A DNA stretch of 63,651 nucleotides, the filler included, from Deltaproteobacteria bacterium (GTDB lineage: Bacteria > JAUYMQ01): assembly GCA_030698575.1 (NCBI GenBank). It is 13 parts of 13 records of this genome, joined end to end, with 100 filler letters (N's around TTAATTAATTAA, not from the genome) between each part and the next. Parts side by side here need not be neighbours in the genome. Positions count along the whole stretch, not along the records: positions 14,737 to 19,702 come from JAUYMQ010000056.1; 12 more parts are not named here. One strand, written 5' to 3'. How positions within the stretch are numbered: the stretch's first letter is position 1; each line of letters begins with the position of its first letter. The notes beneath the pieces were generated by a model. The model made no database searches. It worked only from the letters and a program-made list of their open reading frames with translations, and was not told where the DNA came from. A program made the position numbers and the translations under genes. This document shows, one piece after another, positions 1 to 63,651 of this stretch.

Positions 1-2
1 AG

Positions 3-506
3 GGACAAGAGCTGGAGGACTTCAAGGCGGAGGCCGAGGCGCTCTCGGGCGGCGCGGGGCGGCGGAGCGGGCTGCGCGACGGATTGTGTGTCGTGGCGGG
101 CATCGCCGCGCTGGCGGGAGGGGCCCCGATGCTCGTGCACGGCGCCGTGATCATCGCCGGGTTGGCCGGCATCAGCGAGCGGGTGATCGGCCTCACGATC
201 ATCGCCGCCGGCACGAGCCTGCCCGAGGTGGCCACGTCGGTCGTGGCGTCGTTCCGCAAGCAGAACGAAATAGCGCTCGCCAACGTGATAGGCTCGAACA
301 TCTTCAACGTGCTTGGCGTGATCGGCGCGGTCGCGATCATCCGGCCCGTTCCGGTGGCGCCGGGCATACTCAGCAACGACATGTGGTGGATGCTCGGCTT
401 CTCGCTGCTGCTCTTCCCGATCATGTACACGGGGCTGCGCGTGGCGCGCGCCGAGGGGCTTCTTCTGCTCGGCGGCTACGTGTTATATCTGTGGCTGCTG
501 ATCTGA
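3..506 (+). CDS. Ca2+/Na+ antiporter (CaCA/YrbG family), 5'-truncated
   Basis: Frame open from window start; alpha-repeat motifs GTSLPE and GSNIFN; hydrophobic TM segments. Confidence 0.9.
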   Translation, partial: GQELEDFKAEAEALSGGAGRRSGLRDGLCVVAGIAALAGGAPMLVHGAVIIAGLAGISERVIGLTIIAAGTSLPEVATSVVASFRKQNEIALANVIGSNIFNVLGVIGAVAIIRPVPVAPGILSNDMWWMLGFSLLLFPIMYTGLRVARAEGLLLLGGYVLYLWLLI

Positions 507-540
507 TGGGCGAAATCCCGGCCATCCCGGAGACCTGAAA

Positions 541-1332
541 GTGCCGAGCACGCACGTCAACGGAATCGACATCGCCTACGACATCGATGGAACGGGCGAC
601 CCGCTCCTCATGATCATGGGGATCACGGGATCGAAGTACCACTGGCTGGGCTTCGAGAAAAAATTCCGGCTGGACTACATGACCGTCAGGTTCGACAACC
701 GCGGCGTGGGTGAGACGTCGGCGCCGCCGCCGCCCTACCCCATGAAGCAGATGGCCGGGGACGTGGCCGGGCTTCTCGACGCGCTTGCGATCGAGCGGGC
801 GCATGTCTTCGGTGTCAGCATGGGCGGCATGATCGCGCAGGAGTTCGCGATCGGGTGGCCAAACCGCGTGCGCTCGCTGGTGCTCGGCTGCACGCACTTC
901 GGCGGACTGAAGCAGATCCATCCGCCGCTGGAGGTTCAGGAGCGCGCCTTCATCGTCGCCGGAAAGGGAGCGGACCGCGCCATGCGGGACATCCTGAGCG
1001 TCAACCTGACGCCCAGGTTCATGGAGAAGCGCCCCGACGTGGTTGAGCACCTGATGAAGTACGGGCTCGAGCATCGCATGAAGCGAGAGGGTTTCGCCGG
1101 CCAGCTCTACGCCGTCAGCGACCACGACACGGCCGACCGGCTCGGCGCGATCAAGGTCCCGGTGATGGTCATCGCGGGCGACGAAGATGAACTCATCCCG
1201 CCGCTGAATTCGGTCGAGATCGCCGGCCTCATCCCGCAGGCCCAGCTCACGATGTTGCCGGGCATCGGCCATATGTTCTGGATCGAAGCCCCAGACGACG
1301 CCGCCCACCACATCCGCCGGTTCCTTAAATAA
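541..1332 (+). CDS. Alpha/beta fold hydrolase
   Basis: FDNRGVG, nucleophile elbow GVSMGG, C-terminal D and GH catalytic motifs. Confidence 0.9.
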   Translation: MPSTHVNGIDIAYDIDGTGDPLLMIMGITGSKYHWLGFEKKFRLDYMTVRFDNRGVGETSAPPPPYPMKQMAGDVAGLLDALAIERAHVFGVSMGGMIAQEFAIGWPNRVRSLVLGCTHFGGLKQIHPPLEVQERAFIVAGKGADRAMRDILSVNLTPRFMEKRPDVVEHLMKYGLEHRMKREGFAGQLYAVSDHDTADRLGAIKVPVMVIAGDEDELIPPLNSVEIAGLIPQAQLTMLPGIGHMFWIEAPDDAAHHIRRFLK

Positions 1333-1356
1333 AGGGGTCAGACCCCTTTATTTAAG
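1324..1356. repeat. Perfect 16-bp inverted repeat (possible terminator or REP-like palindrome)
   Basis: CTTAAATAAAGGGGTC-A-GACCCCTTTATTTAAG overlapping the hydrolase stop codon. Confidence 0.7.
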
Positions 1357-1487
1357 TAGCCGGAACAATCCCCCAAGAGGTTCCGCTGGAGGCCCGAAAA
1401 TCCGCGGCCATTGTGGTATTCTTTCTTGCCCGTGGTCACGTCGAGCTGCCACGACCCCTTCGAAACCCGAAACTTGCCGGAGAATGC

Positions 1488-3469
<1,982 letters not shown>

Positions 3470-3473
<4 letters not shown>

Positions 3474-4384
3474 AGACCCGCGGCCTCTCAGAGCGCGTCC
3501 GTTTCGGTCCCGTCGAGGTGCTTCCGGGCCCCGACGGCGGGCGCTACCCCTACTCCCACACCCTCTACGTGCACGGGCCCGAGCCGGCGGTCATCGACCC
3601 CGGCATGACCTTCGACCCGGCGCGGTACGACTTCGACCCGGAGAGCGTCGCCTGGGTGCTCAACTCCCACTGCCACGAGGATCACGAGGGGGGCAACCAT
3701 CTCTTTCCGAACGCGAAGGTCATCGCGCCCGCCGAGGACGCGCCCTTCATTCGCTCGCTCGACGCCTACGCCGCCGCCAACGGCATGGCGGGCCGGGCGG
3801 AGGAAGAGGCCTGGCGAAAGATGATGACCGACGTCTGGGGCTTCCGGGAAAGTCCGGTGCACCGGGAGGTGGTCGATAACGAGGTGGTGGAAGTTGGCGG
3901 CCTGAGGATGCGCTTCGTCTATCTGCCGGGGCACACGCCGGGGCACGCGGGCGTCTACTTCGAGGGCGAGGACGTGTTTTTCATCGCCGACGTGGATCTC
4001 ACGAGTTTCGGCCCCTTCTACGGCGATCACTTTTCATCGATCGATCAGTTTCTCGAATCGATCCGCCGCGTACGCGACATGAAGCCGCGCACGCTCGTCA
4101 CCTCGCACGGCAAAGGGTTGTTCAAGGGCGATGAGATGCGCAGTGCGCTCGATCGCTTCGAGCAGAAGATTCTCCAGCGCGACGAGGCCATTCTCAGGAT
4201 GCTCGCCGACCGCCCGCACACCCTCGACGAGATCGTCGACGCGCACCTGGTCTACAGGCGTTACCCCGAACCGGCATTCATGTACCGGGAGATCGAGCGG
4301 GTAATGATCGAGAAGCACCTGAAACGGCTGGAGAGGCTGGGATGCACTTGCGCGGACGGCGCCCTGTGGAAGGCCGCCGGTTGA
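3470..4384 (+). CDS. Metallo-beta-lactamase-fold hydrolase
   Basis: SHCHEDH, PGHTPGH and TSHG metal-binding motifs; GTGA overlap with acs stop. Confidence 0.9.
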
Positions 4385-4415
4385 GGATCGGACGCGGCGC
4401 CTCAGCCGGTGAGGA

Positions 4416-5159
4416 TCATGCGCTGAAGCCCGCGAGCGTGATCTGCCGCCCCTCGGTCTTTCCATCGCGCCGGTAGGAGAAGAATTCCTTCTCGGAACAG
4501 AACGTGCAGCCGCCGACGGTTTCCAGATGGCCGGCCCGGAGCCCCGCGTCGGTGAGCTGGCGCGCAACCAGCCCTCGGAGATCCACCCTCCCCTTCTCGC
4601 CCTTCCGATCCACGTAAGCGTCGAACGTTTCTCCCATCTTCTTCTCGAAGGCCGCGATCACCTCCGGCCCCACCTCGAAGCAGCAGCGCCCGATGGCGGG
4701 GCCGAAGGCCACCCGCACATCGGCCGGATCGCAGCCATAGTGATCGCGCAGGTGGGCCACGGCCTTGCCGGCGATGCCGGCGAGCGCGCCGCGCCATCCG
4801 GCGTGCACCGCCGCGCACACCCGGCGGACGGGATCCACCACCAGCGCCGGCACGCAATCGGCCGTCTGCACCGCCAGGAAAACCCCCGGCGTGCCGCTGG
4901 CCATCGCATCAGCCTCGCCCGCCGTCTTCACCCGCGTTTCCGCAACATCGAGGATCGCGTCGCCGTGCACCTGCTTCATGGTCGTGATGGTGCAACCGTC
5001 GAGCCCGAGCGTGGTCTTCACGTGGCAGAGGGGATCGCGGTGGCCGTGGCTGCAGAGAGGCGGGCCGTCGGCAGGCTGTTCGATGCGGCCCAGGAATGCG
5101 TGGACCAGGCCGGGAATGTCCTTCAGGCCGGGCGCCGTGAGGCAGGGAAAGTCGCTCAT
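4416..5159 (-). CDS. pgeF: PgeF/YfiH family peptidoglycan-editing factor (purine nucleoside phosphorylase)
   Basis: QVHG, TADCVP, HAGWRG, GPAIG..CFEVG and FFSYRR motifs; ATG 5159 overlaps upstream stop. Confidence 0.9.
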   Translation of the reverse strand: MSDFPCLTAPGLKDIPGLVHAFLGRIEQPADGPPLCSHGHRDPLCHVKTTLGLDGCTITTMKQVHGDAILDVAETRVKTAGEADAMASGTPGVFLAVQTADCVPALVVDPVRRVCAAVHAGWRGALAGIAGKAVAHLRDHYGCDPADVRVAFGPAIGRCCFEVGPEVIAAFEKKMGETFDAYVDRKGEKGRVDLRGLVARQLTDAGLRAGHLETVGGCTFCSEKEFFSYRRDGKTEGRQITLAGFSA

Positions 5160-5908
5160 GGGTGCGGCCCCCTGAGGTTCGTCTCTCCGGTTGTATCGAG
5201 CGCCGTCTCGGTGAACCACTTGAGCAGCCGGCCGAGGGATGCGAACTGCCTTACGCCCGAGGGCGAGGCCCCGGCCCGGGGCAGCGGCGCCGTCTCCCAG
5301 CCCGGAACGAACCGGGGGCGCACCACCAGCACGGGCGTCATCCCCGCGGCGCGCGCGCCCTCGACGTCACGCCTGGGATTGTCGCCGACATAGATAGCCT
5401 CCCCGGGCTGCAGGTCGTGCCGCTGCATCACGCGCCGGAAGATCTCCGGATTGGGCTTCATCACCCCTTCTTCGGTGGCGAGCGTGACGCTCTGGAAATG
5501 GTCCGCGATGCCGAGGTCTCGCAGCAGCGGGCGAAGCCGTGAGTCGAAGTTCGAGATGATGCCCATCCGGTAGCCCTGCGCCGCGAGGTGATCGAGGAGC
5601 TGCTTCGCCTCCGGGTCCAGCTCCCAACCCTGCCCGGTCTGAAAGAGATCCCACAGCTCGTTGAAACAGTCCTGAAAACGCGGGAAGGCGCCTGCCGGGA
5701 GCATCACTTCCGCCACCAGCGTGCGCCACCAGACGCGCTCGAGCCGCTGGAGCACCTCGCCGGTGGCGCCCGGAAAGCTCAGCGGCGGGGCCGACGCGAA
5801 TGCCTTGCGAAAGCGCATCTCGATGGCCTGGCTCGGCATCTGCGCGCCGTGCCGCGCCATCGATGCCGCGTAGATCTCACCCAGGCTGCCGCGGATGTGA
5901 AAGAGCGT
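5156..5908 (-). CDS. HAD-IA family hydrolase, 5'-truncated
   Basis: SNFD, KPNPEIF, YVGD..RDV.GARAAG motifs; frame open to contig end (TLFHIRG). Confidence 0.88.
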   Translation of the reverse strand, partial: TLFHIRGSLGEIYAASMARHGAQMPSQAIEMRFRKAFASAPPLSFPGATGEVLQRLERVWWRTLVAEVMLPAGAFPRFQDCFNELWDLFQTGQGWELDPEAKQLLDHLAAQGYRMGIISNFDSRLRPLLRDLGIADHFQSVTLATEEGVMKPNPEIFRRVMQRHDLQPGEAIYVGDNPRRDVEGARAAGMTPVLVVRPRFVPGWETAPLPRAGASPSGVRQFASLGRLLKWFTETALDTTGETNLRGPHP

Positions 5909-6009
5909 GNNNNNNNNNNNNNNNNNNNNNNNNNNNNNNNNNNNNNNNNNNNNTTAATTAATTAANNNNNNNNNNNNNNNNNNNNNNNNNNNNNNNNNNN
6001 NNNNNNNNN

Positions 6010-7201
6010 AGCGCAACGGCGAGTCGAAGGCCGGCTGATCGATGAGATCGGCCTGCACGTAGGGCAGGCGTTGCAGGATGACATCGTCCCGGTCCTGGTC
6101 GTCGGGGCTCTGCAGATCGTTCGCGTAGATCGCGCCCGCCGTGATCGTGCCCCGGTCGAAGGGGCGCTCGAGCTGGCCCCGTGACTCGAGAAAGCGGCTC
6201 GAGTCGCGCCCGATATCCTCGAAATCGACCACGTAGCCGTTGTCGCTCACCTGGTTCAGGTCGACCTTCCCGCGGATCCCCAGGGGAAACTTCTGTCGCG
6301 CGTCCCACCGGATCGCCCAGCGATCGCTGTCGAAGTTGTCCTCCTCGCTCACATCCTGGTCGTTCAGGTACCACGCATTCATCTGCCCGTAGGTCTCAGG
6401 GTCGAACACATAGCGGTACTCGGCGCCCTGCTTGTAGCCGCGCTTGCCAAGGACCTCCTGGTAGAAGGTCGCGTCGGTGTTCTCGCTGATGGCCCAGTAG
6501 TAGGGCAGATTGAACTGGAAGCCGTTCCGGCTCGACTGTCCGATGAGCGGGAAAAGGAGACCGGACTGCCGCGTGGTCTTCACCGGGAAGACGCCGTAGG
6601 GAATGATGGCGACGGTACGGTCCTTCACCTTGAACTTCGCGTCCTTCACCTTGGCGTAGCCGTCGACCGTGACGTCGATCCTCTCGCCCTCGATCTTCCA
6701 GCTCGGCACTTCGCCCGGGCCGCAGTCGCAGGTCGTGAAGGTCCCCTCCTTCAGCTGGTACTCCTTGTCCGAGAGCCGGCGGATCTCGCTTCCCGTGACC
6801 TTGAAATGCGTCTTGTCGTCCTCGAAGCGCCCGCGGTAGACGATGCCGGCGAGGGTGTCGATGTTGAATTCCATGAAGTCGGCGTGGACCGTCTCGGTAT
6901 CGTCGCGAAGCACGACGTTGCCGCTGGCGACGCCGATGCGAGACTCGGAATCCAGCATCACCCAGTCAGAGGTGAGCGTCCGGCCGGACTGGCTGATCCG
7001 GACGCGGCCCTCGGCGGTGTAAATCCCGTCCGCGCTCTCGTAGTCGATCTCGTCCGCCACAATGTTGACGGGGAGCTTGGTCCCCTTGACGTTCAGATCC
7101 CCCAGATCCTGCGCGCGGGCGCCGGGCGCCGCGATCAGAACGAGGGCAAGGACGAGAAGGAGGCCCACCGGGGCGCACCCCTGTGCTCGGCGCAAGCGCA
7201 T
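6010..7201 (-). CDS. lptD: LPS-assembly protein LptD, 3'-truncated
   Basis: Signal peptide, OstA-like N-domain (IVADEIDY..TAEGRVRI), FTTCDC, PSW, RQSGLLFP, PYYWAI; ATG 7201 preceded by GAAGGA. Confidence 0.9.
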
Positions 7202-7428
7202 CGGTCCTTCCGGGAAGGGGTTAGGTTGATCCCTGCGCGCCGGTGCCCCCCGGCACCGCTTGACGCGCTCATGGGATCGGGGAGGGGGGAAACCCGAACA
7301 CCTCCTGCATATCAGACAAGGCCGCGTCAGGCAAGACTTTTGCCCTGCCGCCGGGGCGGCAGCACCGGCAGCGAAGCTGCAATGGCCCGGAGCGGGCGGA
7401 AAATCCGGGCCGTCGCCCGGCCGGGGGT

Positions 7429-8952
7429 TCAGAGGGTGTCGAGAATCCGGTGCGCCGTACGATCGGCGAGCATGGCGGTCGTGATCTGGGGCGGGGCGCC
7501 GAGGGAGGTTGGAAAGACGCTCATGTCGGCCACGTAGAGGCCCCGAACGTCGTGACATTCCCCCCAGGCGTTCACGACCGAGGACGCGGGATCGCCGCCC
7601 ATGCGGCAGGTCGACTGGGGGTGGACGGAGGTCAGCACGATCTCGCCCTGCGCCGCGCCCCGCCGCGCGATGACCGCGGGGTCGTCCCCCCGCTCGAGAA
7701 TTAGAGGCTCGGGCCAGTAGGGCACGAGCACCCGCCGCGCGCCCGCCGCAAAGAGCACTTCTGCGCAGTGGACGAGCCCCTCGGCGATCTGCCGCGCGTC
7801 GCGGTCCTCCAGGTTGTAGGTAATGCGGGGCTTCGACAGGGAGCCTCCGGACTCGACGCGTCCGGAGGACTGATCGTGCAACAGCACGAGGAGGCCGGCC
7901 GTGCGCGCGTAGTCGCGCATGAGCGCGTGATGCGCCTCGCCGAAGCCGGGCAGCGTCGCCGCCGTCAGGATGGGGAAGGCGGTGATGGGCATGAGCATGT
8001 AGCCGGCGCGCGGATCCCGCTCCAGATCTATGAACTGGTCGATGTAGTAGCTCTGGGGAATTCCCCGGTAGGAATCGATCACATCCTCGAAGAAGCCGGT
8101 GGCAATCGCGGCCGGGTGAAGGTGAAGGTTCCGCCCCACCTGGTTCGATCCATTCGCCAGGCCGCTCCGGAGGAGGACGTCGGGCGAGCCGATTGACCCG
8201 GCCGCGAGGACGATGACCGGCGCGGTGATCTCGAGGGCGCCATGCGCCGCGCCGCCTGGGCCCACGATGTGCCCCAGCACGCGGCGCGCGCGGCCGCCCT
8301 CGGCCTCGATGCGCTCCGCTCTGGCATTTGCGTAGATGCGCGCCCCCGCCCTGTCCGCCCGGGGCACGTAGGTCACCAGCATCGACTGCTTCGCGTCGTA
8401 GCTGCACCCCAGGATGCAGTAGCCGGCTTTGAGGCACCCTTCGCGGTTGTGTTTCGTGACAAACCCGCTGTAGCCGAGCTTCTCCGCGCCCGCCCGGATG
8501 ATCTGGTTCATCCGGTTCACCTCGTCCTCGCGGATCTGCTTCACCTTGAGCCCCGCTTCGACCCGCGCGAACGACGGCTCGACCGCCCCGGGCATCAGCT
8601 CCGGCAGCCCGTGCTCCTCGCGCCACAGGCGAAGGATCGGTTCGGGCGTGCGGAAGGCGTAGCAGAGGTTGTGAACGGTGGAGCCGCCGACGTTCCTCCC
8701 CTGCAGGATGTTGATCCCGCCGTCGACGGTCATCCGCATGCCCCCCTCCTCGAACAACCGTGGGAGCATCTCCTCCTCGCGCTGCGTGAAATCCTTCGCG
8801 GTCCAGTGGTGCCCCTGTTCGAGAAGCACGACCGAGCGCCCTGCCTCTGCAAGAAGCGCCGCGACCACCGCGCCCCCGGCGCCAGAGCCGATGACGCACA
8901 CGTCGGCGCGCTCGACGAGATCCCCGCCGCCGGGGAGCAGCGGCACGATCAC
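7429..8952 (-). CDS. GMC family oxidoreductase
   Basis: GSGAGG FAD motif, GGSTVHN, VGRNLHLHP, HPQSTCRMG, ADMSVFPT. Confidence 0.92.
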   Translation of the reverse strand: MIVPLLPGGGDLVERADVCVIGSGAGGAVVAALLAEAGRSVVLLEQGHHWTAKDFTQREEEMLPRLFEEGGMRMTVDGGINILQGRNVGGSTVHNLCYAFRTPEPILRLWREEHGLPELMPGAVEPSFARVEAGLKVKQIREDEVNRMNQIIRAGAEKLGYSGFVTKHNREGCLKAGYCILGCSYDAKQSMLVTYVPRADRAGARIYANARAERIEAEGGRARRVLGHIVGPGGAAHGALEITAPVIVLAAGSIGSPDVLLRSGLANGSNQVGRNLHLHPAAIATGFFEDVIDSYRGIPQSYYIDQFIDLERDPRAGYMLMPITAFPILTAATLPGFGEAHHALMRDYARTAGLLVLLHDQSSGRVESGGSLSKPRITYNLEDRDARQIAEGLVHCAEVLFAAGARRVLVPYWPEPLILERGDDPAVIARRGAAQGEIVLTSVHPQSTCRMGGDPASSVVNAWGECHDVRGLYVADMSVFPTSLGAPPQITTAMLADRTAHRILDTL

Positions 8953-9488
8953 AAGCCACCTCCCCCCGCAATGAGCGGCCCCTTGTAGCCAATCGCTTTC
9001 CAGGCTGCGGGCTGGGCGTAATGGCCGATGAAGGAGAGATTCCGCAGCGCGAGGAAAGCGAGCCGCCGCAAAGCGAGGCGGCTTGTCATCCAGCAGCGGA
9101 TCGAGGCGTCCTTCTGCGCATCCGTCATGCGGGTGAAGCGCGTGAAGGTGAAATCAAAGGCCATCGGCCCCCATTCGAAAAGGTGAAGGGCCAGCGGGAG
9201 ATCGGCCACAACGGCCTGATCCAGGCGGCCGAGCAGGGAATCGATCGTCGTGACGGCATTCTCCGGGTCCGTGGGCGGGGCGGGGCCGCCCGCGTGAACC
9301 ATGCGACCCACGATATGCGCGAGAATGTCGCGCTCCCGTTCCGAAAGCACGCCGTCGCCTGGAACCGCCCCGGCGAGCGCCGCGGCGGCCGGCGCCGCGG
9401 GGAGGCGCGCCAATGCGGCGAGGGAAGCCGCGAGGCCCGCACGGTGGAGGAAGGCCCGGCGGGTGAGACCCGGGCGATCGCCGGACAT
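8949..9488 (-). CDS. Tat-signal partner protein (gluconate 2-dehydrogenase subunit 3-like)
   Basis: LTRRAFL twin-arginine motif; RFTRM and W.AIGY.GP C-terminal signature; coupled to GMC gene. Start uncertain. Confidence 0.7.
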   Translation of the reverse strand: MSGDRPGLTRRAFLHRAGLAASLAALARLPAAPAAAALAGAVPGDGVLSERERDILAHIVGRMVHAGGPAPPTDPENAVTTIDSLLGRLDQAVVADLPLALHLFEWGPMAFDFTFTRFTRMTDAQKDASIRCWMTSRLALRRLAFLALRNLSFIGHYAQPAAWKAIGYKGPLIAGGGGL

Positions 9489-9575
9489 CGTTCGTTCGAA
9501 CATGAAATCCTTGAACATGGGTTGCCTGCAAGATCGGCGTGTCAAAGCCGGTTACCTGGTCAATTCAGCGTCACC

Positions 9576-9671
9576 TGTCATTGCGAGGAGCGAAGCGAGG
9601 AAGCAATCCCCCTGCGGCGGGATTCGCCGGGAGATTGCTTCGTCGGGCCTGTGGCCCTCCTCGCAATGACA
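9576..9671. repeat. REP-like nested palindromic element
   Basis: Terminal IR TGTCATTGCGAGGAG...CTCCTCGCAATGACA with internal IR GAAGCAATC...GATTGCTTC; partial copies at 19679-19699 and 33496-33528. Confidence 0.85.
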
Positions 9672-9775
9672 TGCGNNNNNNNNNNNNNNNNNNNNNNNNN
9701 NNNNNNNNNNNNNNNNNNNTTAATTAATTAANNNNNNNNNNNNNNNNNNNNNNNNNNNNNNNNNNNNNNNNNNNN

Positions 9776-12700
9776 AGCCCGTGTACCAGGTCCAGCCCCC
9801 CTGGCCAACGTGGCCTTCAAGCGAGTAGACATCGGACGCCACGACGTAGGGCTCGACCCTGTAGCGCTCGACAGCCTCAGGTGTTCGCGCGTGCTCGACC
9901 GGACTGAGCATCCGAAGGATCTCGACCGCCTTGTCGCCATCCCCCCGGCGAGCAAACGCCATCGCTACCCAGAGCGCAGCGTGGGTAAACTGCCCGCCGT
10001 TCTCGCGGACGCCCGGCGGATAACCTTTGACGTAGCCCGGATCAACCGGCGACTTCTCGAAGGGAGGTGTGAAGAGCAGGACCAGCCCCTCGGCCGAAAG
10101 CACGAGGCGCTCTTCTACCGCTCGCAGCGACTTCTCGACGCGCGACGGGTCCGCAGCGCCGGAGATGGAGGCCCACGACTGCGGCAACGAGTCAATCCGC
10201 GCCTCGGTGTTTTCCCGCGAGCCGAGCGGCGTCCCATCGTCGAAGTAGGCTCGCCGGTACCAGTCGCCATCCCAAGCGTGCGCCTCCACAGCGGCCGTCA
10301 GGCGCTCGGACTGCGCCCGATGCTTCAGCGCCTCCTCGGTCTGCCCTCGGCCCTCCAACAGCTCGGCGAAGCTGCCCAGAACGTCTACGAGGAACCAGGC
10401 CAGCCAGACACTCTCGCCCCGGCCTTCTACGCCAACCCGGTTCAGCCCGTCGTTCCAGTCGCCCCCGCCGATGAGGGGCAAGCCGTGTGGACCGGAAGTG
10501 GCGCCCCGGGCGATTGCTTGCCGGCAGTGGTCGAGGAGAGAATGCGTATCCAGTGAGACTGCCGGCACGAAGTAGGCTTCACGCTCGCCGTCTGCCAGCG
10601 CGGGCCCCTCGAGAAAGGGCATCGTCTCATCGAGGATTCCCGCGTCGCCGGTTACCCGAACATACTGCGCCGTGGCGTAGGGCAGCCAGAGCATGTCGTC
10701 CGAGATTCGCGTCCGCACGCCGGCGCCCGACTGAGGGTGCCACCAAAGCTGGACGTCGCCTTCAACAAACTGGCGGGAAGCTGCGGCGATGATCTGCTGC
10801 CGGGTGACCTCCGGGGCAGCGTAGACCAGGGCGAGGCAGTCCTGAAGCTGGTCGCGAAAGCCGACAGCGCCGCCCGACTGATAAAAGGCCGAGCGGGCCC
10901 AGACGCGGCATGAGAGGGCCTGGTAGAGAAGCCAGCGGTTCAGTAAGAAGTTGGTGGCCAGGTCCGGCGTCTCCACCTGGACCGCCTCCAGCAGGTGGTC
11001 CCACCAGGACCGGACCTCCTGCAACGCCTGCTCGACCCGGACCGGGTCCCTGAAGCGTTCGACCAACCGCAGCGCCTCGGCCATGTCCGGGGCCTCCCCG
11101 AGAAGGAAGGTGATTTCCTCCTCCTGCCCGGGGTCGATCTCAACTGTCACCTGGAGCGCTGCGCAAGGATCCAGCCCCGCGCCGGCCTCACCGGACAGCG
11201 TTTGGCGCAGCAGAGCGGCAGGTCGGGTGAAGGAGCCATTGCGACCGAGGAACTCGGTCCGGTCGGCAGTGAAGCACTGTGGCAGCGGGCTCGCGCTGGC
11301 GAACGCTACGCGGCTCCCGAAGTCCGCATGGTAAGCGTTGCGGGCCAGCAGCGTCCGGCTTGCAGCGTCCCAGGTCGTAACCACGTGCATCTGGGTTTCC
11401 TCACGGTTGGTACCGAGGACCCAATCAGAGTAGGCGAAGACGCTGAGCCGGCGGCGGCGCGACGAGCGGTTGCGAAGCCGAAGGCGCTGGACCCGGACCG
11501 GTGCGCCTCCGGCCTCGTCTAGAGGCACAAATGTCACCAATTCCTGCTCCACGGCGTGGCTGTTATGCTCGAACACAGTATATCCCTGGCCGTGCCGCGC
11601 CCGGTAGGCGTCCTCCTCCCGGATGGGCGCGGAGGTCGGTGTCCAGAACACCCCCAGGTGCTCGTCGCGAATGTAGATAGCATCACCGGGCGGGTCGCTC
11701 ACCGGGTCGTTGGACCAGGGGGTGAGGCGGTTACCCTGGGAGTTCGAGGCCCAGGTGAAGCCTGACCCGGACTCCGAGATCAGGGCGCCGAAACCCGGGT
11801 TGGCGAGCACGTTCACCCAGGGCGCGGGAGTGCGCGTCCCGGGCCCAAGGTAGATCGCGTACTCCCGGCCGTCGGGGGTGAAGCCACCCACGCCGTTGAA
11901 GTACGGCAGCTCCAGGAACGGCAACGGCGCTGAGGATTCCTCGTTGGCGCGCCGGCCGACTGCGAGGGGAGGCGGCAGCTCCCGCACTTCCGTCGGCATC
12001 CCGAGCTGCTGAACGAGAGGCCCTCGTGCGGCTATCAGCGCCACCCGGGCCACGGCGAAGAGAAGCGCCAGGTCGTTTTCCGCCAGCGGTTCGGCCGGGC
12101 GCAAGAAGATGCCACCGGGCTGGTCGAGCGGAGTGAATGGGGCGTAACGCTGGATGACTTGCCGAAGATCCCACTGGAGCCGCTGCTCGTAGCCTCCGGC
12201 CTCCTCGTTGAGGATGACGAGGTCCGCTCGGAACCCAAGGAGCCTCCAGTAGGAGTGAGCAAGGAGCGCCTCCCCCACGACCTCGATGTCGCGCCGGTCG
12301 CCGATCGGGACGAGGAGGATCGGGAGATCGCCCGAGATGCCGTGACCCCAGAGCCCGGACTGGCCCAGCCGGTTCCGGCGGAGTTGAGGCTCGGAGGCTC
12401 GCATCCGGGCGCTGGGATAGAGAAGGTGACCGGCGAGCTGCTGGAAGCGCCGGAGGTCGTCGGCTGTTAGCAGGGGCTGACGAGCGAGCAACTGTCCCTG
12501 GTTGACAGCGGCTTCGACGGCAGCGCGGGCGGCCGGGAGGCTCTGGTACTTATCGACGAGAGCCATGACCTCCCCGCGACTCCCGGCAGCTGCAGTCACG
12601 AACGCCAGCCCCACGCGTTCTCCCGGGTCAAGCGTTAGCTCGCAGCGCAAGCTGAATATCGGGTCGAGAACCGGCCCGACGTTGCCCTTGAGGCCGGCGT

Positions 12701-14636
12701 CGAGCGCCAGAGGGTTCTCCATGCTCCTTCCCCGCCCGATGAAACAAGTCCGGTCGGTCTCGTAGCCTGTAGCCGCGACCGCAACTTGCGGAGAGTCCGC
12801 CAGCGCCAAGACGTGGCCGGCCCAGACCAGGGGGTCCTGCGTCGAGCGAGGCTTGCGCCGGGCGAGAAGAGCCCCCGGGGCGGGGAGGAACTCGGTCTCA
12901 ACGAAGAGCTTGCTGAAGGCCGGATGGGCCAGGTCCGCGCCGTGGGGGGCTAGCGACAGCTCGACGTAGCTCGTCACCTGGAGGCGACGCCGCCGGTTCG
13001 AGTGGTTGGCAAGCGTCAGGTGGCGGACCTCGACGGCGTCCTCCGGAGAGACCGCAATCTCTGTCGTCACGTCGATCCCGAAGTCGCGCCGCTCGAACTC
13101 GGCCCGGCCGGGGATGAGCCTGGCCTCGTAACGGGATGCAGGCCTCCTGGTCGGCTGATAGGTGGCCGACCACAACGTGTCACGGTCCAGGTCTCTGATG
13201 TAAAAGAACATACCATAGGGGTCGAGCGTGGTGTCTGCTCGCCAGCGCGTGATGTCCATGTCGCGCCAGCGGCTGAAGCCGCCTCCCGTCGAAGTCACCA
13301 TCACGGTGTATGCGCCGTTCCCGAGCAGGAGCGTCGCCGGAGCCAGGGCGTCGATAGGAGCCGTTGGCTCGACCGGACGGGCCACCGGCAGCCTGGCGGG
13401 GGCCTCACCGCGCTCGGTCGCCTTCACCAGCAGGGGCGCCACAGGAATTCGCTCGAAGAGGAGTGGCTCGACGGACTGGACCCGCCGGTCGGCATGGAAC
13501 CGGCGCTGCATGACTGCGGAGTTCAGCACGTTGTCAAGCGCTAGCAGCGTCATGCCCTGATGATGAGCCATGTAAGTGCGTACGACCACGCCGTGATGGC
13601 CCTTCGGTTGGCGCCGCCGCGTATAGTCGATCGATTCGAAGTAGCCGTAGGCGCCACACAGTCCCAGGCGGCCGAGCCTCTTGAGGTTCGCCAGCGCCGC
13701 GGCGGGATTGGCCATCAAAGCCAGTGCACTGGCGTAGGGCGCCACGACCAGGTCGTCGGCGAGCCCCCGTTTTAGCCCGAGGCCTGGCGCCCCAAAAGCC
13801 TGGTACTGGTAGACTTTGTTGGCGTCGACGGCGGCGAAGGCGCACTCAGACATGCCCCAAGGGACGCCCTGCTCCAGCCCGTAGTCGATCTGGAGCCCGA
13901 CCGCCTCCCGGTAGGCCTCGTCGAGGAGCGTGTGCCGGTAGCTACGGGTCAGGAGCACCGGCATCAGGTACTCGAACATCGTCCCGCTCCACGAGAATAG
14001 CACCCGGTGACCCTGGGCCGACCCGAAGAAGCGTCCCAAGGCGAACCAGTGCTCGCCCGGCACGTCTCCCCGGGCGATCGCCACCAGGCTCGCCAGTCGG
14101 GCCTCACTGGCAAGGAGGTCGTAATATGACGAGTCGAACTGTCCGCTCCCGACGTTGTACCCGATGGTGAACAACCGGCGTTTCGGCTCGTAGAGGAAGC
14201 GCATGTTCATGGCGTCAGCAAGGCGCTCCACTCGGGCGATCAGCCTCTCGACCCGTTCCACGAAATCATCAGTCACCGGCAGGGACGCCGAGGCCTCCGC
14301 ACCAGGAGTCTTGAGGACGCCGGCCGGGGAGCCACGGACAGCGGCGGCAAGCCAGGCCGTCACCTGGCGCTCGACCTGAGCCGCCCAGTAGCCGGCGTTG
14401 GCGCCCGCGGCGCTATGGCCAGGCGGGGTGAGTGGGTCTTCCCGAAGCCCGTCGGTGAGTTCCCGCGCGGGCCCAGCGGCCGCTCGCAGACGTCCAATAA
14501 TCCCTTCACGCTGGTCTGGCGGGTTGGCGAAGAGCCTTATGAGGTCTCGCACGGCGTCCTCGATCACGCCAACGCCGGCATTCCTGGGGTGCTCCGAGGC
14601 CGGCCCTACACCGAAAGTGACGAGCGCCAGCGTGTC
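9776..14636 (-). CDS. Cyclic beta-1,2-glucan synthase/phosphorylase (NdvB/Cgs-like, glucoamylase-like plus GH94 domains), truncated at both ends
   Basis: YDLLASEARL, SWSGTMFEYLMP, YQSGGAVGFRDQLQD, GDWNDG, GVRENGGQFTH, GWTWYTG; frame open across the contig. Confidence 0.93.
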
Positions 14637-14861
14637 NNNNNNNNNNNNNNNNNNNNNNNNNNNNNNNNNNNNNNNNNNNNTTAATTAATTAANNNNNNNN
14701 NNNNNNNNNNNNNNNNNNNNNNNNNNNNNNNNNNNNCGAAAAGTGGGGGTTTGCGGGTACGGAATAGTCGCGCCAACGGTCTTCCACCAAACTTTCATTT
14801 TGGTATCATGCCCGCGCCCGACGGCGCTGCTCGCCGAGTTAGTCCCTCCGAGGAGTCCGAC

Positions 14862-15407
14862 ATGACGAACGTTTCGACCGAGACCCGGGCGGCCTCTTCT
14901 GACGAAGCCGCCGCGCGAGCACATGACCTCGCGGTCATCATCGAACACGGTGTCGTTGCGGGGATGATCGGCGCTGCCGTCGTCGCTATCTGGTTCCTGC
15001 TGTTCGACGTCCTGCTCAGGGAGGCGTTCTACACGCCGTCGCTCATCGGCAGTGTCATCTTCCAGGACCTCGACGTCCATCTGGTCACGGGCGTGAACAC
15101 CAGCATGGTGTTCGCCTACTCCGGCCTCCACGGCGCCGCGTTCCTGATTGCGGGCACGGTGCTTGCATGGATGTTCTCGCTCGTCGAGCGCAACCCGCAG
15201 TTCGGACTCGTGCTCGTGCTCCTTTTTCTTCTTTTTCAATCGGTAATCTTCGGCTTCGAGGCCGCGATCGTTCCCAATCTGGTGGGCGCCCTTGGCGCAT
15301 GGGCCGTCGCCATGGCGAATCTTCTCTCGGCCGTTGCGATGTTCTGGTTCCTGCTGCGTCGCCGCCCGCGCGCGATGGCTCGCCTTCGCGAAAGCTGGGA
15401 AGAGTAG
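14862..15407 (+). CDS. Hypothetical integral membrane protein
   Basis: GAGGAG before ATG 14862; about 4 hydrophobic segments; first gene of the oxidase operon. Confidence 0.75.
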   Translation: MTNVSTETRAASSDEAAARAHDLAVIIEHGVVAGMIGAAVVAIWFLLFDVLLREAFYTPSLIGSVIFQDLDVHLVTGVNTSMVFAYSGLHGAAFLIAGTVLAWMFSLVERNPQFGLVLVLLFLLFQSVIFGFEAAIVPNLVGALGAWAVAMANLLSAVAMFWFLLRRRPRAMARLRESWEE

Positions 15408-15421
15408 GGAGATAGTCCTTT

Positions 15422-16129
15422 ATGGAGAACTGGCTTCCCGAGGCCGCATCCAGCTACGCAGCCGACCTTGACGGGCTGCTGATCTTCATCAGCGCCATCG
15501 TGGGCGTCTGGTTCATCCTCGCCGAGGCAGTGCTGATCGGGTTTGCGGTGGCCTTCCGGCGAAAGCCCGGCCAGAAGGCCGCCTACCTGCCCGGGCGGTC
15601 GCTGCGAGCCATGTCCTGGGTCCTGGTTCCGTGCGTGGTCGTCCTGGGATTCGACCTCGTCATCGACGGTGTGGCCGCGCCCATCTGGGACAAGGTGAAG
15701 ATCGAGATTCCCGAGTCGGACGAGATCGTGCGGATCACGGCTGTGCAATGGGCCTGGAAGTTCACCCTGCCCGGCCCCGACGGCGAGCTTGGCAGCGATG
15801 ATGACGTCGACGTCATGAGCGAGCTGCACGTCCCCGTCGGGAAGGTCGTCGAATTCGAGCTCACCGCCAACGACGTTATTCACTCGCTCTTCGTCCCCCA
15901 GCTCCGCCTCAAGCAGGACGCCATCCCCGGCCGGGTGATCAAGGGGTGGTTCGAGGCCACCAAAACCGGCACCTTTGAGATCGTCTGCGCGGAGATCTGC
16001 GGCCTGGGCCACACGATCATGAAGGGGAAGATGGTCATCGAGAGCGAGGAGGCATACAGCGACTGGGTAAAGTCAAAGATGCCGGAAGCAGCCGCATCGA
16101 TCCCTGCTGAGGAGAGAAACGAAGGATGA
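15422..16129 (+). CDS. coxB: Cytochrome c oxidase subunit II (CuA)
   Basis: Two TM helices, QWAW, DVIHS and CAEICGLGHTIM CuA motif. Confidence 0.95.
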   Translation: MENWLPEAASSYAADLDGLLIFISAIVGVWFILAEAVLIGFAVAFRRKPGQKAAYLPGRSLRAMSWVLVPCVVVLGFDLVIDGVAAPIWDKVKIEIPESDEIVRITAVQWAWKFTLPGPDGELGSDDDVDVMSELHVPVGKVVEFELTANDVIHSLFVPQLRLKQDAIPGRVIKGWFEATKTGTFEIVCAEICGLGHTIMKGKMVIESEEAYSDWVKSKMPEAAASIPAEERNEG

Positions 16130-17802
16130 GCACCGCAGCGATTGCGCACCCCAAGAGCTTCTGGCGGGAGTACGTTTTCTCGACCGATCACAAGACGATC
16201 GCGAAGCAGTACCTGTCCACGGGAATCTTCATGGCGCTCGTGGGCGGCCTGCTCGCCTACGTCATGCGGATGCAGCTGGCCTATCCCGGCCAGGCGATTC
16301 CGGGCTACGGCACCATCGACCCACAGAGCTACAACGCCGTTGTGACGATGCACGGGACGATCATGATCTTCTGGGTCGCCATGCCGATTCTCCTGGCGGC
16401 CTTCGGGAACTTCCTGATCCCCCTCATGATCGGCGCGGCCGACATGGCCTTTCCGCGCCTCAACATGCTCTCCTACTGGATCTTTTTCCTGAGCACGGTC
16501 GTGCTGCTCGCATCCTTCTTCGTGCCGGGCGGCGCGGCGGCGGGCGGCTGGACGAGCTACCCGCCGCTCTCGGGCAGCGCCGCATATTCAGGGGGCCAAT
16601 GGGGGGTGACACTCTGGCTTCTCGCCGTGGCGATGGAATTCGCGGCGTTCCTGATGGGCGGGATCAATTTCATCACAACCGCCATCAACAACCGCGCGCC
16701 CGGGATGAAGCTCTTCGACATGCCCCTCATGGTCTGGATGCAGCTCGGGGCCAGCATCATCTTCCTCTTCTCGGTCGGCCCGCTGATTGCCGGCGCGGTG
16801 ATGCTCATTCTTGACCGCGTGGCCGCCACGGGATTCTACAACCCCGCCACGGGCGGCGACCCGATTCTGTTCCAGCATCTCTTCTGGTTCTTCGGGCACC
16901 CGGAGGTATATGTCATCCTCCTCCCGGGGTTCGGCGCCGTGGCCGAGGTCCTGCCGGTCTTTTCGCGAAAGCCTTTCTTCGGCTACCGAATGATGGTCTA
17001 TGCGACCATCATCACCGGCGTGCTCTCCTTCATCGTCTGGGCCCATCACCAGTTCATCGCCGGAATTGATCCAAGGCTCGCCACCGCCTTCAGCATCACG
17101 ACGATCCTCATCTCGGTGCCGATTGCGGTGATGACCTTCGCCTTCATCGCGACGCTTTACAAGGGTTCCATAGAACTCAAGACACCGATGCTGTTCGCCC
17201 TGGGAACGCTCGTGGTCTTCCTGCTGGGCGGGGTCACGGGAATCCACCTCGGCACCGCAGCGACCGACATCTATCTGCACGACACCTATTTCGTCGTGGC
17301 CCATTTCCACTACACGCTGATCCCGCCCGTCTTTTTCGGGTTCTTCGCGGCCTGGTACTACTGGTTTCCCAAGATGTTCGGTCGAATGCTGAACGAGGGA
17401 CTCGGGAAGGCGCACTTCTGGCTCACCTTCATCTTCATGCACGTGACCTTCATTCCGATGTTCCTCCTCGGTTTCGGCGGGCACCACCGGCGCATCTCGA
17501 ACCCGCAGTTCTTCGAGGCCATGCAGGGCCCCGAAGCGGAGCGATTGCAGATTATCGCCACCGCGGGCGCCATCGGAATCCTCCTCTCTCAGATTCCCTT
17601 CGTCGTGAACTCCGTCCTGTCGCTGCTGCGCGGAGCGAAGGCGCCGGCGAACCCGTGGCAGGCGAACACGCTCGAGTGGACGGTCCCCTCGCCGCCCCCC
17701 CACGGCAACTTCGAGACGGTCCCGCAGGTCTACCGCGGGCCCTACGAGTACAGCGTGCCCGACCGCGTCGATGACTGGTTTCCCCAGGACGCCAAGGTCT
17801 GA
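16126..17802 (+). CDS. coxA: Heme-copper oxidase subunit I, A-family (K-channel residues substituted)
   Basis: TDHK, MHGT, DMAFPRLN, FGHPEVY, WAHH, AHFHY, RR; see findings. Confidence 0.95.
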   Translation: MSTAAIAHPKSFWREYVFSTDHKTIAKQYLSTGIFMALVGGLLAYVMRMQLAYPGQAIPGYGTIDPQSYNAVVTMHGTIMIFWVAMPILLAAFGNFLIPLMIGAADMAFPRLNMLSYWIFFLSTVVLLASFFVPGGAAAGGWTSYPPLSGSAAYSGGQWGVTLWLLAVAMEFAAFLMGGINFITTAINNRAPGMKLFDMPLMVWMQLGASIIFLFSVGPLIAGAVMLILDRVAATGFYNPATGGDPILFQHLFWFFGHPEVYVILLPGFGAVAEVLPVFSRKPFFGYRMMVYATIITGVLSFIVWAHHQFIAGIDPRLATAFSITTILISVPIAVMTFAFIATLYKGSIELKTPMLFALGTLVVFLLGGVTGIHLGTAATDIYLHDTYFVVAHFHYTLIPPVFFGFFAAWYYWFPKMFGRMLNEGLGKAHFWLTFIFMHVTFIPMFLLGFGGHHRRISNPQFFEAMQGPEAERLQIIATAGAIGILLSQIPFVVNSVLSLLRGAKAPANPWQANTLEWTVPSPPPHGNFETVPQVYRGPYEYSVPDRVDDWFPQDAKV

Positions 17803-17822
17803 GGCCGGGGCAGGAGAAACGA

Positions 17823-18404
17823 ATGGCCGAATATCCTCGCGCCGAGCACATCCTGAACGAGAGCACCGAGGTGCCGACGGGCCGGCTCGGAATCTGGTGG
17901 TTCCTGGCCTCGGAGGTCGTGATCTTCGGCGGCCTGATCGCCACCTACGTGCTCTTCCGGTGGCAGCACCCCGAATGGGCCGCCGAGGCATCCCATACCC
18001 TCAACTTCGCCGGGGCGCTGAACACCATGGTGCTGCTCACGAGCAGCCTCACCGTGGTGCTGGCCCACGCGGCGATTACTGAAGGGAAGTTTCAGCTAGC
18101 CGCTCGAAATCTCGGCTTCACGCTGCTCGGCGGGGCCATCTTCATGGGCGTGAAGGCCTACGAGTACAGCCACGAGATCGCCGCGGGCTTCGTTCCGGCA
18201 AGAAGCCTCTTCTGGTCTTTCTACTACACCATGACGGGACTTCACGCGCTGCACGTCCTGGGCGGCATGATCGCCATCGCGACCGTGCTCGTAGCCGTCC
18301 GCAAGGGTCATGCGCCCCAGCGGGTGGAGTACGTGGGACTCTACTGGCACTTCGTGGACATCGTGTGGATCTTCCTCTTTCCGCTTCTCTATCTGGCGAG
18401 CTGA
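17823..18404 (+). CDS. Cytochrome c oxidase subunit III family protein
   Basis: FLASE..FG, NTMVLLTSS, TGLHALHV, LYWHFVDIVWIFLF. Confidence 0.92.
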   Translation: MAEYPRAEHILNESTEVPTGRLGIWWFLASEVVIFGGLIATYVLFRWQHPEWAAEASHTLNFAGALNTMVLLTSSLTVVLAHAAITEGKFQLAARNLGFTLLGGAIFMGVKAYEYSHEIAAGFVPARSLFWSFYYTMTGLHALHVLGGMIAIATVLVAVRKGHAPQRVEYVGLYWHFVDIVWIFLFPLLYLAS

Positions 18405-18416
18405 CGGGGAATTGAC

Positions 18417-18728
18417 ATGACGCAGAATACGGCTTCGGTCGAGCACGGCCATCCCAATTACGTGGCCATCTGGGGCATTCTCGTTGGCGCGCTCCTGGTG
18501 TCGCTGCTCATGGGATTCATCCAGCTTCCCGTGGTTACGGTCGTCCTCATCTTCTCGATCGCGGCCGTGAAAGCCTACCTGGTGTTGAACTACTTCATGC
18601 ATCTCAAGGCCGAACCCTTCTTCGTCGTGGTGATCGTCGTGGCCGGGCTCGCCTGCCTCTACTTTCTCTTCTTCGGCCTCGTGCCGGACATCGTTTTCTC
18701 TCCCGACAAGCTGAGGGCAGAGCATTGA
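18417..18728 (+). CDS. Prokaryotic cytochrome c oxidase subunit IV
   Basis: KAYLVLNYFMHL signature, three TM helices. Confidence 0.88.
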   Translation: MTQNTASVEHGHPNYVAIWGILVGALLVSLLMGFIQLPVVTVVLIFSIAAVKAYLVLNYFMHLKAEPFFVVVIVVAGLACLYFLFFGLVPDIVFSPDKLRAEH

Positions 18729-19309
18729 GCAGCACGGGGACGCCCGTCGCCCGGAGCGAGGTCATCGTCCCGAGTCGCGTGCTCGGCATGGCGCTCTTCA
18801 TCGCGACGGAGGCGCTGTTCTTTGCGGGCCTTATCAGCGCCTTTGTCGTTCTGCGCGCCCAGGCCATCGATTGGCCGCCCGCGGGACAGCCGCGGCTCCC
18901 CATCGGCGTGACGGGTTTCAACACGCTCGTTTTGCTGGCAAGCGCCTGGACGATGCAGCAGGCCGCAGCGACGCTCAGGCGCGGCGAGCCGCAAGTGCGC
19001 CGGCTCATCATGATCACCGCTGCTTTGGGCGCCCTCTTCGTGGGGATCCAGGGTTACGAATGGGTGAACCTCGTTCGCTATGGCCTGACAACCGGCTCGA
19101 GCCTCTACGGCGCGACCTTCTACACCATCGTGGGGGCGCACGGCCTCCACGTGCTGGCGGCCGTTATCTCACTCATCGCGGCGGCGCTCATCGCGCCGGC
19201 CCGGTCGCGGGAGGGGACCGACAGGACCTGGCTCGATCCCTTCCGCATGTACTGGTTCTTCGTGGCCGGCGTCTGGCCGGTTCTCTACGTCCTGGTGTAC
19301 CTGTCATGA
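18725..19309 (+). CDS. Second cytochrome c oxidase subunit III-like protein
   Basis: FIATE..FFAG, NTLVLLAS, GAHGLHV, YWFFV; TTG start overlaps previous stop. Confidence 0.87.
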   Translation: MSSTGTPVARSEVIVPSRVLGMALFIATEALFFAGLISAFVVLRAQAIDWPPAGQPRLPIGVTGFNTLVLLASAWTMQQAAATLRRGEPQVRRLIMITAALGALFVGIQGYEWVNLVRYGLTTGSSLYGATFYTIVGAHGLHVLAAVISLIAAALIAPARSREGTDRTWLDPFRMYWFFVAGVWPVLYVLVYLS

Positions 19310-19593
19310 ATCGAATTGTCGGCGATCGAAGCACGGGACGGTTGCGGCGGGCACTTCGCGCGCTGCCGCTTCTCGCGGCGCCACTCCTGGCGCCACGCGC
19401 GGCGCTGGCCTGCGCCGTCTGTTTCGATCTGACGAGCCGCGCCCGCGACGCCTATTACGGCACGACCATTCTCCTGATCCTCCTTCCCTTCGGGATCCTG
19501 GGAGGGCTCATCTACTGGCTGGTCCGGGCAACCCGCCGGCAATCATCCGCCGACGGCGGCGCGCCTGTCGGTGGCGATCCTCGCCGGATCTGA
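19306..19593 (+). CDS. Small membrane protein with CxxC after signal peptide
   Basis: ATGA overlap; ALA-CAVCF followed by one TM helix. Confidence 0.65.
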   Translation: MNRIVGDRSTGRLRRALRALPLLAAPLLAPRAALACAVCFDLTSRARDAYYGTTILLILLPFGILGGLIYWLVRATRRQSSADGGAPVGGDPRRI

Positions 19594-19678
19594 GCCGCGC
19601 GCGGCGACCCTCCGGTCGTAAGTCAGTTGACGCCAGTCTTTATTTTCGCCTTCGGAAGCGCGTCAGTCCGGCGCCTCC

Positions 19679-19699
19679 CACCTGTCATTGCGAGGAGCG
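19679..19699. repeat. Partial copy of the REP-like element at a contig end
   Basis: CACCTGTCATTGCGAGGAGCG identical to 9572-9592. Confidence 0.8.
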
Positions 19700-19853
19700 G
19701 TANNNNNNNNNNNNNNNNNNNNNNNNNNNNNNNNNNNNNNNNNNNNTTAATTAATTAANNNNNNNNNNNNNNNNNNNNNNNNNNNNNNNNNNNNNNNNNN
19801 NNGCGTCAAGCGCCGTAGCGCCGCTACCTGCTCGTCAGGCAGCCGATCGCTCA

Positions 19854-20771
19854 TCAGTGCGCACCCCGAAGCGCGTTCACGACTGCGGAAACGCTCAAAC
19901 CGTGAGCGCCCAGCACATCGGCGTGCGAGCCGTGCAAGTGCACGAAGGCGTCTCTCAGAGAGAGACAGCGCAAGCTGCATGTGGCGTCGCTTTCCCAGGC
20001 GATTGCCTTAACCGCATCGCCCAGCCCGCCGCGAGGGACCATCTCTTCGATCACGACAACGCGCGGATACCTGGCGAGCACACGCGCGATGCCTTGCGCA
20101 TCCAGCGGCTTGAGCGTGTGGACCGACGCCACGCCGACCGACATCTCACCGTCAAGCGCTTCTGCTGCGTCCATTCCAAGTTTCAGGATCGGCCCGTAGC
20201 CGAGCACACAGGCGTCCGAACCTTCGCGCAGCATGCGGATCTTCCCGAACTCGAACGCCTGCGCATCGGCGCTTATGACGGGCTCGCCGGCCTTCCCCAG
20301 CCGCAGGTACACCGGCCCATCGTTCTGAGAGGCGCACCATTGCGTCGCGGCGCGCGTCTCCTGCGGGTCGCATGGGGCGATCACCCGCATGTTCGGCAGG
20401 GATGACGCGACCGCTACATCCTCCACTGCCTGATGCGTGCCGCCGAGAGTGGAATACGCGACGCCGGCACCGACACCGACGACTGTTACCGGAAGCTCCT
20501 GATAGCACAGATCGTCGCGGATGAACTCATAGGGCCTGAAAAGCGAGAACGTGGCAATCGAGTACGCGAACGGGCGCAGGCCGCGCATCGCCATGCCGGC
20601 GCACATGCCGATCATCACCTGCTCGGCAACTCCGGTATTGACGAAGCGCGCCGGGTAGTCGCGGCGCAACTTTTCCATCGACCCGGCGGGCGAGATGTCT
20701 GCGACCACGACGCACAGGCGCGGGTCATGCTTTGCGGCCTCGTAGATCGTCTCGGCGAAGGTGTTACGCAT
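19854..20771 (-). CDS. Transketolase, pyrimidine-binding/C-terminal subunit
   Basis: NTGVAEQVMIG, STLGGTHQ, GPVYLRLGK, TLKPLD, IEE motifs. Confidence 0.92.
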   Translation of the reverse strand: MRNTFAETIYEAAKHDPRLCVVVADISPAGSMEKLRRDYPARFVNTGVAEQVMIGMCAGMAMRGLRPFAYSIATFSLFRPYEFIRDDLCYQELPVTVVGVGAGVAYSTLGGTHQAVEDVAVASSLPNMRVIAPCDPQETRAATQWCASQNDGPVYLRLGKAGEPVISADAQAFEFGKIRMLREGSDACVLGYGPILKLGMDAAEALDGEMSVGVASVHTLKPLDAQGIARVLARYPRVVVIEEMVPRGGLGDAVKAIAWESDATCSLRCLSLRDAFVHLHGSHADVLGAHGLSVSAVVNALRGAH

Positions 20772-21756
20772 TCGCCTCCAATTCCCGCAACGCCTGCCGA
20801 TACTCCTCGGCGTTCGGCGAGCGGTAGTGCCAGATCGGAGCGTTTTCCATGTAGGAAACGCCCTTGCCCTTCACGGTCCCGCACACCACTGCAAACGGCA
20901 GGCCGCCGCAGCGCCCGGCGAGCGCCGATTGCAGCGACGCGAGCTCGTGACCGTTCGCTCTGCGCGCCTCCCAGCCGAATGCCCCGAATTTCTCCGCAAT
21001 CGGGTACACCGCAGGGTGCGCCTCGCTCAAGCGCTCTAGCCCGCCGAAATCGTTGAGGTCGACGAACACCGCCAGATTCGTGAGTCCGAGGTTCGCCGCC
21101 ATCTGCACGGCCTCCCAGGTCGAGCCCTCCTGCAGCTCGCCGTCGGACATCACCACGTAGACGTTGCAATCCTCGCCCTTGATCCGTGCCGCATAGGCCA
21201 TGCCAACGGCGAGGCCGAGGCCATGTCCGAGCGATCCGGTCGACGCCACGATGCCGGGCGTGCCGCGGTCAGGGTGCGCGCCGAGCGTCCCCGCCGTCGT
21301 GCAATAACGGTCCATCTCCTCCCTCGGGATCACGCCGCGATCCTCAAGCACCGCGTACTGCGCGATGCAACCGTGGCCCTTAGACATCAGGAAAACGTCA
21401 GCCGGCCGCATGAGCGCCGAATAGACGTAATCGGTGATCTCCAGGCACGAAAACGCGGGCGCGATATGCAGCGCGGACACCCGCTGCGAGATATCGAGGA
21501 TGCGCCGCCGATATCGCGCGCAGCGCTTGGCGGCCATCGCCCCCTGCACTGCGGCGTGATCCACGTCTGTGAGCAGCGTCGGCTTGCCATTGAGCCGGAT
21601 CAGCGTGCCCCAGCCGAAGCGCCCCGCGTAGGGCTCGGCCGTGATTCCGAGCCCGCCCGCGTTCTCCAGAACCTCTTCGATGCTCGCCACCTCCACGACG
21701 CGCTCTGACTCCTCGTCGAAGCAGAGCTCGGACGCCGCAGGGCGTATCCTCGCCAT
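20764..21756 (-). CDS. Transketolase, TPP-binding N-terminal subunit with a 73-aa extension
   Basis: SKGHG, AHP, STGSLGHG, SDGELQEGSTWEA, TVKGKGVSYME..WH; alternative start at 21537. Confidence 0.9.
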   Translation of the reverse strand: MARIRPAASELCFDEESERVVEVASIEEVLENAGGLGITAEPYAGRFGWGTLIRLNGKPTLLTDVDHAAVQGAMAAKRCARYRRRILDISQRVSALHIAPAFSCLEITDYVYSALMRPADVFLMSKGHGCIAQYAVLEDRGVIPREEMDRYCTTAGTLGAHPDRGTPGIVASTGSLGHGLGLAVGMAYAARIKGEDCNVYVVMSDGELQEGSTWEAVQMAANLGLTNLAVFVDLNDFGGLERLSEAHPAVYPIAEKFGAFGWEARRANGHELASLQSALAGRCGGLPFAVVCGTVKGKGVSYMENAPIWHYRSPNAEEYRQALRELEANA

Positions 21757-22040
21757 CAGCAGATTTCCGGTAGATATGGCAGTAACCTGCGCGTCGCAGG
21801 GGCAATGTAGAACTTGGAAAAGTCGTCCAGCGACAGGAACCGGGAGTCCGACGGAACTTCCATCACCGCCTCTGCTCCCCTAAACCGCAGGGTGATTTCC
21901 TCCAACTCCAGATCGCCGACCCATCGACTACGCGCGGACACTTCCTTGTCGACCTGAGCGATGCCGTCGTCCGTATGGCGTTTGCAAAGCAGCAACACCG
22001 CCTCGCGCCTGACGGTTTCTAGTGCGAGCGGCGTACTCAT
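21756..22040 (-). CDS. Hypothetical phage protein
   Basis: 94-aa ORF with TGATG overlaps at both ends. Confidence 0.65.
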   Translation of the reverse strand: MSTPLALETVRREAVLLLCKRHTDDGIAQVDKEVSARSRWVGDLELEEITLRFRGAEAVMEVPSDSRFLSLDDFSKFYIAPATRRLLPYLPEIC

Positions 22041-22654
22041 CAGGTCAGCTCGTGCTCTTTCGCCGGCGTCAGCGTCAGCGTGCCCGTGTCCTCGTCCAGC
22101 ACACGCCCGCGGGGCTGCCCTGACGCGACCAGGCGGAGGAGGTCGCCGGCCGCACCGAGCAGCCCCGCATCAATCCTGACGCTTACCTCACGCTCCACCT
22201 TCAGCGTGTTCCCGTAGCGCTGCCGGTCAAACTTTTCAGCCAGCCACTTGCGCGTCTCGATCTGCAACCGGCGGTGCTCGATCATGTCGCCCTCGGACAC
22301 CTCTAGCGAACCGTCCGGCCGCGTCTTCGTCTTGACGCCCTTCTCGGGAGTGTCCGCAATGTCGATCGCCTCCAGCGCCAAATCCGCCGCCCTCACCTTC
22401 AGCGCCGCGTCGTACAGGTCCGTATGCGTCGTCGTAAACCATTCCACAAACCGACCCTTCGGCACCGCCCACTGCTTCGCAATCTCCTTCAGCGACTCCC
22501 CATCGCACAACCGCTGAAAAATCACCGACGGCGCACCAGCGTCCGCCTTCACCACCTCCAGCCTCGCCATCGGACCGGGATCACCAACGGGCAGCGTCAT
22601 AACCCTCTCCACCGACGCGCCCGAAGCAGCTTGCTGACAACCCACTTCCGCCAC
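22040..22654 (-). CDS. Phage terminase small subunit (Sf6-like)
   Basis: IFQRLCDGESLKEIA HTH, EAIDIAD, RRLQIETRKWLAEK...YG pattern typical of this TerS family. Start uncertain. Confidence 0.8.
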   Translation of the reverse strand: MAEVGCQQAASGASVERVMTLPVGDPGPMARLEVVKADAGAPSVIFQRLCDGESLKEIAKQWAVPKGRFVEWFTTTHTDLYDAALKVRAADLALEAIDIADTPEKGVKTKTRPDGSLEVSEGDMIEHRRLQIETRKWLAEKFDRQRYGNTLKVEREVSVRIDAGLLGAAGDLLRLVASGQPRGRVLDEDTGTLTLTPAKEHELT

Positions 22655-22828
22655 CGCGGAAAATTCGACTGCGCTTCATTCACCAGCGACAACAGAAACC
22701 ACGTCGCCTCGTCCCATCCCCCGCTATNNNNNNNNNNNNNNNNNNNNNNNNNNNNNNNNNNNNNNNNNNNNTTAATTAATTAANNNNNNNNNNNNNNNNN
22801 NNNNNNNNNNNNNNNNNNNNNNNNNNNG

Positions 22829-23713
22829 ACCCGCATCTCGCCCGAGGCCCCGGTACCCGTGGTGCGCCTCGAGCGGGAAAGCCTGTCGCTCGGGGGGGCG
22901 GGCAACGTCGCCCGGAACATTGTCGCCCTGGGGGGGCGGGCCGTCCCGGTCACGATTCACGGTGACGACGCGGAAGGCGAACAGGTGCGTGCCCTGTGTC
23001 GTTCCGCCGGGATCGCGACGGAGGGCCTGATCGAGGCGCCGGGGCGGCCGACGACGGTGAAGACGCGGGTGGTGGCCCACCAGCAGCACGTGGTGCGGGT
23101 TGACCGGGAAGAAGACAGACCACCGGGACAAGATGTAGCGCGGCGGATGCGCGAGTGCGCCCTGGAGATGCTGGGCGGCGCGGCGGCAGTCATCGTTTCG
23201 GACTACGATAAAGGGGCGCTCTCCGCCGAATTGTTGGGCCAGCTGCTTCCCGAGGCGAAACGCCGCGGACTTCCGGTGGTCATCGATCCAAAGCTGAGGC
23301 TCTTCGAGCACTACCGTCCAGCCACGGTGATCACGCCCAACGCCCGGGAAGCGATGCAGGCGGCCGCCATGCCAGCCCGGAGCGACGCGGAGTTCGAGAC
23401 CCTCGGACGATCCCTGCTCCAGCGTCTCGGGTGCGCGTACCTCCTCCTGACCCGCGGAGAGCGGGGGATGCTGCTCGTCTCCTCGGGTGCTCCGTCGCTG
23501 GCGATCCCGACGGTCGCGCGGGAGGTATTCGACGTGACGGGGGCGGGTGATACCGTGGTGGCGACCCTGGCTTTGGCGCTTGCCACGGGGGCGACGGTGG
23601 CCGAAGGGGCGATCCTCGCCAACCAGGCGGCGGGAGTGGTGGTCGGAAAGCTGGGTACGGCGTCCGTCAGTCGCGAGGAGCTTATCGACTCGCTCGCCGG
23701 GGCGCCGGGCTGA
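22829..23713 (+). CDS. rfaE1: D-glycero-beta-D-manno-heptose-7-phosphate kinase (HldE/RfaE domain I), 5'-truncated
   Basis: RISPEAPVPV, GGAGNVA, SDYDKG, TPNARE, DVTGAGDT. Confidence 0.93.
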   Translation, partial: TRISPEAPVPVVRLERESLSLGGAGNVARNIVALGGRAVPVTIHGDDAEGEQVRALCRSAGIATEGLIEAPGRPTTVKTRVVAHQQHVVRVDREEDRPPGQDVARRMRECALEMLGGAAAVIVSDYDKGALSAELLGQLLPEAKRRGLPVVIDPKLRLFEHYRPATVITPNAREAMQAAAMPARSDAEFETLGRSLLQRLGCAYLLLTRGERGMLLVSSGAPSLAIPTVAREVFDVTGAGDTVVATLALALATGATVAEGAILANQAAGVVVGKLGTASVSREELIDSLAGAPG

Positions 23714-24445
23714 TCACGTCAGCGAGGCGCCTTTGGTGACCACCCCGAGCGTCATCAGGGCCCAGAGCAGCCGGCAGATATCGAAATCCTTCATGCTCGA
23801 TTGCCGGCAAAGCTCTCCCAGCGGCACCGGTCGGTCGCAGTGCGACAGCAAGGTCCACTCCTCGAGGGACAGCTTGAGGTCCTCGGCGCGGTTCTCTGTA
23901 CCCCCGGTCATCTGATAGGTGGCATCCAGCCCGCCGACAGCCTCCCAAATCCGATCCCAGCTCTCGATCCGCCGGATCCCCTCGAGGATGATGTCGGCCG
24001 AGCTTAATTTCAGGGTGATGACCTCCTCGGAGGGAAGGGGTCCGGCGGTATAGCGGTAGCGGCCCCGGGTCCATTGGAACAGGCTGCAGATGATGTTGCG
24101 AACCTGGGATCGCACCCCCTCGACGAGATCGTGAGGCTCGATCAGGCCCAACTCGACAAGGACCGTCCCAAGCCTCTGCCGGACCCGGATGGAGCGCTCC
24201 AGAGAGGAAGTAAGCCCCTCGAGCGACACCTGACCGGCTCGGAAGAAGATCTGGCCGAGACGGTCGTCGCGGTCGTTGGAGGCGGCGAAGACCGGCCGGC
24301 CTTTCTGGATGTAGACCGACTTCTCCAAGGTCTCGCCGCTCAGGGTGAGGACCCCCGTTTGACGTTGTCGCATGATGGAATAGATGAGACCCGGGAGGGT
24401 TGTGCTGGAAAGGACACCTTCGCGGACCTTGTCAGCGGTTAGCAT
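23714..24445 (-). CDS. DUF4388 domain protein
   Basis: TGVLTL, G.PVFAASN..DRLGQ, RLGTVLVE, LFQWTRG, IILEGIRR; C-terminal wHTH-like region. Confidence 0.8.
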   Translation of the reverse strand: MLTADKVREGVLSSTTLPGLIYSIMRQRQTGVLTLSGETLEKSVYIQKGRPVFAASNDRDDRLGQIFFRAGQVSLEGLTSSLERSIRVRQRLGTVLVELGLIEPHDLVEGVRSQVRNIICSLFQWTRGRYRYTAGPLPSEEVITLKLSSADIILEGIRRIESWDRIWEAVGGLDATYQMTGGTENRAEDLKLSLEEWTLLSHCDRPVPLGELCRQSSMKDFDICRLLWALMTLGVVTKGASLT

Positions 24446-24584
24446 AGAGCCTCGACCGTCTGGAAGTTATTGGCGAATCTGGCCTTTGTCAAGCGCGGGA
24501 CCGGCCCTCCAAGGTTGGCATGGGACGTAACTAATGCCCGAACCCCCTGCTGCAGACACACCGCAAATCGATTACAATCTTTTC

Positions 24585-24613
24585 TTGACCGAAGTTTCAC
24601 TTCATTACACCAT
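24585..24613 (+). promoter_or_regulatory. Putative sigma70 promoter with palindromic spacer
   Basis: TTGACC-17 nt-CACCAT in an AT-rich divergent intergenic region; the spacer contains GAAGT-TTC-ACTTC. Confidence 0.35.
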
Positions 24614-24777
24614 TGCAGCAGCAGCATTTTTCGGGTACTTTCTGAGGACGCAGAACATAGCCGAAGGTGGTTCGACACCGGTAGGTTCCAGACGGACGCG
24701 GAGGCTGTTACCCGATCACCCTCGAACCAGGGCGACTTCGTGGCGCACGCGACACTCAAGATTGGGGGATCCGAACG

Positions 24778-25772
24778 ATGGAACAGGAGCTTCGAGGTAG
24801 CGCGCGACTGGGCAACTACCTTCGACGCCTCAGGATCGGCTACGGCATGTCACTCCGACGCGTCGAAGACAAGGCCAAGACGGACGGCGGGGAGATCGAC
24901 AATTCTCAGTTGTCTCGCTACGAGCGAGGCAGGTGCTATCCCTCCTTTGACAAACTCTGCCTGCTGGCAAATATCTTCAACGTTCCAATACAGAACTTTT
25001 CCGACCTGCTCGATCTCGAGCGTGTGGAAGCCTTTGAACCCGAGCCCGCGGCGTCCTACGAAACCCTGAAGGCCGAGGCATCCCGCGAGTGGGATCAGGG
25101 GAATTTCGCGCGCGCGTACGCCATCTATGAAACGGCCCTGGCCCGCCTGGAACAGGGGCTCGAGGGTGAGGTCGATCCGGACTCCCTGGCCCGCGCCCGC
25201 TACAACCTGGCGCGCGCCCTGCTGCGCATGGGCAAGATCAGCCTGGCGGAAACGGAGTTGCGGGTCATTCTGAGGAAACATCGTGAGCTTCGGCCGGACA
25301 CTCAAGCGCTGGTCCTGCTCTGCCTGGCCGCGGCGCATGACGAGAGAGGAGACAAGTATCTGGCCCTGCTCGAGGCGGAACGCTCCCTCGCGCTGGCGCG
25401 CGAGGTCGGCAACGAGGAGTACGCCGGATACGCCCTGCACTGCATGGCGCGCACCTGTTTTGTGCAGGGCGATTATTCCAGAGCGATGCAGTATTTCCGT
25501 GAAGCACGGACCAGCCTGGAGCCGACTTCCAGCCCGCATGACCTCACGTTGTTGCGCATCAACATCGGCTTCTGTAACGCCATGGTCGGGCGCGTGGAGC
25601 GGGGCGTCAGAGAACTCAAGGAGGCCCTGCAGGCCGCAACGAAGGCGGGATTCAGGCGCTGCACCGCCTATGCTCTGATGTACCTCGGGCAGATCAGCCA
25701 GACCCAGGGCGACGAGACGAAGGCGCGCGACTACTTTGAAGAGTCCGAGTTGATGGCGCACGGCGGTGAGGA
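24778..25772 (+). CDS. XRE-HTH plus TPR transcriptional regulator, 3'-truncated
   Basis: LGNYLRRLR...SQLSRYERG.CYPS HTH followed by several TPR-like helical repeats. Confidence 0.82.
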
Positions 25773-26213
25773 NNNNNNNNNNNNNNNNNNNNNNNNNNNN
25801 NNNNNNNNNNNNNNNNTTAATTAATTAANNNNNNNNNNNNNNNNNNNNNNNNNNNNNNNNNNNNNNNNNNNNTATTGACCCGGCAACATCGGTAAGTGGA
25901 CCGGCCGGATCAGCGCTGATGACGCCTCGCCGCGCAGGCACGATGGCGTTCACCGCGCCCTTGAGAAGCCGATCAGGGCGCGACGGCGCCGGACTCGGGC
26001 GGGGCGGGGCCGGGGCTCGGCCCTGAAGGGGGGGGATCCCTAGGTGCGCGCACTGCTCTTCACCCCTGTGCCGCGGTCGCCGGCGCACGATCGTAGCTGA
26101 TGACGGGCCCGGCTGGGGGATCACCGATGCGCTCCGCGCCGTTCTCGCCGCCCGCCACCCTGCCGTCGGTGCCCGCCGGCCCCGGCCCGGGCTGACAATG
26201 GCCTTTAAGTCGC

Positions 26214-26474
26214 CTACGCGCGCACTTTCAGCAGTTCGGCATAGGCCTTCGCCTGCGCTTCGGTTTCGGTGGGATTGATGGCGGCTTTTTTGGCCTCGAC
26301 GACGGCGAGCGCCCGGTCATGCCGGTCGCAGAGAACGTAATCGGCCTTCGTCCGGCCGGGAAGGACGTATTCGAAACGGACGGCGTTCGGATTGAGAACA
26401 TCCCAGCCCTGATCTTTGAGCTGGGCGTCGATGTTGACGCGGGAGAAGGCTTCGTTGGTGCTTGTCATGGTCAT
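26214..26474 (-). pseudogene. hsdR: N-terminal remnant of type I restriction endonuclease subunit R
   Basis: NEAFSRVNID.QL..QGW, ADYVL, VVEAK, QAKAYA; stops after 86 aa. Confidence 0.8.
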
Positions 26475-26561
26475 ATCTGAGTAGCGCGGCAGGTCAGCAA
26501 CTGCCCAGGTTTTCCTGCGAAGCGCTGGGCAACGGCCCTCCTTTCTTCCGCTGTCTCCCTC

Positions 26562-27998
26562 CTAATACTTGGTACGCACATAAGTGCCGATGCGCCCGGG
26601 GCACTCATAGCCTCGGGGATGCTTGTGCGGGTTCAACGAACCGTCCATCGATTTCCGCTCGAATGTCTTGCGGCAAACAGTACAGCGGTAAACGTAGCCC
26701 GGACTGGTGCCCCGTGATGGCGCCGCGCGGCGCGGCCGTGGGGATGTCCACGAACCCGAGGATTCTCTTCCTCCGGTACTCGGCCGTGACGCTGCCGGGG
26801 CAACGGGCAGCGGACCTTCCGACGTGAGTTCCACGAGATAGCGTGGCGCGAACGACTGCCCGGTGACTGATGCGCCCTGCATGCGATCAACGCGGTACGA
26901 GCGGTGCTCACCGGAATCGCTGCGAATCGCGTGCAGCACGAAATTCCCCTCGGCCGTCTGCCGAAGCGAATAGGGCTCGATGCGGCGCACGTTGCCGTCA
27001 TAGGTCAGATCGACGCAGAGTTGGTTCGCCGCAGCGAAGCGGATGATTTCGAGCGGCGCACGCGCCCGGAGCGGAACGCCCATTGGCAACACACGGCTGC
27101 GAATGGCGATGTCGGCCGACGCAGGCTCGATGCGAGCGCGCTGCGGCGCTTCCACCCCGCCCACAATCCAGGCAAAGATGTCCGGCAACGCGGCCCAGAA
27201 ATCCGCCACAGGTGGCAGCATGGGAAGCTGGTGACCAAGCATGTTCGCCCACATCGCTTCGAGATCAGCGCGATGCGGCTGGAGCGCTTCAAACGTCGGC
27301 AATGCGATGCCCTTGTAGGCGCATTTCTGCGCAAGGACATCGCGCAGCACCGCGGGCGACGGGCGGCTGTCGCCGTGACGATAGAGATTCACAACGTCGT
27401 AGAGATCGCGGGGACGAGTCCGCTCGCCAAGCGCGCGAACCTTCTCCCCGAAGGCTTCTTCGTAGGCGTAGCTGTTGATCCAGAGTCCGTCTTTAGGACG
27501 GTCGGAATACGGATGGAAAACCTCGCGCCGCACGGCGGGCAGCACGAGTTTTTCGTCCGCCGTGAGATCGAGCTTGATTTTCGGCCACCCGCCCGCGCCT
27601 GACGTGGGCGATACCGGCCCGCGACAGCCGATCCTGCCCTGACAGGAGAGGCGACCGCGCGGGTTCTGGTAGAAGTCGAAGCCCAGTTGTTCGGCAGGGA
27701 CAGCGAGGCCGGATTCCTCCGCGACCCAGGTGACGACCTCGCCGAGCACGCGCCGCAGAAAGCCCTCCTCAAGCTGGCGCTCGTCGCGCAGCGTGAAGTC
27801 AAGGTCTTCGGAAAATCTATACGTCTCGAAGTAGCATTTCTTGAGGCAGGTGCCACCCTTGAACACCCAGGCGTCGGCAAGATCGGGATGGGCGTTGATT
27901 CCGGCAAGCAACCAGCCGAGGACGTAATCCTTCTCGACAATACTGGGCAGCAGGCCGAGCGCGGAGGCCGTTTCTAGGATTTCGCGCTTGTCGATCAT
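26562..27998 (-). CDS. AbiEii nucleotidyltransferase toxin fused to a WYL-like domain and C-terminal zinc finger
   Basis: VEKDY, FKGGT, RFSEDLDF, EKVRAL, RPRDLYD; then RRIEPY...RSYRVDRM; then CTVC...H.H...C. Confidence 0.88.
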   Translation of the reverse strand: MIDKREILETASALGLLPSIVEKDYVLGWLLAGINAHPDLADAWVFKGGTCLKKCYFETYRFSEDLDFTLRDERQLEEGFLRRVLGEVVTWVAEESGLAVPAEQLGFDFYQNPRGRLSCQGRIGCRGPVSPTSGAGGWPKIKLDLTADEKLVLPAVRREVFHPYSDRPKDGLWINSYAYEEAFGEKVRALGERTRPRDLYDVVNLYRHGDSRPSPAVLRDVLAQKCAYKGIALPTFEALQPHRADLEAMWANMLGHQLPMLPPVADFWAALPDIFAWIVGGVEAPQRARIEPASADIAIRSRVLPMGVPLRARAPLEIIRFAAANQLCVDLTYDGNVRRIEPYSLRQTAEGNFVLHAIRSDSGEHRSYRVDRMQGASVTGQSFAPRYLVELTSEGPLPVAPAASRPSTGGRESSGSWTSPRPRRAAPSRGTSPGYVYRCTVCRKTFERKSMDGSLNPHKHPRGYECPGRIGTYVRTKY

Positions 27999-28798
27999 GT
28001 GGTGCGTTGCTTCCAGCGCTCCGGCACCCAGAGCCGCCATGCGGTGACCAGATGCCTGCACGAGAGTGCGGGATCAAGCCGGGTGTAGCCCTGCGTCAGC
28101 CGCTCGCGGCAGGCGGCGGCGAGTTCCGGGCTTTGCAGGCGTGTTTCGGCCAGAAAGCCAAGCCGCTTGAATATCGCGCCGTTCCCGAATTGCTCTGCGT
28201 TGCGGATCAAAAGTCCGCCGTCATAGGTCGGTGTTTTCTGGTATGCGGCGAGGCAATCGGCGACGTGATCGATGCCGCCGCCGGTGTCGGGCATCGCCAG
28301 CATGTCGATCAGGGTGCGCGCCGGGTCCGAGATATTCACGCGCGTTGTGCCGCGCCAGACGGGTTTGAGGCCGAAGAGTCGCTTCTTCGCAGCGTGATGC
28401 AGCAGGAAGACAACGCCCTGTGCTGTGGCGCGTTTCGCGCTGATTCGGCGCGTCGTGAAGACGACTGTTTCATTGAAGAGCTGTTCGGTCAGCTCCCAAT
28501 GGTGAGCGGCAGTCCATCCGCCGATATAGCATTGACCAAAGAGCGTCGGAACCAACACCCACGGGTCTCCGACAACCTGCTCGCTACCGGAGAGATCGAG
28601 CGGCACGGGGACATACAGTCCGTGCCCGATGCGCCGCAGCCAGCCTTGCTTGCGCCAGCGCGATAACAGCTTCGCGGCGGCAGTCCGGTCCAGGTCGAGC
28701 GTCTGCGCAGCGGCGTCGATCGACACCACCTCCTTGGTGGCGCGCAGCACGGCGGCGAGCCGGGCACGCGAGGCTGGCAGGGGTGTTTCGCTTCCCAT
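27995..28798 (-). CDS. AbiEi-family type IV antitoxin
   Basis: wHTH GWLRRIGHGLY, YIGGWTAAHHWELTEQ, SDPARTLID; ATGA coupling to toxin. Confidence 0.88.
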   Translation of the reverse strand: MGSETPLPASRARLAAVLRATKEVVSIDAAAQTLDLDRTAAAKLLSRWRKQGWLRRIGHGLYVPVPLDLSGSEQVVGDPWVLVPTLFGQCYIGGWTAAHHWELTEQLFNETVVFTTRRISAKRATAQGVVFLLHHAAKKRLFGLKPVWRGTTRVNISDPARTLIDMLAMPDTGGGIDHVADCLAAYQKTPTYDGGLLIRNAEQFGNGAIFKRLGFLAETRLQSPELAAACRERLTQGYTRLDPALSCRHLVTAWRLWVPERWKQRTT

Positions 28799-28813
28799 TA
28801 GGGCTACACCATA

Positions 28814-28850
28814 ACACGTAAAATTCGCATATTTCAGGAATTTGACGCGT
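28814..28850. promoter_or_regulatory. Putative AbiEi operator (imperfect inverted repeat)
   Basis: ACACGTAAAATTC-11 nt-GAATTTGACGCGT (11/13 match) just upstream of the antitoxin start. Confidence 0.55.
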
Positions 28851-28981
28851 GACGATATAGCCCCGGGCCAAGCCGGGATTGCCAAGGGTGCCCTTGGCTC
28901 GATGGGGACGGGGGAGAGCCGAAGCCTCCCCGGTCGCAATCCAACCGCGATGAGGTTGGCGCGCATCCAATCCGCGCAGGG

Positions 28982-29093
28982 TTGGCCGATGGAGTTCCTG
29001 ACGCCGCGGCCCGAGGTGCACGTGCTCCTCTACCACGGGGTCCTGGCGCCGCATGCCCGCTGGCGCCCGCAGGTCGTAGGCTTTGGCAGGTCG
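28982..29093 (+). mobile_element. IS91-family (Y2) transposase remnant
   Basis: Translates as PMEFLTPRPEVHVLLYHGVLAPHARWR, matching the YHGVLAP catalytic region; no intact upstream CDS. Confidence 0.65.
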
Positions 29094-29246
29094 NNNNNNN
29101 NNNNNNNNNNNNNNNNNNNNNNNNNNNNNNNNNNNNNTTAATTAATTAANNNNNNNNNNNNNNNNNNNNNNNNNNNNNNNNNNNNNNNNNNNNGCGGCGC
29201 CGTCGCCCTCGGGCGCCCCCAAAACCGGCGCGAGCGGGAGGGGCGC

Positions 29247-30587
29247 ATGAGCGCGCGAGCCCCGTGGACGCTCTGGTTCATCGCCTCCGCCGCGATCAGT
29301 CTGCCATTGGTTGCCGGCTGCGCTTCGCCGGGGCCCGCCGTCCAGGGGGGCGGCTACGTCATCCAGGGCGCGAGCAGGGTGCCGGCCAACATGCCTGACA
29401 GCGTGCCCGTGCCGGGCGCCCTGCCCTTGCCCGGCGGCGTTCCCAGGCCCACGGGTCCCCCGCCCCGCTACGGCAGCACCGCGCCCACCTGGGGACCGGG
29501 CTACACGCCGCCGCCCGCTCCCGCGCCTGCCTACCCGCCGCAGGCTAGGGGTTACCCGCCGCAGGCCCCGCGATACCCATCGACACCAGGGGCCTCGCCC
29601 GGCGCCGTCACAACGGCAACGCCTCCGGCGGCCTACCCGCCCCCGGCGGCCGGCATCGGTTCACCGGCGCCAAGCTATCCGAGTACAACCTACGGAGGCA
29701 GCCAGCGTTACGGGGGCGGCATCGCCCCCGCGCCGTACACACCCCCGGGCGTGTTCGCGCCGATCCAGCCGGGCCTCACCCCGGGTCCGCGGCCGCTGCC
29801 CGCCCAGCGCCCGCTCGGCGAGAAGGAGCTGGCGCTCGACAGCGACGGCGACGGCGCGCCCGACACCTGGTTCACCGTCACCGAGGGGCGGATCACGCGG
29901 GTCACCCGCGACAGCGACCACGACGGAAAGTCGGACTTCACCTCCAGCTTCTCCCGCGAAGAGGGGCTCCCCACCTCCGAGGTCCAGTATCGCGGCGACA
30001 CCGGCCAGGTGGCCGAAAAGACGGAGTTCGACGCCGGGGTGAAGCGCAAGCGCGAGGCCGACGACAACGGCGACGGCCAGTCGGATCACTGGTGGTACTA
30101 TCTCGGCGGCGATCTTTCGAAGGAGGCCTGGGACCGCGACGCGGACGGGAAGATCGATGAGGCCCGGCATTACAGGAAGGGCCAGGTGGCCCGCGTGGAG
30201 TACGACGAGGACCGGGACGGCAAGTTCGAGAGAAGCGACTTCATGAAGGGCGACCGGATAATGCGGTCGGAGATCCTGGATCAGGATGGTATCCTGACGC
30301 GCGTTTATGACGAGCAGGGGGCGCGCGTGGTCCGCGAAGAGCGTGACGGCGACGGGGACGGCCAGGTAGAGCTCGTCACCGTGCTCGCATCTTCGGGCGG
30401 CAAGGTGCGCGAGGATCGGGATCTGAACGGCGACGGCCGCGCGGATGTTTCGGCTTACTACGAGGGCGGCAAGGTCGTCCGCCGTGAGATTAGCGGAGCG
30501 TACCTGCGCGCCCAGAAAACACCCGACAGCGCCGCGCCCAGCGTCGACGTCGAGAAGCGGGATTTCAGGAAGCTGTCCGGCAGCTGA
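29247..30587 (+). CDS. Lipoprotein with Pro-rich linker and DxDGDG-repeat C-terminal domain
   Basis: Lipobox VAGC, long P/Y/A-rich tract, about 7 DxDxDG-type motifs. Confidence 0.8.
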   Translation: MSARAPWTLWFIASAAISLPLVAGCASPGPAVQGGGYVIQGASRVPANMPDSVPVPGALPLPGGVPRPTGPPPRYGSTAPTWGPGYTPPPAPAPAYPPQARGYPPQAPRYPSTPGASPGAVTTATPPAAYPPPAAGIGSPAPSYPSTTYGGSQRYGGGIAPAPYTPPGVFAPIQPGLTPGPRPLPAQRPLGEKELALDSDGDGAPDTWFTVTEGRITRVTRDSDHDGKSDFTSSFSREEGLPTSEVQYRGDTGQVAEKTEFDAGVKRKREADDNGDGQSDHWWYYLGGDLSKEAWDRDADGKIDEARHYRKGQVARVEYDEDRDGKFERSDFMKGDRIMRSEILDQDGILTRVYDEQGARVVREERDGDGDGQVELVTVLASSGGKVREDRDLNGDGRADVSAYYEGGKVVRREISGAYLRAQKTPDSAAPSVDVEKRDFRKLSGS

Positions 30588-30642
30588 GGGCGCCCCCGCG
30601 CATCGGGTTCCGCGCGTAAACGTCAAGGAGGAAGGTGTGAAG

Positions 30643-31572
30643 ATGCTCATCGAGATTCAACCGGGACGCCGCTTCGCCGGCTTGTGGCTGGCGGCGCTCG
30701 TGCTCGCCGCGTCGCTCGCCATGGGGGGCGCGGCATTCGCACAGCCGGGGGCGCAGCAAGCCGCCCCGCAGGGCCAGGCGGCCGAGGTGGCGGTGGCGCC
30801 GGGCTTCCCGGCAACATCCGAGGGGATTCAACTGCCCGGCGAGGAAGGGGAGGAAGCACCCGCGCAGACGGTCTTCGGGCTCTTCCGCAAGGGCGGGATC
30901 ACCATGTATTTCATCCTGCTCGTGTCGATCCTGGCGCTGGCCATCGTGTTCGAGCGCGTCTGGAACCTGCGCGAGAGCAAGATCATCTCCACCGGATTTC
31001 TCGAAGAGATCAAACGGCACTGGTACCGGCGGGCTACCGACGCGGCAATCGAGGTGTGCCAGTCCCACGACAGCGCTATTAGCCGGGTGCTGCGTGCCGG
31101 ACTCCTGCGATTCGATCTGGGGCTCGAGCAGGTCGAGAACGCCATCGAGACGGCGGGCCAGCACGAGGCCACGCTTCTCCGGAAGAACCTCATGTTCCTC
31201 GGCTTCCTGGCGAACGTGGCGCCCATGCTGGGGCTTTTCGGGACCGTGCTCGGCATGATCAAGAGCTTCGACGCGATCGCCCTCTATGGCACGTCGGGCA
31301 ATCCGGGCCTCGTGGCGTCGGGCATCTCGGAGGCGCTCATCACGACGGCCTACGGCCTCATGGTTGGCATCCCCACGCTCGCCGCGTACTTCTACCTGAA
31401 GCGCAAGGTCGAGATGCGCGTTCTCGAGATGGAAGAGATCGCCGTGAACCTCATGCAGGATCTCGCGCAGTGGCGCGGCGAGCCCGTCGCGAATACCGGG
31501 CGCGCGGCCGGCGGCGCCCGACACGAGGTCGCCGGCGGAGACATGACGCCGAAGGCGGGCGTGGTCGACTAG
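30643..31572 (+). CDS. MotA/TolQ/ExbB proton channel protein
   Basis: APMLGLFGTVLGMI, GISEALITTAYGL; AAGGAGG upstream (in-frame GTG 30637 also possible). Confidence 0.92.
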   Translation: MLIEIQPGRRFAGLWLAALVLAASLAMGGAAFAQPGAQQAAPQGQAAEVAVAPGFPATSEGIQLPGEEGEEAPAQTVFGLFRKGGITMYFILLVSILALAIVFERVWNLRESKIISTGFLEEIKRHWYRRATDAAIEVCQSHDSAISRVLRAGLLRFDLGLEQVENAIETAGQHEATLLRKNLMFLGFLANVAPMLGLFGTVLGMIKSFDAIALYGTSGNPGLVASGISEALITTAYGLMVGIPTLAAYFYLKRKVEMRVLEMEEIAVNLMQDLAQWRGEPVANTGRAAGGARHEVAGGDMTPKAGVVD

Positions 31573-31613
31573 AACCGGCATCGGTTCTCAAGCAAATCTC
31601 CAGGGAGACTCCC

Positions 31614-32015
31614 ATGCGTTTCCAGCAGGGCGGCGATGACGACGACGCCAGCATCCAGCTCACCTCGCTCATTGACGTGGTGTTCCTGCTGCTGATCTTC
31701 TTCATGCTGACGACGACCTTCGCCGACTTCACGCGGCGGCTCGACATCGAGCTGCCCGAGGCAAGGGCGGCGGCCACGGAAGAGAAGCAGCTGAAGTACA
31801 CGATTGAGCTGGACGAGAACGCCCAGATCGCGCTGAACGGCGAGGTCGTCACGCTCGAGGAACTCGATCGCACGCTCCACCAGGACACCGAGGCGGGCAA
31901 GGTCAAGGGCGCCGTGCTGCGCGCCGACCGCCGTATCGATCACGGCAACGTCGTCCGCGTCCTCGGCATCGTGCGCGATGCCGGCATCGAAGAGGTGGGA
32001 ATCGCGGTTCGCTGA
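31614..32015 (+). CDS. ExbD/TolR family protein
   Basis: LTSLIDVVFLLLIFFM, LRADR; GGGAG before ATG 31614. Confidence 0.92.
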   Translation: MRFQQGGDDDDASIQLTSLIDVVFLLLIFFMLTTTFADFTRRLDIELPEARAAATEEKQLKYTIELDENAQIALNGEVVTLEELDRTLHQDTEAGKVKGAVLRADRRIDHGNVVRVLGIVRDAGIEEVGIAVR

Positions 32016-32041
32016 GGCCGTCCGGAACCCATCCGGAATCC

Positions 32042-33362
32042 ATGCCTGACGCCCCTCAAATCGCCTTTGTCGGAAAACCCGATACCCTGAGCCAGCGCAT
32101 CACGGCGGGCGGGGCCTCGGGAACCGCCGCGCTCTCGGGCGAGGGCCGCGACCTGCGCCTCGTGGTGGACGGCCGCGCCCGTCATCTCGCCTACCGGAGC
32201 GCCCGGCCGCTCCCTGACGGAGGGTACGAGGCCCTCGCCGAGGACGAGAACGTCCACGTCGAGACGACGATCACCCCGGGGGACGGCTTCCTGTCGGTCG
32301 TCTCGCGGCTCACGGCCCTGCGCCCGCTCCGCCTCTCGGGCTTCGAGCACGCCTACCACGCCTTCGATCTCGGCCGCCGCGACAATCCCGCGCACCTCTG
32401 GCTCCCCTTGATACCCGGTAAGGCCGGCCACGCCCTGGCCCCCGACGCGCTCGGCACGCCCTGCATCGCATTGCAGTCGGAAGGGCGTCTGGCGGCGCTC
32501 CTCGGGGACGTCGACGCGCTCGAGGGTGATCAGCCCTTCCCGCCCATCCTCGCCTACGAGCGCCCCGCGACGCTCCGCGCGGGATACGCCGCGGGGCGCG
32601 CGGCCGCGCCCGGGCTTCTCGAGCGCCGCCCCGCGGAGGGAACGCTCCTCCCCGATCACGACGTCGCGACGCTCTCGTTCCTGATCGTTCTGTCGGGCGA
32701 AGCCGAGCCGCACGCGGGGCTTGGCAGGGTGCTGCGGGTCGCCTGGTCCCGATTCGGGTCGAGCCGGCTCGACGATCTCGCGCTGCAGACACTGCCACTC
32801 GACGACTATGCGCGTTACGCCTACGACGCCGCGTTCGATCGCTACGGGCTCTGGCGCGACGTCTTCATCGAGGAAGGCCCCGCGGGCGCATTCGCAGTGG
32901 CCGCGCCGCACCGGGAGCCCCGGGAGGGCGCTGCGCCGCCGTCCCCCCGCCGCCCCTGGCCGACCCGTTTGCGCTCCGCGCTCGCGCGCCACGTGCCCTG
33001 GCGCGAACGGGCGTCGCTGCTGCGGGCAAGCGCCGACCGCGCCCTGAATCATCTGCACTTCGGAGCGGGCGCCAATGCGCTCCGCACGGCCTACGGCATG
33101 GCCCACTTCGCGGAGCGCTGGGGCGACGAGAAGCTCATGGGCGCCGCCCGCGAGATCGTCCGCCTGGCGCTCGCCGCACCCGAATCGAAGGGCCTTTTTC
33201 CGGCCGTTTATACCGGCGCGCCCGATCGACCCGCCTGGGCGACGGGCGCGCGCGGCACCCGGCTCGACGACCGCTATGGCGTGGCCGATCTCTCCGAGAG
33301 CGGGCTCTGGATGATCAGGCTCGCGGGCGACCTCGGGCTCGACGAGGCGATGCTCGATCGCG
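32042..33362 (+). CDS. Hypothetical protein, 3'-truncated
   Basis: Long ORF co-directional with ExbBD; no recognised motif. Confidence 0.6.
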
Positions 33363-33495
33363 NNNNNNNNNNNNNNNNNNNNNNNNNNNNNNNNNNNNNN
33401 NNNNNNTTAATTAATTAANNNNNNNNNNNNNNNNNNNNNNNNNNNNNNNNNNNNNNNNNNNNTCCAAGACGCGGCCTCGGGGCGGAGGCGAGGGG

Positions 33496-33528
33496 GATTG
33501 CTTCGTCGCTTCGCTCCTCGCAATGACA
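33496..33528. repeat. Right-arm copy of the REP-like element downstream of carB
   Basis: GATTGCTTCGTCGCTTCGCTCCTCGCAATGACA shares both right-hand motifs with 9633-9671. Confidence 0.8.
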
Positions 33529-33547
33529 TGCGGCGTTCGGCAACCCC

Positions 33548-36817
<3,270 letters not shown>

Positions 36818-36831
36818 CTTTCCGCGTTCCC

Positions 36832-37461
36832 CTAGGCGTTCCGGTAGATGTTCTCCGGCTTGATTCCCCTGTAGCGCTCGTACTTCCGCAGCATCCCGGC
36901 CAGCCTGAGCGTGAACTCGCCCGGCCCCGTACCCCCCTCTATCCGCAGTGCCTTCAGTTCAGCCTTGATGAAGCCTTCAGAGGCGCGCGGATGGCAGAGG
37001 ATCCCTTCCGCAAACCAGTTCTTGCCCTCAAAGTTGACAATGCGGGCGTCGACGATGTCCCCGGCCTGAAACGAACGCGCCACGTCGATGTCCTCGACCT
37101 TGAGCGTCTTCCCGTCCCAGAAATCCTTCAGCGAGAGGAAGGGCGGCTTGGTCTTCTTGATTTTGAAAATCCCGTGGCGGTGCCTCAGGAGCGCATCGAC
37201 CGCCTCTCGCTCCCCGGGGCCGAGACTCTCGGCATTCTCCTCGAGGTAGGCCCGGATCGGAACCACCCCGCGCGCGAGCGGCCGGTCGAGCACGTACCAC
37301 TCGAGGAAGAGGATCATCCGCACCTCGAAAGACGGATCGTCCTCGTAGACCTCCCCGGTGACCCCGAAGTATTCCTTTCGCGCCGATTCCAGATCGGCGG
37401 CATGGGGCTTGGCCGTCATGGCCTTGACCGCTGCATCAAGCTGGGCCTTGACCTGGCTCAT
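36832..37461 (-). CDS. Hypothetical protein between carA and carB
   Basis: GGAGGG before ATG 37461; normal codon usage. Confidence 0.75.
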
Positions 37462-37495
37462 TCGCCCTCCGTCTCGAGGGACGGGCCGTTGAACG

Positions 37496-37948
37496 TCACG
37501 GGCTGGTCCGGGGCGGCGCTGATTCATCACTCCCGGATCGCCCCGTTTCGACGAGATCCACGAAGCGATCGAAGAGGTAGTCGGGGTCGTGTGGGCCAGG
37601 GCTCGCTTCCGGGTGGTACTGAACGCTGAAGATGGGGAGCGATCGGTGCCGCAGCCCTTCCACCGTATTATCGTTCAGATTGAGATGCGTCAGCTCGACG
37701 TCGGCGCGCTTCTCGAAGCTTTTCATATCGAGGGCGAAGCCGTGGTTCTGGGCGGTAATCTCGACCTTGCCCGTTTCCTGATCCATGACCGGGTGGTTTC
37801 CGCCGTGATGGCCGAACTTCAGCTTGAAGGTTTTTCCGCCGAGCGCCAGGCCGAGGATCTGGTGCCCCAGGCAGATTCCAAAGATCGGTTTCTTGCCGAT
37901 GAGCGCGCGGACGGCTTCGATGGCGTATGTGATCGGCTCCGGATCGCC
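37496..37948 (-). CDS. carA: Carbamoyl-phosphate synthase small subunit, 5'-truncated
   Basis: [32 protein letters not shown]. Confidence 0.95.
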
Positions 37949-38048
37949 NNNNNNNNNNNNNNNNNNNNNNNNNNNNNNNNNNNNNNNNNNNNTTAATTAA
38001 TTAANNNNNNNNNNNNNNNNNNNNNNNNNNNNNNNNNNNNNNNNNNNN

Positions 38049-38300
38049 CAGCGGCGCGTTCAGCTCGAGCACCTGGGGCGCTTCGCCGCCGTCGGCTGCC
38101 GAGACGGTGACGTCGACCTTCCCGCGGGAAACGGCCTGCTGCACCTGCCCGGCCAGCCGGGATTCGATTTCGGCAAAACGGCGCGGCAAGCGCACACGCA
38201 CATCGGAGTGGCGATGGTTGACAGAGCGCATCTCGACGCTGAAACGAACTCCGCCCGTCTCGAAAGTGGCCGTGCCAAACCCGGTCATGCTTCGGATCAT
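38049..38300 (-). CDS. YicC/YloC family endoribonuclease, 3'-truncated
   Basis: MIRSMTGFG, RSVNHR, RGKVDV. Confidence 0.9.
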
Positions 38301-38315
38301 GTCAGGATTACTCCG

Positions 38316-38735
38316 TCAGGGGGCGCGCGTTCCAGTGCGCCCGTAGGCATCCTCGAGCCGGACGACGTCCATGAGCTGCGGCGTGGAAACCTCGAGCACC
38401 TCGCAGTCCGAGACCGCGGTCATGCGGTGCTTCGTGCCGGGCCGGATCCGGTATCCCTCTCCCTTTCGCAGGCGGCGCGTGATCATGCGGCCGCGCTCGG
38501 AAACCTCGAAATCCATCGTGCCGGAGAGCATGTGAATCGTTTCGTCCTTCCAGCGGTGGTACTGAAGGGACAGCCGGCCGCCCTTCTTGATCCGCAGGAT
38601 CTTCCCCACGTACTTCGGCGCGCGCGCCCAGATGAGCTCGGAGCCCCAGGGCTTCTTGACTACCTGGGTGGAGCCTCGCCGCAGATGGCCCAGGCTCTCC
38701 TTGAAAGCGGGGGTTGCTTTCCTCTTTTTCTTCAA
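38316..38735 (-). CDS. Cupin (mannose-6-phosphate isomerase type II-like)
   Basis: KPWG, LSLQYH..KDET, EVSTPQL.DVVRLEDAYGR. Confidence 0.85.
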   Translation of the reverse strand: MKKKRKATPAFKESLGHLRRGSTQVVKKPWGSELIWARAPKYVGKILRIKKGGRLSLQYHRWKDETIHMLSGTMDFEVSERGRMITRRLRKGEGYRIRPGTKHRMTAVSDCEVLEVSTPQLMDVVRLEDAYGRTGTRAP

Positions 38736-38786
38736 AGCTTGGATCTCGCGGGCTGCCGGCGGGGTGGCCGGATCGGTTGCAGGGGG

Positions 38787-40211
38787 CTAGTGCGCGCCTT
38801 TCCCGAGCAGCACGGCCGGGACGGTGCGAAGCAGGATTTCGATATCGGCGCTTAGCGACCAATGCTCGATGTAGTAGAGGTCGCTGTCGATGCGCTTCTC
38901 GAGCGAGGTGTTGCCGCGGAGGCCTCGGACCTGCGCCAGCCCCGTGAGCCCCGCCTTGACCTTGTGGCGCAGCATGTACTTCGGAATCTGCTTCTTGAAC
39001 TGCTCGATAAGCTCGGGCCGTTCCGGGCGGGGCCCCACCATGCTCATGTCGCCCCGGAGGACGTTCAGAAGCTGCGGAAGCTCGTCGAGCGAAAGCTTCC
39101 TCAGGACTCGCCCGAGCGGCGTGCGGCGGGGGTCGTCCTCTTTGGCCCAGACGGCGCCGGTGCCGGCCTCCGCGTTCACGCGCATCGTCCGGAACTTGAT
39201 CATGTCGAAACAGCGCCCGTCGAAGCCCATCCGGGTCTGTCGGAAGAACACCGGACCCGGCGTCAGGAGCTTGATCATCCCCGCCACGAGCAGCATGAAC
39301 GGCGCCGCCACGAGCAGCATGGCGCCCGAGACGGCGATGTCGAAGAGGCGCTTCACCACGCGGTTCCATCCCGCCATGGGCGAATCCTGAATGCGCACCA
39401 TGGGGAGGCCGTCGAAGTCCTCGACGCCTGCGCGGAGCTTCATGTGGTGATAGAGGTCGGGCACCACGCGCACGTCGACCATCTCCTCGCCCATGAACTT
39501 CAGGACCGAGTCCAAGCGATCGTGGGCGTCGGCCGGGAGGGCGATCACCACCTGGTCGATGCCGCGCCCCTGCAGCACCCGTTGTACGTCTTCGTAGACG
39601 CCTAGCACCGGTATCCCGTCGATCGTCTTCCCCACCTTCGACATGTCGCCGGCGAGCAGGCCTCCCACGGAGAGCCCGACCTCTGGGTGCGCTTTCACGC
39701 GGCGGATCACCTCGCGCGCGAGATCTCCGGCGCCCACGATGAGGATATGCCGCAGGTTGTAACCGCGGCGCCGCAGCTCCCGGAAAATCTGCCGCATGCC
39801 GATGCGGAACGTCGTCAGGGCGACGCAGGAGAAGAGCCAGAAGAGACCCATCACAACACGGCTGTAGGTGAAGATCTCGAAGGGGCGGTAGAAGAAGGTC
39901 AGCGCGACGACCACGAACACGCTGACCGTGGAGACGCGGGTGATGCGCACCAGTTCCGCGGAGGGCGACTTCACGCGCCGTGGGAGATAGAGGCCCTCCC
40001 TCCGCATGAGCACGGCCCAGACGGCGAGAATGAGCGGCAGGATCGCAAGATAGGCGCTGAAGCGCGGCGTCTTTTCGTAGAGAGGAGCCAGGTGTTCGAA
40101 CCACCCGGCGTGAAACCGGACTTCGTAGGCGAGGAGCCAGGCGGCGGTCACGACCGCCATGTCGGTGATGAAAAGGATGGAGAGGAATACCTGGCTATAC
40201 TTCCTGAGCAT
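38787..40211 (-). CDS. Undecaprenyl-phosphate glucose phosphotransferase (WcaJ-like)
   Basis: KRLFDI, KFRTM, DELPQL.NVLRGDMSMVGPRPE, GLTGLAQV. Confidence 0.93.
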   Translation of the reverse strand: MLRKYSQVFLSILFITDMAVVTAAWLLAYEVRFHAGWFEHLAPLYEKTPRFSAYLAILPLILAVWAVLMRREGLYLPRRVKSPSAELVRITRVSTVSVFVVVALTFFYRPFEIFTYSRVVMGLFWLFSCVALTTFRIGMRQIFRELRRRGYNLRHILIVGAGDLAREVIRRVKAHPEVGLSVGGLLAGDMSKVGKTIDGIPVLGVYEDVQRVLQGRGIDQVVIALPADAHDRLDSVLKFMGEEMVDVRVVPDLYHHMKLRAGVEDFDGLPMVRIQDSPMAGWNRVVKRLFDIAVSGAMLLVAAPFMLLVAGMIKLLTPGPVFFRQTRMGFDGRCFDMIKFRTMRVNAEAGTGAVWAKEDDPRRTPLGRVLRKLSLDELPQLLNVLRGDMSMVGPRPERPELIEQFKKQIPKYMLRHKVKAGLTGLAQVRGLRGNTSLEKRIDSDLYYIEHWSLSADIEILLRTVPAVLLGKGAH

Positions 40212-41346
40212 GCCGCCTCCCCCGCTCCCAGGCTTTCACGTGCCGGTCGATGAACTCCCCCATCGCTTTCACGAACACCGCGCGGTCGAAGCCGAGGGCA
40301 TGCTCCCGGATGAGTGCGGGATCAAAATCTCCCTCGACACGCTCGAACTGGCGGAGCCCCTCGACCAGGCCGTCGGCCGACTGCTCGCGATAGAAGATGC
40401 CGGTGGGGGGACGGCCCGAAGGGTGGCCGGGCGGGATCACGGTTTCCAGAGCGCCGCCCCGGCCCAGCGCGATCACGGGCCTTCCCGCGGCCATGGCCTC
40501 GACGGGGACGATGCCAAAATCTTCCTCGCCGGGGAAAATGAGAGCCCGGCAGCGCGCATAGAGCGAAGCCAGCTCCCCCCGATCCCGCCATCCGAGCAAC
40601 TCGACATTGGGGCCGGCCATTGCGCGCAGGCGGGACTCCATCGGTCCTGAACCGACGACCTTCAAAGGGTAGCCGATCCGGTTGAACGCTTCAACGGCCA
40701 GATCGACGCGCTTGTAGGGGGCAAAGGCCGAAACAACGAGAAAGTACGGCTCCGGCCCTCCCGGCTCGACGCGGAAAGCGCCGGTGCCCACAGGAGGGTA
40801 GATCACATCCGCCCGGCGCCCGTAATGCCGGCGTATGCGCTGCGCAACGTTTCGCGAATTGGCGGCGAAGAAGCCCACCCGCGACGCGGTGGCGGCGTCC
40901 CACCGGCGCAGCCAGGGCGCGACCAGCGCCATCGCGCCGCGCATCCAGGCCGGCGCCATCCCTCGCCCCCAGTACTGGTCGTACTGATCCCAGACATAGC
41001 GCATGGGTGTGTGGCAGTAGCTGAGGTGCAGCGCGCCCGGGCGGGGAATCACGCTCTTGGCCACGCAGTGTGAGGTGCTGACGATCAGATCGAAGGGGGA
41101 TAGATCGAGCCGCTCGATGGCCGCCGGGAAGAGCGGCAGATAGGAGCGGTAGCGCCGCGCCGCCATCGGAAGCCGCTGCACGAAGCTCGTGACGATCGGA
41201 TGGGACTCGACCAGCGGCGAGACGCTGCCGGGCACGTGCACCAGCGTGAAGAGCGGCGCGCCCGGGAAGCGTTCACAGAGAACTTCCAGCACCGCCTCTC
41301 CGCCCCGCATGCCCGTGAGCCAGTCATGGACCAGCGCGACCTTCAT
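40195..41346 (-). CDS. Glycosyltransferase family 4
   Basis: MKVALVHDWL.GMRGGE, CHTPMRY, EDFGIVPVEAMAAG; start moved to ATG 41346. Confidence 0.92.
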   Translation of the reverse strand: MKVALVHDWLTGMRGGEAVLEVLCERFPGAPLFTLVHVPGSVSPLVESHPIVTSFVQRLPMAARRYRSYLPLFPAAIERLDLSPFDLIVSTSHCVAKSVIPRPGALHLSYCHTPMRYVWDQYDQYWGRGMAPAWMRGAMALVAPWLRRWDAATASRVGFFAANSRNVAQRIRRHYGRRADVIYPPVGTGAFRVEPGGPEPYFLVVSAFAPYKRVDLAVEAFNRIGYPLKVVGSGPMESRLRAMAGPNVELLGWRDRGELASLYARCRALIFPGEEDFGIVPVEAMAAGRPVIALGRGGALETVIPPGHPSGRPPTGIFYREQSADGLVEGLRQFERVEGDFDPALIREHALGFDRAVFVKAMGEFIDRHVKAWERGRRHAQEV

Positions 41347-42842
41347 GGGCGCCCCTCCGCCGCCGCGCCTGCCGCAGCCTCCCTGTGCGCAACCCTCCCG
41401 AGCCAGGCGTAGGCCCCCAGCCCGAGCAGGACGAGCGCGCCCAGCGGCAGCGCGTGGCGATGGAGGGCCGGGAGCGTGAAGGAAGCCCGGGCGAGCGCGG
41501 CCGACACATCCGACAGGGACAACCCCTGATCCAGCACGTAGCGATAGTCCGAGATCGTCTGCCCGGGCCCGTGAGGAACAACGTCGTAGACGAGCCCCGC
41601 GTTGGACAGAAGAAAGAAGCCGTAGGAAACCGCCGTCAGGCAAAGCGCGGCGGAGACCCGGACCGCCCGACGTCCACGGGTCAGGAACAGGGCGAGCGGG
41701 GGCGCGAGGAAAGGCACCGCGTCGGTCAGGAAGCGCTGCGAGTAGCTGTCGCCCCCCCACCAGGCGAACCAGAATCCGTAGACGAGCCCGAGTGAGATCA
41801 GGGCGGCGAGCGCGGCGCCCCCCATGAGCCGCTGCGCCCGGTCGACGCCCTCGCGGGCGAACAGCGCCACAGCCGTCCCGGCGAGTGCCAGCCAGTAGAG
41901 CGGGTGGTAGAGCAGGAATCCGTGCCGCGGATTGACGAGGACATTGATCAGCGGCGGCGCGTTGGGCTCGAAGTGCCAGTGAGGTGAGTAGGTCGATGCA
42001 AACCACTCGCCCACCTGGAGCTTGAGATAGACGGGCAGGATCCAGATGACGGCGAGCAGCCCCGCCGAGTAGAGCAGGCCCCGGGCGACGAGGCGCGCCG
42101 GACGCCGCCAGGAGAGGGCGAGCAGCGTCACGCCCACAGCCGCCGAGAGCAGCGCGCTCGCGTAGCGCACGATGGCGCCCGCTCCCACGGTCACGCCAAG
42201 CCAGAACCAGCGGCGCGCGCGCCCGCCGGGTTCGACGCAGATCCCGGCCAGCAGTCGGGCCGTGGCGGCAGCGGCGAAGCAGCTCACCGCGTGGCTCATC
42301 CCGTTCTGCGCGTAGAAGTGGAGCGGGCTCGCAAAGAACGAAAGCGCCGTCACGAAAGCGGACCACTCCGGCGAGAAGGCCAGCCGGCGCAACGTGGCGT
42401 AGATGAGAAGGAGCGTCAGCAGGGCATAGACGTTGTGGGCCAGCACGACGAAGATGATGAGCGCCAGGGTTTCGGAAGTCACCTTCTCGTAAGCAGGCCT
42501 CATCTTGCCCGGCGCGATCGCCGGGCGCACCCAGCCCTGCGCGTAGGCCAGCTTCCCCAGCATGTAGAAGGGCGCATCGAAGATCGCGAGCCCCGGCGGG
42601 TACTGCGCGACCCAGCGCTGGACAGTGGCGTTGTAGGAGAGCCCGTTGAACACCTCGTAGCGGTTGTTGCCGAGATCAAAATCGCGATCCTCGATCATCG
42701 ATTCGAGTGTCGAGAAATAGCCCCATCCGTCTCCCGCGAGGCCCCGTTCCCAGACGAGCATGTGAAAGCCCGCGATCGCGAGAACCAGCAGGATGTGGCG
42801 CGAACGCGCCACCCGCGCAATCATGGCGACTCCCCGCGCCAC
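41343..42842 (-). CDS. Multi-pass membrane GT-C-like glycosyltransferase
   Basis: DG.GYF loop, YPPG, many TM helices, WFAWWGG.SYSQRF. Confidence 0.7.
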   Translation of the reverse strand: MARGVAMIARVARSRHILLVLAIAGFHMLVWERGLAGDGWGYFSTLESMIEDRDFDLGNNRYEVFNGLSYNATVQRWVAQYPPGLAIFDAPFYMLGKLAYAQGWVRPAIAPGKMRPAYEKVTSETLALIIFVVLAHNVYALLTLLLIYATLRRLAFSPEWSAFVTALSFFASPLHFYAQNGMSHAVSCFAAAATARLLAGICVEPGGRARRWFWLGVTVGAGAIVRYASALLSAAVGVTLLALSWRRPARLVARGLLYSAGLLAVIWILPVYLKLQVGEWFASTYSPHWHFEPNAPPLINVLVNPRHGFLLYHPLYWLALAGTAVALFAREGVDRAQRLMGGAALAALISLGLVYGFWFAWWGGDSYSQRFLTDAVPFLAPPLALFLTRGRRAVRVSAALCLTAVSYGFFLLSNAGLVYDVVPHGPGQTISDYRYVLDQGLSLSDVSAALARASFTLPALHRHALPLGALVLLGLGAYAWLGRVAHREAAAGAAAEGRP

Positions 42843-44509
42843 ATCCGGCGCGGTAGCTGCGGCGGCGCCGCCGGCCTCCCCTCGGGGTAGAGAACCCGGT
42901 ACACGCGGTAGAACTGTTCAGACCCCTCGCGCACCGGAAAGCTCGCCGTCAGCTCGAGATCCTCCGCCCGGATGCTCGTCGTGAATTGCGGATAGTGGCT
43001 CTCGGTGGAGCCGTCGTAGGTGACGACGAAGTCCGCGCCGTAGCCGCGGACGTAGGCGACGACGGCGTCATAGGAGAAGCGCACGGGGACGGGCAGGAAG
43101 CGCGCGCCGGCGTAGTAGGTGATGCGCTCGCGGGGGGCGAAGACGAGAGGCCGCGATCCCGCCCCGGTGTGATCGCGGATCCACTCCCCCGCAAGTCGCT
43201 CGCCGATCCCCTCGCCGGCGTTGATGGCGAGCGTCATGGGCAGGAGCGAGACGACTGCAGCCGCAAGCAGCAGCGCGGCCGACCGGCGAGCCAGCGGCAG
43301 GCCGCGACGCGCGAGAAAAGCTTCGAGCCGTGGCCCGAGCGAAACCAGACCCAGTGCCGTCCATCCGAGCGCCAGGAGCGCCAGCGTGAAAAGATGCCGC
43401 TTGCTTCCGTAGCCGAGCGTGACCACGAGGCGGTAGATCGTGAGCCCGTAGAGCGCGATGAACGAGAGAAGGTACAGATCGCCCCGCGTCCGCCACAGCG
43501 CCCTTCCCCTGACAGCAAGCCCGAGCAGGAGGAAGGGCACCAGCTGCCAGGTCAGCGCCTCGGCGAGGCCCACGAGCATCCGGGCGCCCCGCCCCACGTA
43601 ACGCTCGAAGGTCGTTGATCGGCGGATGGGCGGCCGGCCGATGTCGGCCTCGATCCGCTTCATGACCGTGTCCTCGGCCCAGCTTGGCTTCTTTTGCTCT
43701 CCGACGCCGACCAGATGGAGCACGGATTTCTTCTGCGTGAGCTGCCAGATGCCCGTCGATTGATGGATATGGTTCAGATAGGGATAGGCGATGATGAGAA
43801 AGCCGGCAACGAGGAGGACCGCTGCAAGCGCCCGTGGAAAAAACTCCGGACGGAGGCGCGCCCCGGGGCGCGGCCAGAAGCCGAGCAGGATCCAGAACCC
43901 GCCCAGCGCCGCTAGGCCGACGCCTTCCGGCCGCGTCAGGTATGCGAGCCCCGCGCAAACACCCACGACGGGAAACATTCCGACGCCCTTCCACTTCGGG
44001 AGCAGCGTCAGCGCCCGCCAGAGCACCGCCACCCCCGCCGTGAAGAACAGGAGAAATACCGAATCGCTCTGGACGTTCGCGGCATACCGCACGGCGAAGG
44101 GGTGGAAGGCCCAGAGCACGAGCGCCGTCCACGCTATGCGCCGCCCGAACAGGCGGCGGAAGAACAGCCAGAGGGGGATCCCCACGAGGGCTCCCGCCAG
44201 GGCCGAGACGACGAGGCCTGCGCGCTCGTAGTCCCCCAGCAGGGGGTAGGCCTTCGCCATCAGCCATGAGTAAAGCGGGTGATAGACGTGGCTCAGGGCG
44301 TGCCGCGTCTGACCTTCGTTGAATGCGCGGGCGATGTCGATGAAGTGCGGGCCGTCATTGAAGATCAGATCGTCCCGCGCGCCCAGCACGAGCCGGAGCA
44401 CGAAGGCGGCGGCGATGAACGCCGCAATGCGCAGCCGATCGGCGCCGCGCGCAGGCGCCGCCCCGACGGGAATCTTCCCGCTCCGGGCTGTCTCCCCCAC
44501 GCCGTTCAC
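42821..44509 (-). CDS. ArnT/PMT-like (GT39/83) glycosyltransferase
   Basis: NDG loop, YHPLYS, SD..F, LAYLTRPEG; start uncertain (GTG 44509). Confidence 0.75.
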   Translation of the reverse strand: MNGVGETARSGKIPVGAAPARGADRLRIAAFIAAAFVLRLVLGARDDLIFNDGPHFIDIARAFNEGQTRHALSHVYHPLYSWLMAKAYPLLGDYERAGLVVSALAGALVGIPLWLFFRRLFGRRIAWTALVLWAFHPFAVRYAANVQSDSVFLLFFTAGVAVLWRALTLLPKWKGVGMFPVVGVCAGLAYLTRPEGVGLAALGGFWILLGFWPRPGARLRPEFFPRALAAVLLVAGFLIIAYPYLNHIHQSTGIWQLTQKKSVLHLVGVGEQKKPSWAEDTVMKRIEADIGRPPIRRSTTFERYVGRGARMLVGLAEALTWQLVPFLLLGLAVRGRALWRTRGDLYLLSFIALYGLTIYRLVVTLGYGSKRHLFTLALLALGWTALGLVSLGPRLEAFLARRGLPLARRSAALLLAAAVVSLLPMTLAINAGEGIGERLAGEWIRDHTGAGSRPLVFAPRERITYYAGARFLPVPVRFSYDAVVAYVRGYGADFVVTYDGSTESHYPQFTTSIRAEDLELTASFPVREGSEQFYRVYRVLYPEGRPAAPPQLPRRMWRGESP

Positions 44510-45486
44510 GATCCGGCCCCCGCCCGTCTCCGGCGAGCCGCTCCCGCCAGCCCCCATCCGGCGGGGCAGCCGCGCAGGTGCCACAGCAGCATGCGCGCGC
44601 TCTCGGCCGCCTTCCGCCGGGCCCGCGCGGCGCGCCCGAGGGTCACCACCGAGATCGCCGAGAAGATAACGAGATTGAGGGCGAGCTTGATCAGCCGGAT
44701 CGAAATCACGGCCAGCCGCTGCACCGGCCCGCGGTTCTTCCCGAAAAAGCGGTAGAGCGACCTGAGGTACTCGATCCGCGTCTCCAGCGGCAGCTTCTTC
44801 TTCGAGCTTCCCCCCGAAAGATGCGTGATGCGGGCGTCAGGCACATGGACCACCTTCCAGCCCGCCTCCCTCATGCGCGCGCACCAGTCGGTTTCCTCCA
44901 TGAAAAAAAAGTATCCGTCGTCCATCGGGCCGACCTGCTCGAGCGCCTCACGGCGGACGACGAGGCAGGCGCCGAGCACTGCCTCGACCTCGATCGGCTC
45001 GGCGTAGTCCTGCCGTTTGGAGGGATAGCGCCCGGGAAGCATGATGCGCAGAAGGCTCACGTTAAGGATCTCGGTGGCCAGCGATGGAAAGTTGTGGATG
45101 GAGTTCTGCTTGGAGCCATCGGGGTCGAGCAGCTGCGGAGCGCACAGGCCCGTCCCCGGATTGGCGTCCATCCAGGCGACCAATCGCTCGAAGGCGCCCG
45201 GAAGCACCACGGTGTCGTCATTCAGAAGCACGGCGTGGCGGCCCTTCGCCTCCCGGAGCCCGATGTTGTTGCCGCCGGCGAAACCAAGGTTCCGCGGGTT
45301 GCGGATCACCTTCACCCCGGGGAACTCCGCTTCGACCGCAGCGGCGCTGCCGTCCTCCGAATCGTTGTCGACGACGATGACCTCGAAGCGACTTCCCTTC
45401 ACCTCGCGGAAGATCGAAGCGACGGCGCGGAGAAGAAGCTCGCGCGCGTTCCAGGTCACGATGATGATCGAGAGATCGATTCCCAT
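44506..45486 (-). CDS. Glycosyltransferase family 2 (rhamnosyltransferase-like)
   Basis: SIIIVTWN, VVDN, NLGFAGGNN, LLNDD, EETDWC. Confidence 0.92.
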   Translation of the reverse strand: MGIDLSIIIVTWNARELLLRAVASIFREVKGSRFEVIVVDNDSEDGSAAAVEAEFPGVKVIRNPRNLGFAGGNNIGLREAKGRHAVLLNDDTVVLPGAFERLVAWMDANPGTGLCAPQLLDPDGSKQNSIHNFPSLATEILNVSLLRIMLPGRYPSKRQDYAEPIEVEAVLGACLVVRREALEQVGPMDDGYFFFMEETDWCARMREAGWKVVHVPDARITHLSGGSSKKKLPLETRIEYLRSLYRFFGKNRGPVQRLAVISIRLIKLALNLVIFSAISVVTLGRAARARRKAAESARMLLWHLRGCPAGWGLAGAARRRRAGAGS

Positions 45487-45508
45487 GCCGCTCCCTGGCC
45501 GCGACTTC

Positions 45509-47215
45509 TCAGGCGCCCCCCGCCGCAGGGGGCGCGGCCGGAAGCACCTCGTAGAGATACACCTTCTTCCTGCCGTAATCGAAGGCGTGGATCAGCCGGC
45601 CGCCGCCCGCGGTGAACGCCTCGATGAAGCCCGGCCGGAGCCGGGTGGTCTTGTCCTCGTCGAAGAGAACGTACGCCACCTCGGTTCTCCGGATGTAATC
45701 CATGACCTCTTCATAGGGCGCGTAGGGAAAGTAGGAGGTGTGTGCGCCGGCGTAGTAGTTCTCGATCATCGAGCTGCGCGTCATCACCTTGGCGCCGGGC
45801 GGCAGGTTGGCGCGCATCCAGGCGCCGGTCCGCTTCTCGGGGCTCCAGTACCAGCGGAAGTGGTTCGCCGAGAGATTGATCAGAACCGATTCAACGAGCA
45901 GAAGGCTCAGGGCCGCCGCCGCGATCCATTTCAGCGGCTGCCGGCGCACCGCCTCGGGCAGCCGCCCCGGCGCCGCGCGCCCGACTCGGGCGGCGGTCTC
46001 CAGCAGCCCGACGGACGCCCAGAGGATGCCGAAAGGGACGACCGGCGCGAGGAAGCGGAGGCTGAAGTGGAAGAGCGAGAGCATCAGGAGATAGGCGCAG
46101 ACGAGACTCGCGGCGACCCACTCGCCCCGCAGGCGCGGGATCTCCCGCCGCGCCGCCAGACCCACGAGCAGAAAGGGAGTCAGCACGTAACCCATCGCCG
46201 CGGGCACATTCGCGACGAATTCGCCCAGGGCGGTGACATAGTGCCGGGCGAAGACCCCCGGGTTCCGGCGGACATAGTTCACAAGGTTGAAGGAGTCGTC
46301 CGCCTCCGCCGTCTCCGCCCCGTTGCCTTGCCCGGCCGGGGCGTCAGCGTCCGTTCGCGCCTCGGGGGCGGGGTAGCGCCACTTCTCCGAGGCGAGAGTG
46401 CCCTCCAGGTGCGACTTCTTGAAGATGGCGCCGCTCTTGGCCGAGAGCGTCCAGACGCCGCTCTTGGCGTGTGTGACCGCCATCTGCGGCAAGAGCCCGA
46501 CCAAGAAAAACAGGAGCGTGATCGCGCCGAGCGCGACCGCCCGCCAGAGAGCCCGGGCCTGCATGAGCGCCGGCACGGCGATCCATCCGCCGATGACCAC
46601 CAGCAGCCCCATCGCCTCGGGCCGGTTCAAGCAGGCAAGCCCGACGGCCAGGCCGAACAGCGCGGCCGAGGAGGCCGTCCGCCGGCGCAGGAGCGCCACG
46701 CCGGCTAGAAAGGCGAGCAGGAAAAAGAAGGTGTAGGTCGGCTCGGTCATCACCTGCGCGCCGAAACGCGACAGGAAGGGGGAAAAGGCGGCCATGGCCG
46801 CGCCCATCCGCGCGGCGCTCCGCCCGTGGGGGGGCGGGAGCAATCGTCGGAGCAGAAAATAGATGAGCGGGACGGCGGCGGCGCCGAAGATCGCGGAGGT
46901 CAACTGCCCCGCCAGCTCGAGAGCGCCGGCGTCGGCCACCGGACCCTGCCATGCGGCGGCGGGAAGAAGGTGCGCCACGCCGGCGACGCATAGCGAGTAG
47001 ACGAAGGGGATCATCGCGTCGAAGCCTTGCGACCAGCGTCCCTCGAAGAATGCCCGGGCCATCGGGGCGTACCACCCCACACCGTCGCCGGCGATGCGGT
47101 TGGTGAACCCGATGAGCAGGGCCCGGAGAGCGAAACCGGCAAGCGTCCAGCCGATCACCCATGCAGCATCGCTTCCGGAATTCGCGCGCTGGCGACCCTC
47201 GCGACCCTGGGTCAT
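45509..47215 (-). CDS. ArnT/PMT-like (GT39/83) glycosyltransferase
   Basis: GDG..Y loop, MTE, LACLNRPEA; paralogous to 42821-44509. Confidence 0.75.
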   Translation of the reverse strand: MTQGREGRQRANSGSDAAWVIGWTLAGFALRALLIGFTNRIAGDGVGWYAPMARAFFEGRWSQGFDAMIPFVYSLCVAGVAHLLPAAAWQGPVADAGALELAGQLTSAIFGAAAVPLIYFLLRRLLPPPHGRSAARMGAAMAAFSPFLSRFGAQVMTEPTYTFFFLLAFLAGVALLRRRTASSAALFGLAVGLACLNRPEAMGLLVVIGGWIAVPALMQARALWRAVALGAITLLFFLVGLLPQMAVTHAKSGVWTLSAKSGAIFKKSHLEGTLASEKWRYPAPEARTDADAPAGQGNGAETAEADDSFNLVNYVRRNPGVFARHYVTALGEFVANVPAAMGYVLTPFLLVGLAARREIPRLRGEWVAASLVCAYLLMLSLFHFSLRFLAPVVPFGILWASVGLLETAARVGRAAPGRLPEAVRRQPLKWIAAAALSLLLVESVLINLSANHFRWYWSPEKRTGAWMRANLPPGAKVMTRSSMIENYYAGAHTSYFPYAPYEEVMDYIRRTEVAYVLFDEDKTTRLRPGFIEAFTAGGGRLIHAFDYGRKKVYLYEVLPAAPPAAGGA

Positions 47216-48054
47216 GGCTCCCCGTCGCGCTTCCACGAGCCGCTCACTGGCGGTTCGAGGTCCCCGGCCGATCCCCGCTGGAGATGCGAGCGGGCCCAGG
47301 GGCCCTCCCGGGTGGAGCGAAGCGCGGGCCACATCAGCAGCATGTCCTTGATGGTGGCCCAGATGATGCCCCACTTCCCACCGCTCCCGGTCCCGTACTG
47401 GCGCGGCATATGCTCGATGACTACCCCGCGGATGAGAAACCCCCGGCGCAGCGCCCGGATGCAGAGCTCCGCGTCGATGAAGGGGCTTTCGGTCTGGAGA
47501 GGAACCACTGCGTCGAGCAGTCGGCGATGGATGAGCTTGACGGAGTTCACGTCGCCGATGGTGACACCGTAGAGCGTCCGGATGAGGAAGTTGTAGACGT
47601 AGGACTGCCGCTTCCTCCGGCCTGCGTCGTTCCGGATCTCACGCCACCCAACGACGAGGTCGGCGAGTTCCGCGGCCGGCAGCATTCGCTCGAGCTGTGC
47701 GGCGCGAATCTGCCCGTCACCCGGAATCGAGAAGACGAGCTTCCCGGCCGCGGAGTGGTAGAGCTCGCGCATCGTGTAGCCGAAGCCCCGGTTCACCTTG
47801 TGATGGATGACGCGAAGAGCGTCGAACTCCCGCGAGAGCTTGTCGAGAATCTCCCCCGTGCTGTCCCGGCTACCGTCGTTCACCACGAGTATCTCGTGGC
47901 GCGGCGCTGCCTGGGAGGCGACATAGGAGGCCTCGCGCACCACGGCCTCGATGCTGCCGGCGTCGTTGTAGGCCGGCACGATAATCGAGAGATCGGGGGT
48001 CAGCTGCGCCCCGGCTGTCTCGGTTCCCGGCTCCAGGCTTTCCATCGACCCCAC
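47212..48054 (-). CDS. Glycosyltransferase family 2 (polyprenol-phosphate glycosyltransferase-like)
   Basis: SIIVPAYN, VNDGSRD, NRGFG, GDGQ. Confidence 0.88.
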   Translation of the reverse strand: MGSMESLEPGTETAGAQLTPDLSIIVPAYNDAGSIEAVVREASYVASQAAPRHEILVVNDGSRDSTGEILDKLSREFDALRVIHHKVNRGFGYTMRELYHSAAGKLVFSIPGDGQIRAAQLERMLPAAELADLVVGWREIRNDAGRRKRQSYVYNFLIRTLYGVTIGDVNSVKLIHRRLLDAVVPLQTESPFIDAELCIRALRRGFLIRGVVIEHMPRQYGTGSGGKWGIIWATIKDMLLMWPALRSTREGPWARSHLQRGSAGDLEPPVSGSWKRDGEP

Positions 48055-48101
48055 CCCCGAACAATTCCCGCGGCGCGCAGCTCAGGCGCGGCGCCACATC
48101 G

Positions 48102-49220
48102 TCACTTCCCGAAGAATTCCCGCACCGCGCCGGCCACCCGCTCGATTTCCCCATCCTCGAGTTCCGGATAGAACGGCAGGCTCAGCGTTCGCGCGGCCCA
48201 CGCCTCCGTCCGCCCGAGGCCACCGGGCCCGAGCCGGGCGCCGGCGTAGGCCGGCTGGCGGTGGACCGGCGTCGGATAATGGATGAGGGTCTCGATGCCG
48301 CGTTCGGCCAGGTGCTTCCGCAACGCGTCGCGGCGCCCCGTCTCCACGGCATAGAGGTGCCAGGCGTGGCGGCACCGCTCGCGGACCGCAGGGAGGCGGA
48401 AATCCCCGGCGCCATCGAGATCGCGGAGGGCTCGATCATAGTGCGCGGCCATCGCATCGCGCCGGGCCGCCCAGGCCTCGAGTCGGCCGATCTTGACGCG
48501 GAGGATGGCGGCCTGCAGCTCGTCGAGCCGGCTGTTCCGCCCTGGGGCCTCCGCCTGATCCCGCGTCGGCTGGCCGTAGTTGCCAAGCGCCCGCACCGTT
48601 CCCGCCAGCTTCTCATCTACTGTCACGAGGATGCCCGCGTCGCCCAGGGCGCCGAGGTTCTTGCTCGGATAGAGGCTGAAGCAGCCGGCGACGCCCAGCG
48701 TCCCCACGGGCCGCCCGTCGTACGCGGCGCCGTGCGCCTGGCTGGCATCCTCGACGACGTGCAGGCCGCGCCTTCCGGCGATGTCGAGGATCTCCCCCAT
48801 GGCGGCCGGCTGGCCGTAGAGATGGACCGGCACGACCGCGCGGGTACGCTCGCCGATCGCGGCCTCCAGTGCCCGGGCGTCGAGCGTACGGAAATCGTCG
48901 ACGTCCACGAAGACCACATCCGCGCCCGTCTGCCGGATGGCCGAAGCGGTTGGAATGGCCGTGGCCGAAACCGTGATGACCTCGTCACCAGGGCCCACGC
49001 CGAGCCCCATGAGCGCAAGCGCGATGGCGTCGGTCCCCGACCCGACGCCGACCGCAAAGGGGGCGCCGGCCACCGCCGCGAACTCGCGCTCAAAGGCCTC
49101 GCCCTCCTCGCCGAGGATGAACCAGCCCCGGTCCAGCACCCGCGCGATCGCTGCGTCAATCTCCTCTCGCAGCGCCGCGATCTGCCGGCGGAGATCCCCG
49201 AAGGGGATGGGCTCCGTCAC
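48102..49220 (-). CDS. DegT/DnrJ/EryC1/StrS sugar aminotransferase
   Basis: GTDA, VHLYGQ, EDASQAHG, SLYPSKNLGALGDAG, NSRLDELQAA. Confidence 0.94.
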   Translation of the reverse strand: MTEPIPFGDLRRQIAALREEIDAAIARVLDRGWFILGEEGEAFEREFAAVAGAPFAVGVGSGTDAIALALMGLGVGPGDEVITVSATAIPTASAIRQTGADVVFVDVDDFRTLDARALEAAIGERTRAVVPVHLYGQPAAMGEILDIAGRRGLHVVEDASQAHGAAYDGRPVGTLGVAGCFSLYPSKNLGALGDAGILVTVDEKLAGTVRALGNYGQPTRDQAEAPGRNSRLDELQAAILRVKIGRLEAWAARRDAMAAHYDRALRDLDGAGDFRLPAVRERCRHAWHLYAVETGRRDALRKHLAERGIETLIHYPTPVHRQPAYAGARLGPGGLGRTEAWAARTLSLPFYPELEDGEIERVAGAVREFFGK

Positions 49221-49966
49221 TTCGACGCCTCGGTCCAGGGATAGGGGTGATGGCCCGGTGTGATCTTGCACGGGATCTCGTCGCTGCGCTTCGTGATCTT
49301 CGCCGGCGAGCCCATGGCCACCATCCCGTCCGGAACGTCCTGGTTCACGAGGGTGTGCGAAGCGATGAGGCACCGCTTGCCCACCTTCACGCGCGGCATC
49401 ACGATTGAATACATCAGGATAACGGTCTCCTCCCCGATGACGGGCGCCTCGAGGTGGCGCCTGCAGGGGGGGTGCAGCGAATCGGGCAAGCAGCTGTAGG
49501 GATAGACCTGGACCCGGTCACCCATGACCGTCCCCTGCGAGAGGCACACGTGGTAGTGAAGTCGAACGCCGTTGCCGAGCTTGCAGCGACCGTCGACCGT
49601 CACGAAGGTCCCGAAGCTGCAGTCGTCTCCGGCCTCGGTGAACTCCCGGATGGCCGCGCTGTGCCCCGTGCGCAGCCGCGCTCCCGTGCGGCTGCCGGCG
49701 TAGATCACCGTGCCGGCCCGGATGATGGCGCCCGGCCCGATGACCGTGGGCGGGTTCTCGTAACCGGCGTCGCCGTAGAAGTCCGCGAGCGGCTCGCCGA
49801 GGACCACGTTCGGACCGATGTAGCCGCCCTCTCCCACCGACACGTTCTCATAGAGGATGGCCCCCTCGCGAACGGTCACATTCTTGCCGAGCGTCACGTT
49901 CTCGTAAATCCGGGCCGACGGATCGATCCGTCCCAGGTTGTCGCGCATGCGCATGATCTTCGTCAT
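49217..49966 (-). CDS. Hexapeptide-repeat (left-handed beta-helix) acyltransferase
   Basis: Repeated [IV]G..hexapeptides, V..DVP..MVAMGSPAK; ATG 49966 overlaps upstream stop. Confidence 0.85.
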   Translation of the reverse strand: MTKIMRMRDNLGRIDPSARIYENVTLGKNVTVREGAILYENVSVGEGGYIGPNVVLGEPLADFYGDAGYENPPTVIGPGAIIRAGTVIYAGSRTGARLRTGHSAAIREFTEAGDDCSFGTFVTVDGRCKLGNGVRLHYHVCLSQGTVMGDRVQVYPYSCLPDSLHPPCRRHLEAPVIGEETVILMYSIVMPRVKVGKRCLIASHTLVNQDVPDGMVAMGSPAKITKRSDEIPCKITPGHHPYPWTEASK

Positions 49967-51000
49967 TCCCAGTAGAAGGACTTGTTCTTGCGGTAATACT
50001 CCACGGTACGCCTCACGCCCTCGCGGAGTCCGGTGCGGGGTTCCCATCCGAGCCGGGCGCGGATCTTCGAGATGTCGGAATAGAAATCTCCCGGCTCCTG
50101 CGCGGCGCGCTCCGGGCTGAAGGGGGCAAACTCCCACCGTCCGCTTCCCGCCACGTCGATGATCGTCTTGGCCAGTTCGAGGAAGGTCGTGGGCTGGTCG
50201 ACACCGACGTTGAAGATCTCCCCGGTGGCCTCCTCGCTGATGGCGGCGACGAGCATGGCGTCCACGCAGTCGTCGACATAGAGGAAGTCGCGTAGGATGC
50301 TTCCGTCGCCGAAGACCTTGATCGTCTCGCTGTCGATAGCGAGCCTCACGAACCAGTTGGCGACGCCGAAGCGCGAGTGTTTCATCTGCGCGCGAGGCCC
50401 GTAGACATTGGTAATTCGCAACAGAACGGAGCGAACGTCGTGAGTGTCGTTGTAGACCTTGATGATCTTTTCCGCCGTGAGGTTCGAGATTTCATAGATG
50501 CCCTTGGGGTTCGTCGGAGCCTCCTCGTTGACCGGAAGCGTCACCGACGGACCGTACTGGCCACGGGTCCCCGTGTAGACAACCCTCGCCCGGGGCGCGT
50601 GGCGCCGGATGGCCTCCATCACGACCGCCGTCCCCTTGATGTTCATGTCGATGTCGGGGAATGGATCGGTCAGGCTCGTGATGTGGCAGACCTGTCCCGC
50701 GAGGTGGAAGACGAAGTCCTTCTCGCGGACGAGCCAGTCCATCGCGCTCGCGTCGCGAATGTCGCAGTAGTTCACGGCGACTTTCCGGCGGACGGGCTGG
50801 ATATTGAAGAGGTTCCCGCCGTAGTCCTGGATCATGGCGTCGGCGATGGTGACTTGGGCGCCCAGCCTGGCCAGTCGGACGGCCAGGTTGGATCCGATGA
50901 ATCCCATTCCGCCCGTGATCAGGACGTTCCGCCCATCGTAGAGCTCGCCGAGCCGGGCTTCGGCGGGCGCTCTCGACGCGCTCTTGCCAGGACTGCTCAT
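49963..51000 (-). CDS. NAD-dependent nucleotide-sugar epimerase/dehydratase
   Basis: TGGMGFIGS, FHLAG, NVYGP, RDFLYVDD; YEISN replaces the usual YxxxK. Confidence 0.92.
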   Translation of the reverse strand: MSSPGKSASRAPAEARLGELYDGRNVLITGGMGFIGSNLAVRLARLGAQVTIADAMIQDYGGNLFNIQPVRRKVAVNYCDIRDASAMDWLVREKDFVFHLAGQVCHITSLTDPFPDIDMNIKGTAVVMEAIRRHAPRARVVYTGTRGQYGPSVTLPVNEEAPTNPKGIYEISNLTAEKIIKVYNDTHDVRSVLLRITNVYGPRAQMKHSRFGVANWFVRLAIDSETIKVFGDGSILRDFLYVDDCVDAMLVAAISEEATGEIFNVGVDQPTTFLELAKTIIDVAGSGRWEFAPFSPERAAQEPGDFYSDISKIRARLGWEPRTGLREGVRRTVEYYRKNKSFYWE

Positions 51001-51079
51001 CCGTTCCTACCCCCTCGCGCGCATCATCGCACGCCGGACGGCTCGAGACACGGAAAAATGGCGTTCGCACGGCCGCGGA

Positions 51080-52750
51080 TCAGAGTGCGGCTCCGGGGGC
51101 CCCGCCGTTCGCGGAGCGGCCGAAGCCCTCCGGTTCGGGCTCCCAGCGCCGCGCACCCGTGCCCCAAAGATGCTTGCGATCGATGCTCTCGCGGACAATC
51201 CGCCGGAGCGCTTCCCGCGTCGCGCGCGCATCGCCGAGCACGCCTCCCCGCGCGTAGGCCTTGAAGGCGCGGAGTCTTTCGGTCCGGCTCACGGGCGGCG
51301 GCAGCGAGCCGTTCAACTGCGCGAGGGCGCGCTCGCGCTCCGCTGCGGAGAGGCTCGCGGGAAAGTCCAGATCCTCCAGGTCGAGAAGGTAGAACCGCCA
51401 TCCCCGATCCGCTTCCCCGACCAGGATGTTGCCCGCCTTCAGATCGGCGTGGCGGGCCCCGCTTGCGTGTAGATGGCGCACCCATGCGCCGGCCGCATCC
51501 GCGAACTGCCGACGGTGCGCGCGGCCGGCCCCGGGACCTCGCAGGGTCAGGGCCGCGTAGTGGGTGAGCCAGGGAAGATGGCCCAGATCTTCCATGACGA
51601 GAAGGGTTTCACCCGGTCCCTCGGCCAGCGCCAAAGCACGAGGTGCGCCCAGGCCGCGAAGACGGCACCCTTCCGCCGCGCGCCAGGCGGCGCGCGCCCG
51701 ATCACGCGCGAGGGGGCGGCGGCGATAGCCTTTCACGCAGAGCGCGCCGCTCTTGCCGGTCCCGACCCGCAGCACGCGCGACCGCGGCGTCTCGCGGAGA
51801 ACCTCCGCGTGCTCGCCGTGCCGGACCGCCGCGAGCGCGCCGTCGATCGCCACTTGATCGGCGTCCTCGGCGCGGTGCAGCCACCCAAAGACTGTTTTCT
51901 CACGGACAAAGTGCGGGCCGCCGCGCAGTGCGCGCCGCGCGCGCCGCGCCCGGTGCATCCGGGCCCGACGTTCGGACGCAGAGGCTATGGCCCTGGCGGC
52001 ATCGGCCTCCGTGACCGCCCAGGCCGGCATCTCCCGGAGGTAGCGCCGCAGGAACCGGAGGCGATCGCTCCTGCGCGCCCAGGGCGACGCGGCGTAGTCG
52101 AGCCAGGCCAGATCGGTGATCCAGTGACGGGGCCCCGGGCGGCGCGGCCTCTGCGCCCTGTGCAGATCGATGAGCCAGAGCGCGGGCGCCGGCTCATCGA
52201 GCGGTCCCGCCAGAAAGTTTCCGAGGTGGAGGTCCCGGTGGAAGAACCCTTCCCGGTGGAAGGCGGCGACGATGCCGGCCAGCCCCGCTGCGAGTCGCCG
52301 CCGCCAGGCGCCGCCGTCTGCGTTCCTCTCGTTCGCGCGGGCAAGGAGGCGCTGATCGAGCGCCAAAGCTCCCTCGATGCCCTCGGTGACCAGGTAGGAC
52401 TCGAGAGCGACGCCCAGCCGGCGGCGTTCCCCCAGCGCCAGGGGACGCGCCGTGCGAATCTTCCGCTCGAGGAGACTGCGGGCGTTGCCCCATTCGGCCC
52501 GCGCCCGCGAGGGCGTGAAGAGAAAACGGATCGAGGAAATCAATCCGCGGTAGCGATCGTGCTTCACGTACAGCGTGCCGCCGGCGACGGCGGCTATCCG
52601 CGCGACGCGCCGCGCGCGGGTCTCCTTGACGATCTCCCCCGCGGTCCCGTCCGTGCTGGCAGCCCAGGCGAACAGCGCCGGCAAGTCCTCGCCGGCCAGC
52701 CCGTCGATCTCCCAGCGCACGCCGTCCCGGCGCATCTCGCCCGGCATCAC
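51080..52750 (-). CDS. Tandem LPS kinase (Kdo/WaaP/InaA family) protein
   Basis: Two catalytic loops: HRDLHLGNFL..LIDL and HADLKAGNIL..LLDL. Confidence 0.85.
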   Translation of the reverse strand: MMPGEMRRDGVRWEIDGLAGEDLPALFAWAASTDGTAGEIVKETRARRVARIAAVAGGTLYVKHDRYRGLISSIRFLFTPSRARAEWGNARSLLERKIRTARPLALGERRRLGVALESYLVTEGIEGALALDQRLLARANERNADGGAWRRRLAAGLAGIVAAFHREGFFHRDLHLGNFLAGPLDEPAPALWLIDLHRAQRPRRPGPRHWITDLAWLDYAASPWARRSDRLRFLRRYLREMPAWAVTEADAARAIASASERRARMHRARRARRALRGGPHFVREKTVFGWLHRAEDADQVAIDGALAAVRHGEHAEVLRETPRSRVLRVGTGKSGALCVKGYRRRPLARDRARAAWRAAEGCRLRGLGAPRALALAEGPGETLLVMEDLGHLPWLTHYAALTLRGPGAGRAHRRQFADAAGAWVRHLHASGARHADLKAGNILVGEADRGWRFYLLDLEDLDFPASLSAAERERALAQLNGSLPPPVSRTERLRAFKAYARGGVLGDARATREALRRIVRESIDRKHLWGTGARRWEPEPEGFGRSANGGAPGAAL

Positions 52751-53901
52751 CGCCCACCCATGGCAAGCGCCGCCTCGAACACCTTCACAAGTCCGTCCGC
52801 ATGCGCGCGCGGGGAGAGCAGCTCCGCACGGGCGCGCGCCTGCCGGCCCATCTGCTCGCGCAAGCCGCGCTCCGCGAGGCGGTCGACCGCCGCGGCTAGC
52901 GCGGCGGTGTCGTCCGACTTCTCCACGACAAACCCCTCGCGACCCTCGGTAATCACCTCCGAGGCGCCGTTCATCCGCGTGGTGATTGCCGGGAGCCCCA
53001 TCGCCAGCGCTTCGGCCGTGGCGTTCGAAAAGGCATCGTAACGCGTGGGCGCGAGCAGCGCATCCGATGCCGCGTAGAGCGCCTCGATGTCGGGCCGCGC
53101 CCCCGCGAAGATCACCCGATCACCGGCCCCTTCGCGCTCCGCCAGCGCGCGGTAGGGCCCCGGCCCGCCCTTGCCGGCCACGAGGAGCCAGGGGCGCGAC
53201 CGGGCGCGCGCTGCGGCCGTGACGGCGAGATCGAGCCCCTTTCGTCGAAAACCGGAACCCGAGAAGATCAGTGTGTAGGCCTCGTCGGGAATTCCCAGCG
53301 ACGCGCGGACCTCGTCGCGACGCCCGCGGTGCCGGGCGGGATCGAAGCGCGCGGCGTCCACCGGATTGTGAAGCACGTCGATGCGATCCGGCGGGACGTC
53401 GTAGCGCGCGAGGATTTCATCGCGCACCCGGTTCGAGTTGAACAGGTAGCGCCGCGTCGCGCCGGTCCGCCAGGCGCTGAAAATTCGCTTCTCCATCGCC
53501 AACTGGGCCGCGTGACGGGGATTCAGGCGCGACAGAGAGCCGCGCCCGGCGCCTGTTCCAGCGGAAGTCGCCCGCAGCAGGGTGTCGTAGGCCCCCGCCC
53601 CCTCGCGGTAGACATCCTGGTGCGGCGTGCGCGCCAGCCCGAGAACAGCGTCCCACGCTCCCCGATCTCGCTCGATCACCCGCGCGGCGCCTCTGGCAAA
53701 AGAGAAAGTCTTGACCGGCGACCAGAAGGTCGCCGCGCGCACCGAATGCAACGCCGCTCCCGGAGGCAGGTCGCGCGCTTCGGAAGCGATGATGCTGACA
53801 GTGTGCCCGGCTTCGATAAGCGCGCGAAGAACGGTCTCGGCGTATCTCTCCACGCCGCCGCGGGCTGCATCGTAGTGATTGATGATGATGGCCACGCGCA
53901 T
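52747..53901 (-). CDS. Glycosyltransferase family 4 (WaaG-like LPS core glucosyltransferase)
   Basis: GGVERY, NS.RV, GSGFRRKG, YDAFSNA..EALAMGLP; start moved to ATG 53901. Confidence 0.88.
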   Translation of the reverse strand: MRVAIIINHYDAARGGVERYAETVLRALIEAGHTVSIIASEARDLPPGAALHSVRAATFWSPVKTFSFARGAARVIERDRGAWDAVLGLARTPHQDVYREGAGAYDTLLRATSAGTGAGRGSLSRLNPRHAAQLAMEKRIFSAWRTGATRRYLFNSNRVRDEILARYDVPPDRIDVLHNPVDAARFDPARHRGRRDEVRASLGIPDEAYTLIFSGSGFRRKGLDLAVTAAARARSRPWLLVAGKGGPGPYRALAEREGAGDRVIFAGARPDIEALYAASDALLAPTRYDAFSNATAEALAMGLPAITTRMNGASEVITEGREGFVVEKSDDTAALAAAVDRLAERGLREQMGRQARARAELLSPRAHADGLVKVFEAALAMGGR

Positions 53902-53914
53902 GGACGGTCTGCTC

Positions 53915-54115
53915 CTACCTCTCGCCATCCGCCTCGCGGATGCGGGAGATGATCTCCTTGGTGGCGTGGTTCTTCGGGTCGCCCACGATGGCAATTCGCG
54001 CGCCGATTGAAGCAACGGTGGGCGCCTCGGGCACGTCCTCGGGGGCGTAATCGGTTCCCTTCGCGTGAACATCGGGGCGGAGGTCCCGAAGAATTCCGTC
54101 GGCGCGCAGCCCCGA
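53915..54115 (-). CDS. RfaE domain II-like adenylyl/cytidylyltransferase, 5'-truncated
   Basis: Manual translation: LRPDVHAKGTDY...VPE...GDPKNHATKEII; not in the ORF track. Confidence 0.82.
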   Translation of the reverse strand, partial: SGLRADGILRDLRPDVHAKGTDYAPEDVPEAPTVASIGARIAIVGDPKNHATKEIISRIREADGER

Positions 54116-54377
54116 GNNNNNNNNNNNNNNNNNNNNNNNNNNNNNNNNNNNNNNNNNNNNTTAATTAATTAANNNNNNNNNNNNNNNNNNNNNNNNNNNN
54201 NNNNNNNNNNNNNNNNCGAAGTGCGAATCCATCGCCCATTTCGTCAACGGGGAATGGCTCGTCGTGCTGGCCGACGGCATATGGGTCGGGCCGGAGCCGA
54301 TAGATTACCCGGAAGATTACGGGCTGAAATAACAATCCCATAATTATCGGATAAATATCCGACGAAAAGGAGAAGTC

Positions 54378-54635
54378 ATGCACTACAAGAACGGACGTGA
54401 AGCGAAGAACGGAGACAAGGTTGTACTGATCCCATCGTATGGTCCTCCAGTCGTGGGAATCCTCTATGGTGCCGTGGCGGGCAACAACGATTTTGACGCG
54501 CTATCATCAACTTTTCGATTACTCTTACGGGCTCGCGCGGGGCGCGCACGGCGGTTCGCGGACCTGCAGGAACCGATACCGGGGGCCGTCCCGCAGACTC
54601 AAGCCCGGGGCAGAGCCCCGGAGCTGCCAGCATGA
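54378..54635 (+). CDS. Small hypothetical protein, possibly degenerate
   Basis: Strong RBS AAAAGGAG; MHYKNGREAKNGDKVV N-terminus; C-terminal half looks less protein-like. Confidence 0.5.
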   Translation: MHYKNGREAKNGDKVVLIPSYGPPVVGILYGAVAGNNDFDALSSTFRLLLRARAGRARRFADLQEPIPGAVPQTQARGRAPELPA

Positions 54636-54652
54636 AGTGAGGAACAAATCCT

Positions 54653-57058
54653 ATGCATCGCGACCTCGAACTCAGTCAGGTGATTCTCAACGAGCCGCTC
54701 GGAAGCCTGCTCGGCGAAGCTGCCCGGCAGCGCGACCAGGGCCACGGCAGGTTGGTTTCTTACTCCCGCAAGGTATTTGTTCCCCTGACCCGGTTGTGCA
54801 GAAACGTGTGCCATTACTGCACCTTCGCAAAATCACCGGGGGAAAGCGCGGGGCTGTTCCTTGCGCCCGAAGAAGTCCTGGAAATCGCCAAAGCCGGCGA
54901 GCGTGCGGGCTGCCGCGAAGCACTGTTCACCCTCGGCGACAAGCCGGAGCTCAGATATCCGTCCGCACGCGAACAACTGAGGCGGTTCGGCTACCCGACT
55001 ACGGTGGACTACCTTGCATCGGTTTGCGAACGGGTGATACGCGAGACGTCTTTGCTGCCGCACGTCAACCCTGGCGTGCTCTCGCGAGCCGAGATCGCCA
55101 TGCTGCGCAAGGTCTCCGTTTCGCAGGGGATGATGCTGGAGAGCAGCGCCGAGCGGCTATGCGGCAGGGGACACGCGCATTACGGCTCCCCGGACAAGCG
55201 TCCCGCGGTCCGGCTGCAGACCCTGCGCGACGCCGGGGAGCTCCGCGTGCCCTTCACCAGCGGTATTTTGATCGGGATCGGCGAGACGCGGGTTGAGCGA
55301 ATCGCGTCGCTGATCGCATTGCGGGACCTCCACGCCGAGTATGGACATCTCCAGGAAGTGATCATCCAGAACTTCCGCGCCAAGCCGCACACCAAGATGT
55401 CGCAGGCGGCCGAACCCGACCTGGACGATCTGCGCTGGACCGTCGCCGCGGCGCGAATCATCTTCGGCCCCGAAATGAACATCCAGGCTCCCCCGAATCT
55501 CACGCCGGGCGCCTATCCGCTGTTGCTCGCAGCGGGTATCAACGACTGGGGCGGCATCTCCCCGGTGACGCCGGATCACGTCAATCCCGAAGCGCCCTGG
55601 CCGGTGATCGAAACGCTGCGGCAGCACGTCGAGGCGGCCGGCAGGCTGCTGGTCGAACGCCTTGCGGTCTATCCGGCATACGCCCGCGATTGCGTCCGCT
55701 GGCAGGATCCGGAACTGGCGCCACGCGTGGTGCGCAGCGTGGATTCGAGCGGCTATGCGCGCTGCGACGAATGGTCTCCCGGACTCGACATCGATCCGCC
55801 CCTGCGCCGGCGTTCGGCAGTGCCGGCTGGCGGCGCATCATCGGTTTCACATGGCGTCGCGCAAGCCATTGCGCGTGCTCGCGACGGGACGGAACTGGGC
55901 GAGGACGAGATCGTGGCGCTGTTCGAGGCTCGCGGCGGCGATTTCGAAGCCGTCTGCGCTGCCGCGGACGAAATGCGGCGCGAAGTCTCCGGGGAGGTCG
56001 TGCGTTACGTGGTCAACCGCAATCTCAACTACACCAACGTCTGTTCGTTTCGCTGCAAGTTCTGCGCGTTTTCGAAGGCGAGCAAATCCGGCGGCCTGCG
56101 CGGCCCCGCCTACGATCTGAGTTTGGAGGAAGTGGCGCGCCGCGTTCGCGAGGCCTGGGCGCGAGGTGCCACCGAGGTGTGCATGCAGGGTGGCATACAT
56201 CCGGATTACACCGGCGACACCTACATTGAACTCCTGCGCGCAGCAAAGGATGCCGTCTCCGGGATACACGTCCACGCCTTCTCTCCATTGGAAGTGGCAC
56301 ACGGTGCTGCAACGCTCGGCATTTGCGTGGACGCGTTCCTTTCGCGACTGCGCGATGCCGGGTTGGGCAGCCTCCCGGGCACTGCGGCGGAAGTGCTTGA
56401 CGACGAGGTGCGCGCGCTGCTGTGCCCCGACAAGCTCACGACCGGGCAGTGGCTCGACGTGATCGAGGCCGCGCACAACGTCGGACTGCGCACCACGGCG
56501 ACGATCATGTACGGCCACATCGAGGCTCCGCGCCATTGGGCCCGGCACCTGCTCGCGGTCCGCCGACTCCAGGCGCGTACCCGTGGATTCACGGAATTCG
56601 TACCGCTGCCCTTCGTTCACATGGAGGCGCCGATTTATTTCAAGGGGCTGGCGCGCAAGGGGCCCACGTTCCGCGAAGCGGTGCTTATGCATGCGGTTGC
56701 GCGGCTCGCGCTTCACCCGGTGCTGACGAACATTCAGGCTTCGTGGGTAAAGATGGGGCCCGAAGGCGCGACGATCTGCCTCGCGTCCGGCGCCAACGAT
56801 CTCGGCGGCACCCTCATGAACGAAAGCATCTCGCGCGCGGCCGGCACGCGCCACGGCCAGGAACTGCCGCCCGCGAAGATAGAAGAACTCATCGGCGCTG
56901 CCGGACGGGTGCCGCAGCAGCGAACGACCCTGTACGGCCACGTCGCGGACGAGCGTCGCCGCACCTCGTTCGCAGCACGCGCGTTGACCCCCGTCGTGCT
57001 CACGCCTGCATCCAGGCGCGTTCGTGCCAACCTGGGGAGCCGGCGGACTGATTCTTGA
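54653..57058 (+). CDS. fbiC: Bifunctional FO synthase (CofG-CofH fusion)
   Basis: Two radical-SAM motifs CRNVCHYC and CSFRCKFC; INDWGGISP; NDLGGTLMNESISR. Confidence 0.95.
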   Translation: MHRDLELSQVILNEPLGSLLGEAARQRDQGHGRLVSYSRKVFVPLTRLCRNVCHYCTFAKSPGESAGLFLAPEEVLEIAKAGERAGCREALFTLGDKPELRYPSAREQLRRFGYPTTVDYLASVCERVIRETSLLPHVNPGVLSRAEIAMLRKVSVSQGMMLESSAERLCGRGHAHYGSPDKRPAVRLQTLRDAGELRVPFTSGILIGIGETRVERIASLIALRDLHAEYGHLQEVIIQNFRAKPHTKMSQAAEPDLDDLRWTVAAARIIFGPEMNIQAPPNLTPGAYPLLLAAGINDWGGISPVTPDHVNPEAPWPVIETLRQHVEAAGRLLVERLAVYPAYARDCVRWQDPELAPRVVRSVDSSGYARCDEWSPGLDIDPPLRRRSAVPAGGASSVSHGVAQAIARARDGTELGEDEIVALFEARGGDFEAVCAAADEMRREVSGEVVRYVVNRNLNYTNVCSFRCKFCAFSKASKSGGLRGPAYDLSLEEVARRVREAWARGATEVCMQGGIHPDYTGDTYIELLRAAKDAVSGIHVHAFSPLEVAHGAATLGICVDAFLSRLRDAGLGSLPGTAAEVLDDEVRALLCPDKLTTGQWLDVIEAAHNVGLRTTATIMYGHIEAPRHWARHLLAVRRLQARTRGFTEFVPLPFVHMEAPIYFKGLARKGPTFREAVLMHAVARLALHPVLTNIQASWVKMGPEGATICLASGANDLGGTLMNESISRAAGTRHGQELPPAKIEELIGAAGRVPQQRTTLYGHVADERRRTSFAARALTPVVLTPASRRVRANLGSRRTDS

Positions 57059-57075
57059 CGAAAACCTGGGACAAC

Positions 57076-57570
57076 ATGACCACCCAAGTTCACACCATCG
57101 CCGTTCTGGGCGGTACCGGCGCCGAAGGAAGCGGCTTGGCGTTGCGCTGGGCGCGCGCGGGGCATCGCGTGATTCTCGGCTCGCGCAATCCGGAGAAAGC
57201 CGCGAAGGCATGCAGGGAACTCAACGCCGTTGCCGGCGCCGACTCGATCGGCTTCGCCGATAATCGTTCTGCGGCCGCTGCCGCGGCCATCGTCGTTCTC
57301 ACCGTCCCGCATGAGGCGCAGCGTGCCACGGTCGGGGAAGTCCGGGAGGCCATCGCCGGAAAGATCCTGATCGACACCACCGTGCCGCTGGTGCCGCCCA
57401 GGGTGGCCCGCGTCCAGCTTCCCGAAGGGGGCTCTGCGGTGGCCGAGGTGCAGCGGATGCTGGGGGAGACGGTTCGGGTGGTGTCGGCGTTTCAGAATGT
57501 GTCGGCCAATCATATGCGAGACCGCAATCATTCGGTCGACTGCGACGTGCGGGTGAGCGGTGAAGGCGTT
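57076..57570 (+). CDS. npdG: NADPH-dependent F420 reductase, 3'-truncated
   Basis: GGTG.EGSGLA.RWA, GSR, GGSA, VVSAFQNVSA; directly after fbiC. Confidence 0.9.
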
Positions 57571-57670
57571 NNNNNNNNNNNNNNNNNNNNNNNNNNNNNN
57601 NNNNNNNNNNNNNNTTAATTAATTAANNNNNNNNNNNNNNNNNNNNNNNNNNNNNNNNNNNNNNNNNNNN

Positions 57671-57904
57671 ACCGTGGGCGCGTTGTTCGACGTCATCGAG
57701 GGCGACTACGCCTCCCCGGATGAACTGGCCGACGCACGCGCCCACGACGACCGCATCCGTGCCGAGGCGCTTCGGGATGCCGCCCGCGGCATGGAGACGG
57801 AGTGGCCCGACATGGACCACCTGAGCCCCTCGGACTGGCTCCGGCTCCGCGCCGATGCCATCGAGCACGGCGAATACGATGCCCCCGACCGGGGCGAGGA
57901 GTAG
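57671..57904 (+). CDS. Phage-like hypothetical protein A, 5'-truncated
   Basis: RAEALRDAA...WLRLRA; ends PDRGEE. Confidence 0.7.
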   Translation, partial: TVGALFDVIEGDYASPDELADARAHDDRIRAEALRDAARGMETEWPDMDHLSPSDWLRLRADAIEHGEYDAPDRGEE

Positions 57905-57907
57905 ACG

Positions 57908-58327
57908 ATGGCTGACTCAGATTACAATTGGACCGCGCTGACCCGCCTGCGCTGTGGGGCCGTGGTGGAGGAGGTGATGGCCGCGACCCAGATGGACGGG
58001 ATCGGCGTCATCGCCTCGTGGCTGCTTCGCCGCGACGGCACCTGGAGGGTTCGAGCTGTGGACACCGAACTCGGTGATTGGATCACCGAGTTCGGCCCCG
58101 AGGAGGGGGTGCCACCCGAACCGCCAGCGAATCTCCTGGAGGAGCATGCGCTGTCCGGGGCCTACGGAGCGCAGGACACGCTCCGTGCAGAGCGAGACGA
58201 TGCCCGCGCACAGGTCGCGGCGCTGCGGGAGATGCTCGATTCCCTGAGCGTCGATCCATCGATCAGCTTCGGCCTGCGCCTGAAGATTACGAACATGCTT
58301 GACGACCGCGGCCGGGGCGAGGAGTAG
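57908..58327 (+). CDS. Phage-like hypothetical protein B
   Basis: Contains LRAERDDARAQVAALR; ends RGRGEE. Confidence 0.72.
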   Translation: MADSDYNWTALTRLRCGAVVEEVMAATQMDGIGVIASWLLRRDGTWRVRAVDTELGDWITEFGPEEGVPPEPPANLLEEHALSGAYGAQDTLRAERDDARAQVAALREMLDSLSVDPSISFGLRLKITNMLDDRGRGEE

Positions 58328-58858
58328 GTGATGATCTACACCGTCCAGCAGTGCGACAGCAGGGGGCGCTACGTCCCCGACGGGGATGCGTGGCTGGTCC
58401 GCGCCCGCTCCCCCCAGCACGCCGTAGACCTCGTGGCCGCGGACGGGTGGCGAGCCGGGCACGGCGAGGGGTGCGTAGTCGCCCTCGTGGCCGATCTAGC
58501 CAAGTGGACCCGGGGCGGTGATCCGCCGCTCCCGCTCGTCACGCCCGAGACGATCCAGTACGGGATCTGGCGCCCGCATTCGGAGGTGACGTGGGCCGGG
58601 TACGGAGGAGTCCCGGACGGCTGGCACTACTGCGGCGGCTGCGGGCTCGTCCGCGAGATGGAGTCGGAGTGGGCCACCGATGGGGACGAGTGCGACGAGT
58701 GTACCGGGTGCGAGAGCCAGGGCTGCGACGCCCCCGCGGCATGGATCGACTCGGGCGTGACGAGCGGGAGCGGCTGGTGCGCCGAGCAACGCGACCACGG
58801 GCCCTGCGAGCCTGACGAGCCTGACGAGCCTGACGAGAAGGACTCCGACGATGACTGA
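58328..58858 (+). CDS. Phage-like Cys-rich hypothetical protein C
   Basis: CGGC, CDECTGC, C..H motifs; C-terminal 9-bp tandem repeat. Confidence 0.7.
   Translation: MMIYTVQQCDSRGRYVPDGDAWLVRARSPQHAVDLVAADGWRAGHGEGCVVALVADLAKWTRGGDPPLPLVTPETIQYGIWRPHSEVTWAGYGGVPDGWHYCGGCGLVREMESEWATDGDECDECTGCESQGCDAPAAWIDSGVTSGSGWCAEQRDHGPCEPDEPDEPDEKDSDDD
58808..58837 (+). repeat. In-frame tandem repeat (GAGCCTGAC)x3.3
   Basis: Encodes EPD-EPD-EPD-E. Confidence 0.85.
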
Positions 58859-59486
58859 CCCCCTGACCCCCGAGCGCGTGCGCTCCCTGCACGACGGGGC
58901 ATCGCCGGACTGGGTGGCGGAGCCGGATACCGGCGCCATCACGTCCGCAGGTGTGCAGATTCTCACTACGGCGGCGGGCAACCGAGCGGGCAACCTCCCG
59001 CTGGCGCTGGCCGCCCCCGACCTCGCCGACACGCTGCTCCAAGCGTGGGAGCAGCGGGACGCGGCGCGGGCCGATGCCGATCGACTGCGGGATGAGCGGG
59101 ACACTGCGTTGCGCGTCACCGAGCAGTACAGGTCCATCGTGGAGGAGATCGGTGGGATGGGTCGGTCGAGCGCGCTGGTCAAGCTCCAGGCAGAGCGGGA
59201 CGAGGCGCGGATTCAGTGCGATCGCACCCGAGAGGCCGCCGCGCGAGAGCACGAGCGGCAGGAGGGGAACAAGGCGGCCCTCGCCGCCCAGGTTGCCGCG
59301 CTGTTGTGGAGCGCCCTCGACGACGTGACCGACGTGGTCCGCGACCACCTTGGGGACAGCTACCCGTGCGCGCTGGAGGAGGCGCAAGCGGCGCTCTCCT
59401 CGCAGGTATTGGAGACGTACACGACGACGGCCGCCATCGAGCGCGGCAAACACTGCCCCGAGAGGGGCGAGGGGGTAGAGCGATGA
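58851..59486 (+). CDS. Phage-like coiled-coil protein D (Ead/Ea22-like architecture)
   Basis: N-terminal LALAAPDL module, three QRD/ERD coiled-coil repeats; ends PERGEGVER. Confidence 0.7.
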   Translation: MTDPLTPERVRSLHDGASPDWVAEPDTGAITSAGVQILTTAAGNRAGNLPLALAAPDLADTLLQAWEQRDAARADADRLRDERDTALRVTEQYRSIVEEIGGMGRSSALVKLQAERDEARIQCDRTREAAAREHERQEGNKAALAAQVAALLWSALDDVTDVVRDHLGDSYPCALEEAQAALSSQVLETYTTTAAIERGKHCPERGEGVER

Positions 59487-59740
59487 AGGCATACCTACTG
59501 CGTGTTCTGGTGATCGACCACAACGAGGTCGGAGCCGGGATCCGCCTCGTGATCGAGGCCACCCGCTACCCCAACAGGTGCATTGCACCGACGGTCCTGG
59601 ATGTCACCGAGCACCAGATCGGTGAATGGTCCGACGACCATCCGCTGAACTACGCGGCCACTGACGCTCTGGCGTGGATCAAGGAGTACGCACCAGGGAG
59701 CGAGGACAGCCCCGACCGGGGCGAGGAGGTAGAGCGATGA
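59483..59740 (+). CDS. Phage-like hypothetical protein E
   Basis: ATGA overlap; MKAYLLRVLVIDH...IGEWSDDHPLN; ends PDRGEEVER. Confidence 0.75.
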   Translation: MKAYLLRVLVIDHNEVGAGIRLVIEATRYPNRCIAPTVLDVTEHQIGEWSDDHPLNYAATDALAWIKEYAPGSEDSPDRGEEVER

Positions 59741-60051
59741 CACGGACGACCGATGAGCGACTGACCGAGGCCGAGGCACGCGCCATCCTGACGCGCGACG
59801 ATAGGGACGTGGTGGTGGGGTCCGAGTACCGCGCCGTCGTCCACCTCGCCCGAGACCTGCGTATCGAGCGGGACGCGGCGCGGGCCCAGGTCGCGGTGCT
59901 GCGGACCGCGCTGCTCCGGTACGGCATGCACGACCGGGGCGTCGGCTACCCCGCGTGCGCCGTCACCCAGCCCCGCCCAGGGGCCTGCTCCTGCGGACTG
60001 GATGATGTGCTGAGCGGCCCCAACCGGGGCGAGGAGATGGACCGTGACTGA
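59737..60051 (+). CDS. Phage-like hypothetical protein F
   Basis: ATGA overlap; LRIERDAARAQVAVLR, H...C...CSCGL; ends PNRGEEMDRD. Confidence 0.75.
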   Translation: MTRTTDERLTEAEARAILTRDDRDVVVGSEYRAVVHLARDLRIERDAARAQVAVLRTALLRYGMHDRGVGYPACAVTQPRPGACSCGLDDVLSGPNRGEEMDRD

Positions 60052-60445
60052 CATGACCTGGGATTGGAGCGCCATCTTGCCTGAGAAGTGGGGCCGCGAC
60101 CACCACTCCACTCTGCTCTACATCGAGAGCCGCGTGACCGAGCACAAGGGCGTCCCCCGCGCCGCCAACATGCGGACCAAGCAGGGGAGCGTGCGGCGCG
60201 GGCACTGTGTGCTTGGCGAGCAGATGCAGCACTGCGGCGACAAGGACTACCCCACGCGCCTCGCTGGCGGCGTCCTCTTGCACGGTCACGATGACTGGGA
60301 CTGCGTGTCCGACATGGTCGCGGCCGGGCTCGTGGAGTGGGGCGGGACCGGGCTGCACCCCATCTTCGCGCTGACGGATGCCGGCTGGGCTGAGGCCGGC
60401 AGGCTGCGGCGAGCCAAGGCAGGCGCAGACCGAGGTGCCCCATGA
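60044..60445 (+). CDS. Phage-like hypothetical protein G
   Basis: RDHHSTLLYIESR, YPTRL, HDDWDC, winged-helix-like LTDAGW; ends DRGAP. Confidence 0.75.
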   Translation: MTDMTWDWSAILPEKWGRDHHSTLLYIESRVTEHKGVPRAANMRTKQGSVRRGHCVLGEQMQHCGDKDYPTRLAGGVLLHGHDDWDCVSDMVAAGLVEWGGTGLHPIFALTDAGWAEAGRLRRAKAGADRGAP

Positions 60446-60789
60446 CTGAGCCCTTGCCCCCCAAGCGCGTGAGGGCGCTGCTCCAGCACGCGTCGGTGGA
60501 GCGCATCGTCGCCGCGCTCCAAACAGGCAGCGATCCGATGGTCGTTGGGCCCCGCACCGCGCTCCCTATCGCTATACCCCTTCCGAGCCGAACTGGGCGC
60601 TACTTGCTCAACGGGCATCTGTGCGGCCTCGTGTGGCCACACCGGCCCGGCGAGTGGGTCGGCAGCGGTGGCGGGCGAAAGCGGGACGACACGATCTACC
60701 CGGACCGCACGTTCCGAACCGAGCGAAAAGCGACCGAGTACGCCGATCTCTGCCTGCGGCGGGCGGGCGATTTGATCGATGATCTAGGC
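60442..60789 (+). CDS. Phage-like hypothetical protein H, 3'-truncated
   Basis: ATGA overlap; N-terminus MTEPLPPKRVR resembles protein D. Confidence 0.65.
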
Positions 60790-60890
60790 NNNNNNNNNNN
60801 NNNNNNNNNNNNNNNNNNNNNNNNNNNNNNNNNTTAATTAATTAANNNNNNNNNNNNNNNNNNNNNNNNNNNNNNNNNNNNNNNNNNNNC

Positions 60891-61049
60891 CGTGCCGCGC
60901 GCGAGGCCGCAGGCCTCACGCAGGCGGCAGCGGCCGCCCTCGTTGGCCTCGGGTCGCGGACGCGTTGGTCGGAGTACGAGCGGGGCGAGAGTCGGATGCC
61001 GGAGTATCGTTTCGAGCTGTTCAAACTGAAGACGAAAGGAGGGAAGTGA
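60891..61049 (+). CDS. Small XRE-family HTH protein, 5'-truncated
   Basis: Manual translation RAAREAAGLTQAAAAALVG...RWSEYERG..RMP. Confidence 0.78.
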   Translation, partial: RAAREAAGLTQAAAAALVGLGSRTRWSEYERGESRMPEYRFELFKLKTKGGK

Positions 61050-61237
61050 TGGGTATAGAGACCCAGCTAAACGCCGCCCGGTACGTGTGGCTGCGCGACA
61101 CCGCGCAGCCGTGGCAGGTGGACGATGCCCTTTACGCCCCCTGCGGCTTGACGCCGGACGATCCCAGGTACGCGGCAGCGCACGCCGCTGCGGTGGACGC
61201 CGCGATCGATAACTATGCTGGATTGACTCAGCTATGA
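61049..61237 (+). CDS. Phage-like hypothetical protein
   Basis: TGATG overlap; NAARYVWLRD...DAAID pattern common in phage accessory proteins. Confidence 0.7.
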   Translation: MGIETQLNAARYVWLRDTAQPWQVDDALYAPCGLTPDDPRYAAAHAAAVDAAIDNYAGLTQL

Positions 61238-61392
61238 GCACCGAGACGCTACACGTTCCGGAAGAGCACCTGATCGAGGTGGTCCACATCATACGCGCCG
61301 GCCTGAAGGCAAAGCGCAAGGTCACGCCAGAGGTGCGGCGCCAGCTCACGAAGTGGTGCAACGAGGAGGAAGAGTATCTTGCTCGCGATTGA
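61234..61392 (+). CDS. Small hypothetical protein (52 aa)
   Basis: ATGA overlap; MSTETLHVPEEHL...YLARD; followed by terminator. Confidence 0.6.
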   Translation: MSTETLHVPEEHLIEVVHIIRAGLKAKRKVTPEVRRQLTKWCNEEEEYLARD

Positions 61393-61393
61393 C

Positions 61394-61423
61394 AACGGCC
61401 GCCTAGAGCGGCCGTTTTTATTT
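61394..61423 (+). terminator. Rho-independent terminator between convergent genes
   Basis: AACGGCCGC-CTAGA-GCGGCCGTT followed by TTTATTT. Confidence 0.8.
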
Positions 61424-61615
61424 CTGGACCGAGGAGAGGTACCCGGTGAGCGTGCCCGAGGCGTCCACCTCTTCACGGAAGCGGCGCTCGTACTCCATGA
61501 ACCGACGCAGCTCCGCGAGATCGTACTGGCTCCTGCAGTGGCAGCATAAACCGAGCGGGCTCAGCACCGTTCCGCAGCACCTCGGCACCCCGTTGTGGTA
61601 GAGGGCGACGGTCAT
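61418..61615 (-). CDS. Small Cys-rich hypothetical protein
   Basis: ATGA overlap; CCG...CCHC. Confidence 0.55.
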   Translation of the reverse strand: MTVALYHNGVPRCCGTVLSPLGLCCHCRSQYDLAELRRFMEYERRFREEVDASGTLTGYLSSVQK

Positions 61616-61803
61616 TTTTTCTCTTTCTGCGACGGCAAGTAGTCCAGCTCGTACCACTGCCGCAAAATCTCCGCCGCCGTGTGGTCGGCACTCCGACGCA
61701 GCCGGAGCGCCTCCGCGATGATGGCCTGCCCCACCTCCTTCGCGACGCGCGTTCGGATGGGAATGCCGTCAAAGGCGACCGCCCGCTGGCTGACCCTACC
61801 CAT
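61612..61803 (-). CDS. Small hypothetical protein
   Basis: Coupled to neighbours by overlapping start/stop. Confidence 0.55.
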   Translation of the reverse strand: MGRVSQRAVAFDGIPIRTRVAKEVGQAIIAEALRLRRSADHTAAEILRQWYELDYLPSQKEKK

Positions 61804-61966
61804 GCGTGCTGCCCCTCAACGGGGAGGGCTCTCGTGTGAACGGCCGCACAAACGGCGGTGTCTCGTCGGCGTGGCCCATCTTGATGCACCCCGGGTGCTG
61901 CAGGCACGAGAGGTACTGGCAGCGTTCCTCAGTCACCGGGCACACCTTCCCTTTAGCGGGGGTCAC
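61796..61966 (-). CDS. Small Cys-rich hypothetical protein (56 aa)
   Basis: Manual translation from GTG after AAGGAGG: TPAKGKVCPVTEERCQYLSCLQHPGC. Confidence 0.55.
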   Translation of the reverse strand: MTPAKGKVCPVTEERCQYLSCLQHPGCIKMGHADETPPFVRPFTREPSPLRGSTHG

Positions 61967-62163
61967 GCGACCTCCTTCTCTTGCTCCACCCCGACCGTGT
62001 CCGGGTACGCCCGCATCGCCTCGACGAGCTGCGGCGTGATCTTCGCCTCCTCATCGAACACGAACCCGTGCGTCTCCGTCCTCCCTGAGTAGCGGCGACA
62101 CGTCTTCGCATCGAGGTCGATCCGCAGGAGCAGCGTGCTCTTCACCTTCGTGCTCGTGATCAT
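61963..62163 (-). CDS. Hypothetical protein W (starts MITSTK)
   Basis: ATGA overlap with gene Z. Confidence 0.6.
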   Translation of the reverse strand: MITSTKVKSTLLLRIDLDAKTCRRYSGRTETHGFVFDEEAKITPQLVEAMRAYPDTVGVEQEKEVA

Positions 62164-62312
62164 CGCTTCGGGGCCACAGGCACGAACACCTCGACGCAGG
62201 CGTAGCGCCTGTACGCTTGCCCGTCCCGCTGGCATTCGGCCAGGTCGGCATAATTCCATGCCGCCATCGGGTTTCCCGACGTAAGCCAGATAAACAGCAC
62301 CCAAGTTTTCAT
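62160..62312 (-). CDS. Small secreted-type protein Z (50 aa)
   Basis: AAGGAG RBS; MKTWVLFIWL hydrophobic N-terminus; two Cys. Confidence 0.6.
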   Translation of the reverse strand: MKTWVLFIWLTSGNPMAAWNYADLAECQRDGQAYRRYACVEVFVPVAPKR

Positions 62313-62340
62313 TTGCAAATCTCCTTCGTGCTCGTGATCA

Positions 62341-62529
62341 TCACTCCGGCGCCCCGGCGGCGTGGCGCCAGCCTTCTGTGCCAAAACAGTCGGACGTCTC
62401 CTGCTCGTCGAGAAAACTCTCGAGTGCGTCGAGGTGCTCGAACAGCTTGTCGATATCTTTTTTCGTCGCCTTGCCGACGAGGTTCTTCCCGCGAATCGTA
62501 TTGAGTGTTCTGTCGGTCTGTAGCTTCAT
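62341..62529 (-). CDS. Hypothetical protein Y (62 aa)
   Basis: AAGGAG RBS; ends D.FGTEGWRH...APE. Confidence 0.65.
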   Translation of the reverse strand: MKLQTDRTLNTIRGKNLVGKATKKDIDKLFEHLDALESFLDEQETSDCFGTEGWRHAAGAPE

Positions 62530-62747
62530 TTGCAAATCTCCTTCATCCAGTCCTCGTTTAGGTTGGGAGGCAGCCACGTACGGTCGTCTTTTATCCAGCC
62601 GTATTCGCCGAGCGAATCCTTGCTTCGCTGTAGCGCGCTCTTGCGCATCGTTACCCGCCACTCCTCGTTCTCCGCGATCACGACATCGGGGTCGATGTCC
62701 TCGTCGGCCTCCGTCTCCATAAAATCGCCCGCGTTACCCCGGCTCAC
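62526..62747 (-). CDS. Hypothetical protein X (ends WMKEICK)
   Basis: GTGA overlap with upstream gene; alternative ATG 62720. Confidence 0.6.
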   Translation of the reverse strand: MSRGNAGDFMETEADEDIDPDVVIAENEEWRVTMRKSALQRSKDSLGEYGWIKDDRTWLPPNLNEDWMKEICK

Positions 62748-63235
62748 TTGAGTCTCACGGCAGCGTGGCTCAGGTACGCCCCGAGCGCGTCCGACATCTG
62801 CCCGTGGGCGTCCGCCATCGCGCCCTCGATTCGGCTCCCGTAAGTTCCGATGTTCTGCCGCCGGGTTGTGTTGCTGAAGCGCTGCAGCCCCGTCCCGCCG
62901 CACCCCTCGCAGACGATTTTCACCTTCTCGACCACCATCACGCGGGCGCCGCGGCAGACGGTGCAGTGTGGCGCGAGGAATTCTTCGAGCGCAGCCATCG
63001 CCGTTTTCTCCGCGATCGAACGCGTCAGCTTGTGCTTCTCCCGGATGCGGTTCGCAAGGATCAGGATGACGCGCTTCGCCCACCGCGCCTGCGCACCCTC
63101 GCGCATCCGCAGCAGGAGCCCACCGAGCGTGTCCCCTCCGGCGGCGGCCGCCAGCCGGTCGACGTCGTGCGTGATGCCGGACTCCATCTCCATGTTCTTG
63201 GAGTTCGTGGCGCGCGCGAGCGACTCTCTGGACAT
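62744..63235 (-). CDS. Zinc-finger protein, phage antitermination Q-like
   Basis: CTVCRG...CEGCGGTG after a helical N-domain; lies downstream of the replication gene. Confidence 0.55.
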   Translation of the reverse strand: MSRESLARATNSKNMEMESGITHDVDRLAAAAGGDTLGGLLLRMREGAQARWAKRVILILANRIREKHKLTRSIAEKTAMAALEEFLAPHCTVCRGARVMVVEKVKIVCEGCGGTGLQRFSNTTRRQNIGTYGSRIEGAMADAHGQMSDALGAYLSHAAVRLK

Positions 63236-63237
63236 TC

Positions 63238-63651
63238 CTATTCCCCCTGCGTTATGAGCACGACACGGTCTGGCGCGACCAGTTTGCATTTCCCCATCAG
63301 CGCAAGGCTCTCGAGCGCTGACATCACATGGGACGGCCTCTGGTCTCTTCCACCGGGAGGAAGCGGCGTTGCCGCCCTGTAGGCATCGATCACGTCCTGC
63401 ACGAGCGCACCCAAGTTATCCGGCCGCTGCTCGTCCTGAATTGCCCGGAGCACGAGGTCCATGCGCTTCCCGAGGCGCTTCGCCTTCTCGCGCGGGGCGA
63501 CCGCCTCCGTGTGCTCGACAACGCAGCTCGAGATATCGTCCCCATCCTCATCCATCCCGACCGAGACCGTTTTCAGCACGAACCCGAAGATCCTCCCGTC
63601 CTCCCCGTCCTTCAGCTTCGAGACTCGCGCTGTCCGGTTCTCGTCCTCGCG
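63238..63651 (-). CDS. C-terminus of phage RepA/AAA_25-type helicase, 5'-truncated
   Basis: KLKDGEDG..FGF.L..V.VG.DEDGDDISSCVV motif; frame open to window end. Confidence 0.68.
   Translation of the reverse strand, partial: REDENRTARVSKLKDGEDGRIFGFVLKTVSVGMDEDGDDISSCVVEHTEAVAPREKAKRLGKRMDLVLRAIQDEQRPDNLGALVQDVIDAYRAATPLPPGGRDQRPSHVMSALESLALMGKCKLVAPDRVVLITQGE

What the first reader, a model, noticed from the sequence alone, without database searches (positions are those of the whole stretch)
16126..17802. A-family heme-copper oxidase with concerted natural loss of the K proton channel (K362M equivalent)
Seen: metal ligands, the HPEVY Glu/Tyr and D-channel residues (DMAFPRLN, GINF) are intact. 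With a constant offset of 26 to R. sphaeroides numbering (H258=H284, H307/308=H333/334), the K-channel positions are S299->A273, T359->I333, K362->M336 (codon 17131-17133) and S365->A339: VPIAVMTFAF instead of VPTGIKIFSW. Established: the laboratory K362M mutant loses nearly all O2 turnover but keeps peroxide-driven activity. Inference: this intact operon may encode a single-channel oxidase, a peroxidase-type enzyme or an enzyme for another substrate. I cannot tell whether this subfamily has already been catalogued.
Basis: partly seen in the sequence, partly recalled or inferred. Interest (0 to 1): 0.8.

Follow-up and report, generated by a model that had tools for sequence, protein, structure and literature searches.

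The report
Cytochrome oxidase lacking the K-channel lysine
This is an intact respiratory cytochrome c oxidase operon from a widespread, unstudied branch of the family in which the usual lysine-based proton path is missing in every member, a known oddity in other lineages that nobody has yet explained by experiment.

Summary
CoxA (16126-17802) aligns without gaps to solved A-family oxidases. It has Met336, Ile333, Ala273 and Ala339 where R. sphaeroides has K362, T359, S299 and S365. CoxB has Ala63 at the E101(II) entrance position.

This is not decay. None of 194 family sequences from more than ten phyla has the Lys, while all metal ligands, E260, Y262 and the D-channel entrance are invariant. 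The operon coxB-coxA-coxC-coxD-coxC'-small CxxC gene is conserved.

The upper serines S200/S201 are Ala/Phe, and an invariant Glu171 found only in this family sits at the S197 position. The family has also gained hydroxyl residues on helix VII (T294, T297, S301) and upper helix VIII (T325, S330).

A nested sister subclade adds Glu335. That form is the only terminal oxidase found in one Oligoflexales chromosome.

K-less A-family oxidases are already catalogued for iron oxidisers and other lineages (Degli Esposti 2020/2021). This clade is not in the tables I could read.

Most likely it is a working aa3-type oxidase with a lysine-free K-type path. A D-channel-only enzyme is the main rival.

The parts
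14751..15407 (+). orf218, a membrane protein of unknown family upstream of coxB. It may be cut at the contig start, and whether it belongs to the operon is uncertain.
   Evidence: No Pfam or NCBIfam hit. Found next to coxB only in L001 (51% identity), with one distant hit in L028. The contig starts at 14737.
15422..16129 (+). coxB, subunit II with a CuA motif and no haem c domain. Ala63 (15608-15610) stands at the position of the K-channel entrance Glu, E101(II).
   Evidence: PF00116 62.6 bits. TIGR02866 scores 135.4, below its cut-off of 147.7. The motifs HSLFVP at residue 154 and CAEICGLGHTIM at residue 189 were located. The alignment to R. sphaeroides subunit II is. The position is variable across the family.
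16126..17802 (+). coxA, subunit I of an A-family haem-copper oxidase. Its start overlaps the coxB stop (ATGA).
   Evidence: PF00115 480.5 bits. TIGR02891 scores 627.8, below its cut-off of 670.75. Foldseek TM 0.85-0.90 to solved A-family subunit I chains.
16636..16650 (+). Helix IV segment E171-F172-A173-A174-F175. A family-only Glu stands at the S197 position; S200 is Ala and S201 is Phe. This is a remodelled upper D channel.
   Evidence: E171 is present in 194 of 194 family sequences, 0 of 58 K-bearing and 0 of 38 other K-less representatives. F175 is present in 189 of 194. Equivalence is by the alignment plus recalled R. sphaeroides numbering.
16942..16944 (+). Ala273, at the position of S299.
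   Evidence: A95 L20 G2 S1 T1 C1 among the 120 closest proteins. Ser in 55 of 58 K-bearing representatives.
17005..17028 (+). Helix VII hydroxyl stripe T294, T297, S301. K-bearing relatives have M, I and G at these positions.
   Evidence: T297: T in 155 of 194 family sequences, against Ile in 58 of 58 K-bearing representatives. S301: 192 of 194. T294: 129 of 194. Helix VII spans 287-308 in the model.
17050..17052 (+). Gln309, giving 'HHQF' in place of 'HHMF/Y'. This is the family signature directly after the CuB ligands H307/H308.
   Evidence: Q in 121 of 126 and 68 of 68 family sequences. Met in 55 of 58 K-bearing representatives.
17113..17142 (+). Helix VIII segment S330-V-P-I333-A-V335-M336-T-F-A339. 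Lys and Thr are lost; Ser330 is gained.
   Evidence: Codons read. Lys in 0 of 194 family sequences. S330 in 194 of 194, against 1 of 58 K-bearing representatives.
17823..18404 (+). coxC1, a short subunit III.
   Evidence: PF00510 75.8 bits. Conserved after coxA in related loci.
18417..18728 (+). coxD, a prokaryotic subunit IV.
   Evidence: PF03626 34.2 bits. Blast-detected in 68 ORFs across the 80 loci.
18725..19309 (+). coxC2, a second subunit III paralogue. Its start overlaps the coxD stop.
   Evidence: PF00510 81.0 bits. 75 ORFs across the 80 loci.
19306..19593 (+). orf95, a small conserved protein with a signal or lipobox-like 'A-C-x-x-C' and one TM helix. Its start overlaps the coxC2 stop. 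It is a putative assembly factor or extra subunit.
   Evidence: 35 homologous ORFs, 32 of them directly after coxC2; the C-x-x-C and the TM segment are conserved. No Pfam or NCBIfam family. The Atlas gives only 'hypothetical protein' clusters.

Best explanation
The operon encodes a functional aa3-type cytochrome c:O2 oxidoreductase. It belongs to a distinct, widely distributed A-family clade marked by the signature HHQF and an invariant Glu171. The operon is coxB-coxA-coxC-coxD-coxC'-small CxxC protein, most like the 'a-III / two COX3' operon type.

Shown: the catalytic core is fully conserved. This covers six His ligands, Tyr262, Glu260, the Arg pair and the D-channel entrance. The canonical Lys-based K pathway is absent throughout the clade: K362, T359, S299 and S365 of subunit I, and E101 of subunit II.

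Inferred: the protons needed for the reductive half-cycle reach Tyr262 and the binuclear centre along a lysine-free path of hydroxyl residues and water in the same inter-helical space. That path would now be lined from helix VII (T294, T297, S301) and upper helix VIII (T325, T326, S330), as in the Lys-free K-analogue channels of B- and C-family oxidases.

Also inferred: the D channel, remodelled with Glu171 below Glu260, still serves the oxidative half-cycle and pumping.

In genomes that carry the query-type form (no Glu335) it sits beside other oxidases, so it is probably an alternative branch of the respiratory chain.
For: Ligands and catalytic residues are invariant. H258, E260, Y262, H307, H308, H393, H395, D106, N113, N95 and N181 are present in 120 of 120 closest proteins and 194 of 194 family sequences. 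H76, R455/R456 and H385/D386 are likewise conserved, with 1-2 exceptions or gaps.

The fold matches solved A-family subunit I chains: TM 0.85-0.90 for all 50 listed hits.

The operon is conserved across 80 loci from Myxococcota, Gemmatimonadota, Eisenbacteria, Acidobacteriota, Verrucomicrobiota, Bdellovibrionota, Spirochaetales, SAR324, Rokubacteria, Nitrospinota and others.

A two-domain cytochrome c gene lies directly upstream of coxB in 4 of 12 loci examined. Two of these are isolates carrying the query-type form (L049, L070). CtaB and CtaA flank the operon in SAR324 locus L032.

The Glu335 form is the only PF00115 match in one chromosome-level Oligoflexales genome, which has no cytochrome bd.

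The replacement residues at 333, 336 and 339 vary among hydrophobic and small residues. The gained hydroxyls, by contrast, are conserved: S330 in 194 of 194, S301 in 192 of 194, T325 in 194 of 194, T297 in 155 of 194 against Ile in 58 of 58 K-bearing representatives. They are absent from the nearest K-bearing relative, Ralstonia a-III CoxN at 47% identity.

S/T at 330 accompanies K loss in 88 of 103 K-less rows against 1 of 60 K rows. In about 4 of 7 independent contrasts it changes opposite to K, and never in the same direction.

Near-identical pieces of coxB (2 differences in 223 nt) and coxC1 (1 in 201 nt) occur in contigs of a metatranscriptome library. This is weak evidence, because DNA carry-over is not excluded.
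Against: No coordinates or hydration analysis were available. That the helix VII residues face the K cavity rests on the recalled equivalence of position 301 with the C-family cross-linked Tyr.

The lower half of the proposed path has no conserved polar residue in the query subclade. A273 and position 63 of CoxB are non-polar or variable.

T297 is Thr in only 71% of the query-type group, with Ala in 19%.

The independent-contrast test is not significant (median p 0.125, 7 pairs).

All nine query-type genomes searched also hold other HCOs, with 2-6 PF00115 matches each. Physiological necessity is therefore not shown for this form.

CoxA scores below NCBIfam's equivalog cut-off, 627.8 against 670.75.

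No member has been studied biochemically, as far as my searches show.
Confidence: 0.5

Rival explanations
1. It is a single-channel (D-only) oxidase. All chemical and pumped protons enter through the D channel. The family-only Glu171, one turn below Glu260, acts as a second carboxylate relay or proton store. That lets the D channel also serve the reductive half-cycle, so the K region is truly closed.
For: Glu171 is invariant and unique to the family: 194 of 194 against 0 of 96 non-family representatives. It coincides with loss of S200/S201 and bulky Phe172/Phe175, which argues for a purposeful rebuild of the D channel. The D entrance residues D106, N95, N113, S116 and N181 are 100% conserved. 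Five K-path positions are non-polar in the query. Residues at 333, 336 and 339 drift among hydrophobics, as expected for an unused path.
Against: No O2-reducing HCO without a K-type channel is known; the Murali et al. 2024 passages say A, B and C families all keep one. The gained, conserved hydroxyls at 294, 297, 301, 325 and 330 would then have no explanation. A sister subclade re-introduced an ionisable Glu335 together with Lys283 in the same region, which suggests the region is still used.
Confidence: 0.27
2. It is an oxidase that takes some or all chemical protons from the periplasmic side, as cNOR does. It would be only weakly electrogenic and would serve as a non-coupled electron sink or O2 scavenger.
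For: There are family-specific changes in P-side elements: an insertion at 59-63 (P-G-x-G), R317, F446 in place of a conserved His, and H453/H454 before the Arg pair. In query-type genomes it co-occurs with other oxidases.
Against: The D-channel entrance and Glu260 are under strict conservation, which would not be needed for periplasmic proton supply. No P-side acidic channel residues were identified. The Glu335 form is the only terminal oxidase found in one genome, which argues for energy conservation at least there.
Confidence: 0.08
3. It is not an O2 reductase but a peroxidase-type enzyme or a reductase of NO or another substrate. These were the first reader's second and third options.
For: By recall, not tested here: the K362M laboratory mutant keeps peroxide-driven turnover. 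Several NOR families evolved from O2 reductases.
Against: The cross-linking Tyr262 and the CuB His triad are invariant, whereas described NOR families lack the Tyr. There is no linkage to N-oxide genes in the 12 loci examined. Neighbours are cytochrome c and haem A genes. It is the sole HCO in one genome.
Confidence: 0.05
4. It is a decaying or non-functional paralogue, or an assembly or sequencing artefact.
For: The contig is only 4966 bases long, from a metagenome bin. CoxA and CoxB score below the NCBIfam equivalog cut-offs.
Against: All six ORFs are intact, with overlapping start and stop codons. Identity is 58-82% across more than ten phyla, with invariant catalytic residues. The same substitution class occurs in 194 of 194 relatives. 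The region is recovered in contigs of several public runs.
Confidence: 0.02

Closest known systems
A1 'subtype a-III' COX operon (doublet of COX3 homologues; coxMNOP-like), for example the Ralstonia wenshanensis p56D2 operon KOL96_05305-05285
   Same: It is the nearest annotated relative, with CoxN 47% identical over 559 columns. It has the same subunit set: II, I, two short COX3 paralogues and COX4 (definition of a-III). It shares HPEVY, S301 and the distinctive C-terminal tail.
   Different: It keeps the K channel ('IPTALKVYNW'), and a-III is listed as 'K-channel yes' in Degli Esposti's Table S1. It has no Glu171, no T294/T297/S330, and HHMF rather than HHQF. Its subunit II is longer (1158-nt gene). 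The gene order is III-III'-IV rather than III-IV-III'.
K-channel-less A-family oxidases catalogued by Degli Esposti et al. (rus-operon aa3 of Acidithiobacillus and Acidiferrobacter, Thioclava, Acidimicrobiia, Chloroflexi, CyoCAB subtype, the 'KC channel' group of Elusimicrobia, Calescamantes and Methylacidiphilum, Bacteriovorax, archaeal COX1-3)
   Same: Natural substitution of K354 (Paracoccus numbering) by hydrophobic residues, together with loss of COX2 E78. D-channel residues are kept and the active site is intact (preprint passages; supplementary Tables 1 and 3 read in full).
   Different: No row of their table has this family's pattern (Y280 S291 K354 T351 S357 = Y A M I A). Many of those clades have extra N-terminal TM helices and other operon types. 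In my trees this family is a separate clade with 100% support. The Glu171/Phe175 change in the D channel is not mentioned in the passages and tables I read. Their supplementary figures (PDF; bioRxiv supplements closed) could not be seen and may contain members.
R. sphaeroides laboratory mutants K362M (3om3) and E101A of subunit II (6ci0)
   Same: The same residues stand at the same positions. These mutants are the top Foldseek hit for CoxA and the top phmmer hit for CoxB.
   Different: The mutants are single changes in an otherwise canonical enzyme and are nearly inactive with O2. That is recalled; the bovine K319M effect is described in the PMC6115622 passage. The natural family carries many co-adapted changes and is under purifying selection.
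Lys-free K-analogue proton channels of B-family (ba3) and C-family (cbb3) oxidases
   Same: A proton path to the active-site Tyr made of Ser, Thr and Tyr residues plus water, with no Lys (for the general statement; residue details recalled). Position 301 corresponds to the helix VII Tyr of C-family enzymes (recalled).
   Different: This protein is phylogenetically and structurally A-family, keeps the helix VI Tyr, and keeps a D channel. No His or Tyr ladder like that of cbb3 is present.
COX of Ferrigenium straubiae (coxBA11C)
   Same: An A-family COX reported to lack the conserved K channel in subunits I and II, with the physiological meaning stated to be unclear (2026 preprint passages).
   Different: It has a different operon (coxB-coxA-cox11-coxC) in a betaproteobacterial iron oxidiser.

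Membership tests
Haem-copper oxidase superfamily, A family (subunit I) | Six His ligands for low-spin haem, high-spin haem and CuB | tested here: met
   H76, H258, H307, H308, H393 and H395 are present, and invariant in 194 of 194 family sequences.
Haem-copper oxidase superfamily, A family (subunit I) | Cross-linking Tyr on helix VI (HPEVY) with the helix VI Glu (A1 type) | tested here: met
   H258-P-E260-V-Y262 is present in 120 of 120 and 194 of 194 sequences.
Haem-copper oxidase superfamily, A family (subunit I) | Twelve-helix subunit I fold | tested here: met
   AF2 model with pLDDT 87.5 and pTM 0.90. Foldseek TM 0.85-0.90 to R. sphaeroides, P. denitrificans and bovine subunit I.
Haem-copper oxidase superfamily, A family (subunit I) | D channel (D132, N121, N139, N207, S142, S197/S200/S201; numbering recalled) | tested here: inconclusive
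   The entrance and Asn residues are present and invariant. S200/S201 are A174/F175 and S197 is E171.
Haem-copper oxidase superfamily, A family (subunit I) | K channel (K362, T359, S299 in subunit I; E101 in subunit II) | tested here: not met
   The residues are M336, I333 and A273, and CoxB A63. Lys occurs in 0 of 194 family members.
NCBIfam TIGR02891 CtaD_CoxA (equivalog) | Score above the curated cut-off | tested here: not met
   627.8 bits against a cut-off of 670.75. Pfam PF00115 is far above its cut-off.
Cytochrome c oxidase subunit II (CuA type) | CuA ligand motif H...C-x-E-x-C-G-x-x-H-x-x-M (motif recalled) | tested here: met
   H in HSLFVP at residue 154 and CAEICGLGHTIM at residue 189. 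PF00116 62.6 bits.
COX operon subtype a-III (Degli Esposti) | Doublet of short COX3 homologues in the cluster | tested here: met
   Two PF00510 genes are present. Here COX4 lies between them, unlike the Ralstonia operon.
COX operon subtype a-III (Degli Esposti) | Canonical K channel (listed as 'yes' for this subtype) | tested here: not met
   Table S1 compared.
Nitric oxide reductases of the HCO superfamily | Absence of the cross-linked Tyr, with an altered metal-B site | tested here: not met
   Tyr262 and the three CuB His residues are invariant. The criterion is taken from the Murali et al. 2024 passages.
K-channel-modified A-family oxidases (Degli Esposti 2020/2021) | Non-conservative substitution of K354 in COX1 and E78 in COX2, with the D channel kept | tested here: met
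.

The most novel reading that the evidence does not exclude
This clade is the first natural O2-reducing haem-copper oxidase that works with no K-type channel at all. It would be a D-channel-only A-type enzyme in which a Glu171-Glu260 tandem supplies protons in both half-cycles. That would overturn the view that every oxygen reductase of the superfamily needs a K-type path.
Probability: 0.25. Interest if true: 0.8.

Novelty: new variant of a known kind. Interest (0 to 1): 0.45.

Why it matters
The K-channel lysine is one of the textbook essential residues of cytochrome c oxidase, and the K362M mutant is nearly dead. Natural K-less A-type enzymes have been noticed in sequence surveys but never characterised.

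This clade is large and phylogenetically broad. It carries a clean, invariant signature: Glu171, Phe175, Gln309, Ser301, Ser330 and Thr297. It occurs in at least two cultured Verrucomicrobiota (Pelagicoccus sp., Puniceicoccaceae K14). It also has a sister form (Glu335 plus Lys283) that is the sole oxidase found in one genome.

That makes it a practical system for asking how an A-type oxidase delivers reductive-phase protons without the lysine, and whether the D channel can do both jobs. It also matters for annotation, because these genes are currently labelled 'cbb3-type' or generic 'subunit I'.

Tried and rejected
(1) Own-genome search: no genome is held for the window. The window is 13 short contigs joined by spacers, so gene neighbours beyond 14737-19702 carry no meaning.

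(3) coxMNOP membership: tblastn against plasmids found no family member, with a best identity of 47%. The sister cluster P0126 is also only about 43% identical to rhizobial ctaD. The KF707 paper on coxMNOP says nothing about the K channel.

(4) Phrase searches for 'lack(s/ing) the K-channel/K-pathway' and 'K-channel lysine' gave one paper and none respectively.

(5) Association of K loss with S301, T297, loss of H446, M309 or P454 by independent contrasts: there were too few contrasts (7) and none was significant.

(6) Whether the K loss is shared with the K-less sister cluster P0126/P0230: FastTree support was 80, and the node is unresolved in IQ-TREE quick.

(7) Expression: only small pieces occur in one RNA library, and DNA carry-over is not excluded. 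Parts of the stretch had no cover in that run.

(8) Cavity or hydration analysis of the model: the tools return no coordinates, so this was not done.

(9) dN/dS was not computed. The nearest DNA relative is 78% identical at protein level, so synonymous sites would be saturated.

(10) The Atlas search for orf95 gave only unnamed clusters.

(11) Degli Esposti's 'K^C' column scheme could not be applied rigorously, because I had no reliable alignment to a C-family sequence.
Full report
**What is in the window**

The window is 13 contigs joined by N spacers. The finding lies on one 4966-base contig, 14737-19702 (the same length is recorded for the protein's contig).

On the + strand the contig carries:
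- orf218 (14751-15407)
- coxB (15422-16129)
- coxA (16126-17802)
- coxC1 (17823-18404)
- coxD (18417-18728)
- coxC2 (18725-19309)
- orf95 (19306-19593)

Start and stop codons overlap at three junctions. Pfam assigns COX2, COX1, COX3, COX4_pro and COX3. NCBIfam's equivalog models match, but all fall below their curated cut-offs; CtaD_CoxA scores 627.8 against 670.75. This is therefore a divergent A-type oxidase.

**Checking the observation**

phmmer alignments to solved chains run without a gap from the HPEVY motif through helix VIII. They put VPIAVMTFAF under VPTGIKIFSW. The codons are ATT (Ile333), ATG (Met336) and GCC (Ala339). Ala273 stands at the S299 position.

The AF2 model is confident (pLDDT 87.5, pTM 0.90), with helices VI 259-280, VII 287-308 and VIII 316-344. 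All 50 listed Foldseek hits are A-family subunit I chains. The first is the R. sphaeroides K362M mutant 3om3_A. Helices VI-VIII contain no Lys.

CoxB adds a fifth loss. Ala63 aligns with E101(II), and the best solved match is the E101A mutant 6ci0_B.

**Is it a subfamily trait?**

Yes. Among the 120 closest proteins (65-100% identity) position 336 is M37, T37, I35, V6, F2, L1, S1, A1, and never K. Position 333 is I, V or F. All ligand and D-entrance residues are invariant.

In genome representatives, the best 80 of 597 related loci (58-78% identity) come from Myxococcota, Gemmatimonadota, Eisenbacteria, Acidobacteriota, Verrucomicrobiota, Bdellovibrionota, Spirochaetales, SAR324, Rokubacteria, Nitrospinota and others. 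They include two isolates.

77 full-length family ORFs were recovered from these loci, and none has the Lys. The operon order is kept: blastp found 81 coxB, 83 coxA, 77 coxC1, 68 coxD, 75 coxC2 and 35 orf95 ORFs in the 80 loci.

In the 50%-clustered library the family collapses to two representatives (764.6 and 758.3 bits). The next hit scores 515.5 bits at 48% identity.

**Family structure**

Merging 114 of the 119 other close proteins (5 under 530 aa were dropped), the 77 locus ORFs, the query and 2 representatives gives 194 family sequences.
- 126 have V, I or L at position 335. This is the query type.
- 68 have an invariant Glu335 ('VPIAEM'), coupled with Lys283, Arg114, Gln118 and Gln231.

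Two trees were built.
- FastTree used 163 rows: the query, 23 close proteins, 39 loci, 2 second-operon genes and 98 of 150 representatives with at least 90% coverage.
- IQ-TREE quick used 57 rows.

Both give the family 100% support. Both place the Glu335 clade (100%) nested among Glu-less branches, so Glu335 is most parsimoniously a later gain. Relations to the nearest clusters are unresolved. Those clusters are K-bearing P0127 and P0123-P0129, and K-less P0126/P0230 and P0136/P0193.

**What else changed**

Against 58 K-bearing and 38 other K-less representatives, the family shows the following.
- Glu171 is invariant: 194 of 194, against 0 of 96.
- Phe172 replaces Gly.
- Ala174 and Phe175 stand at the S200/S201 positions.
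- Gln309 replaces Met, giving HHQF.
- Ser330 is present in 194 of 194, against 1 of 58 K-bearing representatives.
- Ser301 is present in 192 of 194; K-bearing representatives have Gly in 48 of 58.
- Thr297 is present in 155 of 194; K-bearing representatives have Ile in 58 of 58.
- Thr294 is present in 129 of 194.
- Thr325 is present in 194 of 194.
- Phe446 replaces His, and Arg317 is conserved.
- A five-residue insertion lies at 59-63.

Equivalence to R. sphaeroides S197, S200 and S201 follows the alignment plus recalled numbering.

The CoxB position 63 is variable. In the Glu335 type it is L23, Q11, E11, H10 and others among 65 sequences. In the query type it is Q8, A1, E1 among 10.

The K state changes at least 8 times on the 163-row tree. 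Ser/Thr330 goes with K loss (88 of 103 against 1 of 60), but with only 7 independent contrasts the test is not significant.

**Physiological context**

I picked 69 of 116 candidate flanking ORFs from 12 loci and scanned them.
- A cytochrome c of about 210 aa with two PF00034 stretches lies directly upstream of coxB in 4 loci (L005, L024, L049, L070).
- SAR324 locus L032 has UbiA (CtaB) upstream, and CtaA plus DUF420 downstream.
- L039 and L022 carry a second, canonical cox operon next door.
- No nitrogen-oxide genes were seen.

Whole-genome scans gave the following.
- The Oligoflexales chromosome (G002, Glu335 type) has a single PF00115 match and no cytochrome bd.
- All nine genomes with the query type (G001, G004-G010 and the query's nearest relative G006) have 2-6 PF00115 matches.

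Contigs of a metatranscriptome library hold near-identical pieces of coxB and coxC1. This is weak evidence.

**Literature**

I searched full text with seven term sets and one on operon types.

- Degli Esposti et al. Sources: the 2020 preprint (passages) and Front Microbiol 2021 (passages; three xlsx supplements searched, with Tables 1 and 3 read in full).
  - They already describe A-family COX1 lacking K354, with COX2 lacking E78.
  - The lineages are iron oxidisers, Thioclava, Acidimicrobiia, Chloroflexi, the CyoCAB subtype, Bacteriovorax, a 'KC channel' group and archaea.
  - They propose C-family-like ('K^C'), 'hybrid' or 'modified' channels.
- No row of their table shows this family's pattern, and 'a-III (2 COX3)' is listed as K-channel yes. 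Their figure supplements were not readable.
- A 2026 preprint notes a K-less COX in Ferrigenium, with the consequence unclear (passages).
- Murali et al. 2024 state that all three O2-reductase families keep a K-type channel (passages).
- The role of the Lys is summarised in PMC6115622 (passages).
- The nearest annotated relative is a Ralstonia megaplasmid a-III-type operon (II, I, III, III', IV). Its CoxN is 47% identical, keeps the Lys, and lacks Glu171, Thr294, Thr297 and Ser330.

**Reading**

Shown:
- An intact, conserved oxidase operon under purifying selection.
- Clade-wide absence of the canonical K residues.
- A remodelled upper D channel with a new invariant Glu.
- New conserved hydroxyls on helices VII and VIII.

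Inferred:
- It reduces O2 with cytochrome c as donor.
- Reductive-phase protons use a lysine-free hydroxyl and water path in the old K region. That helix VII positions 301, 297 and 294 face that space rests on the recalled correspondence of position 301 to the C-family helix VII Tyr.

The main rival is a D-only enzyme with a Glu171-Glu260 relay. The data cannot separate the two. Peroxidase or NO-reductase readings and pseudogene decay are poorly supported.

Noticed in passing
L024, L026, L005 and 64 other loci; in window numbering, CoxA residue 335 (17128-17130 in the query, which has Val): A nested sister subclade (68 of 194 family sequences) carries an invariant Glu one residue before the lost Lys ('VPIAEM'). 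It is coupled with Lys283, Arg114, Gln118 and Gln231. In one Oligoflexales chromosome this form is the only HCO, and no cytochrome bd is present.
   Followed up: partly
window 19306-19593 (+): A small conserved gene follows coxC2. It has a signal or lipobox-like 'A-C-x-x-C' and one TM helix. There are 35 homologues in related loci, 32 of them directly after coxC2. It has no known family and could be a copper-handling assembly factor or an extra subunit.
   Followed up: partly
representatives P0151, P0157, P0164, P0166, P0186, P0190, P0194 and others: Another cluster of long (about 840 aa) A-type subunit I proteins has Gln or His at the Lys position. It also has Glu at the positions of G198 and N207. 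This is a different, apparently independent rebuild of both channels.
   Followed up: no
The best solved-structure matches are laboratory mutants: K362M (3om3) for CoxA by Foldseek, and E101A of subunit II (6ci0) for CoxB by phmmer. The natural protein shares the mutant residues.
   Followed up: yes
window 1-63651: The window is 13 contigs of 2.8-16 kb joined by 44 N + 12 bases + 44 N spacers. ORFs that run into spacers (for example 9720-14567, 1615 aa) are cut, and adjacency across spacers is meaningless.
   Followed up: yes
window 22040-22654 (-): An ORF with a phage Sf6-type small terminase domain (PF20901, 57 bits) lies on a 2.9-kb contig next to split transketolase genes. It may be a prophage fragment.
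   Followed up: no
window 26562-28061 (-): A 499-aa ORF carries an AbiEii nucleotidyltransferase toxin domain (type IV toxin-antitoxin; PF08843, 118 bits).
   Followed up: no
window 54653-57058 (+): An 801-aa protein has two radical-SAM stretches and a CofH/MqnC C-terminal region. It looks like a fused CofG/CofH (FbiC-like) enzyme or a menaquinone-futalosine enzyme.
   Followed up: no
window 38049-54116: A 16-kb contig is dominated by envelope glycan genes: two GT1 glycosyltransferases, a PMT_2 mannosyltransferase-like protein, a DegT aminotransferase and a Kdo/WaaP-family kinase.
   Followed up: no
names given by sources: Members of this A-family clade are labelled 'cbb3-type cytochrome c oxidase subunit I' in several public annotations. 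That is the wrong family.
   Followed up: no

Follow-up and report, generated by a model that had tools for sequence, protein, structure and literature searches.

A start-anchored sequence block repeated at the gene junctions of a phage-derived array, probably a translation-initiation element

The SAS elements described in 2011 in Cluster K mycobacteriophages are, according to the original account, built around an AGGAG Shine-Dalgarno (SD) core, lie 3-7 bp before start codons, face in one direction, precede genes of various families and sometimes include the stop codon of the upstream gene (PMC3203893). The same account and a survey of 188 genomes report that they are conserved past the need for rRNA pairing and absent from the host genome (PMC3203893, PMC12699233), and that inverted repeats (ESAS) lie immediately upstream at about half of the SAS sites (PMC3203893, PMC12699233). 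As late as 2025 the function of SAS was still described as untested (PMC12699233). A different role has been assigned to the PeSLs (promoter-early stem-loops) of T4-type phages, mobile regulatory cassettes at which crossovers are proposed, and in part have been shown, to bring about the gain, loss or replacement of genes (Arbiol et al. 2010, PMC2839356; Comeau et al. 2014, PMC4122927). Recurrent short sites are also used by phage regulators. The stoperators of Cluster A mycobacteriophages, as characterized in the cited studies, are many short one-way sites at or near gene boundaries that are bound by the phage repressor (PMC3203893, PMC9283540), and the T4 protein RegA is reported to act as a repressor at the initiation regions of about 30 mRNAs, while the operator of gp43 consists of a hairpin and a sequence overlapping the ribosome binding site (RBS) (PMC3014915).

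Here we compare with these systems a sequence block that recurs at the gene junctions of a phage-derived array. The window analysed is a stretch of 63,651 nucleotides in which 13 contigs are joined. Positions 57671-60789 are flanked on both sides by N/TTAATTAATTAA linkers and form one complete contig of 3,119 bases (GC 0.696); the description of this region is corrected accordingly to a short contig that is present in full, with no longer sequence around it. The contigs binned with it come from a diderm bacterium (they encode LptD and a Kdo kinase), not from Mycobacterium. The array (57671..60789, plus strand) comprises eight co-directional ORFs, A to H, which abut or overlap, with stop-start distances of -8 to +3 nt at all seven junctions. 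In codon composition (GC3 0.79-0.89, GC2 0.42-0.55) the plus-strand ORFs look like coding sequence, and the long ORFs of the minus strand do not. No promoter-like site occurs on the contig and no terminator-like site on its plus strand; its sole terminator-like site lies on the minus strand (60748-60732).

None of the eight proteins reaches the Pfam cut-off. ORF A (57674..57904), cut at its 5' end by the contig end, terminates in APDRGEE. ORF B (57908..58327; 139 aa) has an N-terminal domain (residues 4 to about 75) with 63 relatives, and its C-terminal half, with an ERD..LR segment and the tail DRGRGEE, falls outside that family. ORF C (58331..58858; 175 aa, Cys-rich, alternative start GTG at 58328) lacks such a tail and has a PDE repeat at its end; it is 62% identical to residues 111-264 of P0028, a distant relative. 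An invertible coding switch based on 33-nt inverted repeats in gene C was rejected as a candidate, because inversion of the segment between the repeats gives a stop. ORF D (58851..59486; 211 aa, ending CPERGEGVER) has one relative only among 5.8 billion proteins, and its N-terminus is common to ORF H and to residues 1-75 of P0028. ORF E (59483..59740; 85 aa) belongs to a small phage protein family with an IGEWSDDHPLN core and carries the tail SPDRGEEVER, and ORF F (59737..60051; 104 aa) terminates in GPNRGEEMDRD. ORF G (60044..60445; 133 aa), modelled with a winged-helix-like fold and ending GADRGAP, has its family in large viral contigs and Caulobacter jumbo phages. ORF H (60442..60789), whose N-terminus is paralogous to that of D, is cut at its 3' end by the contig end.

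An earlier note on this DNA had called the ORFs mostly unrelated. This holds for E, G and the N-terminal domain of B, which represent three different families, and has to be qualified for A, B, D, F and H, among which there is partial paralogy: the N-termini of D and H are alike (59 nt, 71%), an ERDxARAQVAxLR segment is common to B, D and F (48 nt, 77%), and A and D have about 15 C-terminal residues in common. Such paralogy would be expected if the genes had arisen by repeated duplication of one ancestral unit, the repeated block being its slowest-decaying remnant and an ordinary RBS only, and the codon-level identity of the block reported below is compatible with common descent. We nevertheless consider this origin very unlikely. 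The array genes are not all paralogues, because E, G and the N-terminal domain of B fall in distinct, widely distributed families, and decay would not leave a sharp-edged block of 82-89% identity beside flanks that have no detectable similarity.

The block is 28-35 nt long, is common to five junctions and consists of GCCCC-N4/5-GGGGC, GAGGAG, a spacer of 6-8 nt and the start codon. Two copies are of type I. At junction A-B (57878..57910) a predicted hairpin (57880-57896) is followed by GAGGAG, an in-frame TAG stop, a 6-nt spacer and the ATG at 57908; at B-C (58301..58333) the right half-site GGGGC is followed by GAGGAG, TAG and the ATG at 58331, so that the palindrome is without its left half and no hairpin is predicted, the remaining block being kept. 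The three type II copies lie at D-E (59452..59486; hairpin 59454-59469 with a GAGA loop, GAGGGGG, spacer, ATGA stop/start overlap), E-F (59706..59740; hairpin 59709-59722, GAGGAGG, spacer TAGAGCG, ATGA overlap) and F-G (60017..60046; hairpin 60017-60030 with an AACC loop, GAGGAG, 7-nt spacer, GTG at 60044). All five copies are on the plus strand, at a density of about 1.6 per kb. Junction G-H (60428..60444, plus strand) reads GACCGAGGTG, CCCC and ATG; it has the SD and not the palindrome, and is possibly a decayed copy, judged from an ambiguous alignment.

The six sites of the earlier note (57884, 58312, 59457, 59711, 60019 and a degenerate one at 60428) were recovered at those positions, as were the 27 of 30 identical positions between the D-E and E-F copies, which become 31 of 35 across the longer block. 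Its description of the motif as both the C-terminal coding sequence of the upstream gene and the SD region of the downstream gene was likewise borne out. The motif had also been said to extend upstream beyond the needs of an RBS; the block is indeed longer than an RBS requires, and it runs downstream as well, through the spacer to the start codon. When aligned on the downstream start codon, the five copies agree within a 1-nt shift, with 6-8 nt between GAGGAG and the start. The locus does not resemble a CRISPR and appears not to be integron-like, as had been stated; there is no tandem array and the spacing is that of genes: CRISPR repeats of 25-40 nt alternate with spacers of similar length, and the blocks are 423, 1150, 254 and 308 nt apart. 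With regard to integrons, whose cassettes are separated by attC sites and accompanied by an integrase, the junctions have no intergenic space and no ORF has a Pfam match, on a contig whose ends may hide neighbours.

In these properties the block is similar to the SAS elements as they are described for Cluster K: it has an SD core close to starts, a single orientation in five of five copies, and an upstream stop codon that is included or abutting. SAS genes are reported to belong to different families in a non-structural region; in the 3.1 kb seen here, the downstream genes B, C, E, F and G are mostly of different families. The sequences, however, are unrelated. The 13-bp SAS consensus GGGATAGGAGCCC occurs at no junction when up to 2 mismatches are allowed; the one match in the contig (60060-60072, 2 mismatches) is within gene G, and at up to 3 mismatches the window contains 24 matches against 29.3 expected. 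The arms of the palindrome are 5-6 bp around a centre of 4-5 nt, whereas ESAS are described with imperfect 17-bp arms and a spacer of 4-13 bp, and the two are analogous by position only. Unlike SAS, the block lies wholly within the upstream coding sequence and thereby gives five proteins a common tail. We propose, with a probability of roughly 0.6, that it is a start-associated cis element of translation initiation, about 30 nt long and occupying approximately positions -31 to -1 before five consecutive small-gene starts of a phage-derived polycistronic array. By analogy, SAS/ESAS would be its closest counterpart in kind, with a different sequence.

The recurrence of the block is not due to chance. 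The exact 12-mer CGGGGCGAGGAG occurs four times against 0.07 expected, a number reached in none of 100 shuffles, and all its copies are on the plus strand of this contig, with none elsewhere in the window; the combined hairpin and SD pattern CCCC-N4-5-GGGGCGAGG gives four sites against 0.06 expected. The other 60 kb of co-binned contigs provide 83 SD and start candidates among the matches listed, and the extension of the block beyond the SD is absent from them. The tandem repeats that Tandem Repeats Finder (TRF) detected on the contig were limited to a coding repeat (9 nt, x4) and a second repeat (8 nt, x2), and an Rfam search returned no match at E values up to 1. An 18-nt motif pattern had three single-copy matches in viral contigs, about the level of chance, and no arrays. 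These figures refer to five copies on one low-coverage contig of 3.1 kb of a phage genome; the block may be the genome-wide RBS of this phage, whose genome is known from those 3.1 kb alone.

It is the nucleotide sequence of the block that is conserved. Codon pairs encoding the same residue are identical in 39 of 43 cases, against 23.1 expected under selection on the peptide only (P ~0.0002, 20,000 simulations). Moreover, the string TAGA(G)CGATG, conserved after GAGGAG, provides the in-frame stop in A-B and B-C, and is out of frame in D-E and E-F, where it has one extra G; its conservation there is therefore independent of the reading frame. As a separate observation, recent common descent or gene conversion would equally give high codon identity, without selection on the upstream part.

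These data bear on the suggestion, also made in the earlier note, that the upstream proteins share a C-terminal peptide tag. On such a reading PDRGEE would be a functional tag (a degron, a partner-binding or a localisation signal) selected at the protein level, in keeping with which each of the five copies lies in frame 0 of its upstream ORF, as had been claimed, the D-E copy differs by a D to E replacement and a synonymous CGG to AGG change, and the tail of G spells DRG with other codons. The shared frame, however, is not independent evidence, because the frame is already set by two codons that the block holds, the stop of the upstream gene and the start of the downstream one. The codons are more uniform than a peptide would need, and the motif is not C-terminal in three of the five proteins, where VER or MDRD comes after it. 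In the comparison of homologues of E and G called for in the earlier note, and in a further one for B, the tail is absent in 21 of 21 relatives of E and in all 21 aligned relatives of G (21 of 25, P0015, P0020, P0024 and P0026 being left out of the alignment), and the last 28 residues of ORF B are reached by the best matches of none of its 63 relatives. The models give low confidence to the tails (pLDDT below 50 for E residues 75-85, 60 for the last block of G), and that of E is predicted to be disordered. Since no relative examined in the E, G or B families has the tail, a peptide tag is disfavoured, and we regard it as having hardly any chance of being correct.

The palindrome allows more than one reading. 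The hairpin is predicted in both the MFE and the centroid structures of four of the five copies. Its loops vary (CGACC, GAGA, GACC, AACC) and its stem is constant; since the stem never varies, it offers no covariation evidence, and 60-nt segments around the junctions fold no better than shuffled sequences (z -1.43 to +0.44). Constant half-sites around a variable 4-nt centre would suit a palindrome bound by a protein dimer as well as a hairpin, and the 14-bp near-palindrome GCCCC-N4-GGGGC might be bound by a protein that the phage encodes, with G as a candidate. Acting on DNA, such a protein would block transcription through the array in the manner of the Cluster A stoperators; acting on RNA, it would be a translational repressor that occludes the SD, as RegA and gp43 do in T4. 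All copies share one orientation and overlap with stop and start codons, a layout also reported for stoperators and SAS (PMC3203893, PMC9283540), and there is precedent in the initiation-region sites of RegA and gp43 (PMC3014915). The model of G (pLDDT 91.7) has helices at residues 84-93 and 112-128 and strands at 97-101 and 106-110, and structural comparison places it mostly beside winged-helix regulators: these make up almost the whole of the 50 best VIA-align matches (Z up to 8.1, with rmsd 2.9 A over 80 residues), and winged-helix proteins also head the Foldseek list, at E 0.08-0.3, with no match at E 0.001 or better. Matches at this level may reflect only a common fold. G is, furthermore, not tied to the motif, because its family is present at 48 viral loci without it, and the B-C junction has no left half-site. 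The described relatives also differ: stoperators, which lack an SD and act in transcription, are asymmetric DNA sites of 13 bp, whereas the block is palindromic, includes an SD and is anchored to starts; RegA sites are A+U-rich and unstructured, and Pfam reveals no RegA-like protein; and gp43 acts on just one operator, for its own regulation. We therefore consider an operator, which in its translational form was an alternative in the earlier note, possible, although unlikely. It would be compatible with a start-associated element, since the SD would in any case serve as the RBS.

How the copies spread can be considered in the light of the PeSLs, which are likewise small conserved motifs flanking small genes, namely ORFans in the hyperplastic regions of T4-type phages (PMC2839356, PMC4122927). 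A PeSL combines a sigma-70-like promoter with a terminator stem-loop in intergenic DNA; the block, an RBS inside coding sequence, is not a PeSL, because promoter and terminator are absent. Its main role could still be that of a homology patch, as in the principal inference of the earlier note: crossing over there would insert, remove or rearrange genes as cassettes without loss of translational coupling. The similarity of the copies ends sharply, so that unrelated genes are flanked by blocks of 82-89% identity, and type I copies are neighbours of each other, as are type II copies, which is expected from local exchange. PeSL-mediated shuffling and mini-circles are documented in the cited work (PMC2839356, PMC4122927). 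The families of E and G are scattered singly through phages of 34-71% GC and never occur together; the array is therefore a mosaic. P0028 adds a weak hint: it has a D-like gene, not B, directly upstream of its C gene, and its linker PRPG corresponds to CCCCGACCGGGG translated one frame over, as deduced from the peptide.

Other observations speak against exchange at the block. Joins of non-adjacent copies or circular forms, the signs of a cassette system named in the earlier note, were found in none of the contigs of three runs, in which rare variants are dropped. Contigs of two runs bridge all five junctions in unchanged order (short matches of 34-38 nt were ignored as coming from unrelated organisms), and a second sample keeps the order at A-B, D-E, E-F and F-G. 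The sole alternative form, a contig in runs X1 and X2, matches 59219-59869 with 4 differences over 651 nt, and upstream of 59219 (plus strand) it no longer resembles the window; this mosaic breakpoint lies inside gene D, beside an internal ERDEAR repeat and outside the block. Copies match exactly over about 19 nt at most, a short length for homologous recombination; the contig shows no recombinase, and its eight proteins are without Pfam match; and the 62% identity of P0028 means many events between the two. No close relative for breakpoint mapping was found in the collections searched: a blastn search of 50,697 phage records with the contig returned nothing, viral-contig scans with the G or the C protein alone gave nothing, and tblastn with all eight proteins found only G or E, at 137 loci (E 1e-3) or 162 loci (E 1e-2), none of which holds two array genes. 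The 10-mer GGGCGAGGAG occurs at least twice in only 2 of the 137 loci, with two copies each at most. A role as a homology patch thus appears improbable. We give a similarly low chance to its fullest form, in which the block would be to translational coupling what the PeSL is in T4: a movable joint of stop, SD and start, whose GC palindrome would serve for crossover or for recognition by a protein, and at which promoterless small genes would be swapped, deleted or inserted within one operon, every recombinant staying in frame on the upstream side and correctly initiated on the downstream side, PDRGEE being the scar, and G or another array protein perhaps promoting the exchange.

The start-associated element that we favour would supply each gene with the same strong, correctly spaced RBS and would permit coupled initiation or reinitiation on one mRNA. 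The genes abut without intergenic space, and the element therefore sits in the last 6-10 codons of the upstream gene, on which it imposes the PDRGEE(VER) tail. The tail would then be a by-product on otherwise unrelated proteins and not a functional peptide. The GC hairpin may prevent mispairing of the G-rich SD within a transcript of 70% GC, or may be the handle of a regulator. Selection would hold the copies alike, probably together with recombination or conversion between neighbours, which is suggested because type I copies are mutually adjacent and type II copies likewise.

An independent example of SAS would mean that the phenomenon, known in mycobacteriophages since 2011, is not peculiar to them. 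Here the sequence is unrelated, the phage is an uncultivated one from groundwater that was binned with a diderm of high GC, and a compact palindrome directly abuts the SD. With stem, loop, SD and spacer in 30 nt, the block would be a simpler element to dissect. Protein clustering and domain calling could also be led astray by a nucleotide-level signal of this kind, which gives unrelated proteins the same tail. Were the block indeed a site of recombination, modular shuffling of the PeSL type would be extended to promoterless, translationally coupled genes.

The feature under study is exactly one contig (window 57671-60789; 3,119 bases, GC 0.696) of a discontinuous window, in which 13 contigs are joined through 100-base N linkers around TTAATTAATTAA. 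Because the remaining contigs carry ordinary bacterial genes, including those encoding LptD, a Kdo/WaaP-type kinase, DUF4388, cytochrome oxidase and a fused FO synthase, the bin looks like a high-GC diderm genome with a short phage-like contig added. An Sf6-type small terminase-like ORF (22040-22654, minus strand; PF20901, E 1.8e-15) adjoins split transketolase genes on another contig of 2.9 kb, possibly a prophage or a further piece of phage DNA, and a 3.2-kb contig encodes an AbiEii-type nucleotidyltransferase toxin (26562-28061, minus strand; PF08843, E 8.8e-34). The last contig (60890-63651) contains small ORFs only, and the 10 of them that were tested gave no Pfam match at E ≤ 1e-5; the junction motif was not found on it, and it could be another mobile-element fragment.

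The contig of interest is filled by eight plus-strand ORFs (A to H) with stop-to-start distances of -8 to +3 nt, the outermost of which, A and H, are truncated by the contig ends. All eight have the codon-position GC of real genes of the bin (GC3 0.79-0.89, GC2 0.42-0.55), a pattern absent from the longer minus-strand ORFs. None of the eight reached a Pfam cut-off, and E gave a weak PHROG match. E is one of a family of proteins 70-85 residues long whose IGEWSDDHPLN core is invariant; 21 relatives and 22 IMG/VR loci were found, and there are matches in cyanophages Pam2 and S-CRM01. The G family has 25 relatives in a large protein database and 48 IMG/VR loci, 35 of them on contigs of at least 75 kb, and G matches Caulobacter jumbo phages at approximately 32% identity (11 records), while the N-terminal 75 residues of B have 63 relatives. 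On the evidence of these families, the array is therefore phage-derived. The structural model of G (pLDDT 91.7) bears a modest-level likeness to winged-helix regulators. No DNA match to the contig was obtained among 50,697 phage records, and each of the 162 fetched loci carried at most one of the eight genes.

Two metagenome runs from a single groundwater study (X1 and X2) contain the contig; their Logan contigs end around a 33-nt inverted repeat (97% complementary) inside gene C, with arms at 58525-58557 and 58742-58774, 184 nt apart. This repeat was considered as a coding switch and rejected, since the flipped segment would carry a stop codon and the window has the orientation seen in P0028, the single relative of D among 5.8 billion proteins. 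Gene C also contains four copies of a 9-nt unit, CCTGACGAG (58803-58837), encoding the (PDE)n acidic tail of its protein.

Five of the junctions (A-B, B-C, D-E, E-F and F-G) have a block of 28-35 nt in common, neighbouring copies being 82-89% identical, and the motif sites quoted in the earlier note were all confirmed in place. The order of parts is GCCCC, then 4-5 bases that vary, then GGGGC, GAGGAG, a spacer of 6-8 nt and ATG or GTG. When aligned on the downstream start codon, the five copies shift by at most one base; thus the block is anchored to the start of the following gene. It also runs through this start, the first codons ATG/GTG-ACT-GAC being common to several downstream genes. The C-D and G-H junctions have an ordinary Shine-Dalgarno sequence (SD) and no palindrome, and G-H, whose alignment is ambiguous, may be a decayed copy. 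In the whole window, four exact copies of the 12-mer CGGGGCGAGGAG are present (0.07 expected), exclusively on the plus strand of this contig, and CCCC-N4-5-GGGGCGAGG has four sites (0.06 expected). The extension beyond the SD is absent from the remaining 60 kb, where the sequences upstream of the 83 listed SD-plus-start candidates are unrelated. The block is therefore not the ribosome-binding context of the bin, although it could be that of the phage as a whole, represented here by 3.1 kb.

The block also encodes the PDRGEE-like C-terminus of the upstream proteins, which had been proposed as a possible shared peptide tag. The motif is indeed always read in the same frame, as first reported, but this adds no independent support, since the frame is set by a stop and a start that are themselves part of the block. 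Three results point instead to a nucleotide-level element. Firstly, the string TAGA(G)CGATG is conserved after GAGGAG: it supplies an in-frame stop in A-B and B-C, and in D-E and E-F an additional G moves it to another frame and the ORFs upstream continue to an ATGA overlap, so that its conservation there is independent of the reading frame. Secondly, in the six codons common to the copies, the same codon is used in 39 of the 43 same-residue pairs, compared with 23.1 expected from the codon usage of the contig itself (P ~0.0002). Thirdly, the tail is missing from relatives: from 21/21 homologues of E, from 21/21 aligned homologues of G (four further relatives lie outside the alignment), and none of the 63 matches to B reaches its last 28 residues. 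These results make a peptide tag unlikely. In the models of E and G, the tails are low-confidence ends. We consider that the block most likely (with a probability of roughly 0.6) represents a start-associated translation-initiation cassette; the shared tail would then arise because the cassette overlaps the upstream ORFs.

The GCCCC-N4/5-GGGGC part is a predicted hairpin in four of the five copies (MFE and centroid structures), with a constant stem, varying loops (CGACC, GAGA, GACC, AACC) and a mostly unpaired SD; the B-C copy lacks the left arm of the palindrome. Such a hairpin is suggestive only, because its invariant stem gives no covariation, 60-nt junction windows are no more stably folded than shuffled sequences (z -1.43 to +0.44), and a DNA palindrome recognized by a dimeric protein fits the pattern equally well. 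The latter would suit a regulator operator, a lesser possibility for which stoperators and the T4 RegA and gp43 operators serve as models. The element had no match in Rfam. Scanning of the contig revealed no promoter-like sites, and no terminator-like sites on the plus strand, which is consistent with A-H forming one polycistronic unit.

The main proposal of the earlier note, that the block is a recombination boundary, is a minor possibility. The run contigs span all five junctions in window order, with A-B, D-E, E-F and F-G seen in the second sample too, and show no joints between block copies, although such contigs drop rare variants. In both X1 and X2 there is an alternative form that agrees with 59219-59869 except for 4 differences over 651 nt (99.4% identity) and is dissimilar upstream of 59219; it covers the 3' half of D, E and the 5' part of F, joined to a different upstream sequence in which the frame of D is open over the 30 letters shown (read by hand), and it represents either another strain present alongside or a second, paralogous locus. 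Since position 59219 lies within D, just past an internal ERDEAR segment common to D, B and F, and outside the block, at least one mosaic boundary has no relation to the motif. On the other hand, P0028, a 266-aa protein encoded on an 821-bp contig, has a D-like N-terminus (63% over 48 residues) followed by a linker and then a C-like part (62% over 158 residues), and therefore C is preceded there by a D-like gene instead of B. The linker contains PRPG, which, judging from the peptide, would be CCCCGACCGGGG read one frame over. Patchy paralogy (the N-termini of D and H, an internal segment of B, D and F, and the C-termini of A and D) makes exchange among the array genes plausible, but not restricted to the block. 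The promoter-early stem-loops (PeSLs) of T4-type phages provide a precedent for regulatory motifs serving as crossover points (PMC2839356, PMC4122927); however, a PeSL is described there as a promoter-terminator unit, whereas the block has neither such site. Both the operator and the recombination boundary could coexist with a start-associated cassette.

The closest known kind is the start-associated sequences (SAS) of Cluster K mycobacteriophages. As described (PMC3203893), these are 13-bp asymmetric sequences that have an AGGAG core, lie 3-7 bp ahead of start codons, occur in a single orientation, precede genes of different families, sometimes include the upstream stop and are not present in the host; about half have upstream inverted repeats (ESAS). 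Their role is still called unverified in a 2025 survey of 188 genomes (PMC12699233). The block would work as this description says, but its sequence does not make it a member: none of the junctions here carries the SAS consensus. Moreover, compared with the elements as described, its inverted repeat is much shorter than that of ESAS and it lies wholly within coding sequence.

Repeats of other kinds were observed in viral loci carrying a G-family gene. A 256-kb contig (L042) contains at least 11 tandem copies of the 12-nt GCTCCGGTAGAA (L042:16715-16845), and in a locus of 42% GC (L071, Ga0180438_10000303) 11-mers of a palindromic CACTCCCTTCGCGGGAGTG-like unit each occur 37 times in 18.6 kb, with 14 copies at least 150 nt apart by the dispersed-copy count. 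Of the 119 loci of at least 3 kb that were scanned, few have dispersed repeats anchored to starts. Nevertheless, in an unrelated phage locus, a 47.8-kb viral contig with a G-family gene (L025, IMGVR_UViG_3300001201_000001), the 11-mer ATCAATTCGAC (L025:5164-19382) directly precedes a start and an ORF of at least 40 codons in 10 of 11 copies (10-mer scan); in about 9 of the 10 listed copies it stands 0-4 nt ahead of ATG, and it lacks an SD-like sequence. This second, different start-associated repeat shows that such an arrangement also arises with other sequences.

Follow-up and report, generated by a model that had tools for sequence, protein, structure and literature searches.

How could an open reading frame (ORF) of only ten codons come to begin like one gene, end like another, and lie between two further small genes that share the same borders? 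This question is raised by a minus-strand gene array in the window, the whole 63651-nt stretch of DNA that was analysed, which is built of 13 contigs joined by N spacers. The array lies in the last contig (60890-63651; 2762 nt, GC 0.638). The remaining contigs carry a mix of phage-like and bacterial genes, and the context was therefore taken from the last contig alone.

The gene array and its interlocked repeats

The gene order X, Y, ten-codon ORF, Z and W on the minus strand, as described in the earlier note, is confirmed by the coordinates and ORFs. In the direction of transcription, the whole contig reads as a cut gene, g163, X, Y, the ten-codon ORF, Z, W, g56 and g63, as follows.

63238..63651, minus strand: cut gene, 3′ part, truncated at the contig end; its relatives match as the C-terminal end of 550-699 aa primase/helicase-like proteins
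62744..63235, minus strand: g163, a conserved anchor of 163 aa with 17 relatives (alignment A1)
62526..62747, minus strand: X, 73 aa, left edge of the slot, ending ..NEDWMKEICK (stop); its N-terminal half is kept in X′ of locus L005
62341..62529, minus strand: Y, 62 aa, first cargo of the slot, member of a widespread family of small helical proteins
62309..62341, minus strand: ten-codon chimeric ORF, MITSTKEICK (stop), consisting of W codons 1-6 plus the last four X codons and stop
62160..62312, minus strand: Z, 50 aa, second cargo of the slot, an orphan with a hydrophobic N-terminus and two Cys
61963..62163, minus strand: W, 66 aa, anchor and right edge of the slot, starting MITSTKVK, with a homologue (W′) in L005
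61796..61966, minus strand: g56, filler of a second variable slot between W and g63, missing from L005
61612..61803, minus strand: g63, a conserved anchor with matches in L005, L006 and L008

Relatives of the cut gene were found by tblastn in four loci (L005-L008), and those at L006:7698-9350 and L008:1749-3848 match PHROG primase/helicase families. Since these relatives are primase/helicase-like, the contig is assigned by gene content to the putative early/replication region of a phage or phage-like element. None of the 11 contig ORFs matched Pfam, and PHROG matched Y alone, weakly (phrog_23793, E = 0.0022). No lambdoid gene families were detected among the contig ORFs with Pfam or PHROG, and the whole contig had no DNA match among cultured phages.

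The start of X is corrected from an ATG to the GTG at 62747, its most likely start codon, which gives a protein of 73 aa and a GTGA overlap with the gene before it. L005 conserves the nine residues that precede the ATG, and X has the same length of 73 aa in the protein database. The dN/dS values against L005 are 0.33 for g163, 0.20 for the N-terminal half of X, 0.37 for W and 0.19 for g63, and this range of 0.19-0.37 indicates that the flanking genes are real. W is 63% identical to W′ of L005 and has a distant homologue at L008:4997-5209; g63 shows 73% identity to its L005 counterpart. The 17 relatives of g163 (54-83% identity), some of which lie on contigs of 56.8 and 60.1 kb, share four invariant Cys arranged as two CxxC pairs. 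g163 had no Pfam or PHROG match, and alignment A1 gave no matches in viral contigs or genome contigs. X and W had no relatives in IMG/VR and matched only themselves at near lengths in a 5.8-billion-protein index; X found no match in metagenome contigs. With no relatives of X and W beyond L005 and L008, the parental forms cannot be reconstructed.

The borders of Y and Z are formed by two different repeats, R1 (GAAGGAGATTTGCAAATGAA) and R2 (GATGATCACGAGCACGAAGG), each present twice.

62525-62544, minus strand: R1, copy 1, the end of X, containing a strong Shine-Dalgarno sequence and overlapping Y through ATGA (stop/start)
62308-62327, minus strand: R1, copy 2, an X-type end that also contains a Shine-Dalgarno sequence and overlaps the start of Z through ATGA
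62323-62342 (exact; 62320..62353 extended), minus strand: R2, copy 1, a W-type start behind Y
62145-62164 (exact; 62142..62175 extended), minus strand: R2, copy 2, the true start of W plus ~14 nt upstream, also coding the tail of Z

Both are exact 20-nt repeats with no further copy in the 63651-nt window. The R1 copies are 217 nt apart and the R2 copies 178 nt apart, and the two repeats interlock; R2 reaches 34 nt at 88% identity (62142-62175 versus 62320-62353). The 2762-nt contig was simulated 1000 times with a first-order Markov model, and none of the simulated sequences held an exact repeat longer than 16 nt; the two distinct exact 20-mers of the real contig are far beyond chance. R1 precedes Y and Z alike and R2 follows both, which bears out the claim that the two genes have identical upstream and downstream boundaries. 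The stop/start overlaps, said in the same note to be preserved, are all four present (ATGA, TGATG, ATGA and ATGA); the ten-codon ORF starts on the stop of Y and stops on the start of Z.

The central copies of R1 and R2 overlap on GAAGG, and the ten-codon ORF consequently consists of the first 19 nt of W followed by the last 14 nt of X, exactly as the fusion through a shared GAAGG had been described. AAG is a codon in both W and X, so the fusion is in frame. An origin of the ORF other than the fusion of a W start to an X end is hard to conceive. Such a fusion joins a right boundary of the slot to a left boundary, as tandem accretion of two slot-fillers predicts.

A search of IMG/VR with the R1 and R2 19-mers returned four loci (L001-L004), in which only 20-24 nt were matched and tblastx found no similarity; these were treated as chance matches and not as relatives.

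The tandem form in groundwater metagenome contigs

The contig is short (2762 nt), and the metagenome behind it is rich in strains and in variant contigs. Both points would suit an assembly or library artefact, in which two strain alleles had been concatenated or a chimeric molecule sequenced. The tandem was looked up in k-mer contigs, produced by a second assembly method and distinct from raw reads, of two groundwater-metagenome runs, X1 and X2. The two runs stem from two samples of a single study, and the window itself may derive from one of them, so that they do not count as independent samples; a third run, X3, contained next to none of the stretch and is uninformative either way. A 689-nt contig of run X1 covers 61876-62564 at a depth of 6.4 and a 432-nt contig of run X2 covers 62133-62564 at a depth of 39.2. 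Both cross Y and Z with 0 differences from the window, and the path from Y through the junction into Z is unbranched. The join shares 5 nt and the repeats are 20 nt long, shorter than the assembler word (the join far shorter), and words spanning the junction must therefore exist in the reads. The tandem of Y and Z is not an assembly artefact; an artefactual origin of any kind is largely refuted by these contigs and is considered extremely improbable.

The same data contain variants of the array. Run X2 holds two variants of W, with depths of 28.9 and 12.9 (the second ~8% different), and both end at 62162, where the tandem contig starts. From these depths and contig ends the tandem is inferred to be the predominant form, linked to at least two downstream backgrounds. 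A contig of run X1 with a loose end at 62323 has at most 55 nt on the Y tail and R2, followed by 123 letters unlike R1 or Z; in a hand comparison of 30 of these 123 letters, 23 matched W after R2. This single contig, at most ~180 nt long and with a depth of ~2-3, looks like a single-cargo Y-W′ haplotype. A contig of run X2 departs from the reference inside R2 at 62332 and continues with 165 unlike letters; with these, the right-hand neighbours of Y-like tails would number three. Another contig of run X1 shares the middle part of Z and diverges upstream of 62250, suggesting a relative of Z.

The X-Z-W haplotype was found neither among these contigs nor among the related loci described below. 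The 217- and 178-bp deletion variants or circles foreseen in the earlier note did not turn up either: no such joint or circle was present among the contigs of runs X1-X3, which drop rare variants, so that absence from the population is not implied.

The slot and its cargo in related loci

A search with Y at E<=1e-3 yielded 96 representative clusters of relatives, most of them 60-70 aa long (best match 3.8e-21, 76% identity). Full-length similarity and two conserved motifs, N.IRGK and FGTEGWRH (alignment A2), place it in an unnamed family of ~60-70 aa proteins, in which N10, R13, G14, K15, L40, G50, G53, W54 and R55 are near-invariant. The family has no Pfam or NCBIfam model, and the Y protein had no match in cultured phages. 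The predicted structure of Y is a confident helical hairpin (pLDDT 88), for which Foldseek returned no PDB match at E<=0.001 (best 1.7).

Relatives of Y were present in 43 of the 90 viral stretches matched by pattern, and in 6 of the 23 genomic ones, the genomes including Afipia, Brucella pseudogrignonensis, Ochrobactrum and Pseudaminobacter. Nothing similar to X, Z, W or g163 was found on the 49 loci carrying them, and DNA similarity, in the 14 of these loci that have any, is confined to the interior of Y. Members of the family are carried by other phages and prophages that have none of X, Z and W next to them. Relatives that lack these neighbours, together with DNA similarity that ends inside Y, show Y to be a gene-sized mobile module.

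Z had no relatives in IMG/VR, cultured phages, Pfam, NCBIfam or PHROG; a language model gave one weak, sub-threshold lead, to DUF1482 (score 0.83). Y and Z could not be aligned as proteins at E<=100, and at the DNA level their interiors share a single 16-nt match, in inverted orientation; the two genes are unrelated. GC3 is lower in X, Y and Z (0.75-0.77) than in g163, W, g56 and g63 (0.83-0.91).

The identical edges and similar lengths of the two units (217 and 178 nt) might also result from tandem duplication of one unit, from the X end to the W start, in one genome, with later divergence or replacement of one cargo. This origin is rendered very unlikely by the failure of Y and Z to align. 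Furthermore, the Y family is old and widespread while the edges are 100% identical, and divergence cannot erase a cargo yet spare its edges.

The slot was compared in four related loci, L005-L008, among the metagenome-contig matches listed; not included were the contigs that encode P0004 (a g163 relative, 83% identical), P0019 and P0020. L005 (3029 nt, ~74% nucleotide identity) has the order g137′-g163′-X′-A (145 aa)-B (82 aa)-W′-g63′, and its genes A and B resemble neither Y nor Z and have no Pfam match. L008 has the order g163, a 93-aa gene, a 59-aa gene, the distant W (W″), a 75-aa gene and g63. Related slots, proposed earlier as a place to look for single-cargo forms, thus do hold other genes in L005 and L008, but the X-Z-W form is not among them. 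With different genes between common anchors in relatives, the X-to-W slot is exchangeable. The slot between W and g63 is variable too: it is empty in L005, g56 occupies it here, L008 has the 75-aa gene there, and a contig of run X2 fills it with 305 other letters.

The junctions of L005 resemble those of the present array. The B|W′ junction is R2-like, and B, the same as Z, ends ..KR (stop) with an ATGA overlap. A block of ~14 nt upstream of the W start thus moves together with W and codes for the end of whichever gene precedes it. Y can be aligned to this block without a change of frame, its TGA standing opposite the CGA of Z and B. The tails of Y and Z had been called similar in the earlier note; this holds insofar as Y aligns in frame to the block shared by Z and B, but the ..APE (stop) tail is normal for Y's own family, in which 3 of 30 relatives in A2 end xPE and 2 more end xPEE. 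At the X′|A junction an R1-like sequence is found with ~16/23 nt identical by hand count, no better than in the surrounding genes.

The exactness of R1 and R2 and their precise placement at gene junctions might suggest dedicated portable linker or recombination sites, PeSL- or attC-like, used by a phage recombinase or DNA-binding protein, with the perfect palindrome ATTTGCAAAT in R1 as the recognition site. The palindrome is AT-rich in a contig of 64% GC and its copies in the window are the two R1 sites alone, against 0.35 expected by chance, with two matches reached in 4 of 100 shuffles; a second variable slot adjoins, and the loose ends in runs X1 and X2 break at or inside R2. However, each repeat has two copies only, each merely an X end or a W start, and the palindrome is not kept at the X′|A junction of L005. 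Comparable exact junction repeats are absent from L005, L006 and L008. A simple consensus scan of 60890-63651 found no promoter-like site, the fold energy of the junction is ordinary (z = -0.35), and Rfam gave no match. None of the seven inverted-repeat pairs is located at a cassette edge, and none of the 11 ORFs on the contig, which is only 2762 nt long, matched a recombinase family. R1 and R2 show no sign of being dedicated sites, and a role of this kind is judged unlikely.

Origin of the chimeric ORF

The reading that is probably correct, taken as a whole, is that of a mosaic slot in which the ten-codon ORF is a W-start/X-end scar left when a Y-bearing and a Z-bearing haplotype were joined. 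Conserved anchors (the primase/helicase, g163, W and g63) would be separated by slots for strain-specific small genes, and the X-to-W slot here holds two unrelated genes, Y and Z, linked by the proposed scar. The simplest origin would be one unequal exchange between an X-Y-W and an X-Z-W haplotype, with the crossover between the W start of the former and the X end of the latter at the 5-nt microhomology GAAGG. Equally, a Z fragment or circle bearing the same edges could have been inserted; this route gives the same product and is indistinguishable from the exchange at this locus. The merging of X-Y-W and X-Z-W in tandem, already put forward in the earlier note, is favoured by the fusion ORF, the exchangeable slot in L005 and the low-depth contig with a Y tail and W-like letters, but one of the two presumed parents, X-Z-W, was not found.

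Because the join falls in the same codon phase, the chain of stop/start overlaps, and with it translational coupling, remains unbroken, and Z keeps the strong Shine-Dalgarno sequence of X; these two features could explain why the recombinant survived and became common. An in-frame join is expected one time in three by chance, so selection for coupling is not demonstrated by it. The event would also have created the two pairs of 20-nt direct repeats, and recombination between the copies of either pair would restore a single-cargo form. Precise loss of either cassette, as claimed before, is thus plausible by annealing or slippage, but no such joint was seen among the contigs and the repeats are short: the minimal length for efficient pairing is given as 23-27 bp for Red-beta and 31-34 bp for RecA in the available part of one report (PMC3945230). 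At 20 nt, below these lengths, the repeats should permit losses infrequently, more likely through annealing or slippage.

The ten-codon ORF might instead be functional, a coupling adaptor or leader peptide that sets the level of Z and is kept by selection. It begins on the stop of Y, finishes on the start of Z and is in frame, and the tandem is the dominant haplotype in two runs. On the other hand, Z does not need reinitiation, since R1 provides it with a strong, well-spaced Shine-Dalgarno sequence of its own. The sequence of the ORF is wholly accounted for by its two parents, and there is no second lineage with it, as it is missing from L005, L006 and L008. A selected function for the ORF is judged unlikely compared with its origin as a scar.

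An event of this kind, phage mosaicism at gene boundaries, is already known, and no new kind of system is involved; the interlocked double repeat with a free-standing chimeric ORF makes the locus an unusually clean instance. In lambdoid phages, nin-type regions are arrays of small overlapping early genes that are exchanged at gene borders. The present array is similar in its packed small early genes with ATGA overlaps downstream of replication genes, and lambdoid mosaics likewise have genes present or absent exactly at gene borders. The difference is that both steps are visible here in one molecule; membership of a lambdoid lineage is not claimed, because no lambdoid families were detected. 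Integron cassettes are promoterless single-gene units stacked in tandem at one site and individually excisable; they end in attC, an imperfect inverted repeat, and need the IntI integrase and an attI site. The Y and Z units resemble them as promoterless single-gene units in tandem at one site, but here the cassettes lack inverted-repeat ends and none of the 11 ORFs on the 2762-nt contig gave an integrase match.

The nearest described case is gene 68 of Island3 compared with Brujita, both Cluster I mycobacteriophages. In the available text of that report, this small orphan gene is present in one phage and missing in its relative, and its 3′ end copies ~50 bp of the 3′ end of the upstream gene, so that it is flanked by a short direct repeat; the authors propose recombination at short boundary sequences, in the direction of insertion or deletion (PMC3029335). 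As far as that text goes, the likeness lies in a small orphan gene flanked by a direct repeat derived from a neighbour's end. The Island3 case has one repeat of ~50 bp, whereas two different interlocked 20-nt repeats are found here, both occupants of the slot are retained, and a free-standing ten-codon chimeric ORF stands at the join.

PeSL cassettes of T4-type phages, according to the accessible portion of their description, lie in hyperplastic regions, where orphan genes have on either side a repeated junction element comprising the stop of the gene upstream, a Shine-Dalgarno sequence and the start of the gene downstream; when two such copies recombine, a single gene is lost or gained, and mini-circles can result (PMC2839356). 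The elements are described there as intergenic, ~100 bp long and present in many copies, with a sigma-70 promoter and a terminator stem-loop (PMC2839356). Set against this description, the present array is alike in having cargo between repeated junction elements with stop, Shine-Dalgarno sequence and start. It differs in that R1 and R2 are 20-nt pieces of coding gene ends in two copies each, with no promoter-like site in the consensus scan and no unusual fold.

A search of the literature on microhomology, tandem repeats and direct repeats in phages gave nothing relevant among the matches listed. Two models of mosaic joints, a 'short conserved boundary sequence' and 'illegitimate recombination plus selection', are set out in the parts available of two reports (PMC3029335, PMC3945230), and it is still debated whether such joints arise at short conserved borders or are random illegitimate joins filtered by selection. 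A 5-nt microhomology join fits the illegitimate-recombination model, and the resulting 20-nt repeats fit the boundary-sequence model for later events. The locus holds both parental borders and the join in one molecule, and a 5-nt join would here have made 20-nt repeats at the borders, through which genes could later be lost. The locus is therefore a natural test case, in which the tandem, single-gene forms and any circles could be counted in the same groundwater population.

A more far-reaching proposal is that the ends of X and W form a standing docking pair, so that any gene with the ~20-nt edges could be stacked, swapped or dropped by annealing-type phage recombination, the in-frame ten-codon adaptor being a general, selected product by which any number of cassettes could be chained with coupling kept. 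This generalization is improbable; if true, it would describe a promoterless analogue of PeSL or integron cassette arrays embedded in coding sequence. The parallel drawn earlier with the Shine-Dalgarno-centred boundaries of the preceding contig does not hold, since the repeats there are a hairpin plus Shine-Dalgarno element at five junctions, a different thing; under the docking-pair proposal they would represent a second, independent solution to the same problem.

A second variable slot and the genes around it

The interval between W and g63, two conserved anchor genes of the last contig, is a second variable slot. This emerged from comparison of this contig with its nearest relative (L005), a further related locus (L008) and a contig assembled from a groundwater-metagenome run (X2). 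The joints of the X2 contig coincide with gene borders.

Content of the W-to-g63 slot in the loci compared
Window, 61796-61966: holds g56
L005, 2127-2135: empty
L008, 5209-5436: gene of 75 aa
X2 contig, joints at 61802 and 61963: 305 other letters

Another anchor gene, g163 (62744-63235), encodes a conserved protein of 163 aa with invariant C91, C94, C109 and C112; these cysteines form a zinc-ribbon-like pair of CxxC motifs. Searches against Pfam and PHROG gave no match for this protein. A primase/helicase gene lies directly upstream of g163 in all four related loci.

Origin of X, Y and Z

Y (62341-62529) defines an unnamed family of helical proteins of 60–70 aa with the motif N.IRGK ... FGTEGWRH, and neither Pfam nor NCBIfam contains any model for this family. 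The family is frequent in viral contigs and prophage-like regions of Hyphomicrobiales genomes (loci L009-L057).

X, Y and Z (62160-62747) have a GC content of 0.58-0.60, which is lower than that of g163, W, g56 and g63, as is their GC3 (0.75-0.77 versus 0.83-0.91). The lower GC and GC3 hint that the entire X-to-Z block arose more recently or came from a foreign source. X (62526-62747) exceeds its L005 counterpart (L005:1099-1251) by 23 residues; the additional segment directly precedes the ..KE.. end common to both proteins, which indicates that X, too, is a mosaic in its 3' part.

A junction element in contig 12

Five successive gene junctions in contig 12 have in common an element of ~30 nt, in which a GC hairpin (GCCCCGACCGGGGC) is followed by GAGGAG and then by the stop and start codons.

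Hairpin-plus-SD junction element
Contig 12 (57671-60789), + strand: near 57878, 58301, 59455, 59709 and 60017

Because the element is repeated at the five junctions, five different proteins carry similar C-terminal tails of the ..(P)DRGEE type. Start-associated sequences, reportedly found in Cluster K mycobacteriophages, are nearer to this element than to the X-Y-Z-W arrangement. The same holds for PeSL, the regulatory cassettes at gene junctions of T4-type phages (PMC2839356): the multi-copy hairpin-plus-SD element resembles them more closely than the X-Y-Z-W arrangement does.

Other repeats and hairpins on the last contig

A 16-nt inverted repeat (94% complementary) pairs the interior of Z (62183-62198) with that of Y (62425-62440) and is probably due to chance. 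Between two convergent ORFs, 61234-61392 (+) and 61418-61657 (-), sits a hairpin that marks the end of the minus-strand operon of small genes.

61394-61416: terminator-like hairpin, 9 pairs, then a T-run
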